DNA of 55,027 nt, taken from IMG/VR virus record IMGVR_UViG_3300030116_003984, positions 1-55,027 of that record; one strand, given 5' to 3'. This stretch comes from a virus. Lineage: Duplodnaviria > Caudoviricetes. Below, piece after piece: positions 1-55,027 of the stretch. Position numbers and translations under genes: made by a program. The notes beneath the pieces are model-generated. The model was not told where the DNA came from. It worked only from the letters and a program-made list of their open reading frames with translations, and did no database searches. Position 1 is the stretch's first letter. Every line of letters starts with the position of its first letter.

Positions 1-3000
1 GACCACCGTGATTTTCTTGTATAGCACGTCTAATTCTACCATCATAAAAAACAGACCTCAAATCTCTTACAGTTCCTTCCCAAGAAGTATAGTGAGCCAT
101 ATCTGCAATATGCTTTGCTAACACCATATCACCATCAGACAACTCTACCTCTTGCTTATGCTTTGTCCTTTGTTTCATAAAAGACTTAGTAGTACCTGTA
201 GTTGTATAAACTGCAGCTCCTTCAGGAGTTACTTCAGCTCCAGTTTTTTTGACAGCTGTTTTTAAAACCAAAGGTGAGTAGTTTGTTTGAAGCTCTGGCA
301 TAACGCCATATCTTTCAGCAGCTTGTTTCAATCCTTCTTGACCCGTCTTAGGGTAAAAAGTACCCAACTGCCATTCCATCCACTGCTTAACTTCTGGTTT
401 CAAAAATGCTTCCATAGCATCTATAACCTCTTGAGTATATCCGTTATTTTGCTCTAACTTTTCCTTGGCATCAGGATTTCTCCACTCCATAACTTTCTTG
501 TAAGCCTGATTTTGACTAACTGTAACTTTTCTAGGCCCGTCAGCAAATTCATAAGTTCCTATAGTTTTCGGCTTCGTGTTTGCATCTAATATTACTCTTA
601 AAGCATTTCCTGAAGTTTTATAAATATTTTCAAGAACAGTTTGTACTTCAGAGTAATACTGCTCTTGCTTTGCATTTTCTTTAAATTCAGAGATGTGTAC
701 GTTTTCAGTAAACTTACTTAATGCAGATTCATACATTCCAGAAGACTTGTCAAACTTAGAAACTTTGTCAATCAAAGCATCCCATCCTAACATCCAGTTT
801 TCTAGATTACTTATTTGCTCTATGGTTCTGCCAATGCGAGACGCATCTAATTTACCCTCTGCAGTAACAGCAACTCCATCTCCTTTGGTTAAAATCTTTA
901 AAAACTCTTCTACTCTAGCTTCTTTCTCAGCACTTCTTTCAGCGTCTTTGTGTTGTCTTTCAGTTCTGCCATCCTCAACAACTCTTTTCATTTTAGCCTG
1001 TAGATTTTGTAGCTGCTGATTAGAGTGAGATTTGTAACCAACAAATCCTAGCATTTCTATTTCGTTAGCCACATCTTTATACTCTTTTGAGCCAGACTCT
1101 AATGTCTCCATCTTATCAACAAGTTCAGCCATTCTATCTTGAGCCTGCTCTTTGGTCATCTCTGACCTCATCATCTCATTCATCTTATCAAATGTAGCTT
1201 GAGCTTCTGCAGTAGCTTTGCCCTTTCTGATAGAGCCCTGTTTTGTAACTTTCAATCCTTTTTTACCTAGAGTTTCTAACTGTGTAAGAAGCTCTCTGTT
1301 TTTAGCTTTTTCTGCAATAGCTACAATCTCTGTCAACGCTCTATGAGCTTGTTCTGGGCTTGTAACCTCAAACATCTTCTTAGTCATTCTTTTGACTTCT
1401 GACCTAGTAAGTATTGACTGAGGTATGCCAAGGTCTTCTTTGATAAACTTTTCTATTTCTCTCTTATAATCTTTTGTAAGTTTTCTAGTATTTATATCAC
1501 CTCTTTTCAATCCATCTCTGTAAGCACGTAGCTTATCCTCCATCACCTTACTTTGCGTTCTTGTGATAACTATCTCTGCTTGTTTGGTAAAATCAACTAC
1601 CTCTTGACCTACATCTTTTTGAGTAGCTTCTTTGTAGTTTTTAGCCATGCCAAGCTCAACCATACCACTTCTATGTAAAAACTCTAATTGAGTGTCTGTA
1701 AGTATTTTTTCAGGTATTACTTTTCTAGCTCTTGCAATAGTCTCATAGCTACCTAGCATATTTTTTTGACTTATTAAAGTCTTGATATACTCGTATGCAC
1801 CTGGTATTTGTTTTTCTATATTCTCTATAGTTTCTTTTCTTTTAGCCTCTGGCTGGAATATTTCATATTGTCTTTCTGATAAAGCTTCAACTTCAGCTCT
1901 TCTAGGAGATATAGTTCTTTCAGAAGATTTAGTAACATATGTGATTTTTGGAGTTCTTAGTCCGTTAGCCTCAAAGTATTCGTGGACAAACTTTTCTAAC
2001 CTAGCAACCTCGGCTTCAGCGTTCTTACCTCCCACTTTTATCTCTACACCTTTTATGTATGAAGGATGAGGGTCTGTAATCATAGCCTCAGTTCTGTTAG
2101 CATTTCTAGCCACCACAGAGTTATATCCAGCTTTTTTACCAAAGAATGCAGCGGCAGTTCCTTGTGTACCACCGCCCACCATAGACTCCACCATCATTTG
2201 TTCCATCATCTTGGTAACTCCTTCTACACCACCATTTTTATAAGCAGCCTTCCAGACCTTTTTACTTCTACCTGTCTCAAACATGTTTTTCATGCCAATC
2301 ATGTGCATGTGAGTTCTTTGTACAGCAGCTCCTTTACCGTTTGTTATTCTATAGTTGTTTTGATAAGCCACTCCATTGTGAACATCATAAGGCATTTTTC
2401 TGTCACCATATGCTATATCCTTAATCCTACCTTGAACACTCATATGCATGTCCATGAAGTTACCTGTAGCTCCAACATGGTGATGAGGAACTACAGCCAT
2501 TGGTGTTGCCTTGTTCCATTTAAATATTATGCCTGACGCTTCATGTGATAAGTACTGTCCGTCTGTAATTGATGCATATATTTTTTTACCAACACCTCTA
2601 GCATCAAATATTCCTTCTATTCCAGAAAAAGCTCCAAACACCGCTCTATCAGCCATTATTTCCGCCTCAATAAACTCCAGTGTTTCTTTCAATGTAATTC
2701 TATCTCTAGCTGTACCAACTGTGGATTGTTGGCCTTTTACTTTTCTTATCTCTTCGCCTTTTAAAAATTTCTTATATTGAGCATCAGTCATTTTGAAAGC
2801 GAGCATCTCTGCTGTAGAGCGTATAAGTTTATCTGAATCTTTTTTAAGAGCTTCTGTTCTACCTACCCATGGTTCATTCTTAGCAGCTGATTTTGTTATT
2901 GCTTTCAACACCTGCTCACTAACACCAGTTTTAACTTCATATAATTTTTCTACGTTTGATTTAGTAAACTGATATATATTAGTAGCTATCTTTTTTAGTT

Positions 3001-6000
3001 CAGCCTCTGTAGCTTTTGTACCAATCTCTTTTAGTCTTTCAACCATTGAGCTAATAGCCTCTCTTTTGAGTTGCGTTTTTCTTTCTGGAGTTTTTATATC
3101 AAGATACTCCATAGTGTTTTCTACACGCTCTGCAACATCTTTGTTGTATTTTGTTTTTATAGGAGTCTTAGCTCTTTCTGGCTGCGTAAAACTAGCCTCT
3201 GGCTGGAATGATTCAACAACCTTAGTTCCTTCAGGAGCAGACTCTATTGTACCATCAAATTTTTCTAAGTCTTTTTCAAACTGTTTGTTAGCCTCTTTGG
3301 CTTCCATGCCAAATTGTATCTCAGCTTCAATCCTTTCAGCTTCTTGTAATTTTTGTTTTTCAGCAGCATTCCTTTTAACATTAGCCTCGATGAACTTAGC
3401 AAACAAAGGCTTTTGTTTATAATCCGCTCCATCAATATCTTTAATAGCCTCCTCTACTTTCTTAAAGTCTAACTTCTGTGTTTCTAAAGCTGTAATAGCT
3501 TCATTAACAGATTTAATCTTGTCTGACTTTGATGAGTTAGCGTTATACTTAAATTTATATTGTTTAGCTGGAGCTTCTACGCTAGCTTCTATCCTAGAAG
3601 TGTTAGCGTTGTCCATTTTTACTAGAGCATCAGCAGCTTCTTTACGTGTTGATTTGCTAATAATCTGACCATCAGCACCCTCTATTGTAAATACTGTTTT
3701 GTCACTTTTACCTCTAGCTCTCGGTGTTGTTACTTTAGTAATTTCACCTATATACCTACCATCTGAAGCTATAACGCCTATAGGTGTTTTCTTAGCGCCA
3801 GCCTCCATAACAGAGCGGTCAGCTTTTTCTTTAAACGATAGTTTATTGTTAGACAATTTTCTTCGACCAGGCACATTGTCTATACCTGCCATTTGGTCAA
3901 ATATCTCTATAATCTCTGGAGTTAATTCTGCAGCCTCTACTTCTGTAGTTTTCTTGCCAGGCTCAACAATTCCTACTTTTTGTAAAGACTCTCTTACATT
4001 ACCATATATGTTTGTAAAAGCCTCTTTTATTACATCAAAAGCTTGTTTAAGCTCTTTAGGTGCGTTCTCAGGCAACGTTTCCCCTCTAGAAGCTAAATAC
4101 CTTTCCCAAGCATTAGCGGACATCTCACGTGTCTGTGCAGTCCAGGCATCTCCTTCCTTGTAGCCTTTTTGACCAGCCCATTCTGCAATAGCTTTTTTAG
4201 TGGCAGAAGGTATGTATGGTTCTATAAGGTGGTGTAACTCATGTGATATAGAAGAAACATCAGCTTTCTCAAAAGCTTTTATAAGTCTTTTACCATTCTC
4301 TTGTAGTGTCACGCTAGCTCTACCCTGTCTACCTTTTGCTGTGGTAACATCTTGTACTAGCTCAAAAAACTCTGCCTCGTTTCTACCTGTTTGTTTTTTC
4401 CACCATCTAGCTTGACCGTCAACAATCTTCATTATGGCATCTGACTCTTTTTCAGTGGCTTTAAACTTTTCTTTTACATCTTTTTCAAGCTTTTCTCTAG
4501 AGTATGGGTTTAACTCTCTTCTCAAGGCCTCCTGAGCTTGTTTAGCTTTACCAGTGCCTACTATGTCAAACTTTTCGTTAAGTCTATTAAAAACATCTCT
4601 TACATATACAGGCTCACCAGTTTCAGTCCCTTTCTTATACGTGTCTATGATTTTATCAATCTCTGTGGTTGTTTTTTCTTTTTTACCAGGATTGATTATG
4701 TCTTCAAGCTCTCGCCTAGGCTCTACCTCTGTTTTTGTCTCTACACGCTCTTGACTTCTTTTTATTTGCTCAGCAATAGCTTCTTGCTCAGCTCTAGCTT
4801 CAACCTCTCTTTTAGTTTCTGCTTGTTTAAAGAAATCTTCTTTTGCAGCTTCAAACTGCTGCGTGGTTTCTTTAGCCTTACCTTTTCTAGATATAGCTGT
4901 CTTGATAGGCCTAGCTTCTGCAGATGTAAGCTTTATTCCTTCAGGTGTGAATAGGTCAAACTTTTCAGAACCTTCCTTAAACTCCACCTTATACTCTTTA
5001 CCACCATAAGACAGGTCATATCTTTTTGGTGCTGTTTCAACAACTGTTTCAGGGGCTGTTTCAGTAGTCTCTGTTTTAACTTCTGGTTTTACTTCAGTTG
5101 TTTCTGTTTCTTTCTTAGCTACCTGCTCTTTTAGCTTAGCCTCCATTATCTCTATGTCGGAGCGCTCAGCCTCTATCTTTTCTGCAGTAGGTTTTACGTT
5201 TTGCCCTTCTAGATTGTTTTCTGCCTTGTCGTTTTTAGTGACAATATCTTCAAACTTTTCTTGTTTGGTTTCTTTTGTTTTTCTGTAATTTTCTATTTCT
5301 GTAGCATGCCACTCTAACTCTTTAGCAGCAGCTTCTACATCCTCTCTTACCTCACCCTTTTCATTCTTGTTTTTACTTCTTAAGTCTTCTGCAGTATGTC
5401 TTAGCTTTTCTGGGCTTCTCCAATACATGCCATATCGCATGTCTTTTATGATTCTTTTACCACCGAGACCATAACCCATACCTAATGAAAGTAAAACTCT
5501 ATTAGATACCTCATCTATATTTCCATAGTTTTCTTTCATGTCTTCTGAAAATCTATCAAAAGACTTTTCAGTAAACAAAGCTTTTTCTGCTGCATGTATT
5601 GTTTCAGAAACTTCTGAAGCTATAGCAAAAGAAGGCCCTGCGTTAAAAGCTTGAAATATTTTTTTAGCATAAGGATTTTTTATAACTAAATTAGATAAAG
5701 AATTTAAACCATCCTGAGTGGCAGCAAAACCTGCACCGCCTAAAAAGTCACCTCCAACAGCCTGAAACTTTTCTCCTTCTACATAATATCTAAGTCCATA
5801 ACCCATAGATTTTACTATAGGATTCTTTATAGCTTGAAGACCTTGTATAAGCTTAGGAACTCTTGCTACAGCTAGTGATTTATCTAAAACAGCAAATTGA
5901 ACAAGCATAGAAGCCAATCCACCAGCTTGCTGACTGGCTTGCTCCCCAAGTGTTTGCTCTAGAGCCTGCTCTACATCACTATCATACTGTACACCAGCCT

Positions 6001-7441
6001 CGTCTAAAATGCTAGTAACAAAGTTTCTAGAATCCATAACGGTAGGAGACTGCACTCCTTTCATGCCGTTAGCGAATGCTTTTAGTCCAGCGTCTGTATG
6101 GTATCTAAAGTTTTCTTTTAATGTTTCTGGGTCTTCGTTTAAACCATATAATCTAGCTGCAGCAAGCATTTTAGATTCTGCTGAGTATATTTTTTCATTA
6201 AGAGCTTTTATTCTTTTTTCTACTATAGCGGCATTATCTCCTCCTCCAAGACGCTGAGCATCCATTTGTCTAGCTTCAGATAATTCTTGTTGATACCTTT
6301 TACCTTGTTGTTTTAAAGAGTAAAAATTTAAAGCTGCTTCATCATAAGCCCTTTTCATAAAGTCCTTTGGACTTCCTGCGTTGTCGTATTGCTGTTTTAA
6401 ATCTTTTTCATCTTGCACTACCGACTGATAGAATTTATACTTTTCAGGGTCTTCAAAGTCTCCTGATTCAAAATTATAAAAATCATCAGTATCTCTGCCC
6501 TCTAGTAATTTAGCTCTAGTTTGTCTTAATTCATTTATTATAGATTCATCTTCTCCCTTCTCTATAGCAGAATTTAGTCTTAATGTAACATCTAATAATT
6601 CGGTATCTTTGTCACTAAATAAAATAGAGTTTTTAAGAACATTTCTTGCCTCACTATTAGCTATACTTGTTACTGCAGCATCCTTATTTTCAGGATTAGA
6701 TTCTGACGCCAATCTATTACCTAGTTCATTTGTTTTTGTAATATGAGCATAATCGTAAGCTTCGTCAAAAAGGTCTAATGCAGATTTTCTAGAAAGATTA
6801 AACTCTTTCGCAAAAGCTTCTGCCATCTCAACCTTAGCTTTTTTATCAGCTCCTAGGTCGTTTAAGTAGTCTATAGTTGATAATGTAGAAGGGTTTGTTG
6901 TTGGTTCTAAGCCAGTAGCTCGACCTTGCTGCTCGTTTTCTCTTTTTCTGTTTAGATAGTCTGCCTCTGAAGCTTCTAAACCTCTTTGGTCGCTTGTAAG
7001 ATACTCCTTCATTCTATTTAAAGCAGCCTCTCTGTTCTGAAGGTATTCTTGATTTTCCTGCTCGTTTTGCAGCTCATTATCTTCATTAACATAAAAAGTT
7101 CCACTAACAGGAACTTCTTTGCCTTCTGAAGCTAGAAACATTTTGTCAGACTTTACTGTTTCACCAAATTGGTCTATAAAGTCAAACTCTTCGTCAGTAG
7201 GTATTCTAAAAGTAGATTCAGTCTCTTTAGCATCCGCAGATTCCTCTACGGGCTGCATTTCTAATATTCCTAAATCCGAGGTATATTCTACTCCAGACTC
7301 CTCTTTTTTTTTACCGTATTTAGATTTGAAGTCGTTAACAACAAACTGAATGTTATCTTCAGATTCATTGTTGTTAATCATTTGCTGAACTATACCATCT
7401 AATCTAGTTCTGTCTTCTTCTAATAGAATTAAATCCTCCAT
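1..7441 (-). CDS. Giant virion cargo/polyvalent protein, >2480 aa, truncated by left window edge; zincin metallopeptidase domain
   Basis: ATG at 7441 overlaps the upstream stop (TAATG). Hand translation stays open to base 1 (MEDLILLEEDRTRLDGIVQQM...). In-frame HELHH at 4229-4243 is followed by REMSANAWERYL. Absent from the ORF track because no stop lies in the window. Confidence 0.85.
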   Translation of the reverse strand, partial: MEDLILLEEDRTRLDGIVQQMINNNESEDNIQFVVNDFKSKYGKKKEESGVEYTSDLGILEMQPVEESADAKETESTFRIPTDEEFDFIDQFGETVKSDKMFLASEGKEVPVSGTFYVNEDNELQNEQENQEYLQNREAALNRMKEYLTSDQRGLEASEADYLNRKRENEQQGRATGLEPTTNPSTLSTIDYLNDLGADKKAKVEMAEAFAKEFNLSRKSALDLFDEAYDYAHITKTNELGNRLASESNPENKDAAVTSIANSEARNVLKNSILFSDKDTELLDVTLRLNSAIEKGEDESIINELRQTRAKLLEGRDTDDFYNFESGDFEDPEKYKFYQSVVQDEKDLKQQYDNAGSPKDFMKRAYDEAALNFYSLKQQGKRYQQELSEARQMDAQRLGGGDNAAIVEKRIKALNEKIYSAESKMLAAARLYGLNEDPETLKENFRYHTDAGLKAFANGMKGVQSPTVMDSRNFVTSILDEAGVQYDSDVEQALEQTLGEQASQQAGGLASMLVQFAVLDKSLAVARVPKLIQGLQAIKNPIVKSMGYGLRYYVEGEKFQAVGGDFLGGAGFAATQDGLNSLSNLVIKNPYAKKIFQAFNAGPSFAIASEVSETIHAAEKALFTEKSFDRFSEDMKENYGNIDEVSNRVLLSLGMGYGLGGKRIIKDMRYGMYWRSPEKLRHTAEDLRSKNKNEKGEVREDVEAAAKELEWHATEIENYRKTKETKQEKFEDIVTKNDKAENNLEGQNVKPTAEKIEAERSDIEIMEAKLKEQVAKKETETTEVKPEVKTETTETAPETVVETAPKRYDLSYGGKEYKVEFKEGSEKFDLFTPEGIKLTSAEARPIKTAISRKGKAKETTQQFEAAKEDFFKQAETKREVEARAEQEAIAEQIKRSQERVETKTEVEPRRELEDIINPGKKEKTTTEIDKIIDTYKKGTETGEPVYVRDVFNRLNEKFDIVGTGKAKQAQEALRRELNPYSREKLEKDVKEKFKATEKESDAIMKIVDGQARWWKKQTGRNEAEFFELVQDVTTAKGRQGRASVTLQENGKRLIKAFEKADVSSISHELHHLIEPYIPSATKKAIAEWAGQKGYKEGDAWTAQTREMSANAWERYLASRGETLPENAPKELKQAFDVIKEAFTNIYGNVRESLQKVGIVEPGKKTTEVEAAELTPEIIEIFDQMAGIDNVPGRRKLSNNKLSFKEKADRSVMEAGAKKTPIGVIASDGRYIGEITKVTTPRARGKSDKTVFTIEGADGQIISKSTRKEAADALVKMDNANTSRIEASVEAPAKQYKFKYNANSSKSDKIKSVNEAITALETQKLDFKKVEEAIKDIDGADYKQKPLFAKFIEANVKRNAAEKQKLQEAERIEAEIQFGMEAKEANKQFEKDLEKFDGTIESAPEGTKVVESFQPEASFTQPERAKTPIKTKYNKDVAERVENTMEYLDIKTPERKTQLKREAISSMVERLKEIGTKATEAELKKIATNIYQFTKSNVEKLYEVKTGVSEQVLKAITKSAAKNEPWVGRTEALKKDSDKLIRSTAEMLAFKMTDAQYKKFLKGEEIRKVKGQQSTVGTARDRITLKETLEFIEAEIMADRAVFGAFSGIEGIFDARGVGKKIYASITDGQYLSHEASGIIFKWNKATPMAVVPHHHVGATGNFMDMHMSVQGRIKDIAYGDRKMPYDVHNGVAYQNNYRITNGKGAAVQRTHMHMIGMKNMFETGRSKKVWKAAYKNGGVEGVTKMMEQMMVESMVGGGTQGTAAAFFGKKAGYNSVVARNANRTEAMITDPHPSYIKGVEIKVGGKNAEAEVARLEKFVHEYFEANGLRTPKITYVTKSSERTISPRRAEVEALSERQYEIFQPEAKRKETIENIEKQIPGAYEYIKTLISQKNMLGSYETIARARKVIPEKILTDTQLEFLHRSGMVELGMAKNYKEATQKDVGQEVVDFTKQAEIVITRTQSKVMEDKLRAYRDGLKRGDINTRKLTKDYKREIEKFIKEDLGIPQSILTRSEVKRMTKKMFEVTSPEQAHRALTEIVAIAEKAKNRELLTQLETLGKKGLKVTKQGSIRKGKATAEAQATFDKMNEMMRSEMTKEQAQDRMAELVDKMETLESGSKEYKDVANEIEMLGFVGYKSHSNQQLQNLQAKMKRVVEDGRTERQHKDAERSAEKEARVEEFLKILTKGDGVAVTAEGKLDASRIGRTIEQISNLENWMLGWDALIDKVSKFDKSSGMYESALSKFTENVHISEFKENAKQEQYYSEVQTVLENIYKTSGNALRVILDANTKPKTIGTYEFADGPRKVTVSQNQAYKKVMEWRNPDAKEKLEQNNGYTQEVIDAMEAFLKPEVKQWMEWQLGTFYPKTGQEGLKQAAERYGVMPELQTNYSPLVLKTAVKKTGAEVTPEGAAVYTTTGTTKSFMKQRTKHKQEVELSDGDMVLAKHIADMAHYTSWEGTVRDLRSVFYDGRIRRAIQENHGG

Positions 7442-8964
7442 TAATACTCGTACCTTTTTCTTAAGTCGTTTATTATTTGTTCTTTGTCTTGATTTTTATC
7501 ACCCCCCATAACCTGCTCAAACAACCTGTTTGCATCAGCATCACTTATTGTAACACTTCCATCTCTAGCATCTACATTATATCTTTCTCTTTGTCTTATT
7601 TCATCAGTCTTACCCTTTTGTTTTTCATTCCAAAGATTTTGATAATAAGTAGTCATCTCTGTAGCTCCGCTTATATATTGAGAAGCTCCAGGAACACTTG
7701 ACTCAACCTGGTCTAGAGGAACGTATATACCCTCTGCAGGAGTTGCTACGTCTCCTGTTAATTTGTCTCTAGTGGCACTAGTTTCTGCTAGAAGCATAGC
7801 TTGATAAGTATATCCTTTAGCTGTGGATAAGCCAGCTCTAAAGTCATCTTCTTCTTGTTGCGTTGCTATTTCGCCATTAGGTTTAACTAAAGCAATCTGA
7901 GCAACACCGTTTTGTAAATTTAACACATCAGATGTCCCAGAAACTGTGCTTCCATCAAACCTACGGACATCAGCTCCAGATTGTATATTAAAGTTTCCTT
8001 TAGGTATAGATTGCTGTTGATAAGCTGTATATTCATACGTGTCATCTCCAACACCCATAACCTTATTAGGCTGAGCGCTACCATCAATAGCATCAACAGT
8101 TTTCTTACCACCACCACCAAAGTTTATAGCTAAACCACCGCCTGCTCCTACAGACGTTTCACTAAAGTCGCCTTTAGCAGCATATCTAGCCGACATAGCA
8201 GCAGCATAATCTTCAGCATTTTCAAACTGTACACCATCAAACATTCCGCCTTCTTGCTGAAAGTCAGAGTCTATACTTCTTTTAAACATAGGGTCTGTTC
8301 TATAAGAACTTCTTACAGCAGACTCTACATCTTCTCTGCTTTGACTTCCTCCTGATTTAGTTCTATATATTCTACCTCCTTGACCTGTTTTTTCTGTTGT
8401 AATCTGTCCTGTTTTAGGAACAGATGTCAGTATGGTTCTAAACTGACCAGCTAAACCTTTTGTCTCTGGAGTAAAGAATCTTTGGTAATCATTCTCAAAA
8501 TCCCCTGATGTCTTAGCGAACCTGTCAAACTCAGACATTCCATCCTCACCATAAACCTCTTTAAATTTGTCGGGATTTTTAAATAACAATGTTTGAGCAT
8601 CATTATAGAATTTTTGAGATTCTGCTGAGCTAGCAGCAAACTGCTTTAACTCTTGTTCCATTTTTCTTTTTTGAAGATAAATGTCTGTATTTTTAGACGG
8701 AGTCTGCAATGCATCAGAATTTGTTTTTACAAAGTCTAAATATTCATTGTACTTTTCGTTAAACTGAGGCAGGTCTCTATTCCAAAGCTTAGAAGTTTCA
8801 ATGTTAACTAAAGATTCTTTAAATCTTTTTTCTCTTGCTTGAAATTCTTTTTTCTTCCTATCCCTCATTTTAAGCTCAAAGTCAACTAGACCAGATGTAT
8901 CAAACACCTGAGCTAATCCAGAACCTTCTCTTCCTAAAAATACTTGTGATTTAGCGTCTGCCAT
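7441..8964 (-). CDS. Internal virion/ejection (cargo) protein
   Basis: 507 aa with helical charged N-terminus; lies between the small cargo gene and the giant gene as in crAss-like cargo triplets; TAATG coupling. Confidence 0.6.
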   Translation of the reverse strand: MADAKSQVFLGREGSGLAQVFDTSGLVDFELKMRDRKKKEFQAREKRFKESLVNIETSKLWNRDLPQFNEKYNEYLDFVKTNSDALQTPSKNTDIYLQKRKMEQELKQFAASSAESQKFYNDAQTLLFKNPDKFKEVYGEDGMSEFDRFAKTSGDFENDYQRFFTPETKGLAGQFRTILTSVPKTGQITTEKTGQGGRIYRTKSGGSQSREDVESAVRSSYRTDPMFKRSIDSDFQQEGGMFDGVQFENAEDYAAAMSARYAAKGDFSETSVGAGGGLAINFGGGGKKTVDAIDGSAQPNKVMGVGDDTYEYTAYQQQSIPKGNFNIQSGADVRRFDGSTVSGTSDVLNLQNGVAQIALVKPNGEIATQQEEDDFRAGLSTAKGYTYQAMLLAETSATRDKLTGDVATPAEGIYVPLDQVESSVPGASQYISGATEMTTYYQNLWNEKQKGKTDEIRQRERYNVDARDGSVTISDADANRLFEQVMGGDKNQDKEQIINDLRKRYEY

Positions 8965-9875
8965 TACATTGCCATATTTGATTGTATAATATTCTGTATT
9001 TGTAATTGACTCATCTGTGCTAGCTGTTCAGGAGTGTAACCCATATCAGTAAGCATTCTTTGAACACCTTCAGACAAACTGTTGAATGTGCTATTATTTA
9101 AACCGTTTTGAATAGCTGGGTCGTTTGAAAAAAATGAGTTGTTTTGACTTGAGTTGTCCATAAATTGAGCATAAGGATTATTTAATCCTTGGTAAAAAGC
9201 TCGATTCATCTCTCCTTTCTTTTCACGAAAAGAATCTCTAAAAGTCTTACCACCTATTTCAATTTTTCTAAAATTTGGAGCTTTTTCACCAGGAGCAAGT
9301 CCTTTAGCTGCTTCTGCTTTGTATTCGCTTTTCAGCTCACGCTTCATATCTCGAATATCTCTTTGCTGCTGGTTGTATCCAGACATCTCCATCTTAGCGT
9401 AAGTTTCAGCTGCTCCAAAAATATTTTGCAATCCAGCACCTTGCAAAGCAGATGCTGCTGCTGCCCTATCTTGATATGGTTGCATTTCGTTTATATCAAA
9501 CTCTCGGTCTTCAAATTGAGCCATTTGTTGTCTCATTTGCTGCAAAGCAGATATGTTTCTTATTCTTTGCTCGGCATCCATTTGAGCCAACTGCTGCTGA
9601 CCAGCTATTTCTCTTTGTTGAACACCTGCAACAGCACCTATACCAGCTTTTCTATCAGATAATCCCTCAAAAGACGCTGCTCTTGTGTCAACCATCCCTT
9701 GTAAAAAGTTTTGTCTAGTCTGCTCAGGAAGACCCCTTATAGCCATTCTTTCAGCATCATCCATAGCGTCAAGCATGGATTGAGGAATTTCGTAAGTTGG
9801 CCTAACGTTGTCTTTGGCATCTTTAGCACCCTTTATAGTTTGATAGAGACCAAATCCAGCCTGTCCGATTGTCAT
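8964..9875 (-). CDS. Internal virion/ejection protein (Gln/Ala/Gly-rich); start may be ATC at 9893
   Basis: 303 aa, GQAGFGLYQ N-terminus, Q/M-rich helices, own promoter upstream. Confidence 0.6.
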   Translation of the reverse strand: MTIGQAGFGLYQTIKGAKDAKDNVRPTYEIPQSMLDAMDDAERMAIRGLPEQTRQNFLQGMVDTRAASFEGLSDRKAGIGAVAGVQQREIAGQQQLAQMDAEQRIRNISALQQMRQQMAQFEDREFDINEMQPYQDRAAAASALQGAGLQNIFGAAETYAKMEMSGYNQQQRDIRDMKRELKSEYKAEAAKGLAPGEKAPNFRKIEIGGKTFRDSFREKKGEMNRAFYQGLNNPYAQFMDNSSQNNSFFSNDPAIQNGLNNSTFNSLSEGVQRMLTDMGYTPEQLAQMSQLQIQNIIQSNMAM

Positions 9876-9921
9876 TAATGTTAGCGGGTCGATAGCGGTG
9901 TGATTTTAGATTAAATAATTA

Positions 9922-9953
9922 CAAATATAACAAAATTCACTTTTTAAAGCAAA
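9922..9953 (-). promoter_or_regulatory. Bacteroidota primary-sigma promoter for cargo genes
   Basis: Minus strand TTTG-N20-TATATTTG. Confidence 0.75.
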
Positions 9954-10595
9954 TTAATCGTTTCTATAAGATTTAGAAACATTAAAGTTTACAGCGAATA
10001 ATTTAACCAGCTGATTTTTAAAGTAACTAAATCTTGCTAATACAGAATGGCTTCTTATCCTATCTCCATTAATAATACCCCCTGGGCTATTCTCGTCCAT
10101 AGGTATTCTTGCAAAGTGAACATTTTCTAGAGTTCCATGTCCAGGTTGAAAATTAAAATCGTTTCCTTTAGTAAAAGCTTGCTCTGGAACTCTTGTTACT
10201 TGACCCTCTTCTGTTTCTATATAATCTACCTCCCATATATCACTAGACTCTTCTGATAATGATTGATATATTTTAGTTTCAGAGGGACTTGCGTTACTAA
10301 CAGTTGTTATTCTTGAAGGAAAAGATTGAATTATAGGTTGCCCAAGAATGTTTTCTCTAGCAAAAGAATTATAGTTATCTTCATCTCTGTCGTGAATAAA
10401 CAACTCCCCACGTAAAAAAGAAGCTACTTCTATACCTATTTGACAAAATGCTTCAGGAAAAAAAGAATAAAAAGAAGTCCATCTATTAGTTTTTTCGTGA
10501 AACGATATTGTCTCAGGAGGAAATATATAATCTTTTAAATAATATTGTCCGTCAATTAGTATTAATGTTTGGTCTTCTTCTAGTTGTATAGGCAT
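9954..10595 (-). CDS. C-terminal part of tail muzzle/stabilisation protein
   Basis: ETISFHEKTNRWTSFYSFFPE and KLFAVN motifs typical of the C-terminal third of crAss-like tail stabilisation proteins. Confidence 0.65.
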   Translation of the reverse strand: MPIQLEEDQTLILIDGQYYLKDYIFPPETISFHEKTNRWTSFYSFFPEAFCQIGIEVASFLRGELFIHDRDEDNYNSFARENILGQPIIQSFPSRITTVSNASPSETKIYQSLSEESSDIWEVDYIETEEGQVTRVPEQAFTKGNDFNFQPGHGTLENVHFARIPMDENSPGGIINGDRIRSHSVLARFSYFKNQLVKLFAVNFNVSKSYRND

Positions 10596-10606
10596 AGTTT
10601 TAATAT

Positions 10607-11176
10607 TTAATAACCTCCACGAGATGGAGTTCTTGTAGGCGCTTTAGGCACTGGAACCCTTCTTCTACGTGGCGTTCTTGTAGTTGTCCCTCTACTAGCG
10701 CTTGGTTTTGCACTAGCAATTTGTGATGCATCTACTTCAGTAGAAGTTTGACTTACAATCTCATTTGGTTTTTTATTTATTTTTTTTGTAATATGTGAAG
10801 AAGGAATTGATTTTTTTGTTAACATCCTTTTTTCATATTTTTTTCTAAAAACAGGTTGATACTCTCTAGCGTCCTCCGCATTATCACAAACTTCACCAGA
10901 AATACCACGAAGAGCTAATCTATAAAAATTTTCTCTTAAAACCTTATTGTCATACAACCTGTCTAGTTTTTCTTTTGGCGTTATATTTAAAGGTAATTGA
11001 TTTTTTTTCTTAACCTCAGAAACCTCATCTATTTCTTTTCTAGATAAAGAAATAATATTCTTACCAGACTTTGTTATATGTTTTTTTAATTTTTCATATT
11101 CAAAGTTTACTGCCGAAGCAAAACCTTTAAAAAATAATCCTAAATACTTTTTTATTTCATTTCCTTTTAAACTCAT
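10607..11176 (-). CDS. Basic hypothetical protein with low-complexity R/T/P tail
   Basis: 189 aa, A-rich leader, fills the gap in the operon. Confidence 0.6.
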   Translation of the reverse strand: MSLKGNEIKKYLGLFFKGFASAVNFEYEKLKKHITKSGKNIISLSRKEIDEVSEVKKKNQLPLNITPKEKLDRLYDNKVLRENFYRLALRGISGEVCDNAEDAREYQPVFRKKYEKRMLTKKSIPSSHITKKINKKPNEIVSQTSTEVDASQIASAKPSASRGTTTRTPRRRRVPVPKAPTRTPSRGGY

Positions 11177-11186
11177 TTTATTTTAT

Positions 11187-14100
11187 TTATGTAGCAGAAT
11201 TAAAAAATTGTTGAGCATCAGCGCTAGTAAAATTAAAGAAAGCTAAAAAGTTTTCTGGTGCTTGGGCCCCATAGCCAATGCTGTTATGCACTAAATTATA
11301 ATTTTGGGTTGTGTTAAAGTTAGGCACATCTGTAGCTGCATCAAAAACAACCGTTTCGTTATTTAAGTAGTCGCCAACAATTACTCCGTAGCTTCCTGTA
11401 TACAATCCATCATGGTTTGCTGTAGGGTTTTCATAAGCGTGTCTTAAATTGTTATAAAATGATAAATCTAATTTACAAATAAGAGTATCTCCTTGAGCAT
11501 CTACAAAAGTATAGGAAGCCGCAATGCTTCCAACAGGATTGTTTTGATTTGAAGATGCGTCAGAAGGTACTAGAACCCAAAGGCTTGTAAAATTATTAGT
11601 AACTGGATGTGTCGCAGGAGCAAAACCATAAACGGCATCAAACAACAGTTCATTAGGAAAAGAACCCCCTAAACCTAAATCTTCAACATTATTTACTAAA
11701 GCACCAGCTTGAGTTTCATACACCCAAGAAGCGCTAAGTGGTGGAGGCGGGCCACCAGGAGGTTCATTAACCCTTCTATGAACAGAAATATTTCCAACAT
11801 AACTAGATAGTTCTATATGAGTAAGTGTATAACCAAGACCATAAATACCATTGAAGTAGTTGTTAGGCGCTATTCCTCCAAAAGTCCCGTCAATAAAATT
11901 AATTGGTATCCCAACAACGTTTTCATCTTGACTTGGTGTGCCATTCATATTTTCACTGTAAATAAGGCCTTGAGCACTACCAGATGGGGTAATAACAAAA
12001 GGGCTTTGAGCAGGGCTGCTAGGAGCGATGTTGTCTATCTCAAAACAACCTCCCACAGTAAATACAGTAAAGCTATCCCCTGAATAAGCTGGGCAATCCT
12101 CATATTGTACAGCATTAGGCTGAATACTTGTTATGTAAGGACTAATCGGTACGTTAACAAGAGTTTCCGTATGCGTTCCACCATTCATAGGCAGTGAAAC
12201 ATTAAATTGATAGCTAGTAGCGCCAAGTACATTTATAGTGTAGGGCCCCGCTCCTGTTACAGTTATTACTACCTCGTTTCCAGTTGGAGTATAATTTACA
12301 TCTACTGTTAATGTAGCAGTAGCTAGTGGGTCAGTACAATATAAACAAGAGCCATCATCTTGTGTTGCGTTAGGGTCGTAATTAAACGCTGCAGGGTCTG
12401 TACAGCCTAGATAATAACAAGAACCATCATCAGTAGTAGCGTTAGCATTATAGTTAGAAGCAGCTGGGTCAGTACATCCAAGGTAAAGACACGTACCATT
12501 ACACGCAGGGTCATCAAAAAGAGTTATACTAGGAACGTCTATAATGTTATTATAGGCCCCAAAACTGTAATTTGAATAATTTATTCCAGAAGCCCCATTC
12601 GTTGTTATGTAATTGCAATTTTGACCGTAAGTATCCGAAAGAGGGTCTGTGCACCCATATATTGTGTATAAACAAGAACCATCATCAATGTTAGCGTCTG
12701 GGTTATAATTGTCTGCTGCAGCACTTAATAGAGTTCCTTGATGAGGATAATATAAAGGACTGTTCGTTGGGCTTGTGCCATCATCTGTACATCCGCTACA
12801 GTTTATTTCTATGTTAGAAATAGCCTCTGAACAAATAAGGTTTCCTGCATTATCGTAATAATTCCATACTATAATGTAATCTCCTACCGCTAATTCACCT
12901 ACTTCTATTCTATCAACAACGCCATTGTTTAATATCGGCTCTTCGTCAAGAGTGATTATACCTGAGCTCGCTAAACCACCAAGCCCAGAATTATTATGAT
13001 TAGAAGGGTCGTATAAAGCGGTAAATGTTGAGGAGTTCATGACATAACTTGATGAATTGTAAACTACAATATCAGAATTTTGCCAAAAAGCTGCTGCATC
13101 CATTGAGCCGCTATTATTTCCAAAAGCTGCACCGTAAGATGTCAAAGGACTAAAGTCTATAAAGAATTTTCCAATCCCATCGCAAGAGTTAAAAATTCCT
13201 TTGCTTCCACCATTTACACTAGGTGAAAAGTTATTCCAGCCTATCATAGTGTTAAAACCTTCTTGTAATGTTTGAGCAAGTGAATTGTCAAAAAATTGAG
13301 GAGAATCTTGATAATCATTTGATTGGCAAGTAAAATCACTAATGGTAAAAACTACAAGTTCTTGACAGCCTGTATAAATTCCATCTGTAACCTCAATAAG
13401 AGCTGAAAAACTTCCAGTAGGAATAGGTATTGTTATGTTAGGTTCTGAAGAAAAATCTCCAATGGTAGTGTTAATATAATGATTGTTTCCAAAAGAATCG
13501 GTAATAGTAACACTAGTGTTGTCAAATTGAGAATTTATCGCATTACTTATAAACGATATTTCTACGGTTATAGGGTCTCCAACAGTAGCTAGTGGAGTTT
13601 GTGCAAACTCAACACCAAATCCGTTAGTTGGACAGTATACGCAAGACCCATCATCTATCTGAGCTGTTGAATCATAATTTAAAGCTCCAGGGTCAGTACA
13701 ACCAAATGTTGGAGCGGGCTCTGATACAAAAACATTTGTTGATTCAGTACATCCAGCATCGTCAGTTACAACAACAACATAAGTTCCAGCCGTAACTGCA
13801 TTATTATTTACTGGAGTAGTTCCGTCTGAAGCAAAATACTCATAACTATATGGAGGTGTACCGCCACTAGCGAATGCAACAAAAGAACCGTCAGCGCCAC
13901 CATAAGATGTTACGTCAGTTACAGTTACAGGTGGTATAAATAAACTGCTGCAATATGTACATGAACCATCATCAATAGTAGCTAATGGGTTGTAGTTGTC
14001 CGCAGCAGGGTCAGTACATCCAGGTATAGGATATTCACATGAACCATCATCTGTTATTGTCCATCCTGGATTATTTGCGTCATAGAAAGCGCATAAAACA

Positions 14101-17100
14101 GGGAACTCATCGCAATAATAATTTAAAGCAGAAGGGTCTGAACATCCTGTGATTTCATCTATACATCCCCCATCATCAATCGTTGCTTCTTCTACATAGT
14201 TAAAAGATGTAGGGTCAGTACATCCTGACAAAGGAACTTCAACTTCTATACTAGAACCACAATAATATAAATAATAATAAATGTTTTCTAAAACTGCAGC
14301 AGCCGCTTCATCAAGACCATCATCAGTTAAAGTCTGATACAAATCACTTAATGTTTGACCAGCAAATAAAGGCATTCCTTCTACTAGGTCTGGTGTAGAA
14401 GCAATATCATTAGGTATAAATAAAACAGTATAATTTCCAGACTGTAATCCATCAAGAAAAACAACACCATTATTGTCTATGTCTGAAAAAACTATATCCT
14501 GTCCTTCATCTAAAACAATAACATAAAAAGGAGAATTTCCAACTAAATTAAGCCCAAAGCTTCCATCTGCTTGGGCTTCATAACCCACGCTATTAGTTAT
14601 TCCTAAGTCTTGAGAATAAACAACTGTTTCTGGTTGTACAAAAAAGCTGCCGTTTTGAACTATAGCGTCTATTTCTGAAGCATCAATAAGATTTGCACAC
14701 GGATATTCACATGAGCCATCATCTACAAGTGCCAAAGGGTCGTAATTATATGCTGCAGGGTCAGTACAACCAACACTTGGAGTACAAAGCTCCCAACACA
14801 GTGAATCTACCCCAGGTTCATCGTAGTTATTTGCCTCTGTCCCATCTATACAAGTTTGAGTATAAAAAGAACCATTAAACTCTACAACACTTCCTATTTC
14901 ATAATTTATTGGTTCCTCAGTTGTTATAATAACAGGTTCGCCATCGGCAGCAAAAACAAGCTCTCCATCATCATCTAATTGTTGTGTTGAAACAAATTCT
15001 GAATATACAAACTCACCCATAGAAGCTAAAGCGCATAAATCTACTGGGCTTAATTCATATATTCCTCCAAAAGATAGTATGTATTCTTCTTTTTTAACAT
15101 CGTAAACTCCATGTATTCTTATATTTGTGTCATATTTTTTAATTGTTTGAGACTTATCCCCAAAGTAATCTTTCATGAAAAAATTAGAAATAGGCGTTAA
15201 CCCATTTTGAGAAAGTCTTAAAGCAGCTCCTCTATCTAAATCATAAAAATAAATTCTACCTGCATACTCAGCAAATGACTCTGGATGAAAACCTATTCCG
15301 TACTCTCCTGAATATGGTATTGCTGATGATAAAACTTTATTGCTAGAAGCAAGAGAGCCACTGCCGTCAGCATTGAATAATATGTTTCTTTCTACTACAG
15401 CTCTAGAAACTTTGTCTTCTTGAAAAATAACTAAAGACTCATCTTTAGCAAATAATTTTTGTATACTTCCATAAGCTCTATTATACTCTTCAAAAGGAAA
15501 ATCTACTAATCCCGATGAATTAAATGTAGATATACCATTTATATTTGTGTTAGGAATAAATGGTTCTGAGTAATATATTGTAGCATACCTTTCAGTCTGC
15601 TTGTATTGTTCGTCAATTCTATTTGGCCTACCTCTATCCCAAAAGTCTGAATCAAAGTAATCAGAAAGGTTATAGTCTTCTACAAAAGTAGCAAATAAAC
15701 TGTCTCTGTTTGGCCCTCTATGTCTTAGGTAAACATCTCCGTTTTGAAACCTACCTGTTGCTGGCCCCACGCCAATAAGCTGGTTTACTTCCCCGCCATG
15801 AGCCCTTGCTCCGTTGGCATCTTCTATAATATCGTATCTGTGGCCAAACTCATAGTAAAAAACATCTTCTTGCTCTCTTCTAACTTTTGGTCTAAAAATT
15901 TCTATATAAGAACCCATTGCAAAAGGCTCTTGAGCGTTTAAACCATAATTAATACCTGTTGTAGCTTCTGCAACGTTTATATCTAACCAAGCTCCTTCAA
16001 TAATAGCAAACCTAGACGTATTTTTAAATCTATTAACATTAGTGGTAGTACCATCAGGGTTAACTATATCTTCTGTAAGATGAAGCTGGTCTCCAGAGTC
16101 AGGAAAGAAAGAACCTATATCAGAACTATTTGCTGCCTGTCCCTGAAACTCTTCATCTTTAAATAAATCTTTATACTCACCTTGACCAGTTATACCTAAT
16201 ATTTGAAATTCTAAAGTAGCTCCTGGGCTAAGACCTGTTGTAAAAGATTCTCCAACCTCAGTACCAGAACCATTTTCCTGTAATAAAAATCTTATTCTAT
16301 CTCCTTTTTTAAAGTTCCAACCAAAATTAGGGCTTTCTTTTTCTAACTCATGTTTATATAACTCAGATAAATCTACTAAATATTTTCCGTGTAAAGGATG
16401 AGAGTTTAAAGGGAAAAAAGACTTACCCTCATATATTCCTAATGTAGCACATTGAACAAACTCCTCCATAAGGTCATTACCAGCGTAAACCCACTGATAA
16501 TGTGTTGCCCATTCTGGCGGCTCATGATTTATAGACCAGTCTATATATGCTGGATAATTGGCTTGTCCAGGGTTAATTCCTCTTTCTGCCCAAGAAGGTA
16601 CATAAGCATCAAAACTGTTGTCGTTATCAACCATTACAGAGCTTGACCTATTAAACTTATCGTAATATACTAAACCAAAGTTATGTGTTGCCCCACTCTT
16701 AAAACCAGTTTGAAAAAGGCTGTTTTGGCCTCCTTGTAAAAAATCAAAATATCCAGTAATAGCAAACTCTTCAGTATCTACTGTTTGGGTGCAAGGGCCA
16801 AAAAAGCTGTCGCAACATCCAGCTGGTATCATTTGATAAGTTACAAAATAAAAATCTATTGCATTTGAGCTTGCAAACTCTATCCAAACAGGACAGTCTG
16901 GGTGATTATTATAAAAAGTCCATGGAGCGACATAACCATTAAAGTCGTTAGGTGGTTGATTTATTTGAGTTGTGCCTAACCAATCCGCATAACTGTTTAC
17001 AGGCCCGTTACCAAGAGGGATAGCATTTAGTATATCATTAAATGAATCTCCTGAGCCTGTAAAAGTAAAACCGTTCCAGTCTCCTTGATTATTGAAATAT

Positions 17101-18776
17101 AAACTGTCATTACCATTGATATAATTTGGTATACCAGCCCCACAAAAGCTCACAGTGCTTGAGCTGTTTTGTCTGTTATTTCCTCCTACAATAATATCAG
17201 CTGCAGTAGCATTAGAAAAATTGTTATAAAAATCTAAAGCCATTTCAGAACCAGTCTTACCTGCATTACCTAAGCCGTTGTAAGTTTGGCTGTATTCAAT
17301 ATTATAATCAATCTTAGAAGAATAACCAACAGTGTCGTCTTGGCAATTATTACAACCATTAAACCAGCACCCAGCTGAAGTTGCTCCACTATTTTCATAA
17401 TTACCTGATGCATTAATATCAACATTCACTGTGTCCCCAAGGACATCTGAAAAGACAAATCTAATTCTATTTGTGTGTATATTCCAAGTATTAGGAATCC
17501 ACTGATTAGAGGTGCTGTACTGAATAGCTACAACAGCATTGTCTTGAAAATCAAAATCTGCGGGTAGGTCATCATCAGCAAAAACATGTCCTAATTGAAC
17601 ATCTGCTTTTTCCTTTACATCATAACCATTTGTTACATTTCCTAAAACTAATCTACCCCCATCAACTACATCTAAAGATTTTGCTTTTAAAGGAACATCA
17701 TCAAATAATTTAGCTACTTCATGTGGCGGTAAAAGTTCTACTGCTTCGTTATTGTAAAAATTATAACTGTAAGAGCTGCCTGGAGCTAAACCTTCTTTTT
17801 CTAAATCTATATCAGCAACTATAGCCCAACCTCTTTCCGAAACAAACCTTTCGCCCTCATCTTTAAGAAGTATTCTAGAAGCTATCTGAACATTTTTTAC
17901 ATCTTCAGGGCCTGTTTCAATAAGAACTGTAATCATGTTAAACTGAGAAATCATGTCTCCTGAAAAGTTTAACGAAGGGTCATAATTGTATGATTTTGAA
18001 ACTAAACTATGAGGAGAAAAAGCTGAAATTTCGTTATCATTATAAACGTATCTATAAGCAAACTGAATTACCTTTCCGTATATTTTATTGTCCTTATAAT
18101 TAGGGTCTGTCGTTGGGGCAATAATAGGCATTGAGGTGGGAGGCATTTTAATTAAATTAAAATACTCATTAAAAGAATCAAGAGTTATGTTTTGATAAAG
18201 ACCTAAAGTAGAGTCTACTCCTGAAAAAGAAAAATCTGATGTAAGAGACGTATATAAATCCCCATTCGTCCCCGATATAGATGCCGTGCCTGTTGTTAAC
18301 TTAGCACTTGCTATATTCATTTTTCTTGGCGGGTTTAAATTATCAGTCCAATATAAAATACCTTCTGGAGCAAAAGATTCTCTATGACCAATAACCTTGA
18401 TACCTGTTATAAAATGACTTGTTTGAAAGTTTAAAAAAGAAGAATTTAATAAAAGAGTTATGTTGTTTGTTTTTAAACTGTACTCATATATAGAGTGTTC
18501 AGAGTTAGCAATATCAGCAACAAAATAAATTATTCTATCCATAGGTTTATCTTGATAAGAACCTATACATTGATAGTCTAATGGATTTGCTCCTGGAGCA
18601 GCACCGTTTATTATTTGCTCAAAGCCTTTTATATTTTCTACTGAACCAACATCATCTCCTTCACTTTCAGCTGCTCTAATATTTAGCGCATCCCTATAGT
18701 CTCCTTGAGGAAGTAGTCTTTGCTCGGTGTCTTGATTTAATCCACCTAAAAAATTTTTCTTATCTATAACTGCCAT
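11187..18776 (-). CDS. Tail muzzle/stabilisation protein (N-terminal part) fused to adhesin-like repeat region
   Basis: Starts NFLGGLNQD..RLLP.GDYRDALNIR; contains YWTDNLNPPRKMN, YGSIQKL, EYGIGFHPESFA and LRLSQNGLTPIS; second half has GCTDP repeats and an SprB-like repeat. Confidence 0.8.
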   Translation of the reverse strand: MAVIDKKNFLGGLNQDTEQRLLPQGDYRDALNIRAAESEGDDVGSVENIKGFEQIINGAAPGANPLDYQCIGSYQDKPMDRIIYFVADIANSEHSIYEYSLKTNNITLLLNSSFLNFQTSHFITGIKVIGHRESFAPEGILYWTDNLNPPRKMNIASAKLTTGTASISGTNGDLYTSLTSDFSFSGVDSTLGLYQNITLDSFNEYFNLIKMPPTSMPIIAPTTDPNYKDNKIYGKVIQFAYRYVYNDNEISAFSPHSLVSKSYNYDPSLNFSGDMISQFNMITVLIETGPEDVKNVQIASRILLKDEGERFVSERGWAIVADIDLEKEGLAPGSSYSYNFYNNEAVELLPPHEVAKLFDDVPLKAKSLDVVDGGRLVLGNVTNGYDVKEKADVQLGHVFADDDLPADFDFQDNAVVAIQYSTSNQWIPNTWNIHTNRIRFVFSDVLGDTVNVDINASGNYENSGATSAGCWFNGCNNCQDDTVGYSSKIDYNIEYSQTYNGLGNAGKTGSEMALDFYNNFSNATAADIIVGGNNRQNSSSTVSFCGAGIPNYINGNDSLYFNNQGDWNGFTFTGSGDSFNDILNAIPLGNGPVNSYADWLGTTQINQPPNDFNGYVAPWTFYNNHPDCPVWIEFASSNAIDFYFVTYQMIPAGCCDSFFGPCTQTVDTEEFAITGYFDFLQGGQNSLFQTGFKSGATHNFGLVYYDKFNRSSSVMVDNDNSFDAYVPSWAERGINPGQANYPAYIDWSINHEPPEWATHYQWVYAGNDLMEEFVQCATLGIYEGKSFFPLNSHPLHGKYLVDLSELYKHELEKESPNFGWNFKKGDRIRFLLQENGSGTEVGESFTTGLSPGATLEFQILGITGQGEYKDLFKDEEFQGQAANSSDIGSFFPDSGDQLHLTEDIVNPDGTTTNVNRFKNTSRFAIIEGAWLDINVAEATTGINYGLNAQEPFAMGSYIEIFRPKVRREQEDVFYYEFGHRYDIIEDANGARAHGGEVNQLIGVGPATGRFQNGDVYLRHRGPNRDSLFATFVEDYNLSDYFDSDFWDRGRPNRIDEQYKQTERYATIYYSEPFIPNTNINGISTFNSSGLVDFPFEEYNRAYGSIQKLFAKDESLVIFQEDKVSRAVVERNILFNADGSGSLASSNKVLSSAIPYSGEYGIGFHPESFAEYAGRIYFYDLDRGAALRLSQNGLTPISNFFMKDYFGDKSQTIKKYDTNIRIHGVYDVKKEEYILSFGGIYELSPVDLCALASMGEFVYSEFVSTQQLDDDGELVFAADGEPVIITTEEPINYEIGSVVEFNGSFYTQTCIDGTEANNYDEPGVDSLCWELCTPSVGCTDPAAYNYDPLALVDDGSCEYPCANLIDASEIDAIVQNGSFFVQPETVVYSQDLGITNSVGYEAQADGSFGLNLVGNSPFYVIVLDEGQDIVFSDIDNNGVVFLDGLQSGNYTVLFIPNDIASTPDLVEGMPLFAGQTLSDLYQTLTDDGLDEAAAAVLENIYYYLYYCGSSIEVEVPLSGCTDPTSFNYVEEATIDDGGCIDEITGCSDPSALNYYCDEFPVLCAFYDANNPGWTITDDGSCEYPIPGCTDPAADNYNPLATIDDGSCTYCSSLFIPPVTVTDVTSYGGADGSFVAFASGGTPPYSYEYFASDGTTPVNNNAVTAGTYVVVVTDDAGCTESTNVFVSEPAPTFGCTDPGALNYDSTAQIDDGSCVYCPTNGFGVEFAQTPLATVGDPITVEISFISNAINSQFDNTSVTITDSFGNNHYINTTIGDFSSEPNITIPIPTGSFSALIEVTDGIYTGCQELVVFTISDFTCQSNDYQDSPQFFDNSLAQTLQEGFNTMIGWNNFSPSVNGGSKGIFNSCDGIGKFFIDFSPLTSYGAAFGNNSGSMDAAAFWQNSDIVVYNSSSYVMNSSTFTALYDPSNHNNSGLGGLASSGIITLDEEPILNNGVVDRIEVGELAVGDYIIVWNYYDNAGNLICSEAISNIEINCSGCTDDGTSPTNSPLYYPHQGTLLSAAADNYNPDANIDDGSCLYTIYGCTDPLSDTYGQNCNYITTNGASGINYSNYSFGAYNNIIDVPSITLFDDPACNGTCLYLGCTDPAASNYNANATTDDGSCYYLGCTDPAAFNYDPNATQDDGSCLYCTDPLATATLTVDVNYTPTGNEVVITVTGAGPYTINVLGATSYQFNVSLPMNGGTHTETLVNVPISPYITSIQPNAVQYEDCPAYSGDSFTVFTVGGCFEIDNIAPSSPAQSPFVITPSGSAQGLIYSENMNGTPSQDENVVGIPINFIDGTFGGIAPNNYFNGIYGLGYTLTHIELSSYVGNISVHRRVNEPPGGPPPPLSASWVYETQAGALVNNVEDLGLGGSFPNELLFDAVYGFAPATHPVTNNFTSLWVLVPSDASSNQNNPVGSIAASYTFVDAQGDTLICKLDLSFYNNLRHAYENPTANHDGLYTGSYGVIVGDYLNNETVVFDAATDVPNFNTTQNYNLVHNSIGYGAQAPENFLAFFNFTSADAQQFFNSAT
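12330..14775 (-). repeat. Nine GC(T/S)D(P)..A.NY...A..DDGSC.Y protein repeats (some degenerate) plus one SprB-like repeat
   Basis: Counted in the supplied translation; DNA copies such as gggtcagtacatcc and gaaccatcatc recur. Confidence 0.85.
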
Positions 18777-18778
18777 AA

Positions 18779-19540
18779 TTACATTTTAGGCGTTTGCTTA
18801 AAGTTCTTTCTAGACTGTTGCAATGCCTCTTGTTTTGTAAAGTTGCTGAATCTAGCTATTGCTAATCTTTTTTCATTATACCAATCTCTTCTTGCCATTT
18901 CTTTTTCATTCATTGGTATTAATCTTTTTCTTTGTATGCTTTTCCACCAAACATAAGCTCTTAAAGCTTCTTCGGCATGCACATGTATATCATACTCTCC
19001 ATTATCACCACTCCCATCACCAACATACTCTAAATATATTGAACCTCCTGCAAATGGAGATGCTAAAGCAATTTGATTTTTTTCCTTGTCTATTCTGTAG
19101 TATCCAAAGTCACTTTGACCTCCGCCTACTCCGTATATCCTACCCATGTTTTCTCCGCCTCTATAGTTAGAAAACCAGTATATATCTTCAATATTATCTA
19201 AGTCTCTTGTGTCACTCCCAGATGATTTAGCTATAGGTGCTCCACAAGCGTCTGTAGCTCTAGACAAACAAGAGCCAAGATATTTAGAAAGGTCTCTAAT
19301 TACACCGTTATTACAAACGCCTATTCTAACATAGTCTACATAATCAGAAGGAAGGTCTACTGTTAGATTATCATTAACCTCTAAAGTTTTTGCCTTAACC
19401 TCTTGAGTAACATCAAAAGAAAGCTCTTTTAAGCCACGTAAAGCAATATCTAAGTATTGCATGTACTTATGCTCTGTATACTCGCCTTGTTGTATTAAAA
19501 GGCTTCTTATTATTTCGTCTATGGATACGTAACTATTCAT
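18779..19540 (-). CDS. Tail ring/tubular protein
   Basis: LPSDYVDYVRI, IYLEYVGDG, AEEALRAYV motifs; directly upstream of the muzzle gene. Confidence 0.7.
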   Translation of the reverse strand: MNSYVSIDEIIRSLLIQQGEYTEHKYMQYLDIALRGLKELSFDVTQEVKAKTLEVNDNLTVDLPSDYVDYVRIGVCNNGVIRDLSKYLGSCLSRATDACGAPIAKSSGSDTRDLDNIEDIYWFSNYRGGENMGRIYGVGGGQSDFGYYRIDKEKNQIALASPFAGGSIYLEYVGDGSGDNGEYDIHVHAEEALRAYVWWKSIQRKRLIPMNEKEMARRDWYNEKRLAIARFSNFTKQEALQQSRKNFKQTPKM

Positions 19541-20184
19541 TATTTACTTATATCATCATTTTGTTCATCATGTACAGCATTTCTCATTACTGTGTATAAT
19601 TCTACCACGTCTCTAACAACATCACTTTCTAATTCCGCTGGCATAGGAAATGGAGCATCAGGCGCTATATCTTTTGAAACAACCACTAGCTTTAATAAAA
19701 CTTTTTCTAATCCAAAGCCTACGTTATCATTATAATATATTCTATCATGTTCAACCCAAAAACCCTCTTTACCTAAAAGTCTTGAAGAAGGTAGGTTAGC
19801 GTATAGTCCTAAAGAACCGTTAGGCATCCTAACAAAACTTGCTCTTTGGTCTTTTTGATAGCTAACATGATATACGCCTTTGTCATCTGGCAAGGCTAAA
19901 GGCATAGCTGGTAAAACAGAATATCTTAAATCTTTATTATTATCTTCAAGTATAGCAATATTATTATAAACAGAAATATAATTACCCAAAACACCGCTAG
20001 TATCAACAAAAGCACTTGTGTTAGAAAAAGAAGTGCTCATTACTTCTTGTTTAACTAATCTATCTCTAGCTTGCTCTACAGCTAGCATAATCTCTCTTAT
20101 GTCAAACTCTGTATCTCTAGTGACATATCCGCCACTAAGTATTCTCATACACTGTTCTGCTAATATTCTTTTAGTTGTTGGCAT
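19540..20184 (-). CDS. Tail ring protein paralog
   Basis: DIREIMLAVEQAR and FPMPAEL; ring-protein size and position. Confidence 0.55.
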   Translation of the reverse strand: MPTTKRILAEQCMRILSGGYVTRDTEFDIREIMLAVEQARDRLVKQEVMSTSFSNTSAFVDTSGVLGNYISVYNNIAILEDNNKDLRYSVLPAMPLALPDDKGVYHVSYQKDQRASFVRMPNGSLGLYANLPSSRLLGKEGFWVEHDRIYYNDNVGFGLEKVLLKLVVVSKDIAPDAPFPMPAELESDVVRDVVELYTVMRNAVHDEQNDDISK

Positions 20185-20188
20185 CTAC

Positions 20189-20893
20189 TTATATTCCTTG
20201 TTGCTTTTTCAATTCTGCAAATTGACTAAGCTGATTTTCTCTAAGATTAATTCCTACAAAGCTTAATATTCTTATGGCTATTTCGTTAAAAGTTTCATCA
20301 GGAAACTCTAAATTAGTGCTGCTGGCTTCATCATAAACTGGGTATGTTAATGGATTAATCCCTGTAGCGTCTGTCGGATTACCGTCAGCATCTTGAAAAT
20401 ACACCCATTCTGGTTTTGCTGGTCTTCTCAAATATGTTAATGTACAACTCACAGTATCTGGTTCAATATTAATTTGGTTATCTACAATATAAGCAACAGG
20501 ATAAGTGCTTGAAGGAGGTGTTAAGGCGCTATTTAACACGTGACCCAGCTCAGCATCATCTAAAAGCTTTACATGTCTATCAGTGGTAGTTCTTAAAGAA
20601 ACTAAATGAACATAATCACTGTTTAAACCAGATATGTCATCACCACTAGATACATCTTCTGAAGTTACAAAAATTCTTAAATCATCTGAAACTTTTTGTG
20701 ATTGTTGAAAAGCAACTCTAGGAATGGGTCTGCCTGGCTGATACTCAGCAGGGTTGTTATACCTCTCCATAAAAAATTGCATTTGAGCTCTATCCGCTAC
20801 TAAATTAAACTCATCAGGCTTTATATACCCGCTTTGCTCTTTGTTAGCAACAAACTTTACAAACTCGTATAATTCATTAACATCTATAGGCAT
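20189..20893 (-). CDS. Tail ring/adaptor protein
   Basis: NKEQSGYIKPDEFN...AQM and YLRRPAKPEW motifs. Confidence 0.7.
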   Translation of the reverse strand: MPIDVNELYEFVKFVANKEQSGYIKPDEFNLVADRAQMQFFMERYNNPAEYQPGRPIPRVAFQQSQKVSDDLRIFVTSEDVSSGDDISGLNSDYVHLVSLRTTTDRHVKLLDDAELGHVLNSALTPPSSTYPVAYIVDNQINIEPDTVSCTLTYLRRPAKPEWVYFQDADGNPTDATGINPLTYPVYDEASSTNLEFPDETFNEIAIRILSFVGINLRENQLSQFAELKKQQGI

Positions 20894-20895
20894 AA

Positions 20896-22455
20896 TTATG
20901 CAATATAAGGTACGTGTATTTTAAACTTACCAGCTGTTAAAGCAACACTATTAGCTGTCGTTACTGTAATATTTGTTTTAGCTGTATTACTAACCTTAAT
21001 AACTGTCCCGCTTCCAGCAGGAGTTGTTCTAGTAACAGCTGTTGCGCTATTAAATGGAGCAGCGTCAAAATTAGTTTCATCATGTATAGCATCAACATCA
21101 GCCGCCCCTCCTGAATAACCAACCGCTATAGTTGGAGTTCCAGAACTAACCGTAAGAGCTGTTTCCATTTCTATAATAGCTCTATCTAAAAGTATTATTG
21201 CACCAGCAGGAATAAGTTCTGAACCAACAATAAAAGTGGTATTAGCGGTTCCTCCATTAACAGAAAAATCATAAGTTGCAGTAGCAATATTTACTCCTCC
21301 TGGAGCATCAGCCCAACTTCTAACTCCTGCTGTAGTAGAAACTAATACCTGACCGTTAGCGGTAGGGTTACCAAGCGCTCTCTCTGATTCGTCAGAATTT
21401 AATATCTTTGAAACCTTCCAGCCATCAGTAGCGCCTAAATAGTTAGCTTGTATTAGTATTGGTTTTGTAGAGCCATTTAAAGCTTCAGCGTCAGTAAGGT
21501 CTACCCCTCCAATAGTAACTTTGTTTCCACCAGCTGTATTTGCTGTAATGTCTGCTCTATACCAAATGTCAAATCTATCACCAGGTAAAGCTGCTGTAGA
21601 TATTGGTAAATTAAATGCTGAAGCTAAAGTTTTTGTTCCAGTAATATTTACTACACCAGCATCAGTACCAGCAAGTAAATCTTCTAATGTACCTCCAGTA
21701 GTAGCCGCAATGTCTTTAACACCTTCAGCTTGAAAAGGAATATCTTTACCTCTAAATTCATCTACTTTTTTATCAGTAGCGTCATTTCTAAACAGCTCTC
21801 TATATCCTTTATAATGTTTTTGAAAAGCGATGCAATCTGTAAGACCATTTAAAACAAAATCAGAACTGTCTTTTAAAAATATCTTATCGTATCCAGTATA
21901 TCCCGAAACTACGCTTTCTGTATTTCTTACAGTAACAGAACCTGTGTTATTATATGCTAATCTTAAAATTACAATATCTCCTTCTTGAACAACATCATCA
22001 AGGTTATCTGTAGATAAATTATCTCTTAAATAAGCAAAACTATTTGAAAGAGTAGGGCAAAGAATAGTTGTTATAGGGCCTGTTCTTTCATATTTTAAAA
22101 CATTACCATTAGTGTTAGATGCTAAAGTTATATTTGAAGTGTTTCTACCTATTGTATCAAACTTTGTTACAAATCTTGTAATTTCAGTAGCAGAAGAATG
22201 AACAGTTCCCTGAACAGCTGCTGCGTTATTGTAAACCCAATATTTAAAATTGTATTGTTGAGCCAAATCTGATACAGCATCAGTATCAACAAGTTTATCG
22301 TTCATTTGAGCATGGGTGCGAATTACTCGCAATCCAGTTGCGTCATTAGTTAAATTTGTTATTATACCTGTGCTTGAGCCAGCTGAACCACTCGTTGTGG
22401 TTATGTAAAGCATTCCTGTGCCGCTGCCTAAATCTGTTTCTAAATTAATTGCCAT
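20896..22455 (-). CDS. Tail or head fibre-like structural protein
   Basis: 519 aa T/A/G-rich beta protein; GQVLVSTTAGVRSW fibre linker. Confidence 0.55.
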   Translation of the reverse strand: MAINLETDLGSGTGMLYITTTSGSAGSSTGIITNLTNDATGLRVIRTHAQMNDKLVDTDAVSDLAQQYNFKYWVYNNAAAVQGTVHSSATEITRFVTKFDTIGRNTSNITLASNTNGNVLKYERTGPITTILCPTLSNSFAYLRDNLSTDNLDDVVQEGDIVILRLAYNNTGSVTVRNTESVVSGYTGYDKIFLKDSSDFVLNGLTDCIAFQKHYKGYRELFRNDATDKKVDEFRGKDIPFQAEGVKDIAATTGGTLEDLLAGTDAGVVNITGTKTLASAFNLPISTAALPGDRFDIWYRADITANTAGGNKVTIGGVDLTDAEALNGSTKPILIQANYLGATDGWKVSKILNSDESERALGNPTANGQVLVSTTAGVRSWADAPGGVNIATATYDFSVNGGTANTTFIVGSELIPAGAIILLDRAIIEMETALTVSSGTPTIAVGYSGGAADVDAIHDETNFDAAPFNSATAVTRTTPAGSGTVIKVSNTAKTNITVTTANSVALTAGKFKIHVPYIA

Positions 22456-22463
22456 TTTTTAAA

Positions 22464-23144
22464 TTATTTAGTTCCTTCTATATCGAAGTATATTCTTAAT
22501 GATTGACCATCTAGCTGATTATTAGCTAAAGGCACTCCTCTAAAACCTAGTTGGTCTGCAATAATTCTAAAACTAAAAGACCCGCTAGCTTGGTTAAAAC
22601 ACTCTACGTCATACTGATTTAATTCTTGAGCATAATTAGATGTGTCAGTTCTATTTTTAACATATGCTTTTACGCTATATGAAGTGTGTGCATTTGTCAT
22701 AAATGCAGAAACGTTATATTGATTATTTACCCCAACAGCAGTGTTAGCAGAAGCAATCGTAGGCTGCTTGTATCCTGTTAAAGTGCTGTTTGTTATTGTT
22801 TCTATAAAAGCTTGTGTAAGAGTATGATTAGTTCCAGAAACAGAAAGGTCTACATAAAAGCAATATTTTTCTGCCGCTTGCCTGTGACTTACTCTTTGAA
22901 GATTTTTTATTTTGCTATCTAAACTTGATATTCTACCTTCGTTGTTAGTTATTTTGCTAGTATTATTTGCAATGTTTTGCGTATTATTACCTGTAACGTT
23001 TACGGTATACACAAAAGGATTCCCTGCAGTCCCAGAACCTGTTTTAGAAACAGATGTACCAGTACCAGCTACAACTTTAACATGTTGGTTTGATTTATTA
23101 GAATACGGTATTACTACTTGTGCCATTTTTTTATTTTTAATCAC
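22464..23144 (-). CDS. Fibre-like structural protein
   Basis: VVAGTGTSVSKTGSGTAGNPFVY linker, short coiled coil, beta C-terminal domain. Confidence 0.5.
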   Translation of the reverse strand: MIKNKKMAQVVIPYSNKSNQHVKVVAGTGTSVSKTGSGTAGNPFVYTVNVTGNNTQNIANNTSKITNNEGRISSLDSKIKNLQRVSHRQAAEKYCFYVDLSVSGTNHTLTQAFIETITNSTLTGYKQPTIASANTAVGVNNQYNVSAFMTNAHTSYSVKAYVKNRTDTSNYAQELNQYDVECFNQASGSFSFRIIADQLGFRGVPLANNQLDGQSLRIYFDIEGTK

Positions 23145-24666
23145 ATCCCGTGCATCCAGAGCAACCTGTCACACTTAAAATGTTTTGATAATATTTATTA
23201 ATTTTTGCTTCTTTTGCATTACATTTAATAGCCCATTCAAAAAGACCAACCAAAATCATAGCTTCATTTAATTTGTTTAAGTCTAAAGCTGCTGCTTTTG
23301 GATTTTTTAACTTATTTTCCTCATATCTATCTTGAAGTTTCTTCAAACAACAATATACTTCACATAATAAATCTCCATATTGACTACCAGCTGCAGTAAT
23401 AGAGCCTATTAGGGTTGTGTCTAAAACACAATCTACATCAAAATTAACAGAAGCACTATACCATGTAACAAATTCAAGTTCAAAGTCAAAAGGAATAGAA
23501 AGATTGTATGGTTGAGCATCCATTACAGTCCCAGGAATAGGGTCTAATGCAAAGTCAGGAAAGCCTGGTATACTTAAAGTGTTAGTAGCAGTCAAAGAAT
23601 TATAAGTGACTAATATACACGCATTAATTAAGTTATGTAAATCTGCATCCTGAGCTGTTATTGTAGGGCAAACCTCACCTATAAAAGTAGAAGACCAATT
23701 ACCATCTGCTAAAGGAGAAGCGGTGCATGTATCACCAAAAAAAACAGGCTCATCTACACCGTCTACAACGTCTGCTGGAGAACCTGGCGGGGGATTTACA
23801 CTAAAGTCTGATTCTAACTCTATGGTTGAACCAGAATTTGCTAAATCAGTATATGTTGTTGTGTTAAGAACAGGGCACATAGTAAATTGTGCTGCGCTGT
23901 TAAGCCCATTATTAACTGCCATTTCACTAAACATCGAGCAAATATTAAAATGATTTGTATTTGCATACACTGTTGATACGCCATCATAAATACTTTCAGC
24001 AAATGGTTGGTCTATACCAATAGGTAGCGACCAACTTGCAGAGCTTGTTGCGCAGTCAACACTTTGATTTGTTGGCGCACCAGGCCCCACAGCTGTAGGT
24101 ACATATATTGCTGTTATTATGTTTTCATGCCCCTCACTACCAAAATAAACAACACAAACAAGACCATCTAAATTGTTAGTGTGACTTGGCATAGAAGAAG
24201 TCCCAGTTCCATTAAAATTACCTGTAACAGTTATTTTATATTCTTCTGGGTCTTCATTTAAATTAGCTCCACCAACAGGAAAATCACTATGTCTAGCCAT
24301 TTTAAAATGGTTTCTAGTAATGTTTGTTGTAGGTACCGATGGAGGCCCCCATGGAGCAGCTTCAGTAACAGCGAGTGTTTGGGTTGAAGTTGCAATACCT
24401 ATATCACCTAACTCCATAGTTCCATCTGCAAAAGCTATACCTAAATTTGCTTCGTTATCTAAGCTGTTTTGAAAGTAATCACTAGCTTTAAAAATTCTTA
24501 TAGTTTTTTCAGCTTCAGCAAATGCAAGTTGATTAGCAGGTGTGTCACTTGAGTCTGTAAATGTTTTAAATCTTGTCAATAACTCAACAGAGCTAACATT
24601 ACCAGGGGAAGGAGAACCCGAATAGTTTAACTTTTTTTGTATATTTATTTTAAAACTATATGCCAT
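23137..24666 (-). CDS. Structural protein with Cys-rich C-terminal domain (tail hub-like)
   Basis: CEVYCCLKKL...CSGCTGC. Confidence 0.5.
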   Translation of the reverse strand: MAYSFKINIQKKLNYSGSPSPGNVSSVELLTRFKTFTDSSDTPANQLAFAEAEKTIRIFKASDYFQNSLDNEANLGIAFADGTMELGDIGIATSTQTLAVTEAAPWGPPSVPTTNITRNHFKMARHSDFPVGGANLNEDPEEYKITVTGNFNGTGTSSMPSHTNNLDGLVCVVYFGSEGHENIITAIYVPTAVGPGAPTNQSVDCATSSASWSLPIGIDQPFAESIYDGVSTVYANTNHFNICSMFSEMAVNNGLNSAAQFTMCPVLNTTTYTDLANSGSTIELESDFSVNPPPGSPADVVDGVDEPVFFGDTCTASPLADGNWSSTFIGEVCPTITAQDADLHNLINACILVTYNSLTATNTLSIPGFPDFALDPIPGTVMDAQPYNLSIPFDFELEFVTWYSASVNFDVDCVLDTTLIGSITAAGSQYGDLLCEVYCCLKKLQDRYEENKLKNPKAAALDLNKLNEAMILVGLFEWAIKCNAKEAKINKYYQNILSVTGCSGCTGCD

Positions 24667-24968
24667 TAGTTAAGTGTTGGTGTTGGTGTTGTTATTGAAT
24701 CTGGCCCTGGTGTGTCTGGCTCATTACAACAATCCTCACATTGTGTTATTTCGTCAAACTCATCTAAATAACTCATCATATCTTCGTCATCAACAAGCTC
24801 ACTGTCTGTATCACAATCTTGAGACAAGTCTATTAACTCAAGCAATATGTTTACATGTAAAAGGTCAGAAAGCATTTTACTTTCTTTAAAACTACCTGTT
24901 CCTTTTACATTCAGATATTTCTGGTAAAAGGTGTGAGCGCATTTATATAGGTTACAATTTATTATCAT
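24666..24968 (-). CDS. Stand-alone Cys-rich hub-like domain protein
   Basis: CNLYKC...CEDCC; paralogous to both neighbours. Confidence 0.5.
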   Translation of the reverse strand: MIINCNLYKCAHTFYQKYLNVKGTGSFKESKMLSDLLHVNILLELIDLSQDCDTDSELVDDEDMMSYLDEFDEITQCEDCCNEPDTPGPDSITTPTPTLN

Positions 24969-25853
24969 CTAACAATCTAAACAATCTGAACATTCCATTA
25001 TTTCTCCCATTTCTAAAACATAAGCATTAAAGTCGTCATTTTTACCGCACATTAAAGCTCTTTTAGCAAGCCTAGCTAATTGCAAGGCATATTTTGTTTT
25101 GTTGTAGTATTCTAATTCTAGCTCTTTACTTTCGTTTCTAAATTCCTTGTATTTTTCAAATAAAGATTTTAAACAACACTTTAAACTACAAAGTCTATTA
25201 TTACAATCTACAGTTATTTGATTTATATTTAAATTAGGAGCAATATAAAACTCTACATCAGTATCTGTAGTTATAGTCCCCGTTGGAGTTATAGATATTG
25301 GATAAAAACCATCAAAAGAAGTTAAATTTACATTGTAAACTCCAGCACATATTGGGAAAATCTCTTCTGTTGCCGCTTGGCCAACATTAACAGTTCCGCA
25401 ATTAACAGTATCCCCGCTAGCATGTTTTACTTCTAACTGTAATGGACTTATAAAAGTTATAGGCACAACAACTGAGTCATATGAAATAGTCCATGTTGTA
25501 TTTTCTGTTACTGTAAGTTTTGACTCTATACAAACCAAATCAGAGCTAAAGCTTAACGTAGGATTTCCTGAAAACGTAGGAGCGCTATAATAAAGGGTTG
25601 TTGAAGACGTGTCTCCATCATCATCTGTAACATCAAAAACATAAGTTCCCACAGGCATAAACGTTGTTATTTCTGGTATATTTAGTAAACCAGAAAAAAC
25701 AGTTTCTACTCCAGGAGTGCTATAAATGTTACCGCTAGGCATAGTTATATTTACCGTAGCATTAGCGGTAGTCATTTTAACTTCAATACCAACAGTACCA
25801 GAGTTATCACTGTCGTCATAAAACTTAATATCTAATCCGTTATTAGTAGCCAT
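24969..25853 (-). CDS. Structural protein with Cys-rich C-terminal domain (tail hub-like)
   Basis: CSLKCCLKSL...CSDCLDC. Confidence 0.5.
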   Translation of the reverse strand: MATNNGLDIKFYDDSDNSGTVGIEVKMTTANATVNITMPSGNIYSTPGVETVFSGLLNIPEITTFMPVGTYVFDVTDDDGDTSSTTLYYSAPTFSGNPTLSFSSDLVCIESKLTVTENTTWTISYDSVVVPITFISPLQLEVKHASGDTVNCGTVNVGQAATEEIFPICAGVYNVNLTSFDGFYPISITPTGTITTDTDVEFYIAPNLNINQITVDCNNRLCSLKCCLKSLFEKYKEFRNESKELELEYYNKTKYALQLARLAKRALMCGKNDDFNAYVLEMGEIMECSDCLDC

Positions 25854-25872
25854 TTAAAATAATTATCAAATA

Positions 25873-25903
25873 CAAATATAAGAAATATAGTGATTGTATT
25901 CAA
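25873..25903 (-). promoter_or_regulatory. Bacteroidota promoter for tail operon
   Basis: TTG-N20-TATATTTG. Confidence 0.75.
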
Positions 25904-25904
25904 A

Positions 25905-25931
25905 TAAAAAGGCGACCAATGGCCGCCCTTT
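25905..25931 (-). terminator. Rho-independent terminator
   Basis: Minus strand GGCGGCC-ATT-GGTCGCC then TTTTT. Confidence 0.75.
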
Positions 25932-25949
25932 CATGATTAGAAGTTGGTA

Positions 25950-26834
25950 TTACTTCTTTTTAGCCTTCTTCTTAGCCTTTGGCTTTTTAATTGCTAAGCC
26001 TTCAACTTTTTCATTAACAGGAAGCATTTCTTCTTCTTCTTGCTCTAAAGCTTCTAGTTTACCAAGTTTTCTTAATATTTCTTGATATACTACCTCACCT
26101 TCATTTTCAAAAGTCCAATCAACAAAATAATCACGCTTGTCAGCTCCTACAGGAACATGAACAATAGTAGCTGTGGTATTTCCTAATAACCAACACACTT
26201 CATTTCTGTTACCAGAAAAAGTAATTATGTTTGCTTGCTCTGCATCCATAATAACCTGTATTCTTTCTGTACGTGGGTCATCAATGCCTTCTAAAAATGC
26301 AACAGGGTCGCTTTTAGCAAAATTCATCATATCCCATTTAATCTCATACATACTTCTATCAATATTGATACCTAAAGCTCTAGCATATCCTACTAGTTTT
26401 TGAGCATCCATAGTAGAAGCAGCGTATGTAGCATGCACAGATGTTTCTTCGTCAGCAACTCTTTGCTCAGCATTTACTTCTAAATCAACTTTATAAAAAA
26501 GAGTTTTTTTATCTTCTCTTCTATTAGGATTAGTTTCGTTATAGTTGCAATTCTCTAAGTACTTAATAAGGCTAGCCGATTCTGGTCTAACACTTAAAAT
26601 TCCTCCTTGAAATACAATATCTTGTAAAACAGGATTTTTTGTTGTTTGTTCATCAGCATAAATTGATGATTCACCAGCAACGTATCTTATAAGTCTATTT
26701 GTATTTGTTTTAGGGTCATATATTTCATCTATTGATGGTATACGATATGTAACCGTATTTCTTTGACCGCTATAAGTGGCAGATTTGCCAGCTCTGGATA
26801 ACCTGAATGTAACAGGTTTTCTTGTTCTTTTCAT
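25950..26834 (-). CDS. Conserved protein downstream of major capsid protein
   Basis: RLIRYVAGESSIYADEQ and IVFQGGILSV; position conserved in crAss-like head modules. Confidence 0.6.
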   Translation of the reverse strand: MKRTRKPVTFRLSRAGKSATYSGQRNTVTYRIPSIDEIYDPKTNTNRLIRYVAGESSIYADEQTTKNPVLQDIVFQGGILSVRPESASLIKYLENCNYNETNPNRREDKKTLFYKVDLEVNAEQRVADEETSVHATYAASTMDAQKLVGYARALGINIDRSMYEIKWDMMNFAKSDPVAFLEGIDDPRTERIQVIMDAEQANIITFSGNRNEVCWLLGNTTATIVHVPVGADKRDYFVDWTFENEGEVVYQEILRKLGKLEALEQEEEEMLPVNEKVEGLAIKKPKAKKKAKKK

Positions 26835-26856
26835 TTGTCTAAAATTTAATAAAATT

Positions 26857-26885
26857 AAAAAAAGGAGGGGGGATTAACCCCCTCC
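26857..26885 (-). terminator. Rho-independent terminator after capsid gene
   Basis: GGAGGGGG/CCCCCTCC stem followed by T run. Confidence 0.8.
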
Positions 26886-26914
26886 AAATATAATAAGCAA
26901 TTATGCTCTTTCAA
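26885..26914 (-). promoter_or_regulatory. Bacteroidota promoter initiating inside the capsid terminator
   Basis: TTG-N19-TATATTTG ending at the first base of the hairpin. Confidence 0.55.
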
Positions 26915-28382
26915 TCAAGAAGAATCTGTTTGGAGCGAATCCTTCAAATCCTCTTTCAGTTCTATAGTGGCAACGTAATTCGTCAACCTCAGATGTAGCT
27001 TGCTCTAAACCAGCAGAACCAGTTAACCAGTGCTCCATCTCACGAGAGTAACCTCCTGCTTCTTTGTAACGAATACGTAAAGAAGGAATGTTATCACCTG
27101 TACGAGCGTCTTTTCCATTGTCACCTGGGATTACGATACCCATTCCTGGATAATCAAATCCGTCAGCACCCAACATTGGGAAGTGAGAAAGCGCTTCATA
27201 AGTTTTCTTGTGGAATACATATCCACCTCTCATGAATGACTTGAAGCCCATTGCTACAGCAATTTCTTCAGCACCGTTGAAAGCACCGTAAGAAATACCA
27301 CCACCAGCAAACATAGCTGCAACAGCATCATCAATAGCTAATGATAAATCAATACCAGCAAAGATAGTGTTCTCACGAGAACCTCTATACTTGTCTAATG
27401 TACGAATCATTGAGTCAAAATCAGATAAGTTGAAACCAGCAAGTTGGTTATAGTTATGAGTGTTACCGTTGTTACGGATAAAAGGAATAAGACCTTCAGT
27501 ACCACGTAAGTTAGTAGCAGTGTAGATAGCCTCTGTAGAAACAGCTTGGTTACCTAATAACATTTGCATTTCACAGTAATCCATGAATCGCTTGTATGTA
27601 TCACCTTCACCTTTTAAGTACCATAAGTATCCACGCTGTCCAGTAGACTCATCTTCAACCTCAAACCAAATTTTGTTTGTAGCCTCAGAACCAGAAACTC
27701 TGTATGATTCTTTCATAATCATAACATTGTTTTTGTACTCGATAACTTGTGGAGTAAGTCCAGTTGGCTGACCAGTTCCTTCAGCAAACTCAGTACCAAT
27801 AATGATAAGAGTATCACCTACAGCTGGAGCAGTCATTTGTGAACCATCGTAGCTTAATACGTGAAATACAACCTGAGTGTGTGAAGCAGCAGTACCACCA
27901 GTAACACCCGTAGAGTGTCCATCCATAAATACACCAGAGTTACCGTACTTACCACCAAAGATAGCAACAACAACACCTGTTTCGCCATATTTGTTTTGTA
28001 CGATATTACCAATACGTAATGGAGTGGAAACGTCAGTAGCGTTATCAGCACCGTCTAATGCACCAATAGTCTCCATAGAACCTGCCTGTAAAGCAAACTC
28101 ACGACCATCAGTCAAAGTTGTATCTTCTGCAGTTACTGTAACATTTTGGTGAATAAAATCTTCTTCGTAGTGGTAGTACTCTTTTTGAGCAACTGGCGCT
28201 TTAGCGCTAATCATTTCAAGGAATCCTGTGATACCTTGACTTCCGTATCTTTTTACAAAATCTTCAGACACATCTGGCTCATGAATAGATAATCCAGAGT
28301 GGAAGTTTGATGAAGATACATAATTTTGTAGGGTAGCAACCTGTAACGCACTAGGAATACCACCGCCTGTAAATGTAGCCAT
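26901..28382 (-). CDS. Major capsid protein
   Basis: 493 aa; KRYGSQGITGFL, GTEFAEGT, YRVSGSE, GYLWYLK, RFMDYCEMQM, GTEGL; high-expression codon bias; follows portal and scaffold. Confidence 0.85.
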   Translation of the reverse strand: MATFTGGGIPSALQVATLQNYVSSSNFHSGLSIHEPDVSEDFVKRYGSQGITGFLEMISAKAPVAQKEYYHYEEDFIHQNVTVTAEDTTLTDGREFALQAGSMETIGALDGADNATDVSTPLRIGNIVQNKYGETGVVVAIFGGKYGNSGVFMDGHSTGVTGGTAASHTQVVFHVLSYDGSQMTAPAVGDTLIIIGTEFAEGTGQPTGLTPQVIEYKNNVMIMKESYRVSGSEATNKIWFEVEDESTGQRGYLWYLKGEGDTYKRFMDYCEMQMLLGNQAVSTEAIYTATNLRGTEGLIPFIRNNGNTHNYNQLAGFNLSDFDSMIRTLDKYRGSRENTIFAGIDLSLAIDDAVAAMFAGGGISYGAFNGAEEIAVAMGFKSFMRGGYVFHKKTYEALSHFPMLGADGFDYPGMGIVIPGDNGKDARTGDNIPSLRIRYKEAGGYSREMEHWLTGSAGLEQATSEVDELRCHYRTERGFEGFAPNRFFLIERA

Positions 28383-28406
28383 TTTTTATAACTATTTAAT
28401 TATTAA

Positions 28407-29522
28407 TTAATTTCCTTTTTTCCAAGCGTTATAAATTTGTGCGGCTAAAGATTTTTTACCATCAGAATTAGTTTTACTAGAAGCTTCAAATGAAGGATTT
28501 TTTATGTCTTTCAACACATCTTCCCTTCCTTGAGAGCGAAACTGTGAATATGCTGCTTTTAAAATATTTTCATAATTATTTAAAATTATAAAATCTTTTT
28601 TAAGCTTTTGAACATCATTAGTTCCGTCTTCTTTAATATATCTAGTCCAAAAAGTAGAAAGGTCACTCATATCAGCTTTTACTTTTGAAATAACGTCATC
28701 TGTTAATGTATAATTAAAAGACTCTCCATTATCATTTAATGCAAAAGCAATCGGTTCCGACTCAGAAGTAGCTTTTTCAACTACATCAGACCACTCTTTG
28801 TTTTTTCTAGCTATCTCTTCTTGAGACATGCCAGTCGAAACTTCTTGTGGTTTTTCCTCAACAATCTCTTGCTTAGGTTCTTCTTTCTTTTCTGTAACCA
28901 AATACTTTTTTTGTTCTTCAACTAATTTTCGTTTTGCCTCTTTAGCATCACGCCTAAGTTTTAACTTGGACAACTTTATTTGGTCTTCTTCAAATTCCTC
29001 TTCATCAAGTTTGTATCTATCACTAAATAGTAAAGAAATATCTTCATCTGTTAAGTCTCTATCTAAAGCTTTCATTTCTGCTTTAATTAGGTCTACATCA
29101 GACATCTCATCATAATTAGTGAGCTGAGTTGAAAGAAAATCTTCCATTTGTCCACCTTTTTCCATAAAATCAAGAAGAGTATTCAACCTTTCGTCTTCAT
29201 ACTTTTTTTGCTCTTTTGGTTCAGGCTTGTTTTCTAATGCCTCTTTCAATTCCTCAAACGACTTAAATTTCCCGTCAAACTTTTCGCTTAACATGGAGTT
29301 AAAGTCTGGCGATACAACCTCTTCAGAAGTTTCCTCTGTAGAAGTAACATCCTCTTTATTATCTAAAGAACTATCTGCTGATTCTTTTGTCTCCTCAGCA
29401 ACAGGAGATTCTTCTTTAACTTCAGTGTTTTCAACTGGAGCTTGTTCTACTGTTTTTTCAGTTTCACCCTCTTTGCCTACTAATTTGTAACCTAAAGAAG
29501 CTGCAATGTCTTTATTATCCAT
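28407..29522 (-). CDS. Capsid scaffolding protein
   Basis: Acidic coiled-coil protein between portal and capsid genes. Confidence 0.65.
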   Translation of the reverse strand: MDNKDIAASLGYKLVGKEGETEKTVEQAPVENTEVKEESPVAEETKESADSSLDNKEDVTSTEETSEEVVSPDFNSMLSEKFDGKFKSFEELKEALENKPEPKEQKKYEDERLNTLLDFMEKGGQMEDFLSTQLTNYDEMSDVDLIKAEMKALDRDLTDEDISLLFSDRYKLDEEEFEEDQIKLSKLKLRRDAKEAKRKLVEEQKKYLVTEKKEEPKQEIVEEKPQEVSTGMSQEEIARKNKEWSDVVEKATSESEPIAFALNDNGESFNYTLTDDVISKVKADMSDLSTFWTRYIKEDGTNDVQKLKKDFIILNNYENILKAAYSQFRSQGREDVLKDIKNPSFEASSKTNSDGKKSLAAQIYNAWKKGN

Positions 29523-29548
29523 AACTTAAATTAAATTAAACCTAATTG

Positions 29549-29556
29549 CAAATATA
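29549..29556 (-). promoter_or_regulatory. -7 element of promoter for scaffold/capsid
   Basis: TATATTTG 27 nt upstream of ATG. Confidence 0.65.
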
Positions 29557-29566
29557 TTAAAAAAAA

Positions 29567-31858
29567 CTATCTTTTCCTAATTCTAGTTAAATCAGAATCA
29601 ATATCACTTGAAGCTGTTTCAATATGCTCGGTTTTTATTTGTCCTTGAAGCTTTATTTCTTCTAGTTTTCTAGCATGCTCTGCTTGGGCAAATTCTTCTT
29701 TTAATCTAAACTCAACTTGAAGCCTGTTTGATTCAGCTTCTTGTTTCATTTGTTCTATTTGAGCTTGTGCTTGAGATGCAGCTATTGCTGACTCCTGTTG
29801 AACTTGAGAGTTCAGCATCATTTCTCTTTGAGCTTTTTCAGATTGTTCTTGAGCGTATTTTTTTCTTCTTAATATTAATAATTGATTAGCTAGCTTTATA
29901 TTGCCTATATTCCTAATCATAATAGCATCCTCTAGTCTCAATTCTTTTTGAGCTAAAGATTGTTGAATGTTTTGTTCTAACATAGCTTTTTCTTCTTCAT
30001 CAGGCAATGCTTGAACTTTTATTCCAAATTCATGAAGAGTAACATCTTTTCCTATATCTACAACTTTTAAAGTTGTTTCACCTAAAGCGTCAATATACCC
30101 TTTATAAGCTCCTTTAAATTGAACTAAATCTTGTAAAGCTAAAGATGATGAAAAAGCTGTTCTTTCCATAAGATTTACATAAGCGTCATTAATAAATCTT
30201 GTAGCATTGTTTGATGCTAAAAGAGCCATTTTTTGCACACCAACTAAAGATTCTTTGTTTGGAGCAGAACCTTCTCTAACCTCATTAACACCAGTAACTT
30301 CTCGCAACCTTTCTACATTGTATCTATATGAAAGTATTAATTCTTGTAAAGCACCCCCTATACCTCCAGAAAGCTCTTGGACTGGTCTTGGAGAGCCTGT
30401 TGCCCCTCCTCCATCATCAAGAACTCTAAAATATAAGTTACCTGTTTGCTCGTAAACATCTTGTATTTCTAAAGGAGTAAATGTATTACCATCACCTTTT
30501 GTTACACCTTCAATAGAACCTAATTCAATAGCCATACCTTTAGGTCTGGTCTTAGCAATAAGTTGTTGCATTTTTAAATGTATCAGCTGAATTTGGTCAG
30601 CAAAAGGCATCATTCTTTCTACAATAGATTTATTATTCATATTATACATGTGTGGTGTATAAATATGATAAGAAGATAAAGAACGAGTTAAATTGCTTTT
30701 TGGTCTAAGCATATTTCTCTTCATTCCATAATCAAATATATAGTCAGTACCTATAATATATTTTCCCGAATACCAAACTTCAAAGTCTGGTTTTATTTGC
30801 TCTCTTTTATATTTAGATTTTTTAGGAGCTTTATAATTTTTGTCTTTTTTATTTACAGTAGAAGTCCCATATTGAGTGTTTTTCTTTTCATAATGAATAT
30901 CATTTACAGTTTTAAACTCTGCATCCATCACATCAACTAAATACTTATCATAGTCATACATCTCCATGCCATCAACATAATATGATGCTTTGCTTAGTTT
31001 AGAAGGATTGTTGTTCTTGCCTAAATAAGCTTCTGCTATTTTTCTATAATCTTCTTCAGTAAATTCGTCACCAGCCATTCTTTTTAGTTCTTGAAGTGTT
31101 ATTTTAATAATCTCACCTGCATGAACTATATTTTTATAATCAGGCCTATTAGAGTATGATGTAACTAAATACTCTGGGTCTACGTATCTAATATTTATTC
31201 CATCGTTGTTTAAAAATGTTTTACATGAAGCCGTTCCAACAACAACCAAGTCTCTTATAATTCTTCTAGAAACTTCTTTAAAATCATTAATATTAAAAGC
31301 TAACTCAATACCTTGCTCCATGGCTATCTCTGTAGCTTGCTTGTAATTAAGCTCCATAAACAAATCTAGCTCTTCTTTTGTTTCAGGAATATCTTCTTGA
31401 GGAGATAAAGGTATACCAGTAATGCTTGATAGCTCTGTAGTAAAATCTTTAGTCATCATCTGAACTAAAAGGTCTAACTTGTCATCTTTTCTTTTTTGTG
31501 TAGATAAAGGGTCTATAGCTGTGCATGTTATCTTATAATCTTGATTAGTCATGCTCCCAACAATAACATCTACAAACTTTGGAATAATAGGAACTATACT
31601 CCAATCTAAATTAAGATAAGAGTCGTCTCCACTTTTATTCATTAAATCTTTATATTTAGTTGAAGATTGAAGACCCTCAGCATAAGCTCTTTGCTCTGTT
31701 ATTCTTCTTCTTTTTTGATGCAACACCACTGAGTCTTTCCCAGCCCACTCTCTATACATCCTTTGAAAGTATTGTAATCCATATTTTTTTGTCTCCTTTA
31801 CATCTGAAGGGGCAAAAGGACTAGGGTATCCATATGTGTAATCTTTTTTATCAGCCAT
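29567..31858 (-). CDS. Portal protein
   Basis: 763 aa; SYLNLDWSIVPIIPKFVDVIV, REVTGVNEVREGS, VGVQKMA...SNNAT; follows terminase. Confidence 0.85.
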   Translation of the reverse strand: MADKKDYTYGYPSPFAPSDVKETKKYGLQYFQRMYREWAGKDSVVLHQKRRRITEQRAYAEGLQSSTKYKDLMNKSGDDSYLNLDWSIVPIIPKFVDVIVGSMTNQDYKITCTAIDPLSTQKRKDDKLDLLVQMMTKDFTTELSSITGIPLSPQEDIPETKEELDLFMELNYKQATEIAMEQGIELAFNINDFKEVSRRIIRDLVVVGTASCKTFLNNDGINIRYVDPEYLVTSYSNRPDYKNIVHAGEIIKITLQELKRMAGDEFTEEDYRKIAEAYLGKNNNPSKLSKASYYVDGMEMYDYDKYLVDVMDAEFKTVNDIHYEKKNTQYGTSTVNKKDKNYKAPKKSKYKREQIKPDFEVWYSGKYIIGTDYIFDYGMKRNMLRPKSNLTRSLSSYHIYTPHMYNMNNKSIVERMMPFADQIQLIHLKMQQLIAKTRPKGMAIELGSIEGVTKGDGNTFTPLEIQDVYEQTGNLYFRVLDDGGGATGSPRPVQELSGGIGGALQELILSYRYNVERLREVTGVNEVREGSAPNKESLVGVQKMALLASNNATRFINDAYVNLMERTAFSSSLALQDLVQFKGAYKGYIDALGETTLKVVDIGKDVTLHEFGIKVQALPDEEEKAMLEQNIQQSLAQKELRLEDAIMIRNIGNIKLANQLLILRRKKYAQEQSEKAQREMMLNSQVQQESAIAASQAQAQIEQMKQEAESNRLQVEFRLKEEFAQAEHARKLEEIKLQGQIKTEHIETASSDIDSDLTRIRKR

Positions 31859-33866
31859 TTTTTAGCAATTTAGATTTTTTGCCTTTTATATTATATTTTC
31901 TAATAAACGGCACGTATTCTCTTTTCTTTGGTTCTGGTTTTACAAATTTTTGAGCAGCCAATAAAGCTATTCCTGAAGCCATTGACGCATCATACTTTGT
32001 TCGATTATCTAATTCAAACTCAAGCCAATCTTTTAACAAATTGTCAAAATAACAATTACCTATTTGTCCTGTAGCTTGATTAAATCCTACATTATCATAT
32101 ACATATGCTTGTATAGAATCAGCAATAGCATTAATCACAACAGCTCCAGCTGTTGGTATACCAGGAGTTTGTTGATTTGTGCTATATTTTGTATGAGTGG
32201 TTTCTGGTCTATTCATTAAATAATTTTCATAACCTCTCATTCTAAAGTAGTTAATTAATCCTACCTTGTTGTTTTCTACAAGTATTTGACACCCATAAAA
32301 AACACACATCATTAATATGTCTTCATAAAAAACCTCTACTTTTGGAGGTCTATTTAAATATTCAGCAACAAAACAATGTGTTGCATCCTGCTCTGCAGGA
32401 TTGTATTTTCTAAAAACATAAGCAGCTGCGTCTGAACGTCTACCATCTGTAGTTGTACTGTGGTCATATGGGTCACATCCAGCTACTATTCCTTGACTGT
32501 TACCTGGAAAGTTCTTTTTCCTATCAGATTTAGCGTTTGGATTAGGAGGAACCCATGTAATTGTCCATTTACCATGATAATCTGGATACCACATTACTTC
32601 TGTATCTTTTACTCCGTTTCTCCACATAAAATTACCTGGAGTAACTAGTTTTTGTGCTGCAACTTCATTATATTCTAATTGTTGATATATTCTTTCAGCA
32701 TCAAACAAACATTTTTTTGCATCATGTCTAAATGCTTCGTCTGGATTGTAAGGATATTGTCTTTTTTGTTCAGCTAAAGCATTTGTGTCATCTCTCAAAC
32801 CATCTCTAATGCTGTCCATATATTCTTTAGCTTCGTCTATTTGAGAAATGCCATACTCATCTATAAAGCCTTCAAGACCATCATATACTGGAGTAAAGTA
32901 TCTGTATAATCCTGAGCGAGTTTTACCTGTAGAATCTCTGTCTTCTGGGTTAGACATATCCCATATACGTTTAAAGTTTTCTCCACCAGACTTTGACATT
33001 TCATTTACAGTAGAAGGCATGAAACATTTTCCTACAACTTTTCTACCTAACGATAAACAAGGTTTTACAATTTGCCAATTCCTCCAAACATCCGCTTCTT
33101 CCCATTTACCCGCCTCATCAGACATAAAGTATTTTAGCTTTGCGGAGTCATAAGAGTTGTTTTTTGTATTTCTCCAATCTATCCTAGAGTTTAACGCTTC
33201 AGATTTTTGCACTCCTTGATTTTTCTTTGTAATTCTTTCACCAGGTTTTTTAAATGATAAAACTGATTTTGGATTATCAGTACCATCAATAATTGGCTGA
33301 AAGAAATCTGGCAAACCCCTAAACATATCTACTACTTTAAAAAATAAATCTTTAGCATCTGCACCTGTTTTAGAAAGCAAACCACCGTGAGCGTTATAGT
33401 TAGATGTTATCATGTTTAACGCTAAAGAAGCTCCTTTCCACGAAGCGCCTTCACGTCTATGTTTTACCATTACCATGCCATATGAATCATCATCTTTTAC
33501 GCATGCATCCCAAAATAAAAAGAACCTTCTGTCTCTATCTCTATAATCTGGATAGCCAACATCTATTTTACACCAGTTTAAATAATAATAGTGAGCTCCT
33601 GTAATATAGGTGGGCTCACCATTGTTCATAAACCAGTATCCATCTCTTCTTCTAGCAAACTCCTGCTCTACAAACTTTTCTTTTGTTTTAGCATCTAAAA
33701 CATCCCAGTTTTCTGGCAAAGAATTTCTAGTCCATTTTTGATTTTTTTTTCCTTTTTTGATTCCTCCAATACCAGACGATGGTTTTTTAGGTATACCTAT
33801 CTTTATGTTAGATATATCAAATACTTTCCCTTTACTGGAAGGATTGAGCCAAACAGTTTTGTCCAA
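31851..33866 (-). CDS. terL: Terminase large subunit (TTG start)
   Basis: YITGAHYYYL, Walker A variant KHRREGAS, Walker B DEAGKW, nuclease GCDPYD and KYDASMASG. Confidence 0.9.
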   Translation of the reverse strand: MDKTVWLNPSSKGKVFDISNIKIGIPKKPSSGIGGIKKGKKNQKWTRNSLPENWDVLDAKTKEKFVEQEFARRRDGYWFMNNGEPTYITGAHYYYLNWCKIDVGYPDYRDRDRRFFLFWDACVKDDDSYGMVMVKHRREGASWKGASLALNMITSNYNAHGGLLSKTGADAKDLFFKVVDMFRGLPDFFQPIIDGTDNPKSVLSFKKPGERITKKNQGVQKSEALNSRIDWRNTKNNSYDSAKLKYFMSDEAGKWEEADVWRNWQIVKPCLSLGRKVVGKCFMPSTVNEMSKSGGENFKRIWDMSNPEDRDSTGKTRSGLYRYFTPVYDGLEGFIDEYGISQIDEAKEYMDSIRDGLRDDTNALAEQKRQYPYNPDEAFRHDAKKCLFDAERIYQQLEYNEVAAQKLVTPGNFMWRNGVKDTEVMWYPDYHGKWTITWVPPNPNAKSDRKKNFPGNSQGIVAGCDPYDHSTTTDGRRSDAAAYVFRKYNPAEQDATHCFVAEYLNRPPKVEVFYEDILMMCVFYGCQILVENNKVGLINYFRMRGYENYLMNRPETTHTKYSTNQQTPGIPTAGAVVINAIADSIQAYVYDNVGFNQATGQIGNCYFDNLLKDWLEFELDNRTKYDASMASGIALLAAQKFVKPEPKKREYVPFIRKYNIKGKKSKLLKNG

Positions 33867-33890
33867 ATCTAGTTAAAATTAACTTACAAC

Positions 33891-33924
33891 TAGCAAAAAT
33901 ACAAAAATTGTTGTATATTTGCAA
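33891..33924. promoter_or_regulatory. Overlapping divergent Bacteroidota promoters
   Basis: Plus: TATATTTG at 33914-33921. Minus: TTG-N20-TATTTTTG with -7 at 33894-33901. Confidence 0.7.
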
Positions 33925-33956
33925 CTTATCTATTTATTAACTAATACCATAGAAAA

Positions 33957-35042
33957 ATGGCAAATTTAATTAGCGTTAATGTGTTAAAGTACGGAAACAT
34001 TGAGTTCGGTACTACACTAGCTGACGCAAAAACAATGGTGCTAAGTACCGAGCACATTATTTACGGTACTAATAAAGAAACAGATACTGGAGTAGATGTT
34101 ACTACAGCAACTGCTGCTACTGATGCTGTTACTACTGGCGCTGACCACGGAATTACAAGTGGTGAGTATGTTAGAATTGGTAAGGTTGGAGATTCTGTAG
34201 GAACTTTTGATATTGCTTCTGCTGATTACACGCCTGGAAAAATATTCAAAGTACAGAAGACAGGAGCAACTGGTTTATTCTTGCATGGTTCAGAAGCTCA
34301 CTATGATGCTAACACTAAGCAAGACATTACTACTAACGGTTCTGGTTTAACTTTAGATGTAGTTAGAGTTCAAGGTAAAATTCTTTACGCTGACCCAAGT
34401 TTAGGAAGCGGAACTCCTATTGAAATTATTACTGTTGAGCCATGTGTAAATGTTGCTGACGGTTTTGGTGTTTCTGCTAAGTCTGGACAGTTAAGAGCTG
34501 TTGAGGTAAACAGAAAAAATGGTGTTGCTTATGATGCTGCTACTATTTCTGAGATTAACTTAATGATTAACTTAGAAAGAGTTATTTTATCTTACGAAGG
34601 ATTAGCTGTCCCATACTCAGACTCTATTGCTTCTGCTGATGACTGGGCTGTTTGGTATGATGCTTCTAATACAAACTTTGCGGGGATGGATTCTCCTTTT
34701 GTTGATGTGTTAGAGGTAGAAACATCTTTAGATGGACTTATGACATCTTTTGTTGACCATGCTGGTGGAAAATCTGCATTTGTAAATGCTCTTGCCTTAG
34801 TTGTTAATGGACAAAAAGTTGTTTTCCCTGACCAATCTGCATCTGCTGTAGTTAGACTTAAAAATATTGCTAGCGCTAATGAAATGGCTGCTACAACCGC
34901 TTTCGGTTGGGGTTCTGTTTCTGCTAACGATACTATTGTTAAACTTAAGCGTGGACTTGGAAAAGGTGGAGACGACTATTTAGTTGTTAACCATACTGCT
35001 GCTCAGCTTATTGCTTTAACTGAATCAGCTATGACTACATAA
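33957..35042 (+). CDS. Probable abundant virion (decoration) protein, inverted within the packaging operon
   Basis: 361 aa, A/T/G/V-rich, capsid-like codon bias, own promoter and terminator. Confidence 0.55.
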   Translation: MANLISVNVLKYGNIEFGTTLADAKTMVLSTEHIIYGTNKETDTGVDVTTATAATDAVTTGADHGITSGEYVRIGKVGDSVGTFDIASADYTPGKIFKVQKTGATGLFLHGSEAHYDANTKQDITTNGSGLTLDVVRVQGKILYADPSLGSGTPIEIITVEPCVNVADGFGVSAKSGQLRAVEVNRKNGVAYDAATISEINLMINLERVILSYEGLAVPYSDSIASADDWAVWYDASNTNFAGMDSPFVDVLEVETSLDGLMTSFVDHAGGKSAFVNALALVVNGQKVVFPDQSASAVVRLKNIASANEMAATTAFGWGSVSANDTIVKLKRGLGKGGDDYLVVNHTAAQLIALTESAMTT

Positions 35043-35061
35043 TAATTTATGTATATAAATT

Positions 35062-35090
35062 AAAAGAGGAGCTATGCTCCTCTTTTTTTT
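35062..35090. terminator. Bidirectional terminator
   Basis: AAAAGAGGAGC-TAT-GCTCCTCTTTT between convergent genes. Confidence 0.85.
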
Positions 35091-35374
35091 GCAAACTTTT
35101 CAGCGTATCCTTTCTTAAAAGTAGCTTGTTCTTCTTCCGTGTCTGGTGGAAGTTCTTCACCATTTAAATATGCTTCAAGTTTTTCTACTTCTGTAATTAT
35201 TTCTTTAGCGTCCATAAAGCATTCTTTCTTAGCTTTCATTGCGTTTCTAGCTCTATCATCCTGAAGTTCAGGGTCAAGAGGTTTTTTTACTTCTGCTAAT
35301 AATAATTCAAAAGCTTCCTTTCCTGCGTTAATTAACTTTTGCAGCTTGTCTTCGTGTTTACTCTTTGATGACAT
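35072..35374 (-). CDS. Probable terminase small subunit
   Basis: 100 aa helical; DDRARNAMKAKKE..DA.EI and GYAEKF end; nearest same-strand gene upstream of terL. Confidence 0.5.
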   Translation of the reverse strand: MSSKSKHEDKLQKLINAGKEAFELLLAEVKKPLDPELQDDRARNAMKAKKECFMDAKEIITEVEKLEAYLNGEELPPDTEEEQATFKKGYAEKFAKKRGA

Positions 35375-35951
35375 ATATTAAATCATTGTTTTTCATTCTA
35401 AATAACCTTTCTCCTTCTATATCCATTTCATAATCAGAGTTGGTTTCAAAATAAATTTTATCTCCAACCTTTGCTCCTAAAGCTTCTGTGTTTGAGTTTA
35501 CATATTTTAATATACCAACATTTGATTTTTCTTCTTGGTTTGCTTTTAAAAATAAACCTGATTCAGATTTTATTTCATCTTCAGTTTCTCTAACAGGTTC
35601 TACTAAAACATAGTCATTTAACATGTGCACCTCTCCATCTCTTACTCTAGCAAATAATTGATTATAAGCCATCCAAGCAACCTCTTTTCCATCAACATTC
35701 ATAGCATGCTCATCATCATTTATAAAATGGTGTGTGTACACAAAATCTCCTGGTTGAAGCTCCATCTCTGTATCCATCCAAGATTCAAGTTTATCTGGCA
35801 CTCCAATAACTTCTGCTTTTTGATTTACCCAATGCATAGGAGACCAAGAAGTATCTACCTCTATCGTATTATCTCCTATTTGAATTTCGTTGTTTTCTTT
35901 TTTTTCTCTTTTTGTAAAAACTAAATTTTTAATAGGTTTCATTTTCTTCAA
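35358..35951 (-). CDS. Tandem GroES/Cpn10-like co-chaperonin
   Basis: Two repeats: MKPIKNLVF...LQPGDFV and MLNDYVLVEP...KSESGLFL...KVGDKIYF...IEGERLFRM. Confidence 0.7.
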   Translation of the reverse strand: MKKMKPIKNLVFTKREKKENNEIQIGDNTIEVDTSWSPMHWVNQKAEVIGVPDKLESWMDTEMELQPGDFVYTHHFINDDEHAMNVDGKEVAWMAYNQLFARVRDGEVHMLNDYVLVEPVRETEDEIKSESGLFLKANQEEKSNVGILKYVNSNTEALGAKVGDKIYFETNSDYEMDIEGERLFRMKNNDLIYVIKE

Positions 35952-36210
35952 TTTTAATATCGTATTCTATTGATACTGGTGTATCTATAAATGATTTCCA
36001 TAGTCTTGCGTAATCACTATTGCTAGGTTTAACAAATATGTTAAATCTAACTTTTCCATAATAATTAAAATACTCATCATCTTTTACTATATCTATTATT
36101 TCTAAATATGCACTAGAATGAGGTACTCTCATTTTTTGGTCACGCTTATAAGTAATTCCTTCCTTTATATCACCCAGTGTTATCTTTCTTATTATTCCGT
36201 TTACTTCCAT
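35929..36210 (-). CDS. Hypothetical protein
   Basis: Overlapping operon tiling; IIRKITLG...PVSIEYD. Confidence 0.65.
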   Translation of the reverse strand: MEVNGIIRKITLGDIKEGITYKRDQKMRVPHSSAYLEIIDIVKDDEYFNYYGKVRFNIFVKPSNSDYARLWKSFIDTPVSIEYDIKIEENETY

Positions 36211-36382
36211 TATCTATAATTAAACATATTAAATCATCACTATGAAGCTCTATACTTACTAATTCTTCATTATGCTTTATTTTAAGCATTGCAGCTAAAG
36301 CTTTTATGTGAGCAGCTATTTCAATGTGATGCTCTTTTACTTCTTGCGTTTTGAATGATGTGTTATCTACTTCAACCTTCAT
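36170..36382 (-). CDS. Hypothetical protein
   Basis: Tiles operon. Confidence 0.55.
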   Translation of the reverse strand: MKVEVDNTSFKTQEVKEHHIEIAAHIKALAAMLKIKHNEELVSIELHSDDLICLIIDNGSKRNNKKDNTG

Positions 36383-36821
36383 AACGCTCTATTTCTAACG
36401 CTCTTACTAATTCCTCTCTTTTGGATTTGCTTGCGCTTTTCCAGTAATAATGTGGGTTTACATAATAAGTGCTAGTTCTTGTTTTTGTTTGACCTATGTA
36501 TTCATTTGTTGATAATATAATATCAGCGTCTTTTAATGCTTTAATTGCTTTATCTACAGAAGATACACTATAGTCTTTACCTCCTCGAATGGCACATTCA
36601 ACTGCAAAACGTTTTTTATCTGTTCTTGTCATTGTAAACAGATTCCATTCGCTCATCTCATTAAGTATCCATTCTAATAAGTGCATAGCGCAAGGACTGT
36701 GTATTTTAAATATTACATCAGTAGCGCTAACATATCTTTGAACAAAAAGACTTTCCATATAAATGGGAGCCATCTTGTCAGTCAGCTTTTTCTTCCCCGT
36801 CTTTATTAGAATTTTTTTCAT
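36372..36821 (-). CDS. RepL-like winged-helix DNA-binding protein
   Basis: SVSSVDKAIKALKDADII HTH followed by YYVNPHYYWK. Confidence 0.55.
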   Translation of the reverse strand: MKKILIKTGKKKLTDKMAPIYMESLFVQRYVSATDVIFKIHSPCAMHLLEWILNEMSEWNLFTMTRTDKKRFAVECAIRGGKDYSVSSVDKAIKALKDADIILSTNEYIGQTKTRTSTYYVNPHYYWKSASKSKREELVRALEIERYEG

Positions 36822-37080
36822 TCAATATTTTTTTAACCCTTTCTACTATTTCATTTACATCAGTACCGTGGGTTAATTCAGACCAGACCTCTAGTTGTTT
36901 TTCTTGAAGTTCTTGAAATAAATCAGCTTCCATTGTTGTCAAAAGGGTTCCCCCTCTTTCTTGATTGTCTTGGTCTTTATAATTAAAAGTGAACATAAAA
37001 TCTAAGTCTTCATAGTCTTTTGATAAACTATTTAAAAAACTTAACATGTTTGCTATTTCTTGTTCTAGTGTCATTTCCAT
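36778..37080 (-). CDS. Hypothetical protein
   Basis: Tiles operon. Confidence 0.55.
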   Translation of the reverse strand: MEMTLEQEIANMLSFLNSLSKDYEDLDFMFTFNYKDQDNQERGGTLLTTMEADLFQELQEKQLEVWSELTHGTDVNEIVERVKKILNEKNSNKDGEEKAD

Positions 37081-37325
37081 TTTTTATGAGGGCAACCTGA
37101 CGTTTTCCAAGCTGCTTTTGTTTGTATATAACAACCACAAGCTCCACATCTATCTGCCATCCTATGTTCACAGGTATAGCAAGTAGTGAGTCTTTCAGCA
37201 AACTCCGACCTGCTTACTTTTTTAGCCCCTGTTGAAACATGCTTAAAAACAGCCTTAACAAATGATTTAAACATTTGCCAGTTGCTTGGCAACTTATTTG
37301 GTAGCTTCTTTTGTTGCTGTTCCAT
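37071..37325 (-). CDS. Cys-rich small protein (DUF6171-like)
   Basis: RLTTCYTCEH...CGACGC...K......CPHKKW. Confidence 0.6.
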   Translation of the reverse strand: MEQQQKKLPNKLPSNWQMFKSFVKAVFKHVSTGAKKVSRSEFAERLTTCYTCEHRMADRCGACGCYIQTKAAWKTSGCPHKKWK

Positions 37326-37497
37326 ATTCTAAAAACTGATAAATATTATTAGCCATAACGCAAACAGATTGTGGGTCTGGAGTAACTTGTAAAGCCATTT
37401 GCATAGCTGTTACCCTTACTGCTTTTTGTTCTTGCTTTCTTTGCTTATCATTGATGTCGATAAGACTTGGATTTGTAATATCCGTAGGATTACTCAT
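37294..37497 (-). CDS. Hypothetical protein, first gene of leftward operon
   Basis: Downstream of promoter, A-rich leader. Confidence 0.6.
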   Translation of the reverse strand: MSNPTDITNPSLIDINDKQRKQEQKAVRVTAMQMALQVTPDPQSVCVMANNIYQFLEYGTATKEATK

Positions 37498-37525
37498 AAT
37501 ATATTATATTAAATTAAACTTGAAG

Positions 37526-37556
37526 CAAATGTAATAATAATTACACTTACAAACAA
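37526..37556 (-). promoter_or_regulatory. Leftward Bacteroidota promoter
   Basis: TTG-N20-TACATTTG. Confidence 0.7.
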
Positions 37557-37582
37557 GTATTTTTTAATTTATTTTATTGATA

Positions 37583-37616
37583 GACAATTTTGTCCATGCA
37601 CAAAGACTTATATGTC
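37583..37616. repeat. Pair of GAC(A/T)-N4-TGTC palindromes 22 bp apart
   Basis: GACAATTTTGTC at 37583 and GACTTATATGTC at 37605. Confidence 0.6.
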
Positions 37617-37628
37617 TATGTTATTTAA

Positions 37629-37659
37629 TTGATTAATATTATTTATTTTAGTATATTTG
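37629..37659 (+). promoter_or_regulatory. Rightward Bacteroidota promoter (probably leaderless mRNA)
   Basis: TTG-N20-TATATTTG ending 4 nt before ATG 37664. Confidence 0.7.
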
Positions 37660-37663
37660 TATC

Positions 37664-39409
37664 ATGGCTAAAAAATTTAAAACCTGGAATAATAGCTCTT
37701 TTACAGTTGGCGCTCCAACAGCTCGTGGCGCTACTCCAAAAGCAGGAAGTTCGTATGCAACAAAATGGTTTGTTTGCTCTAGAACTCCCTCAAGAGCTTT
37801 AGAGTTAATATTAAAAACAGCCCTGCCTCATTATTATTTGGAGTCAGAGCAGCAAGGACAAAATTTTTCAGTTAACTCTTGGACTGAAGTTCTTCAAGAT
37901 TACTGGAGTAATATAGGTAAAGGAAAATGTCCCAGAATAAAAGACATACCTGGTTTTAAAACAGACTTAAATTTTTCTCAAGGTTTTAGTTTAACATTTC
38001 CAAACGCAACAAAACGTCATTTTAAAAATTCAGAAACTGGTAGCGGTGCTATTGTAAATTATTCTATACCTCCAAATGTTAGCGGATATGTAAATCCATC
38101 GACAGTAGATGTAGAGGTAATACCTGGAAGTTGGAATGGTAAATACTATGAATACAATGATACTATTCAGTTATCTCCTTCATGGACTTACCATGCTGCT
38201 AGGCAAACAGCACCAGTTCCAGATTATTGTTTGCCAGAGCCTGGAACAAATTTATTTAATGATGTTCATGTGTCAAAGCCTGCATTGTATAGTGATAACG
38301 GAACAGGTTATCCTTCTGTCGGTTGGAAGGGTAATTCAAATGCTAGTATGCATGAACATTTAATTAAACCGCAGTTTCAATCAGTTAGTTTCCCTTCAAA
38401 TTTATATAACTTTATAGGTTCAACTCCTTATGCAGGTGGAACAGCTTTTGGAGCTGATACCTGGAAAGCAAGCTTGCATGCTCAAACTTATTATACTGGT
38501 CAAGGAAGCTACAGATATGAAGCTAACGCAAACAACCCAGCATTATTTAGGCAGTTTGATGCCTTGAGTGGTGAAACAAATGCAACTTTAGTTGTTGATA
38601 CTAATGGAGGATTACAAGGGGGCGTCATGATAAAACATACTGCTCAATCTTTTGAACAAGCATTGATACCTACTAATTTAACCGACACTTGCAGTAATCA
38701 ACCAATCTTTAACCATAGTAATATTGTGCAATCTGCACAAAGTGCAGCTGGTAATTTGCAAGCTGCAGATGCATACCTTAGAGCTTTTGGTAAAGATGCT
38801 TTTAATATGGGATATAATACTATTGACGGAAATGAAAATGATGCATTATTTTCTATTGATGGTTTTCATGATGGAATATTTGAAGTAACTGTTCCTATAT
38901 GGTGGAATGACGGAAGTTCAGTACCTTTTATTAATAATCAGAATCTGACAATTAATGCTCAATCATCCAATCCTCTTTATGGATTTAAAAGTGGCAACAC
39001 TTTAGCAGGGGTTGGTGCAAACATCAATGCCTTAGTAGCTACTACAAATCCAAACAATGTATTGTTTGTTGAATCAACAATATTTGGCTACAATGACGGA
39101 GGCCCTTGGGGTAACTGCGGCTATCCATTTGGTAGCACGTTATTTGATAATAATACTACGAGACTTTTTACAGTAAACCCACAACCTATGGGGACTTTTA
39201 TGCAAGGCGGTGTGTTTAACCCAATGGATGAAGATTTTTTATTTGTTGCTGACAGCGCTACTGTTAACAAAGCTAAGTTAGATGATTTAGAAAATACATC
39301 TTGGTTTCCTACGCATACAGCTTGTAAAAACCTTACTCCTTGTAGAAAATGTACAGTTAACAGTCTTGGAGGAGACCGATTAGTTACTAAGCATAAGTAT
39401 ATAAGCTAA
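37664..39409 (+). CDS. Hypothetical protein, N/G/S/T-rich, possibly structural
   Basis: 581 aa ORF with promoter; no motif recognised. Confidence 0.7.
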   Translation: MAKKFKTWNNSSFTVGAPTARGATPKAGSSYATKWFVCSRTPSRALELILKTALPHYYLESEQQGQNFSVNSWTEVLQDYWSNIGKGKCPRIKDIPGFKTDLNFSQGFSLTFPNATKRHFKNSETGSGAIVNYSIPPNVSGYVNPSTVDVEVIPGSWNGKYYEYNDTIQLSPSWTYHAARQTAPVPDYCLPEPGTNLFNDVHVSKPALYSDNGTGYPSVGWKGNSNASMHEHLIKPQFQSVSFPSNLYNFIGSTPYAGGTAFGADTWKASLHAQTYYTGQGSYRYEANANNPALFRQFDALSGETNATLVVDTNGGLQGGVMIKHTAQSFEQALIPTNLTDTCSNQPIFNHSNIVQSAQSAAGNLQAADAYLRAFGKDAFNMGYNTIDGNENDALFSIDGFHDGIFEVTVPIWWNDGSSVPFINNQNLTINAQSSNPLYGFKSGNTLAGVGANINALVATTNPNNVLFVESTIFGYNDGGPWGNCGYPFGSTLFDNNTTRLFTVNPQPMGTFMQGGVFNPMDEDFLFVADSATVNKAKLDDLENTSWFPTHTACKNLTPCRKCTVNSLGGDRLVTKHKYIS

Positions 39410-39651
39410 TGCCTAAAAAAAGAGATTATAAAAAAGAATACAAAAAATTCCAAGCGTCTGATAGAGCAAAAAAAAGACGTGCGGCTTTAAATAAATATAA
39501 CCGTAAGAAAGGAACGTACGGTAATGGCGATGGACTTGACGCTTCTCATAGAGGTGGAAAGATTGTTGGTTTTGAAAAAGCTAGCAAAAATCGTGGAAGG
39601 ATTGAAAAATCTAGAAGAAAAGGTTCCAAACGTAGAACTACTAAAAAATAA
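39409..39651 (+). CDS. Small basic HNH-like protein
   Basis: RDYKKEY...GDGLDASH...SKNRGR. Confidence 0.6.
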   Translation: MPKKRDYKKEYKKFQASDRAKKRRAALNKYNRKKGTYGNGDGLDASHRGGKIVGFEKASKNRGRIEKSRRKGSKRRTTKK

Positions 39652-39655
39652 AATT

Positions 39656-39730
39656 ATGTACGGTAAAAAGAAAATGGGTAAGAAAAAGCCTATGAAGAAG
39701 AAAAAGAAAGTAATGAAGAAAAAGAAGTAA
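39656..39730 (+). CDS. 24-aa poly-Lys peptide MYGKKKMGKKKPMKKKKKVMKKKK
   Basis: ATG after AAATAAAATT leader; fills the gap exactly. Confidence 0.6.
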   Translation: MYGKKKMGKKKPMKKKKKVMKKKK

Positions 39731-39732
39731 TT

Positions 39733-39930
39733 ATGGCATTTGTTAATAAAAATCTTCCTAAAAAACCAAGCTCAGGCCCTAGAATGGTAAAAGTTAGTCC
39801 TGGTGAAATGGGTCATGGTAACAGACCAAGACCAAGTAACATTATGCGTAACATTAATGTAATGCACGGGAACCAGCAAGTGTTTAATAAAAAAGTAAAT
39901 CCTGGCGGAGGGGACTGCGGTTGTGGCTAA
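39733..39930 (+). CDS. Small basic protein ending CGCG
   Basis: Tiles cluster. Confidence 0.6.
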   Translation: MAFVNKNLPKKPSSGPRMVKVSPGEMGHGNRPRPSNIMRNINVMHGNQQVFNKKVNPGGGDCGCG

Positions 39931-40222
39931 GAAGTTAGACAAAAGCAAAATGGCATGCAATAAGCCTAGACGCTCTCCGAATCCAAAGAAGAAGAGAGTT
40001 GTCAAGGCTTGTGCTAATGGCCAGGAAAAAATTATTCACTACGGAGCTACGGGTTATGGTCACAATTACTCCGCTGCTGCACGTAAATCTTTCAAAGCAA
40101 GACACCGTTGTAGTTCTGCCAAGAATAAATTATCTGCTAGATATTGGGCTTGTAAAAATTTATGGGCTGGCTCTGGCGGTTCTAAAAAATCATCTCCGAA
40201 AGGACGTAAAGGAAAATACTAA
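39923..40222 (+). CDS. Small basic protein (DUF5754/DUF6321-like)
   Basis: EKIIHYG...RKSFKARHRC...SARYWACKNLW. Confidence 0.7.
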   Translation: MAKKLDKSKMACNKPRRSPNPKKKRVVKACANGQEKIIHYGATGYGHNYSAAARKSFKARHRCSSAKNKLSARYWACKNLWAGSGGSKKSSPKGRKGKY

Positions 40223-40380
40223 TGGCAAAGAAAAAGAAATCAAATAAAATCTGTCCTGCTGGTATAGCTTGGGCTAAGCGTACATTTGATAAGTATCCAA
40301 GTGCATACGCTAACTTAGCAGCTTCTAAGTACTGCAAAGACCCAAACTACGCTAAGGGTGCAAAAAGAAAGAAAAAGTAA
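40222..40380 (+). CDS. 52-aa basic protein (PSAYAN motif)
   Basis: Hand translation MAKKKKSNKICPAGIAWAKRTFDKYPSAYANLAASKYCKDPNYAKGAKRKKK; TAATG-coupled at both ends. Confidence 0.75.
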   Translation: MAKKKKSNKICPAGIAWAKRTFDKYPSAYANLAASKYCKDPNYAKGAKRKKK

Positions 40381-40505
40381 TGGATAAAGCAAAACTAAAA
40401 AAGATTGCAGGTGAGCTAAGAAAAGCTTCTGCAATGCATAAATCACAAGCGGTGCGTATTGATAAAATGTTAAAGTCAATGACACCTAAAAAAAAGAAAA
40501 AGTAA
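40380..40505 (+). CDS. 41-aa basic protein
   Basis: MDKAKLKKIAGELRKASAMHKSQAVRIDKMLKSMTPKKKKK; TAATG-coupled. Confidence 0.7.
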   Translation: MDKAKLKKIAGELRKASAMHKSQAVRIDKMLKSMTPKKKKK

Positions 40506-40633
40506 TGGCTAAAAAAATGACACCAGCTCAAAAGCGTATTGCAAAAGCAGCACCACCATTTAACAAGATTACAGCTGCAGACTTTAGAGCACTAAAGAGA
40601 AACGGTGGTAAAAAGAAAAAAGGTAGAAAGTAA
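40505..40633 (+). CDS. 42-aa basic protein
   Basis: MAKKMTPAQKRIAKAAPPFNKITAADFRALKRNGGKKKKGRK; TAATG-coupled. Confidence 0.7.
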   Translation: MAKKMTPAQKRIAKAAPPFNKITAADFRALKRNGGKKKKGRK

Positions 40634-40878
40634 TGGGTGAATTAAAGAAATGGCTTAAACAAAAGTGGGTTCGTATAGGTACTGATGGCTCAATCAAGGG
40701 TGAATGCGGTACAAGTAAGAATAAAAAAAATCCAGACAGATGTTTGCCATTATCCAAGGCTAGAAGCCTATCAAAAGCAGAACGAGCTAAGACTGCTAGA
40801 AAAAAGAAAGCTGCAGGTAGCAAAGGAAAACAGTTTGTTGCCAATACAAAAAAAGCTAAAGTGCGTTCAAAGAAATAA
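40633..40878 (+). CDS. Small basic protein (DUF5872-like)
   Basis: LKKWLKQKWV...CG...RCLP.SKARSLS.AER. Confidence 0.7.
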   Translation: MGELKKWLKQKWVRIGTDGSIKGECGTSKNKKNPDRCLPLSKARSLSKAERAKTARKKKAAGSKGKQFVANTKKAKVRSKK

Positions 40879-40884
40879 TAAGCG

Positions 40885-40950
40885 TAACCACGCTACACTT
40901 GTAGTGTAACCACATTACACTTGTAGTGTACTCTCATTACACTTATATTG
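40885..40950. repeat. Three tandem 22-bp repeats containing palindrome TACACT-N3-AGTGTA
   Basis: TAACCACGCTACACTTGTAGTG / TAACCACATTACACTTGTAGTG / TACTCTCATTACACTTATATTG. Confidence 0.85.
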
Positions 40951-40959
40951 CACTACTTC

Positions 40960-40998
40960 AAGGTTAATACACTTACCCCCAGTGTGTTAGCCTTTTTT
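40960..40998 (+). terminator. Terminator-like hairpin after the basic-protein operon
   Basis: AAGGTTAATACACT/AGTGTGTTAGCCTT 14-bp stem with two G-U pairs, then T run. Confidence 0.65.
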
Positions 40999-41032
40999 AA
41001 TGCCTATATATACCTTTATAATGTTTAGTGTC

Positions 41033-41062
41033 TTGCTAGTATATATGACGCACATATGTTTG
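41033..41062 (+). promoter_or_regulatory. Probable early-region promoter
   Basis: TTG-N19-TATGTTTG, matching the consensus seen at other operons. Confidence 0.55.
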
Positions 41063-41413
41063 GGGTGGGGGTTTATGCATGCGTACGTACACTTACATTG
41101 CAATACCCAAACCGAATATCCCAACGGGGTGGGGTCTTATCTAGTCAGCGCTAGTTATCTTTCTCTAGTGGGAACTCGTGCGCTCCGTGGCCACCCCCTA
41201 GCGCCCTCGGTGGCTCTATCTAGTGGCCTCTAGTGGCTTATCTGTCGCCCTCGATAGGTTTCTAGTGGTTGGCGCAAGTGTTTTTATGTGCGCTAACCCC
41301 TACGCCCTATCTAGTATATTACAGAGTTTAACCTAGACAGCCCCCTAAAATTGTTTTGTGTACCCCCCTTTCTTCTCTAGTAATTTGGTGATTACGATTT
41401 GTTTTTGTGTGTT

Positions 41414-41730
41414 TGAGGTGTCGACAGCAAACGAGCAACAGACACGAGGCAAACGCCTCACCCACATATTGCGATACAGGTGTAACACGAGAGTGCAACA
41501 CATATGAGTTCAAGCGGTTGCAATACCGCCTAATACCCTCGGAGCATCTAGTAAGCAAGTTTGATTCACAAGCGTAACCATTGGGGGCGGTACGAGGGTT
41601 GGAAACCTCGGCTAAATTCTGGTAAGAGCAAGAATACCTTTGATTTCTGATAGCTTTAAGGTATAGGTGTAAGCTATCCCTACCGACAACACGGGAGGAC
41701 ACTCTTTCGAGGGAGTGTGTAATATGTGTT
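41414..41730 (+). ncRNA. Unassigned structured RNA domain
   Basis: GC-rich and non-coding; 10-bp helix 41463-72/41719-28 encloses several hairpins (GAGA, GCAA and UUCG-type loops; 8-bp 41649-56/41671-78). Confidence 0.6.
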
Positions 41731-41733
41731 CTA

Positions 41734-41829
41734 GGTGGACTAGAACGACTACGAGTAATTCATTCGTGCTAGAGACCATTATGGTTGACGTATCTAGCTA
41801 CTCGAGGGGAGCAATACCCCTGTCCACTA
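41734..41829 (+). ncRNA. tRNA-like four-way-junction element
   Basis: 7-bp acceptor-like stem GGTGGAC/GTCCACT, 3-bp D-like arm, long arm CGAGTA/TACTCG + GCTAGA/TCTAGC, 5-bp stem with 7-nt loop AGGGG-AGCAATA-CCCCT. Confidence 0.5.
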
Positions 41830-41851
41830 CTAACTTAAATTTATTTCAATC

Positions 41852-42064
41852 ATGACAAATCAAGTATTATCATTCGACTTAGACCTAGTAAACGAGGCAG
41901 TTCAACTAGGTGTGAACAAGAGAATAATCAACAACTACCGAGTAAACCCTGAGTTCCAAGAGGCTATGGAGCTAGAGGAGGCTATCGAGGAGCAAAGATA
42001 CTCCCTAGCGTATGCTTACAGCATCTCTAGGTTTGCCGTAGAGAAGACAGAGGTGTCTTGCTAG
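41852..42064 (+). CDS. First early gene, hypothetical acidic protein
   Basis: 70 aa, A/T-rich leader; stop abuts the ribozyme. Confidence 0.7.
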   Translation: MTNQVLSFDLDLVNEAVQLGVNKRIINNYRVNPEFQEAMELEEAIEEQRYSLAYAYSISRFAVEKTEVSC

Positions 42065-42173
42065 AGTTACACTGATGAGGCCTCAAAGGTCGAAACACTA
42101 GAGAATATCAATAGGCGACCTAGCCGAAGCTACTCGACTAAAGTGATGAGATATTACTCTAGTGTCTGTAACT
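42065..42173 (+). ncRNA. Hammerhead ribozyme (type I topology), predicted cleavage after C42166
   Basis: Stem I AGTTACA/TGTAACT; core CTGATGA; stem II GGCCT-CAA-AGGTC; GAAA; stem III CACTAGAG/CTCTAGTG; GTC triplet. Confidence 0.9.
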
Positions 42174-42191
42174 AACAAAATTTATATCACT

Positions 42192-42509
42192 ATGGATTAC
42201 GCATTCTCAACAATTTCAACACTCAAGCACCTAGAAGGGATGTTTTGGGAGGACTGCAAAATAAATTTAGATACTTTTGGGTTTATTACATCTAGACATA
42301 GGGGAGAGTTAATTGAACTCCACTGGCATAGCGCAGGTAAACAAAAGTCCTTTTCAGATTTAATCAAGAGTATCGAGAACCTTCGTGTACTTTCTTACAT
42401 CAAGGAACTAAACTGCGTATGGAAAGCCGAACAAGGATGGTTTGATATAAGCATAAAGGTAGAGATTGAGGAAGGATACACCTATGATGTTTCAATTACA
42501 TTACACTAG
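42192..42509 (+). CDS. Hypothetical early protein (start revised from 42162 to ATG 42192)
   Basis: The GTG at 42162 lies inside the ribozyme; ATG 42192 has an A-rich leader. Confidence 0.65.
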   Translation: MDYAFSTISTLKHLEGMFWEDCKINLDTFGFITSRHRGELIELHWHSAGKQKSFSDLIKSIENLRVLSYIKELNCVWKAEQGWFDISIKVEIEEGYTYDVSITLH

Positions 42510-42513
42510 AACT

Positions 42514-42843
42514 ATGAAGAAGATAATCCTAGGAGTATTGAGCGTAGCTTTGCTATGCTCTTGCTCCAAAGATGAGTATGAGGTTTCTCCTACTTATCTA
42601 GAACAACAGCTATCTGTCGAAGGCGACTACATTACATACTATGTAATCAACGCTAAAGATATGGTAAGCGAAACCCTAGTGGCTACATACGAAGGTGTCG
42701 AGTACACTACTGATGATATGCCTAGGAATAACGGAGAGATATTTATCTTTCCCATAACATACCCTAACCTAGCAGTAACGCTAGATAGTAACATACCAAA
42801 AGAACAAATAACATTTACCCTAGGTGGTAAACAAATTAACTAG
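42514..42843 (+). CDS. Lipoprotein (start revised to 42514)
   Basis: MKKIILGVLSVALLCS-C-SKDEYE signal peptide II. Confidence 0.7.
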   Translation: MKKIILGVLSVALLCSCSKDEYEVSPTYLEQQLSVEGDYITYYVINAKDMVSETLVATYEGVEYTTDDMPRNNGEIFIFPITYPNLAVTLDSNIPKEQITFTLGGKQIN

Positions 42844-42845
42844 AT

Positions 42846-43166
42846 ATGATAAGATATGAACTTTACTTTGCCTTAGGTGGCAAACACACGGACAATGCAG
42901 AACAAGTAAACTTGGAGAAGGTACTAGAATTAGTATGCGATACCTTTGGTGGCTATTCACTACAAAAGATACAAGGTGGGTGGAAACATTATACGGGTAA
43001 CGCTTGGGTAATGTTAGAAGAAGATAGCTACCGACTAACAATCTTTACATATAGTGTAAAACCAGATAAGCATAAGCTATCCCTATTATGCGACTACATC
43101 AAAACAAACTTTCAACAAGAGGAGGTTATGTACACTGAAGAAGAAGTAAAGGTAGTAAGGATATGA
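42846..43166 (+). CDS. DUF3574/PII-fold protein, candidate SAM lyase
   Basis: FGGYS...GGW...EEDS...IK..FQQEEV. Confidence 0.5.
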   Translation: MIRYELYFALGGKHTDNAEQVNLEKVLELVCDTFGGYSLQKIQGGWKHYTGNAWVMLEEDSYRLTIFTYSVKPDKHKLSLLCDYIKTNFQQEEVMYTEEEVKVVRI

Positions 43167-43246
43167 CACCGATAGACCTAGCAGTTTACCTAACGATATA
43201 CTACTTTGTAGTATTTTTGCTAAGATATATTAAACAAGAAAAATAA
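43163..43246 (+). CDS. 27-aa membrane peptide
   Basis: MTPIDLAVYLTIYYFVVFLLRYIKQEK; ATGA overlap. Confidence 0.5.
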   Translation: MTPIDLAVYLTIYYFVVFLLRYIKQEK

Positions 43247-43250
43247 AATT

Positions 43251-43355
43251 ATGGTAAAAAAATGTAGTATATGTAGGGCAAAATTTATACCTACAAACAA
43301 AAATGCAGAGACAAGACAATGTTGTAAAAAATGTATAAAAGAATTTAATAAATAA
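43251..43355 (+). CDS. 34-aa zinc-ribbon peptide
   Basis: MVKKCSICRAKFIPTNKNAETRQCCKKCIKEFNK. Confidence 0.55.
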   Translation: MVKKCSICRAKFIPTNKNAETRQCCKKCIKEFNK

Positions 43356-43359
43356 AATT

Positions 43360-43503
43360 ATGAAAAAAGATATAAATTTTTATAGAGAATGCTTGATAAG
43401 AGAATTAAGAAAACCTCTCAATAAACAAGATTTTATGTATATGAGATTTTTAGATGAAAAGATATACAAATTAAAAGAAAAAGAACTAACTAAAATTAAA
43501 TAA
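43360..43503 (+). CDS. 47-aa hypothetical protein
   Basis: MKKDINFYRECLIRELRKP...; same leader as neighbours. Confidence 0.55.
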   Translation: MKKDINFYRECLIRELRKPLNKQDFMYMRFLDEKIYKLKEKELTKIK

Positions 43504-43507
43504 AATT

Positions 43508-43759
43508 ATGGACAAACACGATTACATAGATATATACGACTTGACCGAGAAGATTACAAGAGCAATACTAATGGGACAAGAGGCGTATGTAATAAACAAT
43601 GGCAAGATGAACTCACATGTACTAGATTTGCCTACACCACAAACATCAGGTACTTGGACACAAAGAGAGTCATACGCTAGAATGAAAGCACAAGTATTGG
43701 TAGATAGATACAATAAAATGCAAACACAAATTTACAATAATGAAAGCAAAGAAAACTAA
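43508..43759 (+). CDS. Hypothetical early protein
   Basis: Tiles operon. Confidence 0.65.
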   Translation: MDKHDYIDIYDLTEKITRAILMGQEAYVINNGKMNSHVLDLPTPQTSGTWTQRESYARMKAQVLVDRYNKMQTQIYNNESKEN

Positions 43760-43856
43760 AAGACAAGCTAGAGTAGAAATAGCTGAGCAACTACTGATGT
43801 ATTTTTTTGTACTAGGTATGATATGCTCAATAATTTACAACCTCATAAACCACTAG
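43740..43856 (+). CDS. 38-aa membrane peptide
   Basis: MKAKKTKRQARVEIAEQLLMYFFVLGMICSIIYNLINH. Confidence 0.5.
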   Translation: MKAKKTKRQARVEIAEQLLMYFFVLGMICSIIYNLINH

Positions 43857-43858
43857 AA

Positions 43859-44125
43859 ATGAACGACTTAACAAAGCAAGATGTAGAAAACTACATCAAG
43901 GAACTAGGATGCGAACCTAGACACAACACATGGGCGATAGCAGAAGCGTGTAACGAACTAGATTATCTATGGGATGACCTACCTAGTGCTGATGCACTAA
44001 TGAGGTTTATTCTAGGTAATGAGCCGATTAAAGGAATGTGGACACATTCGTACGGCTTTCATACTGCTTCTGGTAGAGCAATCGTAGAACAATTTACTAA
44101 CTATTACAATCAATACAATGAGTAG
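43859..44125 (+). CDS. Hypothetical early protein (start revised to 43859)
   Basis: ATG 2 nt after previous stop; THSYGFHTASGR. Confidence 0.6.
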   Translation: MNDLTKQDVENYIKELGCEPRHNTWAIAEACNELDYLWDDLPSADALMRFILGNEPIKGMWTHSYGFHTASGRAIVEQFTNYYNQYNE

Positions 44126-44345
44126 AACACAACACGGAACATACTCGGAAAAGATAAACGACAACATACTAGAGATAGAGTATGAGTATTACTATGCACC
44201 TGCTACACACTACGACCAAGAAGAAGAAAGCGTAGATGTAACCAAGGTACTAGCTAACGGAAATGATATAACTGATTTCTATTGGGATTTCTTTGATACA
44301 GAGATAATGCACGATAGAATACTAGATTATTGCAGAGGTAACTAA
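44118..44345 (+). CDS. Acidic hypothetical protein
   Basis: EIEYEYYYAPAT...ANGNDITD. Confidence 0.65.
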   Translation: MSRTQHGTYSEKINDNILEIEYEYYYAPATHYDQEEESVDVTKVLANGNDITDFYWDFFDTEIMHDRILDYCRGN

Positions 44346-44365
44346 CAAATTAAAACTAAATTAAA

Positions 44366-44572
44366 ATGGAACAGATTAACTTTATGAAAATGTTTATGGC
44401 TATGACAGATATAGCTAGTGAAACTAGAGAACAAAAACTTGCTAACAGAGAGCGTATTGTATTTGCAACGCACGGAATAATCAAGCCAAAAGATTGGGAT
44501 ACTCTACCTATGGAGGAGAGAGAGTCAAGAATAGATAATATGCTAGAAGCAACTAAAGATATTACGAAATGA
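44366..44572 (+). CDS. Hypothetical protein
   Basis: GIIKPKDWDTLPMEERESR. Confidence 0.65.
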   Translation: MEQINFMKMFMAMTDIASETREQKLANRERIVFATHGIIKPKDWDTLPMEERESRIDNMLEATKDITK

Positions 44573-44937
44573 AAGACAATAAACGAACAACAAAGCAAGT
44601 AATAGCAGAACAACAAGCTATCAATAGAAAGCTATGGGCAAAAGAAAATGGTAGATTACATCACGTTGACGCTAATAAACTAATAGCAGAATTTATGGGA
44701 TTACATCCTTTGAGTAGGGCGAGTTTTATTTCAGATAAAAATCAAGAATATTATGAAAGTTTATCAGAACTAAAATACCACACCTCTTGGGATTGGCTTA
44801 TGCCTGTAATAGAAAACATAGACCACTTACAGCACGAACCTGTTGTGTCTATTGAAAACGCTTTAGCCACAAGGAGTATAGATGACACCTATAAATCAGT
44901 AGTGGAATTTATTAAACAATACAACAATGAAGATTAG
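44569..44937 (+). CDS. Hypothetical protein (NKLIAEFMG...YHTSWDWLMPVIE family)
   Basis: Motif common in Bacteroidota phages. Confidence 0.65.
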   Translation: MKDNKRTTKQVIAEQQAINRKLWAKENGRLHHVDANKLIAEFMGLHPLSRASFISDKNQEYYESLSELKYHTSWDWLMPVIENIDHLQHEPVVSIENALATRSIDDTYKSVVEFIKQYNNED

Positions 44938-45301
44938 ATTTGAATGGACAACTAGGGAGGCCTATCTCCTAGACAAACTAGAAAAGAATACGATAGGTAA
45001 ATTAAAAGAAGCAACAACAAAAGTTAAAACTAAATTTCAAAACATCATGAACAAACTAACAACAAAGACAATGACACCAAAACAATATGATGACTTGTGG
45101 GAATCAATCGAAGATAAGCTAGATGATTTGTATAACAACAACCCTGATAGCTACGACCTAGAAAATTACGACTTTAGATTAGAGGGTAATGAGATTTATC
45201 TAGAAGATATGACAATGGGGTACGACCATAACCACTCAGCACAAATGGTACTAAAGCTATTGGCAGAAGAAGGTATAATCAAAATAAAAAATAAAAAGTA
45301 A
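44927..45301 (+). CDS. Hypothetical protein
   Basis: Tiles operon. Confidence 0.6.
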   Translation: MKIRFEWTTREAYLLDKLEKNTIGKLKEATTKVKTKFQNIMNKLTTKTMTPKQYDDLWESIEDKLDDLYNNNPDSYDLENYDFRLEGNEIYLEDMTMGYDHNHSAQMVLKLLAEEGIIKIKNKK

Positions 45302-45693
45302 TGGGATACAGAAGTACAATAATTTTTGGGGTGGAGCAGAGCCACGCCCCAAAGCTAGATGATATATTGATAGAACACCAAATGTTTGCAGATTTAAGGG
45401 TATCTAAAATTTACCCTAATTACGAGATGGTTCAAGACGACCATGGAGATTCTAAATCTTGGAAGAAGGTGGGTGATGTGCAAATGGTTATTTATAGGTT
45501 TGAATACTTGAAGTGGTATGATGATTACCCAGAGGTCATGGCTATAACTAAATATCTAGAAAAACTACATGAAGAAACTGAAGACACTACATTCCTTGTT
45601 GGATTAGGAGAGGAAGGTGAGATACATTCAGAGATTGGCGATTGGTATAATTATGTAGACCACATATCTAAATTAGAAATACAAGATATATAA
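45301..45693 (+). CDS. Hypothetical protein (MGYRS...KWY..YPEV family)
   Basis: Common phage early-protein motif. Confidence 0.65.
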   Translation: MGYRSTIIFGVEQSHAPKLDDILIEHQMFADLRVSKIYPNYEMVQDDHGDSKSWKKVGDVQMVIYRFEYLKWYDDYPEVMAITKYLEKLHEETEDTTFLVGLGEEGEIHSEIGDWYNYVDHISKLEIQDI

Positions 45694-45696
45694 ATA

Positions 45697-46170
45697 ATGA
45701 ACATATTTTATTTACACGAAGACCCAGAGGTATGTGCATCATACTTCTATGACAAACACAAAGTCAAGATGATACTAGAGTCTGCTCAGATGCTATGCAC
45801 TGCACACCACCATTACGGCAGAGGGGAGCATGTACCTTACAAGAAGGCACACTACAACCACCCCTCTACCATATGGACTAGGGAGAGTACCCAACACTAC
45901 ACATGGCTTTGGCTACACATGATGGCTTTGGGTGAGGAGTATACTAGAAGGTATGGTAAGCAACACCTCACTATCATCAAGTGTGCAGATGCTTTGTGCG
46001 TACCTCCTAGCGATATGCCTAACACTACATTCGTTCCACCCCCTCAATGTATGCCTGATGAGTTCAAGCACGAGGATACTATTACTGCCTACTGGAATTA
46101 CTACGTGGGGGAAAAGCATAGCGTAGCAAACAAGAATGAACGAATATATTTCAAACCTTTTACAAGATGA
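45697..46170 (+). CDS. Pyrimidine dimer DNA glycosylase/DenV-family protein
   Basis: MNIFYL...DKH..KMILESAQML, H.NHPSTIW.RES, EYT.RYGK.H, PPQCMPD. Confidence 0.75.
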   Translation: MNIFYLHEDPEVCASYFYDKHKVKMILESAQMLCTAHHHYGRGEHVPYKKAHYNHPSTIWTRESTQHYTWLWLHMMALGEEYTRRYGKQHLTIIKCADALCVPPSDMPNTTFVPPPQCMPDEFKHEDTITAYWNYYVGEKHSVANKNERIYFKPFTR

Positions 46171-46415
46171 GTAAACACAGAATACCAAACGAAAAATGGA
46201 TGGAGTTTGTTAGCGAAATAGCTACACAACTCACCGAACTAAACTTTCATGAAGACACCTTTATAGCTATTCAAAGTGATGATGCAGTAGATGAGGAATA
46301 CAAATTTACAGAAGATGCACAAGAGTTCTTCAATGAAAGATATGATGAAGTAGAAACACTACTAGAGAATATGCTAGATATAACTAACGATAAACCAGAG
46401 TATTATGAAGGATAA
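46167..46415 (+). CDS. Acidic hypothetical protein
   Basis: FTEDAQEFFNERYD. Confidence 0.65.
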   Translation: MSKHRIPNEKWMEFVSEIATQLTELNFHEDTFIAIQSDDAVDEEYKFTEDAQEFFNERYDEVETLLENMLDITNDKPEYYEG

Positions 46416-46548
46416 TGAACCAACAATGAGAGATGGGGCTAGATTGTTTGCTATAATGCTAATTACAGAATTAAAAAAGCAAGGCCAACACAAGTCGGTA
46501 GAAATTGTTACAGAAACATTAAAAAAATTAAAGAAAAATGAAAGTTAA
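46405..46548 (+). CDS. 47-aa hypothetical protein
   Basis: Hand translation MKDNEPTMRDGARLFAIMLITELKK...; fills gap with overlaps. Confidence 0.5.
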   Translation: MKDNEPTMRDGARLFAIMLITELKKQGQHKSVEIVTETLKKLKKNES

Positions 46549-46798
46549 AATAATGCAAAGAAGCGTGTACCACAAGTACGCAGAAGTAGAAATAGACATA
46601 CCTGATATGGAGTGTAATGATATACACGAATACCTACTTGAAAATGAAAACCTATATACAGACAAGATAGATAAAGCAATAGATGAAGCCGAATATGAAT
46701 ATGGAAGTGGTGTAGATGATTATACTGGTATGAATGAGCCAGAATCAGATTCTGAATGGAGGTTTGAGTATGGAGATAAATACGGAGGACACTTATGA
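46538..46798 (+). CDS. Acidic hypothetical protein
   Basis: 23 of 86 residues D/E. Confidence 0.65.
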   Translation: MKVKIMQRSVYHKYAEVEIDIPDMECNDIHEYLLENENLYTDKIDKAIDEAEYEYGSGVDDYTGMNEPESDSEWRFEYGDKYGGHL

Positions 46799-46995
46799 TA
46801 AATTATACTGACACAGAGGTACATGAGATGTACCTAGATTGGTTCAACAACTTTTTATCTACTGGTAGATTTGCTGAACACTATGACCTATCAATGACAG
46901 AAGTAGAGAATGTTTTAGATAGGGGAAGAAAAATACAGGAACTAATAAATAAACAAATAGAAAATGGAAAAGAAGCACAGAACAAAGAAAGCTAA
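46795..46995 (+). CDS. Small HTH-like protein
   Basis: YLDWFNNFLS..RFAEHYDLS. Confidence 0.6.
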   Translation: MINYTDTEVHEMYLDWFNNFLSTGRFAEHYDLSMTEVENVLDRGRKIQELINKQIENGKEAQNKES

Positions 46996-47158
46996 CTGGA
47001 AGGTTTATAGAGATGAGGTTACTCATACGCTACGAACAATAGCTAAATGGATTGAAGACCCAAGGACACCAGACTATCATGATGAAGATTTGGATGTACT
47101 TTTGGATGAAGCTAAACATAATTACAAAATATATAAAAGAGAAAAAAATGGAGAATAA
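46964..47158 (+). CDS. Hypothetical protein
   Basis: Tiles operon. Confidence 0.55.
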   Translation: MEKKHRTKKANWKVYRDEVTHTLRTIAKWIEDPRTPDYHDEDLDVLLDEAKHNYKIYKREKNGE

Positions 47159-47330
47159 AAAAGAAGTAAATCGTGAAGAATTGGAAGAATTGATTGGGGA
47201 ATGCAAGAGGTATCTTGTAGAGGCAATCATGTATATAGATGCTAACCCAGAGAAAACAAGTACCAATATGCATATATGGAGAGCAAGTCTTTGGAATAGT
47301 GGTTTAATGGAAGAAATAAAAGAATACTAA
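47148..47330 (+). CDS. Hypothetical protein (start revised to 47148)
   Basis: MENKKEV start avoids a long overlap. Confidence 0.55.
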   Translation: MENKKEVNREELEELIGECKRYLVEAIMYIDANPEKTSTNMHIWRASLWNSGLMEEIKEY

Positions 47331-47331
47331 T

Positions 47332-47592
47332 ATGAGATATATAGGAATTAAGACTGAATACAAGAAACCTTTTAACGAAGCTATAATGTATAAGATGTAT
47401 GAAGTAGACAACGGATTGAAGTATCTAGGTTCATGGAATGAAGAAGAGCTGATAAAGGATTTTGAACTCGACTACGAGGGAGAGATAGAAAACGGAGCGT
47501 TCTTTTCTAATGAAGAAGATATGGTCATGGTAATCAATGTAGATGATGTGTCAAGTAGAATAAAAGAGGAAATTAAATCACTTGCACATTAA
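47332..47592 (+). CDS. Acidic hypothetical protein
   Basis: Tiles operon. Confidence 0.6.
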   Translation: MRYIGIKTEYKKPFNEAIMYKMYEVDNGLKYLGSWNEEELIKDFELDYEGEIENGAFFSNEEDMVMVINVDDVSSRIKEEIKSLAH

Positions 47593-47611
47593 AAAAATAT
47601 GTTTATATTTG
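47582..47611 (+). promoter_or_regulatory. Promoter for replication/recombination operon
   Basis: TTG-N19-TATATTTG. Confidence 0.8.
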
Positions 47612-47630
47612 CAACCCACAACAACAAATT

Positions 47631-47822
47631 ATGATAAATAAAGATGATATTCATAAGAGGTTACTTGATATAGTAGCCAACCTGCCTGATAACAAAGAGA
47701 GCAGGTCTTTAGGTTTAATTATTTCTACAATAGGTTTAGCAATTACTATCGGTAAGTTAGAAGAATTGTCAGACCTATGTGAGAAACAAAGTAAAGATTA
47801 TATTAACCAGATAATAAATTAA
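47631..47822 (+). CDS. Hypothetical protein
   Basis: First ORF after promoter. Confidence 0.6.
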   Translation: MINKDDIHKRLLDIVANLPDNKESRSLGLIISTIGLAITIGKLEELSDLCEKQSKDYINQIIN

Positions 47823-47825
47823 TTT

Positions 47826-48419
47826 ATGAAAGACAACATGAAGATTTGGAAGAGTGTCGAGAAGACAAACCCCAAATACACAAAGGCAGTTAACTTTGGA
47901 AGAAAGTTCACAACGATTAACGCACAATATCAGATAATGACTGCAACAGAGCAGTTCGGCCCCTATGGAAAAGGATGGGGTGTTCGCAATGAAGAGTTCA
48001 AAATGATATGTGATGGCTTACTATCCTACCAAGCAGATATGTTTTGGAGAGATGAAGCAGGAGAAGTAAATCATTTCTCTATCAACTCATCAATAGGAAC
48101 TCATTCAAAAGCGGGTAAGCTAGACGAAGACTGCTACAAAAAAGTATCTACGGATGCGCTTACTAAAGGATTGTCCAAGCTAGGTTTTTCTGCTGATGTA
48201 TTCCTAGGTATGTGGGATGATAACAAGTATGTCGCACAAGTCAAAGAAGAGTTTTCTGAAAAGAAAAAACCATCCGCAAAGAAGAAGATGACAAAGGAGG
48301 TTATGGATGCCATGATGAAAGCAATAGAAGATGGTAAGTCTGATGTAGTTAAGGGCAGAATGTCTTCCTACACAATGACTAAAGCACAACAGGATAAACT
48401 AACTAAAGCACTAAAGTAA
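47826..48419 (+). CDS. Rad52/Sak-like ssDNA annealing protein
   Basis: ATEQFGPYGKGWG and KKVSTDALTKGLSKLGFSADVFLG. Confidence 0.7.
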   Translation: MKDNMKIWKSVEKTNPKYTKAVNFGRKFTTINAQYQIMTATEQFGPYGKGWGVRNEEFKMICDGLLSYQADMFWRDEAGEVNHFSINSSIGTHSKAGKLDEDCYKKVSTDALTKGLSKLGFSADVFLGMWDDNKYVAQVKEEFSEKKKPSAKKKMTKEVMDAMMKAIEDGKSDVVKGRMSSYTMTKAQQDKLTKALK

Positions 48420-49198
48420 TGTTAACACAGGGAAATATTGAAGAAGAGATTATCAGACTTTCTGATGATGAAAGCTATTACGCTGATAATGAGTACATTA
48501 CAAACTCTATGTTGTCAAAACTAAACAAGAGTCCTCTTGAGCTGTATGCATACATGAATGGAGATTTGGATACAAACACACAAGCATTAAACTTTGGTAA
48601 AGCATTTCACACAGCCATACTAGAGCCAGAAAAAATGGAGAACGTTGCTGTATTTGATGGCAAGAGAAAGGTTGGTAAAGCATGGGATGTATTTCATGCA
48701 GAAAATCACGACAAGATAATACTCACTCAAGATGAGATGACTACACTTGAAAGTATGTTTGCTAGATTAAGCTCTAACCCTATGGCTTGTGAGCATATGA
48801 TGTTAGATGATAAATCAACTCAAACAGAGATAGTAAACATATGGGAGAATAATGGTTTGTATTGTAAAGGTAAAGCTGATATTGTAAACTACGACAAAGG
48901 AGTTATGGTTGACTTGAAGACCACATCAAACGCATCACCAAGAGAGTTTGAGAGAAGCGTTTACAAGTATGGTTATCACAGGCAGGCGGCCTACTACCTA
49001 GATGGATTTGGGTTAGAAAAGTTTACCATTGTTGCAATAGAAAAGAAGTTCCCATTTAACATGGGTGTCTACACTTTATCTGATGAAACAATACAGAAAG
49101 GTAGAGAGGAGATTGAGGACTTAATGAAAGAGTACCACACAAGATTTATTATTGAAGAATTTAACCCCGATGAGTATTGTTATTGGGAAACTATTTAA
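48419..49198 (+). CDS. RecE/exonuclease VIII-like PD-(D/E)XK nuclease (DUF3799-like)
   Basis: FGKAFHTAILEP, CKGKADI, DLKTT, YGYHRQAAYY. Confidence 0.8.
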   Translation: MLTQGNIEEEIIRLSDDESYYADNEYITNSMLSKLNKSPLELYAYMNGDLDTNTQALNFGKAFHTAILEPEKMENVAVFDGKRKVGKAWDVFHAENHDKIILTQDEMTTLESMFARLSSNPMACEHMMLDDKSTQTEIVNIWENNGLYCKGKADIVNYDKGVMVDLKTTSNASPREFERSVYKYGYHRQAAYYLDGFGLEKFTIVAIEKKFPFNMGVYTLSDETIQKGREEIEDLMKEYHTRFIIEEFNPDEYCYWETI

Positions 49199-49200
49199 AT

Positions 49201-49665
49201 ATGGATGATACGCTAACTGGCATACTCCGAGATGTCTGCATGGTTTTAGATGTAGATGTTTCGGATGTTATGGGAAAAACAAGAACAAGAGACCTGGTAG
49301 AAGCCAGGGTTATTTACGCTAATATAGCTAGGATGTACACATATCACACGCTTACAGATATTGGCAATACGATAGGTAAAGACCACTCGTCTATTGTGCA
49401 CTATGAAAAAACGCACAACGACCTATCAAAGTATGATAAAGAATATCAACAAAAAATTAGAGACTGCAAAGCTGTTGTAGTTCCTAGAAAAAAAATACAA
49501 GAGTCAAAGTTAAGGTGTTTGATTGATAGAGTTTATTACAGAAATCAGTTTTTACAAAATAGATTAGTAGATGCTTTACAAGAAAATGAAAAACTAAAAT
49601 CTCTAATTAAAGAAAAGTCTAATGCACTTAATGTTTTACAGGAAAGTTTTACACAAAGTTTGTAA
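49201..49665 (+). CDS. DnaA C-terminal-like HTH protein with coiled coil
   Basis: RTRDLVEAR...LTDIGNTIGKDHSSIVH; ATG at 49201. Confidence 0.7.
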   Translation: MDDTLTGILRDVCMVLDVDVSDVMGKTRTRDLVEARVIYANIARMYTYHTLTDIGNTIGKDHSSIVHYEKTHNDLSKYDKEYQQKIRDCKAVVVPRKKIQESKLRCLIDRVYYRNQFLQNRLVDALQENEKLKSLIKEKSNALNVLQESFTQSL

Positions 49666-49918
49666 AGATAAAGACTTGAAAAGAGTTGATGTGGAGTTAC
49701 TGCTATTTGGCAGTGGCCTAGATTACTTTTCTCAAAACAATCTATTCAACCACTTTCCTGCTTCAAGAACAACAATCATACATAGTCTACAAAGACTTAC
49801 TGAAGAGGGTTACCTCAAGATTGTTAGACAAAGAAGCAAGCATAAGTCAAGATTATACAGAATTTCTGGAAAGTCCAGAAGAATAACAAATGAAATTTAT
49901 AACCAATTATCAAATTAA
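49622..49918 (+). CDS. Winged-helix (MarR-like) protein
   Basis: SRTTIIHSLQRLTEEGYL...RLYRIS.K. Confidence 0.6.
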   Translation: MHLMFYRKVLHKVCKDKDLKRVDVELLLFGSGLDYFSQNNLFNHFPASRTTIIHSLQRLTEEGYLKIVRQRSKHKSRLYRISGKSRRITNEIYNQLSN

Positions 49919-49921
49919 ATT

Positions 49922-50197
49922 ATGTCAGACAAGAAAATTTATGTAGGAAACGGAACTGAAAAGTTCAACGGAGACTTAGTAGAGTTCTCTGTAAATTTAA
50001 GTAGAATTACAAAGGAGGCATCAGAGCACATCTTTGAATATAACGGAGAGAAGTTTATTAAACTTGTTGTAGCAAAGAAACAAGGCGGAGCTGATGACTA
50101 CGGAAAGACGCACTATGTAAAGGTGGACACCTTCAAACCAAAAGCACAAGCTGAACCAGCTGTGGTTGAGGAAGAAGAGGATGACTTACCTTTCTAG
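49922..50197 (+). CDS. ssb: Single-stranded DNA-binding protein
   Basis: YGKTHYV.VDTFKP and acidic tail EEEEDDLPF. Confidence 0.6.
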   Translation: MSDKKIYVGNGTEKFNGDLVEFSVNLSRITKEASEHIFEYNGEKFIKLVVAKKQGGADDYGKTHYVKVDTFKPKAQAEPAVVEEEEDDLPF

Positions 50198-50219
50198 TCA
50201 CTATGTTAATAATGTTAAT

Positions 50220-50243
50220 CGAGGGGTGAAAGCCCCTCGTTTT
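50220..50243 (+). terminator. Terminator hairpin after ssb
   Basis: CGAGGGG-TGAAAG-CCCCTCG-TTTT. Confidence 0.7.
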
Positions 50244-50254
50244 AGCCCTTCATC

Positions 50255-50461
50255 ATGATAAAAAAAATTAAATATAGAGAGCCAAAAGAAAAGCTAGAGA
50301 TACCTAAAGTAATTAGAGAGGATATATCGTATTACCTAATGACTGGATGGGTTCATAGATATAGTCAAGATAGAGCTCTTGAATTACTAAATAGTAGGAG
50401 ATACTACACAAGAATATACGAATATGAAAACAGAGGAACTAATACAGAAGGTTGGGAATGA
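50255..50461 (+). CDS. Hypothetical protein
   Basis: Tiles operon. Confidence 0.5.
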   Translation: MIKKIKYREPKEKLEIPKVIREDISYYLMTGWVHRYSQDRALELLNSRRYYTRIYEYENRGTNTEGWE

Positions 50462-50738
50462 GGTAATTGAATTACTCATATCAAAGAACAGGTCTTATGG
50501 AGACAGCGCTACTAATCCATGCAACATCTTTTCTAAAGGTAGTGCGATTGATAGCTTATGTGCAAGACTTGATGATAAGTTAATGAGGATAAAAAATAAA
50601 GGCATTAATGACGAAACAGAGGATACTGTACAGGATATAATAGGTTACCTTATATTGCTAAAGGTTGCCATGTTAAAGGATAAAGAATCTTATGAAAAGC
50701 TTTTAGAAAAACAAGGGTATAATTATGTCCAAGGATAA
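50424..50738 (+). CDS. Nucleotide-modification-associated helical protein (DUF1599-like)
   Basis: KNRSYGDS...RLDDKLMRI...EDTVQDIIGYLIL. Confidence 0.7.
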   Translation: MKTEELIQKVGNEVIELLISKNRSYGDSATNPCNIFSKGSAIDSLCARLDDKLMRIKNKGINDETEDTVQDIIGYLILLKVAMLKDKESYEKLLEKQGYNYVQG

Positions 50739-51096
50739 TTGTAAAGGATACGTTAGAATACCTAATGCCATAAAATGCGATAATAGATTAACCGCTATGG
50801 CTAGGCTTTTGTATGGTGATATTCTATCACTATCATCATCATCAGGTTGCTATGCAGGTAACAAATACTTTAGTAACACATACTCCTGCTCAATCAAAAC
50901 CATATCAAGAGCTATAAAGCAATTAGAAGAGTATGGATATATTCAAATAGAAAACAACAACAACTCCAAAAGATATATAATACCATTACTTAATACAGAG
51001 ACAAAAATGTCCAAGTACAAGGACAAAGGTGTCTCACATAATAAGAATAATAAAAAAGGTTTTATTAACGTAGATGGAGAACAAATTTATGTATAA
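50725..51096 (+). CDS. Short replication-initiator-type wHTH protein (HTH_36-like)
   Basis: ARLLYGDI.SL...GCYAGNKYF...TISRAIKQLEEYGYI. Confidence 0.7.
   Translation: MSKDNCKGYVRIPNAIKCDNRLTAMARLLYGDILSLSSSSGCYAGNKYFSNTYSCSIKTISRAIKQLEEYGYIQIENNNNSKRYIIPLLNTETKMSKYKDKGVSHNKNNKKGFINVDGEQIYV
51000..51033. repeat. Iteron-like pair GACA-N4-TGTC, 22 bp apart, inside the initiator gene
   Basis: GACAAAAATGTC at 51000 and GACAAAGGTGTC at 51022. Confidence 0.65.
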
Positions 51097-52844
51097 TGGA
51101 AGGATTCAGTAAACACGGCATTATTTTAAAAAGAACATCTGGACAAACTAAAGTAAAGTGTCCAAAGTGTTCCCACACACGTAAGAAAAAATCAGAGCCA
51201 TGCTTGTCCGTGAACATAGATGAAGGTGTTTGGAATTGTCACAACTGCGGATGGAGCGGTAGTTTAAATAGGGGATATACTAAAACAAAAATATACGATA
51301 AACCAGAATGGAATAATAGCACTGGGTTATCTGATAATCTTGTTAAATGGTTTAGAGATAGAGGTATATCTCAAAAGGTTTTAATAAGAAATAAAGTAAC
51401 TGAAAGCGAAGAATACTTTCCGCAAGTTGAAGGAAATAGGAATGCAATAAACTTTAATTACTTCAAAGATGGAGAACTTGTCAATGTAAAATACAGAGAT
51501 GGCAAGAAAAACTTTAAGATGTTTAAAAACGGAGAGCCTACATTTTATGGTATAGATGATATTAAAGAACATAACACATGTATAATTGTAGAGGGAGAGA
51601 TTGATAAGTTAGCTTTTGAAGAGGCAGGTTATGTAAACTGCATATCAGTTCCAAACGGAGCTTCAGATAAGAAAATGGACTTCCTGGAAAATAGCATAGA
51701 ATACTTTGAAGAGCTTGATAAAATCTTCATAGCCGTAGATAATGATGAAAAAGGAGTTGCTTTAGAAAAAGAGTTATCTAGAAGGCTGGGTAGAGATAGA
51801 TGCCTAAGAGTTATATTTCCTGATGATTGTAAAGATGTAAATGATGTTCTTATGAAACATGGTCAGGTAGAGGTTGATGAATGTATAAATAATGCTGAAC
51901 CCTACCCTATTGAAGGAATACTTACAGTGCAAGGGATTGAAGATGATATTGATAGACTATATGATAACGGCCTTCAAAGTGGACTAAAAGTTGGTCATGA
52001 CAAGTTTGATAAACTATTTACATTTGTTACATCACAATTAACAGTTATTACTGGTGTTCCTACACATGGTAAATCACATTTTCTTGAGCACTTATGTATG
52101 AGACTTTCAGCACAACACGGATGGAAGTTCGGTGTATTTTCACCAGAGCACTTTCCTGTTCAACTACATTTCTCATCACTAGCAGAAAAGTATATTGGTA
52201 AATCTTTTGGAGACAGATTTATAACAAAAACAGAGATGTATACAAAGGAAAAGAAAAGAGTACTTTGCGATAGAATGGATAGGACAGAGTTGGCAAAAGC
52301 AAAAGAGTTTATCAATGAGCACTACTTTTGGATTCGACCCGACACAGACAATGATACGTTTACCATAGATGATATTTTGAAATCAGCTAAATCATTGATA
52401 ATGAGATATGGTATCAACGCTTTAATAATAGACCCGTATAATAAAATATCACACAAGATTGATGGCGCTACCAGCGAAACAAACTATGTAAATGAGTTTT
52501 TAACTAAGCTAACTATATTCAAACAGAAGTATGACATACACATATTCCTTGTTGCTCATCCAAGAAAAATGATGAAAGGACAAGATGGCTCATACGATAT
52601 ACCCACGCTATATGATATTGCTGGTTCTGCAAACTTTTACAATCAAGTAGATAATGGAATAACGGTTTACAGGAATATGGCTAACAGAACCACTACAGCT
52701 TATATACAAAAAGTTAAATTTAGACACATAGGAAGTCTTGGTTCTGCAGACTTTAGGTATAACTTACAAAACGGCAGATACACAGCAGAAAATGAATCAG
52801 AAGATAATATGATTTACATGAAAGAACAAGACTTCATCATATGA
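51096..52844 (+). CDS. Primase-helicase (T7 gp4/Twinkle-like)
   Basis: CPKC...CHNC zinc finger; TOPRIM EGEIDK, DND, KDVND; Walker A GVPTHGKS; IIDPYN; LVAHPRK. Confidence 0.9.
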   Translation: MEGFSKHGIILKRTSGQTKVKCPKCSHTRKKKSEPCLSVNIDEGVWNCHNCGWSGSLNRGYTKTKIYDKPEWNNSTGLSDNLVKWFRDRGISQKVLIRNKVTESEEYFPQVEGNRNAINFNYFKDGELVNVKYRDGKKNFKMFKNGEPTFYGIDDIKEHNTCIIVEGEIDKLAFEEAGYVNCISVPNGASDKKMDFLENSIEYFEELDKIFIAVDNDEKGVALEKELSRRLGRDRCLRVIFPDDCKDVNDVLMKHGQVEVDECINNAEPYPIEGILTVQGIEDDIDRLYDNGLQSGLKVGHDKFDKLFTFVTSQLTVITGVPTHGKSHFLEHLCMRLSAQHGWKFGVFSPEHFPVQLHFSSLAEKYIGKSFGDRFITKTEMYTKEKKRVLCDRMDRTELAKAKEFINEHYFWIRPDTDNDTFTIDDILKSAKSLIMRYGINALIIDPYNKISHKIDGATSETNYVNEFLTKLTIFKQKYDIHIFLVAHPRKMMKGQDGSYDIPTLYDIAGSANFYNQVDNGITVYRNMANRTTTAYIQKVKFRHIGSLGSADFRYNLQNGRYTAENESEDNMIYMKEQDFII

Positions 52845-53341
52845 AAAAAGAAGAAGACTTTGATAGAGACCTCGGCTTAGGAGAGTTGGGAGAAAAAATA
52901 ATAATGATATATTTATTTTGTAATGGATACAAAAACCTCAAAATCACAGAAGGATACTTCAAGGAATATGACATATCTGGAACAAGCCCGAAAACTAACT
53001 CCGAAGTGTTTTACGAAGTCAAAACAGACGACTACTGCACAGAAAATTCAGATACTGGTAATATGGCCATAGAGATAGAGTATAAAAAAAAACCAAGCGG
53101 AATCACTTGCACTAAAGCAGATGTTTTCGTATATTACTATTATCATTTAAGCGTAGACAATTTGTGGATGATAAAAGTAGACGACTTAAAGAAATTGATA
53201 AAAGACAACTACAAAAAGTATAATTTTAAGATTGTACAAGGCGGGGATAACAACGATAGTAAATTAATTCTTTTGCCAAGAAAATACTTCAAAAAATATT
53301 TTTACATTGACACTATAAATAAAACTAAAACAGATGGATAA
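52841..53341 (+). CDS. PD-(D/E)XK nuclease-family protein
   Basis: G..GE, YDI, EVKTD, TGNMAIE. Confidence 0.6.
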   Translation: MKKEEDFDRDLGLGELGEKIIMIYLFCNGYKNLKITEGYFKEYDISGTSPKTNSEVFYEVKTDDYCTENSDTGNMAIEIEYKKKPSGITCTKADVFVYYYYHLSVDNLWMIKVDDLKKLIKDNYKKYNFKIVQGGDNNDSKLILLPRKYFKKYFYIDTINKTKTDG

Positions 53342-53606
53342 TTCAACAAAAAGAGCTATACTGATAGGTGTATATGATTCATTGATGGAAACATTTCACC
53401 CTAAAGCAAAAAGAAACGTCATGCAGTCAAAGTTAACTTATGAGCAAGAACTGTATTTAAGAAATTTAAAAGTTAACATAGAAGAGATTTTAAGCAAACC
53501 AGAAAAGATAGACAGGGTTATTAATTATTTTTCTAACACAGAAGAATATGAAGTTTGTACAGACCTAGCTGAAATAAAAAACGCTATAGAAGAAAATGCC
53601 TCGTAA
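53334..53606 (+). CDS. Hypothetical protein with UVR-like motif
   Basis: EEYEVC..LAEI. Confidence 0.55.
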   Translation: MDNSTKRAILIGVYDSLMETFHPKAKRNVMQSKLTYEQELYLRNLKVNIEEILSKPEKIDRVINYFSNTEEYEVCTDLAEIKNAIEENAS

Positions 53607-53970
53607 AGAATGGATATTCATACCAGGAAACGTCCCGTCTAGTAAAAATTCTAAACGTTGGACTGGTAAGATGTTAATTCATTCAAAGACAACAATGAAC
53701 TATATAAAGGCATCTAAAGGATTTTATATTGAAAACAAGTGTTACTTCCAGAAAATGATTGAAGGAAAGGAGAAGCCTTACAAAGTGTCTTTTACGTTCA
53801 TTAGAGGTTCAAAAAGAAAGTTTGATTATGTCAACCCATTGCAAACAGTTCAAGACCTTATGGTTAAAAATAAATGGATTGAAGATGATAATTGTGATAA
53901 TATAATTCCTATATTTGAACCCTATCAATATGATAAAGAAAACCCAGGAGTAATAATAAAAGTTTTATGA
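53596..53970 (+). CDS. RusA-like Holliday junction resolvase
   Basis: VPSSKNS, RKFDYVN, QDLMV...IEDDN, DKENP. Confidence 0.7.
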   Translation: MPRKEWIFIPGNVPSSKNSKRWTGKMLIHSKTTMNYIKASKGFYIENKCYFQKMIEGKEKPYKVSFTFIRGSKRKFDYVNPLQTVQDLMVKNKWIEDDNCDNIIPIFEPYQYDKENPGVIIKVL

Positions 53971-54158
53971 AAGCAATAATTACAGTTGAAATAAATGAGG
54001 AAGGATTATCAAAAGAGATAAAGAAAAAAGTTTTAATAGATTTGCTTTATAACGAATGTTTCGATTGGGTAAACATGGACAAACCTCCAAAAGTCCAATT
54101 CTTTTACGATGAGTCAGACGAGAACATTGATGAAGACCTTGATGGTTTAATCGAGTAG
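53967..54158 (+). CDS. Hypothetical protein
   Basis: ATGA overlap; last plus-strand gene. Confidence 0.55.
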   Translation: MKAIITVEINEEGLSKEIKKKVLIDLLYNECFDWVNMDKPPKVQFFYDESDENIDEDLDGLIE

Positions 54159-54764
54159 AAGTCCGCCTAGAACACCGACACCTATTGCAAACCCTTGCGT
54201 TTGGTACCATTTCTTTTCTTTCTTTATAGTGTAGTTTTGAATATTTACGTTCTGAATGTAGGGGTTTGTATTATCTACCATTACTGAGAACTCAGTTCCT
54301 TTTGAGATTCCAGTCCATCCTCTAATTTTTTTATCACCAACAATTATTGTTTGTGTGTTAGGTATTGATAAAGAATTTAAAGTAAAGCTCTTTTCAGTGA
54401 ACGTGCAGCTAAGATTGTAAAATGTGGAGTCAATATCAACATTGCCAGTAAAAGAACCATCATTGCCAACAACAATGCTATTGTCGTATTCAACAACCAC
54501 TGTATCAATGACCGTTTTAGTAATAACCTTTGTAACAGACTCAACATTTTTAAATTCATTTAACTTTATTTTTAGTTCTTTATTTTGATTTTTTAAATCA
54601 TTCAACACAGATTCATTCATGCGTATAGCCTCATCCTTGCCATCTACAATCTTCAGAACACTATCATACTTGCTTTTCCATGACATTATTTCCGTGTAGG
54701 CATACGCTCCAGCAGCTAAAAATAAAAGTAATAATAGTATATTAAAATATTTTGTCATTTCCAC
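54147..54764 (-). CDS. Membrane-anchored coiled-coil protein (spanin-like lysis accessory candidate)
   Basis: N-terminal TM, coiled coil, NTNPY, C-terminal KWY...hydrophobic tail. Confidence 0.5.
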   Translation of the reverse strand: MEMTKYFNILLLLLFLAAGAYAYTEIMSWKSKYDSVLKIVDGKDEAIRMNESVLNDLKNQNKELKIKLNEFKNVESVTKVITKTVIDTVVVEYDNSIVVGNDGSFTGNVDIDSTFYNLSCTFTEKSFTLNSLSIPNTQTIIVGDKKIRGWTGISKGTEFSVMVDNTNPYIQNVNIQNYTIKKEKKWYQTQGFAIGVGVLGGLLLD

Positions 54765-55027
54765 TCAAATCTTTTTCCTAAATTCATTGGAACAAAAATT
54801 GCTGTACGACCTTCATCCAGAACGACACCACACCCTAACGTAGGTTTCTTTGGGAATGTTCTTCCATATGAAAAAGCCATATGGTCTACTGATATTCCGC
54901 ATCCTACATTCATTCCAAAAATCATATCATTTCTAGACGCCATATAGTTAACACCTCCGAAACTATGACTATGCCCTATAACAGTAGATTGTCTATTTGC
55001 TATAGCTCTATTTCTAGCAGCGTTTGC
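54755..55027 (-). CDS. Calcineurin-like metallophosphoesterase, 5'-truncated by window edge
   Basis: Frame open to the edge: ANAARNRAIANRQSTVIGHSHSFGGVNYM...MNVGCG. Confidence 0.7.
   Translation of the reverse strand, partial: ANAARNRAIANRQSTVIGHSHSFGGVNYMASRNDMIFGMNVGCGISVDHMAFSYGRTFPKKPTLGCGVVLDEGRTAIFVPMNLGKRFEWK

Follow-up and report, generated by a model that had tools for sequence, protein, structure and literature searches.

Clusters of GATC, a 4-bp palindromic methylation site, lie at oriC of E. coli and at the pac site of phage P1. The stoperators of Cluster A mycobacteriophages are dispersed repressor sites, 13 bp long and asymmetric, placed mostly between genes, and HIP1 of cyanobacteria is a highly iterated palindrome of 8 bp found genome-wide. 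In early mRNA, the endoribonuclease RegB of phage T4 has GGAG as its target. The word CTAG is generally rare in bacteria and phages, and phages normally purge palindromes. The literature on CTAG and palindromes includes CTAG profiling in Salmonella (PMC5337935) and PMC3077040, and long non-coding early RNAs are reported for the Cellulophaga crAss-like phage phi14:2 (bioRxiv 10.1101/2020.03.07.982082).

Here we analyse a window of 55,027 bp, the whole 55-kb record of an uncultured marine podophage of Flavobacteriia type. An earlier note, made from the sequence alone, had pointed to the purging of palindromes by phages, rightly so for GATC, CCGG and CGCG, each of which occurs zero times across the entire genome. 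CTAG goes the opposite way, with a 3.9-fold local excess.

A local excess of CTAG

The window contains 232 CTAG in total. Between 41030 and 46450 there are 69 (the count is identical for 41000-46450), where the rest-of-genome frequency predicts 17.8, base composition 17.9 and a maximal-order Markov model 41.4. The genome outside this region holds 163 sites against 159.3 expected, an observed-to-expected ratio of ~1.0. Counted per kb from 41001, the sites number 19, 18, 10, 10, 8, 5 and 1, with 0-9 elsewhere in the genome. Among all strand-symmetrised 4-mers, CTAG ranks first as an outlier when the region is compared with the rest (z 12.1), and a 5-kb sliding 4-mer scan gives it a z of 11.8, with CGAG the runner-up at 7.9. 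The enrichment that the earlier note had reported from hand counts is therefore confirmed as the strongest local outlier; its counts matched the exact ones for 41030-42170 (25), 41030-46450 (69) and 47600-54200 (17), and for the first 2 kb (1-2000) its figure of ~11 was of the right order, the exact count being 10. Two accounts do not fit these numbers: avoidance of CTAG as a restriction site, given the excess inside the region and the expected frequency outside it, and a HIP1-like genome-wide over-representation, the excess being found only in 41.0-46.45 kb.

Table 1. Features in and around the CTAG-rich stretch (window coordinates)
Feature	Position	Strand	Remarks
Terminator-like hairpin	40960..40994	+	14 pairs then T run; ends upstream + strand operon (37664-40878)
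Non-coding leader	40995..41851	.	0.86 kb; 16 CTAG; ~45% G+C vs genome 35%
CTAG-rich stretch	41030..46450	.	69 sites, density declining away from leader
CTAG array	41137..41383	+	10 sites; 7 as TCTAGT, 4 as TCTAGTGG
ORF1, first ORF past leader	41852..42064	+	70 aa; 6 CTAG in 213 nt
Predicted type I hammerhead ribozyme	42065..42173	+	ORF1-ORF2 spacer; descriptor scan
Fourteen small ORFs	42192..46415	+	mostly without family match; CTAG 0-24 per kb by ORF
Lipoprotein-like ORF	42514-42843	+	among the fourteen small ORFs
phrog_624 / Pyr_excise-like gene	45697-46170	+	among the fourteen small ORFs

The CTAG-rich stretch starts directly after the terminator-like hairpin (Table 1). We presume the region to be early because of its gene order, in which the hairpin is followed by the leader, by small unknown ORFs and then by the replication module. 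Of the 69 sites, the non-coding leader (40900-41850) has 16 and the part behind it (41851-46450) has 53, and their density across the ORFs is very uneven, from 0 to 28 per kb. ORF1 has no family match and a predicted fold of low confidence (pLDDT 69.5, pTM 0.36); CTA-G spells four of its five Leu-[VADEG] dipeptides, and the ORF ends in a C-TAG stop.

A phased array in the non-coding leader

TCTAGT accounts for eight of the 16 leader sites, and the spacing runs in ~11-bp steps. Within the array, successive sites are 10, 14, 33, 22, 10, 32, 49, 22 and 44 bp apart, and eight of the ten are kept in G001, the closest relative. The 11-bp periodicity has a z of 2.1 in the window leader and of 4.0 in the G001 leader (30 sites), and is absent from the coding part. 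Conservation with G001 is far above that of the flanks in the leader core (41060-41440); 41445-41722 is not alignable with G001, and an ORF at 41000-41233 is broken there by a 4-nt indel. The array thus has the properties of iterons or operators, being a repeated short motif that is non-coding, helically phased and conserved in relatives. The likeness of the coding sites to the leader motif seems slight at most: a leader-derived matrix does not score them above rest-of-genome sites in the window (p 0.10), though it does in G001 (p 0.006).

Neither a methyltransferase nor an endonuclease nor any clear regulator that binds DNA came out of searches of the region with Pfam, PHROGs and NCBIfam, and Pfam gave the same result for 11 genes found only in G001. 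Across the window, 68 proteins searched against PHROGs and 36 and 7 against Pfam yielded no methyltransferase. ORF1, a DnaA_C-domain protein (49177-49665) and an HTH_36 protein (50725-51096) may be named, as guesses, as candidate binders of the leader array.

Codon usage and context at the coding sites

The 47 sites in 13 ORFs comprise 31 CTA-G, 13 xCT-AGx and three xxC-TAG stops. The sites accordingly have the origins given in the earlier note, namely CTA-G leucine codons, C-TAG stops and non-coding DNA, except that its stop at 43856 is not in frame. Regional codon usage differs broadly, with T3 lower and C3, A3 and CpG higher, and CTA makes up 51% of Leu codons. When proteins and regional codon usage were kept in synonymous shuffles (n=5000), 32.2 CTAG (sd 3.4) were obtained and none of the 5000 reached the observed 47. 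The excess thus survives the codon-shuffled control that the earlier note had proposed, with 15 sites left unexplained, and we reject a pure codon-usage artefact. Since shuffles with late-gene usage yield 14.2 CTAG in the ORFs, against 32.2 with regional usage and 47 observed, the codon shift (CTA/xCT) represents roughly half of the coding excess and context the remainder.

The contribution of context is visible at individual junctions. Leu-[VADEG] is written CTA-G in 31 of 47 cases in the region, compared with 11 of 51, 1 of 23 and 24 of 213 in other gene sets, and [SPTA]-[SR] is written xCT-AGx in 12 of 26, compared with 6 of 49, 11 of 47 and 55 of 252. Within the CTN family, CTA is chosen in 31 of 33 codons before G versus 24 of 36 otherwise (p 0.006), whereas all other codon families pooled show no A-G junction preference (OR 1.18, p 0.32). 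TAG serves as stop in 5 of 13 ORFs of the region and in 2 of 18 in each of two other gene sets. Silent neighbours of CTAG are depleted in the window and in G001, respectively: CCAG (0.22x and 0.17x), CTGG (0.28x and 0.29x), CTTG (0.48x and 0.47x) and TTAG (0.47x and 0.60x). No such depletion is seen in either phage for CTAA, CTAT and GTAG, the non-silent neighbours.

Distribution among relatives

The earlier note had suggested looking for the hot spot in relatives. It is kept in G001, with 80 CTAG in 5 kb, and in the corresponding position in L183 and L180; conservation is shallow beyond. The region has a mosaic structure in which roughly half cannot be aligned with G001, and CTAG is abundant even in the unalignable parts, at 17.9 per kb in the window (42097-42823) and at 43.5 and 19.2 per kb in G001 (939-1375 and 2836-3148). 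L100, from the next clade, has a weak version: 12 CTAG in 735 nt immediately upstream of its own predicted hammerhead and little otherwise, its leader carrying repeats other than CTAG. Because the strong effect is limited to one tight clade, the relatives do not constitute independent evidence.

A milder trend runs through the family. CTA has a median share of Leu codons of 0.26 upstream and 0.15 downstream in 44 relatives; this higher use of CTA for leucine in genes upstream of the replication module is family-wide, and CTAG is therefore mildly raised there in most relatives. Upstream sites outnumber downstream ones in 35 of 41 further loci, with medians of 17 and 13 and an upstream maximum of 28; the excess in these relatives is only ~1.4-fold, and the same measure gives 64 versus 17 for the window. 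The CTA-G share of Leu-G is 0.68 in the window and 0.67 in G001, whereas the 44 relatives have a median of 0.25 and reach 0.43 at most. Word enrichment reaches a z of 13.5 in the window and 12.6 in G001, and stays below 10 for any word in any relative; relatives favour different words in their early regions (TCGA, ACGA, CGAA, AGTC, and CGAC/ACAC in MW202828).

Three genes common to the window and L100 contain 15 and 7 CTAG, respectively, six of them shared. At nine sites present only in the window, the L100 sequence takes seven different forms, some of them separated from CTAG by a transversion or by two steps, and therefore no single mutation route explains them. CTA-G codons are not better kept than other degenerate codons, with 12 of 14 versus 153 of 184 unchanged in G001 and 16 of 19 versus 141 of 163 in L180.

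A predicted hammerhead ribozyme

The element between ORF1 and ORF2 combines a CUGAUGA core and a GAAA core with three stems and with a GUC triplet after which cleavage is predicted (42166/42167). Stems I/II/III comprise 7/5/8 pairs in the window, 8/5/8 in G001 and 6/4/9 in L100. Stem III, ACUAGAG/CUCUAGU in the window with two CTAG sites, reads UAGGGGA/UCCCCUA in G001 and ACUAAGG/CCUUAGU in L100, the sequence being changed and the pairing kept, and stems II and III covary over these three lineages. With core, three helices, cleavage triplet and compensatory changes all found, the element is probably a genuine hammerhead. Known type I and RAGATH-1 hammerheads (RF03152, RF00008; see also PMC3088659) share its cores, stems and triplet; the window element and its counterparts differ in a 30-52 nt insertion in stem III and in Rfam scores below the gathering thresholds (RF00008, 24.2 against 48.5; RF03152, 29.1-34.5 in L169, L183 and L180 against 56.3). 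With the predicted ribozyme, an early phage operon would include a self-cleaving RNA.

Discussion

Our best reading, which we hold tentatively, is that a lineage-specific selection favours CTAG on DNA through a 4-bp reader. Pressure on the nucleic acid, as the earlier note had it, is plausible because the excess survives local codon usage and the hot spot is conserved, unalignable parts included; the shallow conservation and the absence of protection at individual sites weigh against that view. On top of the family-wide use of CTA, the lineage of the window and G001 would favour CTAG itself in the leader and the first ~5 kb. In the observed pattern, CTAG is written wherever the protein permits, stops are turned into C-TAG, CTGG, CCAG, CTTG and TTAG are drained, and sites about one helical turn apart crowd the untranslated leader. 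Selection would act on double-stranded DNA, through a two-fold symmetric reader belonging to the phage or its host, which might be an enzyme akin to methyltransferases or endonucleases or else a small protein that binds as a dimer. Against this reading stand the searches that returned no such reader, the share of plain codon usage in the coding excess, the uneven density among ORFs and the missing 11-bp phasing of the coding sites. The phased leader array may be the densest loading site, which the early-gene sites would extend, and the purpose could be early transcription control, replication start, packaging or the marking of the end of the DNA presumed to enter first.

The main rival, which we consider somewhat doubtful, is a compositional by-product combined with an unrelated control region in the leader. 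Early genes would be a fast-exchanging accessory pool with a signature of its own (CTA-rich, CpG-rich and CAG/CTG-poor), the window lineage would lie at the extreme of the range, nothing would read CTAG inside genes, and the leader TCTAGT repeats would be ordinary iterons or operators, for an origin, a packaging site or early promoter control, in which CTAG is incidental. The family-wide trend, the other words enriched in relatives, the mosaic and ORF-to-ORF unevenness of the region, the lack of added silent-site conservation at CTA-G and the different leader repeats of L100 all agree with it. It leaves the 15 sites beyond the local-usage shuffle unexplained, however; the preference for CTA before G is missing in relatives and for other A-ending codons, the window and G001 lie far beyond the family range, and one word marking both leader repeats and genes would have to be a coincidence. 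A function in RNA is unlikely in our estimation. CUAG would be selected in the early transcript as a self-pairing word forming local stems, as an endoribonuclease target timing mRNA decay or to titrate an RNA-binding factor, and the hammerhead would free the densest 5' part, leader and ORF1, as a separate RNA. The leader does fold somewhat better than shuffles (z -1.9, -2.6 and -2.6), and CTAG pairs serve as hairpin arms (four in the window leader, seven in that of G001), among them a conserved UUCUAG-GUGGA-CUAGAA and ribozyme stem III; the sole dense patch of L100 adjoins its hammerhead, and phi14:2 offers a precedent for long non-coding early RNAs. Yet a step of 11 bp reflects the DNA helix, most near pairs in the window do not pair (4 of 12 do in the leader and 2 of 11 among coding sites), and CTAG density shows no sharp drop at the ribozyme in the window or G001.

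Biased mutation or repair seems improbable. VSP-like repair or gene conversion could restore CTAG in heteroduplex, which would be frequent in a recombining arm, or methylated CCAG could be deaminated, consistent with the fall of CCAG, CTGG and TTAG as CTAG rises, with the mosaic structure of the arm and with the absence of site-specific conservation. The rest of the genome nevertheless sits at its CTAG expectation, transversions and two-step changes occur among the differences at sites found only in the window, and we saw no preference for CCTAG or CTAGG flanks; transcription-linked deamination is disfavoured because third positions on the coding strand carry more C rather than less. We give least credence, and very little, to an oriented Chi-like word (ACTAGA/TCTAGT) that would protect against nucleases entering from a genome end in the leader. 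On the + strand, the leader shows eight TCTAGT to one ACTAGA and the coding part 24 R-CTAG-A to one T-CTAG-Y, and density declines with distance from the leader. Coding constraints alone, however, provide 85% of the forward orientation, so that the 18 to 0 inside ORFs, where they lead one to expect 15%, has a p of 0.05, and orientations in the G001 leader are mixed (6, 6 and 6).

Selection for CTAG on DNA, our preferred reading, might also be one instance of something broader, although we think this rather unlikely: palindrome-purging phage lineages would each adopt one short palindrome, here CTAG, as a positive mark on the first-expressed arm, perhaps also the first to enter, with the word differing from lineage to lineage. 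The mark would be read by a factor of phage or host, for example an enzyme that modifies DNA or a protein that coats it or loads onto it and nucleates on the phased leader array. Such marking of early-arm DNA might represent a general class not described before.

Analyses of phage genomes usually look for the sites that are avoided. A word raised locally against codon habit, on a leader and the first genes, would point to a factor outside the family libraries that reads it positively in DNA (or RNA); such a reader, if it exists, would be a new layer in the control or protection of the first part of a phage genome, and CTAG-cutting enzymes are a ready bench handle. If the signal is merely compositional, the early-gene pools of marine phages would keep their own oligonucleotide signature, which would matter for host prediction and k-mer binning.

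Among known systems, phi14:2 is alike in layout, a long untranslated stretch heading the early region of a marine Flavobacteriia phage (10.1101/2020.03.07.982082); those parts of the account on which we draw make no mention of CTAG. The window phage also carries a crAss muzzle-like domain, and differs in that no virion RNA polymerase motif was found in it. The GATC clusters of oriC and P1 pac likewise place many copies of one 4-bp palindrome in a few hundred non-coding bases, at a location likely to control replication or packaging, with the sites inside a slightly longer repeat (TCTAGT in the window, TGATCA/G in P1). They differ in that the window enrichment continues for 5 kb through genes, and no CTAG methyltransferase is known or was found here. 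The stoperators resemble the window sites in that a single word sits at operator-like positions and is also strewn along transcription units, but the window shares a 4-bp core only, the extended motif not being clearly common to leader and genes. HIP1 is also a short palindrome raised inside genes by silent codon choice; the word of the window is 4 bp long and confined to 5.4 kb of a phage.

Genome organization

The window is a linear viral record of 55,027 bp with an estimated completeness of 90%, and its terminase is 35–40% identical to those of Flavobacterium phage elemo, Maribacter phage Panino, Cellulophaga phages and the uncultured podovirus MW202828. Public runs containing this phage derive, among the 20 matches listed (all Logan contigs, none from RNA), from marine metagenomes; contigs from 4 of these runs showed neither molecule ends nor steps in depth. 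GC skew tracks gene orientation only, and it is from gene order that we infer 41.0–46.4 kb to be the 'early' arm.

Features of the window and of related loci (coordinates of the latter refer to each locus)
Feature	Position	Strand	Remarks
Late genes	2–37497	−	
Terminal giant protein	2–7441	−	More than 2,480 aa in the window; 3,189 aa in the closest relative, G001
2,529-aa virion protein	11187–18776	−	crAss muzzle-like N-terminus (PF25731, 41.7 bits)
Gene block	37664–40878	+	Closed by terminator-like hairpin
Tandem hairpin	40880–40960		2–3 copies (TACACT-TGT-AGTGTA within GTAACCAC...-type repeat) after the stop of ORF 40633–40878; in G001 stems kept, loop changed to ACA
Terminator-like hairpin	40960–40994	+	Ends the plus-strand block
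Leader	40995–41851		About 0.86 kb without credible ORF, directly after the hairpin
15 small ORFs	41852–46415	+	Followed by recombination and replication module
Type I hammerhead, predicted	42065–42173	+	Directly after the stop of ORF1 (first ORF after the leader), between ORF1 and ORF2
Hammerhead stem I		+	AGUUACA/UGUAACU
Hammerhead cores		+	CUGAUGA; GAAA
Hammerhead stem II		+	GGCCU/AGGUC
Hammerhead stem III		+	ACUAGAG/CUCUAGU; loop about 50 nt (long insertion)
Predicted cut	42166/42167	+	Cleavage triplet GUC
ORF with lipoprotein-type signal	42514–42843	+	MKKIILGVLSVALLCSC...; 8 CTAG per 330 nt; CTA-G at 6/6 Leu-[VADEG] dipeptides
AT-rich island	43200–43510		28% G+C, zero CTAG; two tiny ORFs (34 aa with CxxC...CCxxC; 47 aa); AAATAAAATTATG three times, at successive starts
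Protein with DnaA DNA-binding domain	49177–49665	+	Bac_DnaA_C, 50.3 bits
HTH_36 replication-initiator-like protein	50725–51096	+	
Related hammerhead, L169 (locus of G001)	4586–4682		
Related hammerhead, L100 (next clade)	3367–3450		
Different hammerhead candidate, L121 (related locus)	4559–4608		Compact
Leader of L100	1870–2440		Other repeats: four palindromes of TTTAGAAT-N-TCTAAAT type; 3–4 27-nt hairpin repeats (GTAACT...AGTTAC)

CTAG is enriched over the arm of a palindrome-purging phage

Hand counts in an earlier note (about 25 CTAG in 41.03–42.17 kb, 70 in 41.0–46.45 kb, 17 in 47.6–54.2 kb and 11 in the first 2 kb) were borne out, the exact figures being 25, 69, 17 and 10. The window holds 232 CTAG in total. 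Base composition predicts 17.9 CTAG for the region 41030–46450, where 69 occur; a maximal-order Markov model predicts 41.4, and scaling from the remainder of the genome 17.8. That remainder is itself at expectation (163 vs 159.3). CTAG is the top 4-mer outlier between region and rest (z 12.1), leads a sliding scan of 4-mers (z 11.8; next word 7.9) and declines away from the leader through 19, 18, 10, 10, 8, 5 and 1 per kb. A literature search, mostly at title and abstract level, found no earlier description of CTAG being locally enriched in the early region of a phage.

Across the whole window GATC, CCGG and CGCG are absent (about 177, 53 and 53 expected from composition) and TCGA occurs 32 times against about 177 expected, indicating that the phage purges palindromes. 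The whole genome of G001 gives the same picture, with GATC, CCGG and CGCG absent and TCGA low; among 80 related loci only L100–L102, L104–L106 and L169 are GATC-free.

Codon usage explains roughly half of the coding excess

Within ORFs the word falls as CTA-G (31 sites), as xCT-AGx (13) and as C-TAG stops (3). Of the Leu codons, CTA provides 51% in the region, compared with 22% for the replication module and 10% for late genes; none of the 106 Leu codons in the region is CTG. Codon usage differs broadly, with T rarer and both C and A commoner at third positions, and CpG depletion is milder in the region (rho 0.65 vs 0.48). The earlier note had concluded, from sites in Leu codons, stops and non-coding DNA alike, that selection appears to act on the nucleic acid, and control for codon use upholds this in part. 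Synonymous codons redrawn from late-gene usage yield 14.2±3.2 sites and shuffling within the region 32.2±3.4, compared with 47 observed, a number reached in 0 of 5,000 shuffles. A codon shift thus explains roughly half of the excess in ORFs; the remainder persists, as CTA chosen right before G and xCT right before AG.

Leu-[VADEG] is written CTA-G in 31 of 47 cases in the region vs 11/51, 1/23 and 24/213 in other gene sets, and among CTN codons CTA is chosen in 31 of 33 cases before G vs 24 of 36 otherwise (p 0.006). A general A|G junction bias is ruled out by the other codon families (pooled OR 1.18, p 0.32). The silent one-step neighbours CCAG, CTGG, CTTG and TTAG are down 2- to 5-fold in the region, while CTAA, CTAT and GTAG are not depleted. 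Other words also shift on the arm of both the window and G001: CAG/CTG words are depleted (CCAG plus CTGG 8 vs about 32 expected; CAGC 0.21x) and CpG words raised (CGAG 4x with both strands pooled and about 7x on the plus strand; TCGA 5.5x). We rejected a hidden-stop ('ambush') explanation because off-frame stops are not raised overall (per 100 codons, 10.1 vs 8.8 and 7.9 in the +1 frame; 9.3 vs 12.6 and 12.9 in the +2 frame). Searches for tRNA genes were negative for the window, for G001 and for MW202828, hence no phage tRNA-Leu(UAG) was found.

A phased array in the leader

The leader (about 45% G+C) contains 16 CTAG, eight of them as TCTAGT. Ten lie in 41137–41383, at spacings of 10, 14, 33, 22, 10, 32, 49, 22 and 44 bp. 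An 11-bp period reaches z 2.1 for this leader and z 4.0 for that of G001 (30 sites); helical phasing is absent from the coding part. Conservation with G001 in the leader core (41060–41440) is far above that of flanking genes, and the same comparison reveals a 4-nt indel interrupting the only plus-strand ORF. No Rfam family fits the leader, whose predicted folding is slightly better than that of shuffled sequences (z −1.9 to −2.6). Hairpin pairing was rejected as a general cause of CTAG, since few CTAG pairs form arms and most do not. The leader has no canonical DnaA box; repeats starting TTATC are present there.

Coding sites were also compared with the array and across relatives. A matrix of the leader sites gives no clear fit to them (window p 0.10, G001 p 0.006), and coding constraints account for most of the forward orientation that R-CTAG-A shows within ORFs (p 0.05). 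Aligned blocks, which include the highly conserved leader, keep 33 of 43 window CTAG in G001 vs 60% of all 4-mers. Where the amino acid is conserved, G001 retains 12 of 14 CTA|G codons unchanged (other degenerate codons 153/184) and L180, a closest-clade locus, 16 of 19 (141/163). CTAG density across ORFs ranges from 0 to 28 per kb.

A predicted hammerhead ribozyme follows ORF1

The type I hammerhead predicted behind ORF1 keeps all three stems in G001 and L100, with stem II altered and stem III reading UAGGGGA/UCCCCUA and ACUAAGG/CCUUAGU, respectively; the three lineages differ by compensatory changes in both of these stems. Bit scores against Rfam fall short of threshold (Hammerhead_3 24.2; RAGATH-1 hammerhead 29–34.5 in relatives), and the type III reading of the Rfam alignment is ruled out because its stem III cannot form in G001. 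Two or three CTAG sites lie in the hammerhead. As judged from sequence, cleavage would separate a leader-plus-ORF1 RNA from the remainder of the operon.

No factor recognizing CTAG was found in the region or among the 11 tested genes that only G001 carries. The predicted fold of ORF1 is of low confidence, and an Atlas search returned no usable match. The terminal giant virion protein has no family match, no match among PDB sequences and no DFDxD motif. Motifs of D[FY]DxD type are absent from three large window proteins (2480, 2529 and 507 aa) and from the 3189-aa G001 protein, leaving a crAss-type virion RNA polymerase in the window unsupported; a single DFDND is present in a G001 protein of 462 aa and is missing from its window homologue.

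Distribution among relatives

G001 (64,677 bp, complete) is 72–90% identical to the window along the genome. Although its record is classed linear, the two ends share a 19-nt overlap and homology to the window continues across them, so the assembly is closed into a circle and was opened within the phrog_624 gene. Its homologous 5 kb carry 80 CTAG, 31 within the leader kilobase, compared with a density of about 3 per kb elsewhere. The two phages cannot be aligned over about half of the arm, and the unrelated inserts there are CTAG-rich as well, reaching 43.5 per kb. In two metagenome fragments from the clade of these phages the density is 12 and 19 CTAG per kb. By blastn the region had no match among 50,697 phage records, and an exact leader 20-mer had none in viral_contigs; G001 carries this 20-mer, so near records seem to be omitted there.

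L100, also GATC-free, has 12 CTAG in 735 nt, all within ORFs one and two, and 2.9 per kb beyond them. Three genes common to it and the window contain 7 and 15 CTAG, respectively, 6 of them shared; the nine window-only sites correspond to seven different words in L100, transversions included. Leaders seem to carry lineage-specific repeat sets.

For distant relatives we used 80 loci found via the phrog_624 gene, 41 of them with 5 kb on both sides. CTAG is higher upstream in 35 of the 41 (median 17 vs 13 downstream), with an upstream maximum of 28; the window has 64 and 17. The CTA share of Leu is likewise higher upstream (median 0.26, maximum 0.39, vs 0.15 downstream; 44 loci). The CTA-before-G effect is absent from these 44 loci (median 0.25, maximum 0.43, vs 0.68 in the window and 0.67 in G001).

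Possible origins of the excess

The pattern has two layers: a family-wide CTA-rich signature of the early genes, and a lineage-specific one that bears on the word CTAG itself, inside genes and outside them. For the latter we tentatively prefer selection at the DNA level by a reader that recognizes a symmetric 4-bp word and would have its densest site in the phased leader array; loading sites, modification targets and decoys, as proposed in the earlier note, would fall under this reading. The CTAG-rich unrelated inserts are consistent with it. The lack of extra silent-site conservation at CTA|G codons, uneven ORF density, an unclear matrix fit and an orientation mostly predicted by coding count against strong site-wise selection. 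The first two would also sit comfortably with the main rival, in which coding CTAG is unread and an extreme early-pool composition coexists with ordinary iterons that contain CTAG. The broad codon shift points the same way, the excess over shuffles the other, and we consider this rival nearly as likely as the preferred reading.

Use of CUAG at the RNA level, to which the hammerhead sites and slight leader folding might be related, appears improbable given how few sites pair. Biased repair or mutation is a poor candidate, given the variety of words that L100 has at window-only sites. An oriented Chi-like word, for which the R-CTAG-A bias might speak were it not mostly predicted by coding, deserves hardly any weight.

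Other early arms in the family are raised in different words, mostly CpG-containing (TCGA, ACGA, CGAA, AGTC), none with z >10. TCGA reaches 28 vs 5.3 in the upstream 5 kb of loci L100–L179, and AGTC is raised in three loci. Phage elemoE is depleted in CTAG overall (72 vs 176 expected), and the arm of MW202828 (MW202828.1, 42.5–48 kb) is raised in CGAC (66 vs 14.2), ACAC and ACGA. Family-wide, the DNA upstream of the replication genes carries a k-mer signature distinct to that arm.

What the first reader, a model, noticed from the sequence alone, without database searches (positions are those of the whole stretch)
41414..41730. Large unassigned structured RNA ahead of the first early gene
A 10-bp long-range helix (41463-72/41719-28) closes a ~265 nt multibranch domain with tetraloop hairpins. 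Mutually exclusive pairings are present: 41524-30 and 41535-41 can pair with 41586-92 and 41593-99 in pseudoknot order, or form local hairpins with 41514-18 and 41606-10. G-U pairs favour the plus strand. I cannot match it to RNase P, tmRNA, group I/II introns or known small ribozymes. It is a candidate new ncRNA, ribozyme or switch made at the start of infection, for example a decoy for a defence protein.
Basis: partly seen in the sequence, partly recalled or inferred. Interest (0 to 1): 0.8.

Follow-up and report, generated by a model that had tools for sequence, protein, structure and literature searches.

The report
Swappable non-coding leader in marine phage
The flagged stretch is a strain-specific, probably transcribed non-coding insert in the leader of a marine phage's early genes, not a conserved new RNA class, but its conserved neighbours (a small hairpin, a junction-shaped fold and a hammerhead ribozyme) do look like working RNA.

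Summary
The fold beats dinucleotide shuffles (z -3.3 for 41414-41730; -2.5 for 41448-41730), but it does so equally on both strands. It is unremarkable among GC-matched 300-nt windows of this genome. No Rfam family matches.

The closest relative has 94% identical terminase and 96% identical left flank. There, window 41448-41728 is replaced by about 440 unrelated, CTAG-rich, non-coding bases. All other copies found are at least 96% identical and show no compensatory change inside the 265-nt domain, so its fold is untested.

RNA-level selection is visible around it:
- Hairpin 41446-41459 keeps pairing in three haplotypes through two compensatory pairs.
- A junction fold at 41734-41828 is fully paired in both lineages, with compensatory changes and two alternative helices.
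- A type-I hammerhead at 42064-42174 has an intact core, and its stem III differs in three lineages.

Contigs from two metatranscriptomes cover 41420-41601.

Best reading: this is a swappable non-coding cassette in a modular, processed early leader, comparable to the early long non-coding RNAs of Cellulophaga phage phi14:2. A new ribozyme or switch in the domain is unlikely (about 5%).

The parts
40960..40994 (+). Terminator-like hairpin plus T-run that ends the upstream + strand operon of small basic proteins. It marks the start of the roughly 970-nt non-coding region 40879-41851.
   Evidence: 14-pair stem followed by TTTTTAAT; ORF map
41033..41062 (+). Bacteroidetes-type promoter-like site (TTG, N22, TAnnTTTG). 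It is one candidate start for the early leader. The -7 box is not kept in the L011 relative.
   Evidence: 1 of 3 such sites on the + strand of the window; several sites on the - strand sit just upstream of operon or gene starts; L011 sequence
41140..41552 (+). Cluster of 8 TCTAGT motifs, all on the + strand, each after a C-rich tract. One copy (41547) lies inside the element.
   Evidence: 56 in the window against 43 expected; 8 within 412 nt; repeat D3 41193-41218 / 41525-41550, 73% alike
41345..41447 (+). Most conserved non-coding block: 96% identical to L011 and 2 differences in L162. It holds a weaker promoter-like TTG-N22-TAATTTGG and a 5-7 bp palindrome at 41379-41394 whose length differs among the three lineages.
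41418..41445 (+). Hairpin HP1 (GUGUC ... GACAC). Its sequence is conserved, so it gives no covariation information.
   Evidence: minimum-energy fold (5 of 5 pairs never vary against L162)
41446..41459 (+). Hairpin HP2: a 5-bp stem with a 4-nt loop at the 5' edge of the swapped cassette. Three natural haplotypes all pair: GG/CC (window, X13), AG/CU (X17, an RNA library) and AU/AU (X4, L162). The L011-type cassette has a different 4-bp hairpin at the same place.
   Evidence: 2 of 5 pairs changed on both sides; for L011
41448..41728 (+). It is 281 nt, GC 0.47, with only 1 CTAG. In L011 and L163 it is replaced by about 440 nt of unrelated, CTAG-rich sequence (19 CTAG, GC 0.45).
   Evidence: the longest ORF on the early-gene strand of the L011 cassette is 31 aa
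41463..41472 (+). 5' arm of the 10-bp closing helix.
   Evidence: 10 of 10 pairs invariant against L162
41719..41728 (+). 3' arm of the 10-bp closing helix.
41420..41601 (.). The only part of 40880-42100 covered by contigs of the two metatranscriptome runs laid: X17 covers 41420-41588 and X16 covers 41458-41601. Strand and true ends are unknown.
   Evidence: tables 2 and 8
41734..41828 (+). Conserved junction fold ('domain R').
- P1: 41734-40 / 41822-28.
- P3: 41768-73 / 41793-98.
- P4: 41805-09 / 41817-21, with a 7-nt loop.
- Strand 41751-57 pairs either locally with 41762-67 or distally with 41799-41804.
- A further hairpin, 41729-34 / 41740-45, competes with P1.

The fold ends 23 nt before the ATG.
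   Evidence: 100% of cells paired in window and L011 under both alternatives; z -2.54; no differences in L162 or X4 across 41729-41840
41852..42064 (+). First early gene (70 aa). It is 93% identical in protein and 90% in DNA to the L011 homologue and matches no family.
42064..42174 (+). Type-I hammerhead ribozyme.
- Stem I: 42065-71 / 42167-73.
- Core: CUGAUGA at 42072-78 and GAAA at 42092-95.
- Stem II: 42079-83 / 42087-91.
- Stem III: a long hairpin, 42095-42165.
- Predicted cleavage: after C42166, 25 nt before the next ATG (42192).

Best explanation
The interval is the upstream half of a long untranslated leader of the phage's early operon. The leader runs from about 41070 or 41395 to 41851 on the + strand. 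It is built from modules in this order:
1. A highly conserved block with two small hairpins (HP1, HP2).
3. A conserved junction-shaped fold (41734-41828) with two alternative helices.
4. The first early gene.
5. A hammerhead that cuts just ahead of the next gene, which also varies between lineages.

Shown here:
- the cassette swap;
- the compensatory changes in HP2 and in the junction fold;
- the intact hammerhead core with covarying stems;
- contigs in RNA libraries over 41420-41601.

Inferred:
- The leader is transcribed with the early genes.
- The flanking structured modules act as processing or stability signals, so that the cassette accumulates as an early non-coding RNA.
- The cassette's own fold matters little beyond being compact and self-contained. 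A helix-closed insert leaves the conserved scaffold intact, as the variable inserts in hammerhead stem III do.
For: Cassette swap:
- Flanks align at 96% (41345-41444) and 77-90% (from 41729 on), but nothing aligns in between.
- The same two cassette types recur in independent metagenome contigs L162 and L163.
- The early region is mosaic in general. The slot after the hammerhead is also replaced (window 42098-42512).

RNA-level selection on the flanks:
- HP2 has 2 of 5 pairs changed on both sides against L162, and a third intermediate haplotype occurs in an RNA library.
- Domain R is 100% paired in both lineages, against 33-46% when the partners are slid. It has 10 of 27 pairs (local fold) or 9 of 24 pairs (distal fold) changed on both sides.
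- G-U pairs in P1 and P2 of domain R point to the + strand.

Hammerhead as an internal positive control:
- The canonical core is present, and the three-way junction is the minimum-energy fold in 3 of 3 lineages, each with a different stem III.
- It scores 34.5 and 29.1 bits against RF03152.

Transcription hint:
- Each of the 2 RNA runs laid (of 5 RNA runs listed) gave one contig on the 1221-nt stretch, and both lie on 41420-41601.

Precedent:
- In phi14:2, two long intergenic regions of the early region are transcribed above most genes from the earliest time point (preprint 10.1101/2020.03.07.982082, passages read).
- The 2529-aa protein here carries a crAss muzzle domain.

Composition:
- GC is 0.45-0.49 in the leader against about 0.35 for the genome.
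Against: - No transcript end, strand or abundance is known. The RNA-library contigs have depth about 2, are about one read long, and could be DNA carry-over (the output itself warns of this).
- Processing at domain R is pure inference. It matches no RNase P or RNase Z substrate model. ARAGORN calls it tRNA-like only at a threshold that gives 24 calls in the window, and it does not call the L011 copy.
- Covariation in domain R rests on two sequences from which the structure was itself derived. The six 'double changes' of P3 come from a poorly alignable stretch of CUAG palindromes.
- HP2's compensatory changes would also fit a DNA palindrome.
- The promoter is not located. The 41033-41062 site is not conserved in L011.
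- 41631-41840 shows no difference in L162 or X4. This could mean the 3' half of the cassette is under constraint, contrary to 'fold matters little', or it could be a recent recombination tract.
Confidence: 0.5

Rival explanations
1. Neutral spacer. 41448-41728 is functionless DNA left by illegitimate or homologous recombination in a mosaic early region. Its helices come from high GC and internal repeats, and the RNA-library contigs are read-through or DNA contamination.
For: - It is replaced wholesale in the nearest relative.
- Its folding is unremarkable among GC-matched windows, equal on both strands, and the 3' half has z -0.56.
- No compensatory change occurs inside it.
- It shares a repeat unit with the upstream leader.
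- Cassette swaps are common in this region.
Against: - Both cassette types are kept non-coding, are GC-rich for this genome (0.47 and 0.45) and sit between modules under RNA-level selection.
- The only RNA-library contigs in 1.2 kb fall on it, in two separate studies.
- There are no differences across 41631-41728 in L162 or X4, although the surrounding region differs by about 3%.
Confidence: 0.25
2. Strain-specific trans-acting early RNA. The cassette is the functional payload, for example a decoy or sponge for a host defence or RNA-binding protein. It is released from the leader and exchanged between phage strains like an accessory gene.
For: - The position is first in the early transcript, with cassette-like exchange between conserved flanks.
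- RNA contigs are restricted to its 5' 180 nt.
- Its composition differs from the rest of the leader: 1 CTAG in 281 nt against 16.4 per kb for the leader, which suggests a separate origin or separate constraints.
- phi14:2 offers a precedent of persistent early non-coding RNAs, one of which is a tmRNA by the tools used here.
Against: - No target, partner gene or homologue was found anywhere else.
- There is no evidence of release or abundance.
- The fold statistics are modest.
Confidence: 0.13
3. One reading: the 265-nt domain is a new self-cleaving ribozyme or a ligand- or protein-sensing switch that uses the mutually exclusive pairings at 41514-41610.
For: - The alternative 7-bp pairings exist.
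- A true ribozyme lies 340 nt downstream. From memory, RNAs found near hammerheads have sometimes proved to be new ribozymes (the 'RAGATH' approach, recalled). That raises the prior a little.
- z is -3.3.
Against: - It is absent from the sister lineage, which keeps the hammerhead, HP1 and domain R.
- No Rfam match appears even at E up to 10 on a 471-nt query.
- No hammerhead core lies inside it.
- 7-bp complements are expected by chance.
- The pairings never vary, so they are untested.
Confidence: 0.05
4. DNA-level element. The region acts as DNA, for example as operator arrays, a replication or packaging site, or hairpin promoters for a virion RNA polymerase, and the hairpins are cruciforms or protein-binding palindromes.
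For: - There is a dense array of TCTAGT sites and palindromes.
- Compensatory changes in HP2 and the palindrome at 41379-94 are symmetric, so they also fit a dimeric binding site.
- Folding is equal on both strands.
Against: - G-U pairs in domain R are kept on the + strand only.
- RNA-library contigs span HP1 and HP2.
- No virion RNA polymerase could be recognised: no DFDxD motif in six large ORFs, and no Pfam or PDB match to a polymerase for the giant proteins searched.
- The TCTAGT array lies mostly upstream of the finding, not inside it.
Confidence: 0.07

Closest known systems
Early long non-coding RNAs of the crAss-like Cellulophaga phage phi14:2 (g004-g005 and g005-g006 intergenic regions; preprint 10.1101/2020.03.07.982082)
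   Same: - Both are marine Flavobacteriia-type phages with crAss-like virion genes.
- Both have a long non-coding stretch at the head of the early region, oriented like the early genes, with GC above the genome mean.
- Function is unknown in both.
   Different: - There is no sequence similarity.
- One phi14:2 region is a tmRNA by Rfam and ARAGORN. The window has no tmRNA.
- phi14:2 expression was measured by RNA-seq. Here there are only two low-depth contigs.
Hammerhead-punctuated gene blocks in phages and prophages (Perreault et al. 2011, PMC3088659, passages read), and Rfam RF03152 RAGATH-1 hammerhead
   Same: - The ribozyme at 42064-42174 lies between genes whose identity varies between relatives, just upstream of a start codon. 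That matches what is described for prophage hammerheads and for HHphage of haloviruses HF1 and HF2.
- It supports the idea that this early transcript is cut into units.
   Different: - This applies to the neighbour, not to the flagged domain, which has no hammerhead core.
- Scores stay below Rfam's cut-offs (24.2 against 48.5; 34.5 and 29.1 against 56.3), probably because of the long, variable stem III.
tmRNA
   Different: ARAGORN and Rfam find none in the window, although the same tools find the phi14:2 gene. There is no T-arm or CCA-type 3' end next to the closing helix (read).
Cis-acting leader RNAs of phage early operons, such as lambda nut boxB and HK022 put (recalled, not tested)
   Same: These are small stem-loops a few tens of nucleotides into an early transcript, where the stem pairing is conserved rather than its sequence. 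HP1 and HP2 fit that description.
   Different: No antiterminator protein or boxA-like element was identified, the loop sequences differ, and nothing was tested.
tRNA-like processing elements
   Same: Domain R has a 7-bp terminal helix that directly abuts a 5-bp stem with a 7-nt loop. From memory, this matches the acceptor/T-arm geometry recognised by RNase P and RNase Z.
   Different: It is not called by ARAGORN at default settings or by Rfam's tRNA model. The relaxed call is non-specific, with 24 in the window. The loop sequences AGCAAUA / AGCGAUA do not match the T-loop consensus as I recall it.

Membership tests
Any Rfam 15 family (including RNase P, tmRNA, group I/II introns, twister, twister-sister, pistol, hatchet, HDV-like, hairpin and riboswitches) | Covariance-model score at or above the family's gathering score | tested here: not met
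   - 0 matches in the whole window at gathering thresholds.
- Nothing overlaps 41414-41730 at E up to 10 on a 1.6-kb query.
- 0 matches on the 471-nt query 41390-41860.
tmRNA | A tRNA-like domain formed by the 5' and 3' ends, plus a tag-peptide reading frame, as detected by ARAGORN or Rfam | tested here: not met
   ARAGORN finds 0 genes in the window, L011, L162 and L163. As a positive control, the same tools find a tmRNA in phi14:2 at 4031-4500. ARAGORN 'tmRNAp' calls appear only at a 60% threshold, among 19 spurious calls.
Hammerhead ribozyme (for the flagged domain 41414-41730) | Core CUGANGA ... GAAA flanked by three stems | tested here: not met
   Pattern search of the window gave 10 matches (4.8 expected). 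None lies in 41414-41730. The only intergenic match on the + strand is at 42072.
Hammerhead ribozyme (for the neighbour 42064-42174) | Conserved core (CUGAUGA, GAAA, A15.1-U16.1, C17) | tested here: met
   Read from the sequences and folds of the window, L011 and L162. Core numbering is recalled.
Hammerhead ribozyme (for the neighbour 42064-42174) | Three stems kept through sequence change | tested here: met
   - The minimum-energy fold is the three-way junction in 3 of 3 lineages.
- Stem III has three unrelated sequences.
- Stem I changes C to U, giving a G-U pair.
- Stem II alternates G-U and A-U.
Hammerhead ribozyme (for the neighbour 42064-42174) | Rfam gathering score | tested here: not met
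   RF00008: 24.2 bits against 48.5. RF03152: 34.5 bits in L162 and 29.1 bits in G001, against 56.3.
Hammerhead ribozyme (for the neighbour 42064-42174) | Self-cleavage at the predicted site | not testable with these tools
   Needs in vitro transcription. The predicted cut is between 42166 and 42167.
Conserved structured non-coding RNA (general criterion) | Present in relatives, with base pairs kept through compensatory change | tested here: not met
   For 41463-41728, the domain is absent from L011 and L163. In the comparison with L162, 0 of the 81 pairs inside the domain changed on both sides. Of all 93 pairs, 88 never vary, 2 vary on one side, 1 is broken, and the 2 double changes lie in HP2.
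Conserved structured non-coding RNA (general criterion), applied to HP2 and domain R | Base pairs kept through compensatory change | tested here: met
   HP2 has three haplotypes, all paired. Domain R is 100% paired, with 0 of 500 (local fold) and 1 of 500 (distal fold) shuffles reaching the observed values. There are only two sequences, and the structure was derived from them.
tRNA or tRNA-like structure (domain R) | A cloverleaf recognised by a tRNA finder | tested here: inconclusive
   There is no call at default settings. At an 80% threshold ARAGORN calls 41734-41830 'tRNA-???', but it makes 24 such calls in the window and none for the L011 copy.
phi14:2-type early long non-coding RNA | Abundant transcription of a long early intergenic region in the direction of the early genes | tested here: inconclusive
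   Contigs from RNA libraries X16 and X17 lie on 41420-41601. Depth is about 2 and the strand is unknown. I laid 2 of the 5 RNA runs listed.
Riboswitch-like bistable element | Two mutually exclusive helices, both conserved | tested here: inconclusive
   In the flagged domain the alternatives exist but never vary. In domain R both alternatives are kept with compensatory changes. No ligand or effector is known.

The most novel reading that the evidence does not exclude
The early leader is an 'RNA cassette slot'. Conserved 5' hairpins and a bistable, tRNA-like 3' junction act as processing signals. They release whatever lies between them as an abundant early small RNA. Phage strains swap this payload (281 nt here, 440 nt and CTAG-rich in the sister lineage) as strain-specific counter-defence or host-takeover RNAs. 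That would be the non-coding equivalent of accessory early genes, in a transcript otherwise punctuated by a hammerhead.
Probability: 0.12. Interest if true: 0.8.

Novelty: new member of a known kind. Interest (0 to 1): 0.45.

Why it matters
Early leaders of uncultured marine phages are almost unstudied. In the one related phage with transcript data (phi14:2), the most abundant early RNAs are non-coding and unexplained.

This locus gives a concrete, testable layout. It has a conserved hairpin, a swappable non-coding insert, a junction fold with two covarying alternative helices, and a hammerhead at the border of a variable gene slot.

If the modules are processing signals, the locus shows how such phages cut early transcripts into units and carry exchangeable RNA payloads. 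If they are not, the result still shows that a good-looking fold in a GC-rich leader is not enough. The true functional RNAs here reveal themselves by surviving a lineage split, and the flagged domain does not.

Tried and rejected
Searches for homologues of the flagged domain found nothing beyond the window-type copies:
- blastn of 40880-41860 against 50,697 phage records: no match.
- blastn of five sub-segments against 161 fetched loci: only the one relative's contig matched, and the element matched nothing.
- Exact 27-mer from the element in IMG/VR: 0 hits.
- Exact 22-mer in 185,579 prokaryote genomes: 0 hits.

Neighbour-gene routes:
- The 581-aa protein gave no locus.
- ORF70 gave only the same relative.
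- The 81-aa gene has over 583 relatives, but its downstream context is not conserved. The 55 loci other than the L011 contig that I tabulated (55 of the 80 returned, those with enough downstream sequence, chosen by me) showed gaps of at most 510 nt.
- Conserved-flank patterns found only the same IMG/VR contig.
- In the metagenome collection the flank pattern found two contigs.
- A covariance model of domain R found only its four known copies in 856 kb.
- A more distant phage, MW202828.1, has no synteny here.

Other checks that led nowhere:
- The MAFFT/RNAalifold alignment of the three hammerheads mis-aligned stem III and was not used.
- 'GTAACTAAC' after the cleavage site turned out to be an ordinary gene-junction sequence.
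- I looked for a virion RNA polymerase. There is no DFDxD motif in six large ORFs, no polymerase family in Pfam or PHROGs, and no PDB match. This does not show absence, because the record is about 90% complete and one giant ORF is cut.
- The parts of 40880-42100 without RNA-library cover say nothing about absence of transcription.
- Supplementary files of the papers were not opened. Supplementary Tables 2-4 of the phi14:2 preprint may give exact coordinates of its non-coding RNAs.
- Literature searches. I saw listings and the passages named. I did not read any whole paper.
- 'Not in print' claims rest only. Neither showed a paper naming a tmRNA in phi14:2.
Full report
SETTING. The window is a 55,027-base virus record. 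IMG/VR classes it as linear, and CheckV estimates it as about 90% complete. Genes for portal, large terminase and virion proteins lie on the - strand up to 37080. A + strand block of small basic proteins ends at 40878 with a terminator-like hairpin at 40960-40994. A dense + strand array of small genes, then recombination and primase-helicase genes, starts at 41852. The terminase is under 60% identical to all 116 matching phage records, mostly Flavobacterium and Cellulophaga phages. A 2529-aa virion protein carries a crAss muzzle domain. The finding lies in the roughly 970-nt non-coding gap 40879-41851. That gap has the highest GC in the window: 0.45 for 41001-42000 against 0.30-0.40 in the other 1-kb bins.

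THE OBSERVATION. The helices are there. The minimum-energy fold of 41414-41730 holds two 5' hairpins, HP1 (41418-22/41441-45) and HP2 (41446-50/41455-59). It also holds the 10-bp helix 41463-72/41719-28, which closes a multibranch domain. The competing 7-bp pairings at 41524-30/41586-92 and 41535-41/41593-99, and their local alternatives, can be read directly from the sequence.

Statistically the case is moderate:
- z is -3.34 on the + strand and -3.49 on the - strand, with 0 of 100 shuffles as good in each.
- z is -2.50 for 41448-41730.
- z is -2.19 for the 5' half and only -0.56 for the 3' half.
- I scanned 548 windows of 300 nt and regressed energy on GC. Windows overlapping the element rank 14th-132nd on + and 111th-154th on -.
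- G-U pairs number 11 of 93 on + and 7 of 93 on -.

No Rfam family matches, even at E up to 10 on a short query. ARAGORN finds nothing.

RELATIVES. One IMG/VR contig of 64.7 kb (L011 and overlapping loci; terminase 94% identical) is the only close relative in that collection. Its flanks align well: 96% over 41345-41444, 77% over 41729-41851 and 90% over ORF70. Window 41448-41728 has no counterpart. About 440 unrelated bases stand there instead. They have GC 0.45 and 19 CTAG, no ORF above 31 aa on the early-gene strand, and a fold no better than shuffles at z -1.85 and -1.44.

A scan of the metagenome collection with the conserved left flank gave two more contigs. L163 carries the L011-type cassette. 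L162 carries the window-type cassette. L162 differs from the window at 9 positions in 41414-41730. Contigs of an independent DNA run (X4) carry the window type with 11 differences in the cassette. The element was found nowhere else. The early region is mosaic in general: L162 and L011 also replace the slot after 42097.

WHAT VARIATION SAYS ABOUT THE DOMAIN. I compared the 93 pairs of the predicted fold between the window and L162:
- 88 pairs never vary.
- 2 pairs vary on one side: G-U to A-U at 41547/41585, and C-G to U-G at 41619/41632.
- 1 pair is broken: 41618/41633.
- 2 pairs change on both sides, and both are in HP2.

The three further X4 changes (41478, 41502, 41505) fall in unpaired positions of the fold. 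A two-pair extension of the 41480-41501 hairpin would make 41478/41505 compensatory, but that extension is my reading and is not in the predicted fold. The closing helix and the 'pseudoknot' arms are invariant, so they are untested.

WHERE RNA-LEVEL SELECTION DOES SHOW.

(a) HP2. There are three haplotypes: GG/CC in the window and X13, AG/CU in the RNA-library contig of X17, and AU/AU in X4 and L162. All give a perfect 5-bp stem, and the loop changes from AAAC to ACAC. The L011-type cassette begins with a different 4-bp hairpin at the same place.

(b) Domain R, 41734-41828. RNAalifold on the window and L011 gives a four-way junction of 27 pairs. All pairs form in both sequences, and 10 are changed on both sides. 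When the partners are slid by 1-3 columns, only 37-46% pair and 0-2 double changes remain. Six of the ten double changes lie in P3, where both lineages have CUAG palindromes that align poorly, so the informative ones are fewer. The strand 41751-57 can instead pair distally with 41799-41804. That fold is also 100% paired, with two clean compensatory pairs (A-U to G-C and G-C to A-U). So two mutually exclusive helices are both kept across the lineage split. A third, invariant hairpin (41729-34/41740-45) competes with P1. G-U pairs place the RNA on the + strand. Domain R shows no difference in L162 or X4. It has a 7-bp terminal helix abutting a 5-bp stem with a 7-nt loop. ARAGORN calls it tRNA-like only at a threshold that yields 24 calls in the window, and it does not call the L011 copy.

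(c) A hammerhead at 42064-42174. Rfam gives sub-threshold hits: RF00008 at 24.2 bits in the window, RF03152 (RAGATH-1 hammerhead) at 34.5 bits in L162 and 29.1 bits in the L011 record. The core CUGAUGA ... GAAA ... GUC is intact in 3 of 3 lineages. In each, the minimum-energy fold is the three-way junction with stem I open. Stem III has three unrelated sequences of different length, with outer arms ACUAGAG/CUCUAGU, UAGGGGA/UCCCCUA and AAGGAA/UUCCUU. Stems I and II change only in ways that keep pairing. The predicted cut after C42166 lies 25 nt before the next ATG. The border of the next variable slot (42097) falls inside stem III. It is the only hammerhead-like hit in the early region of either lineage.

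TRANSCRIPTION. Of 22 runs listed for 40880-42100, 5 are RNA libraries. I laid two of them, X16 and X17, which come from different studies. Each gave a single contig on the 1221-nt stretch, at 41458-41601 and 41420-41588, with depth about 2. DNA run X4 runs through the whole stretch. This is a weak hint that RNA from the 5' part of the cassette is the most abundant species here. It shows neither strand nor ends, and DNA carry-over is possible.

Two promoter-like sites of the Bacteroidetes type are candidates:
- 41033-41062, a full match that is not conserved in L011.
- A 7-of-8 match at 41356-41388, inside the most conserved block.

PRECEDENT. In the crAss-like Cellulophaga phage phi14:2, two long intergenic regions at the head of the early region are transcribed above most genes from the first time point. 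They do not decline, and their functions were left open (preprint 10.1101/2020.03.07.982082, passages read). There is no sequence similarity to the window. One of those regions (NC_021806 4031-4500) is a tmRNA by both Rfam (46 bits against a cut-off of 47, E 1.4e-16) and ARAGORN (tag GSSVQKLAMVA*). It is not in the feature table I fetched. Hammerheads that flank variable genes in phage transcripts, and one that sits 13 nt before an early start codon, are described in Perreault et al. 2011 (PMC3088659, passages read).

READING. The flagged domain is best seen as the content of a swappable non-coding slot in a modular early leader (confidence 0.5). The conserved neighbours carry the evolutionary signature of RNA function. 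The cassette itself does not, and it may be filler (0.25) or a strain-specific payload (0.13). A conserved new ribozyme or switch inside it is unlikely (0.05). A purely DNA-level role is also unlikely (0.07). The hammerhead serves as an internal control: a functional RNA at this locus survives the lineage split with covarying stems, and the flagged domain does not.

LIMITS.
- There are only two lineages and a handful of near-identical copies.
- The structures tested on domain R were derived from the same two sequences.
- No raw RNA reads could be examined.
- The numbering of the hammerhead core, the T-loop consensus, the nut/put analogy and the RAGATH history are recalled, not tested.

Noticed in passing
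window 42064-42174 (+); L162 3160-3245 (-); L011 about 1537-1633 (-): Type-I hammerhead ribozyme between the first early gene and the next, variable, gene. The core is intact in three lineages, and stem III differs in sequence and length in each. The predicted cut is after C42166, 25 nt before the ATG at 42192. It scores below Rfam cut-offs (24-34 bits). A cassette border (42097) lies inside stem III.
   Followed up: yes
window 41734-41828 (+): Unassigned junction-shaped RNA fold just before the first early gene. It is fully paired in both lineages, has two mutually exclusive helices that both covary, and has an acceptor/T-arm-like end. No Rfam match.
   Followed up: yes
L164 (NC_021806, Cellulophaga phage phi14:2) 4031-4500 (+): One of the two unexplained early 'long non-coding RNA' regions of phi14:2 is called a tmRNA by Rfam (46 bits, E 1.4e-16) and by ARAGORN (tag GSSVQKLAMVA*). 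It is absent from the feature table fetched. Two literature searches showed no paper naming it. A tmRNA in another Cellulophaga phage (Calle) is reported in PMC8776804.
   Followed up: partly
window 41001-47822; L011 1-2420: CTAG is strongly enriched in the leader (16.4 per kb) and the early genes (9.2 per kb), against 2.6-3.6 per kb elsewhere. In the L011 cassette it reaches 41.9 per kb. CTA makes up 50% of 100 Leu codons in 12 early genes, against 8% of 391 in 7 late genes, and it is followed by G in 29 of 50 cases. The cause is unknown. It could be a recognition site on early DNA or RNA.
   Followed up: partly
window 41140-41552 (+): Eight TCTAGT motifs on one strand within 412 nt, each after a C-rich tract. 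They are mostly conserved in L011. In the early genes the motif occurs almost only as its complement, ACTAGA. They could be operator, promoter or pairing sites.
   Followed up: partly
window 40881-40946: Three tandem 22-nt units, each able to form a small hairpin, directly after the stop of the 81-aa gene. A similar arrangement occurs in L011.
   Followed up: no
window 41379-41394: A palindrome whose arm length differs among lineages through changes at 41389-41390: 5 bp in the window, 6 bp in L011 and 7 bp in L162. It lies inside the most conserved non-coding block.
   Followed up: no
window 42098-42512 and 43254-43498, against L162 and L011: The early region is mosaic. Whole gene slots are replaced between relatives, and neighbouring segments are 83-97% identical.
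   Followed up: partly
window 39409-40878 (+): A run of very small, lysine-rich ORFs. The last one (81 aa, phrog_23735) has over 583 relatives in IMG/VR, in phages of very different GC content and gene context.
   Followed up: partly
window 37526-37556 (-), 33864-33924 (-), 26885-26918 (-), 25873-25903 (-), 9922-9952 (-), 37629-37659 (+), 47582-47611 (+): TTG-N17-23-TAnnTTTG sites (the Bacteroidetes promoter type, recalled consensus) fall just upstream of operon or gene starts. This suggests host-polymerase promoters for the late and middle genes.
   Followed up: no
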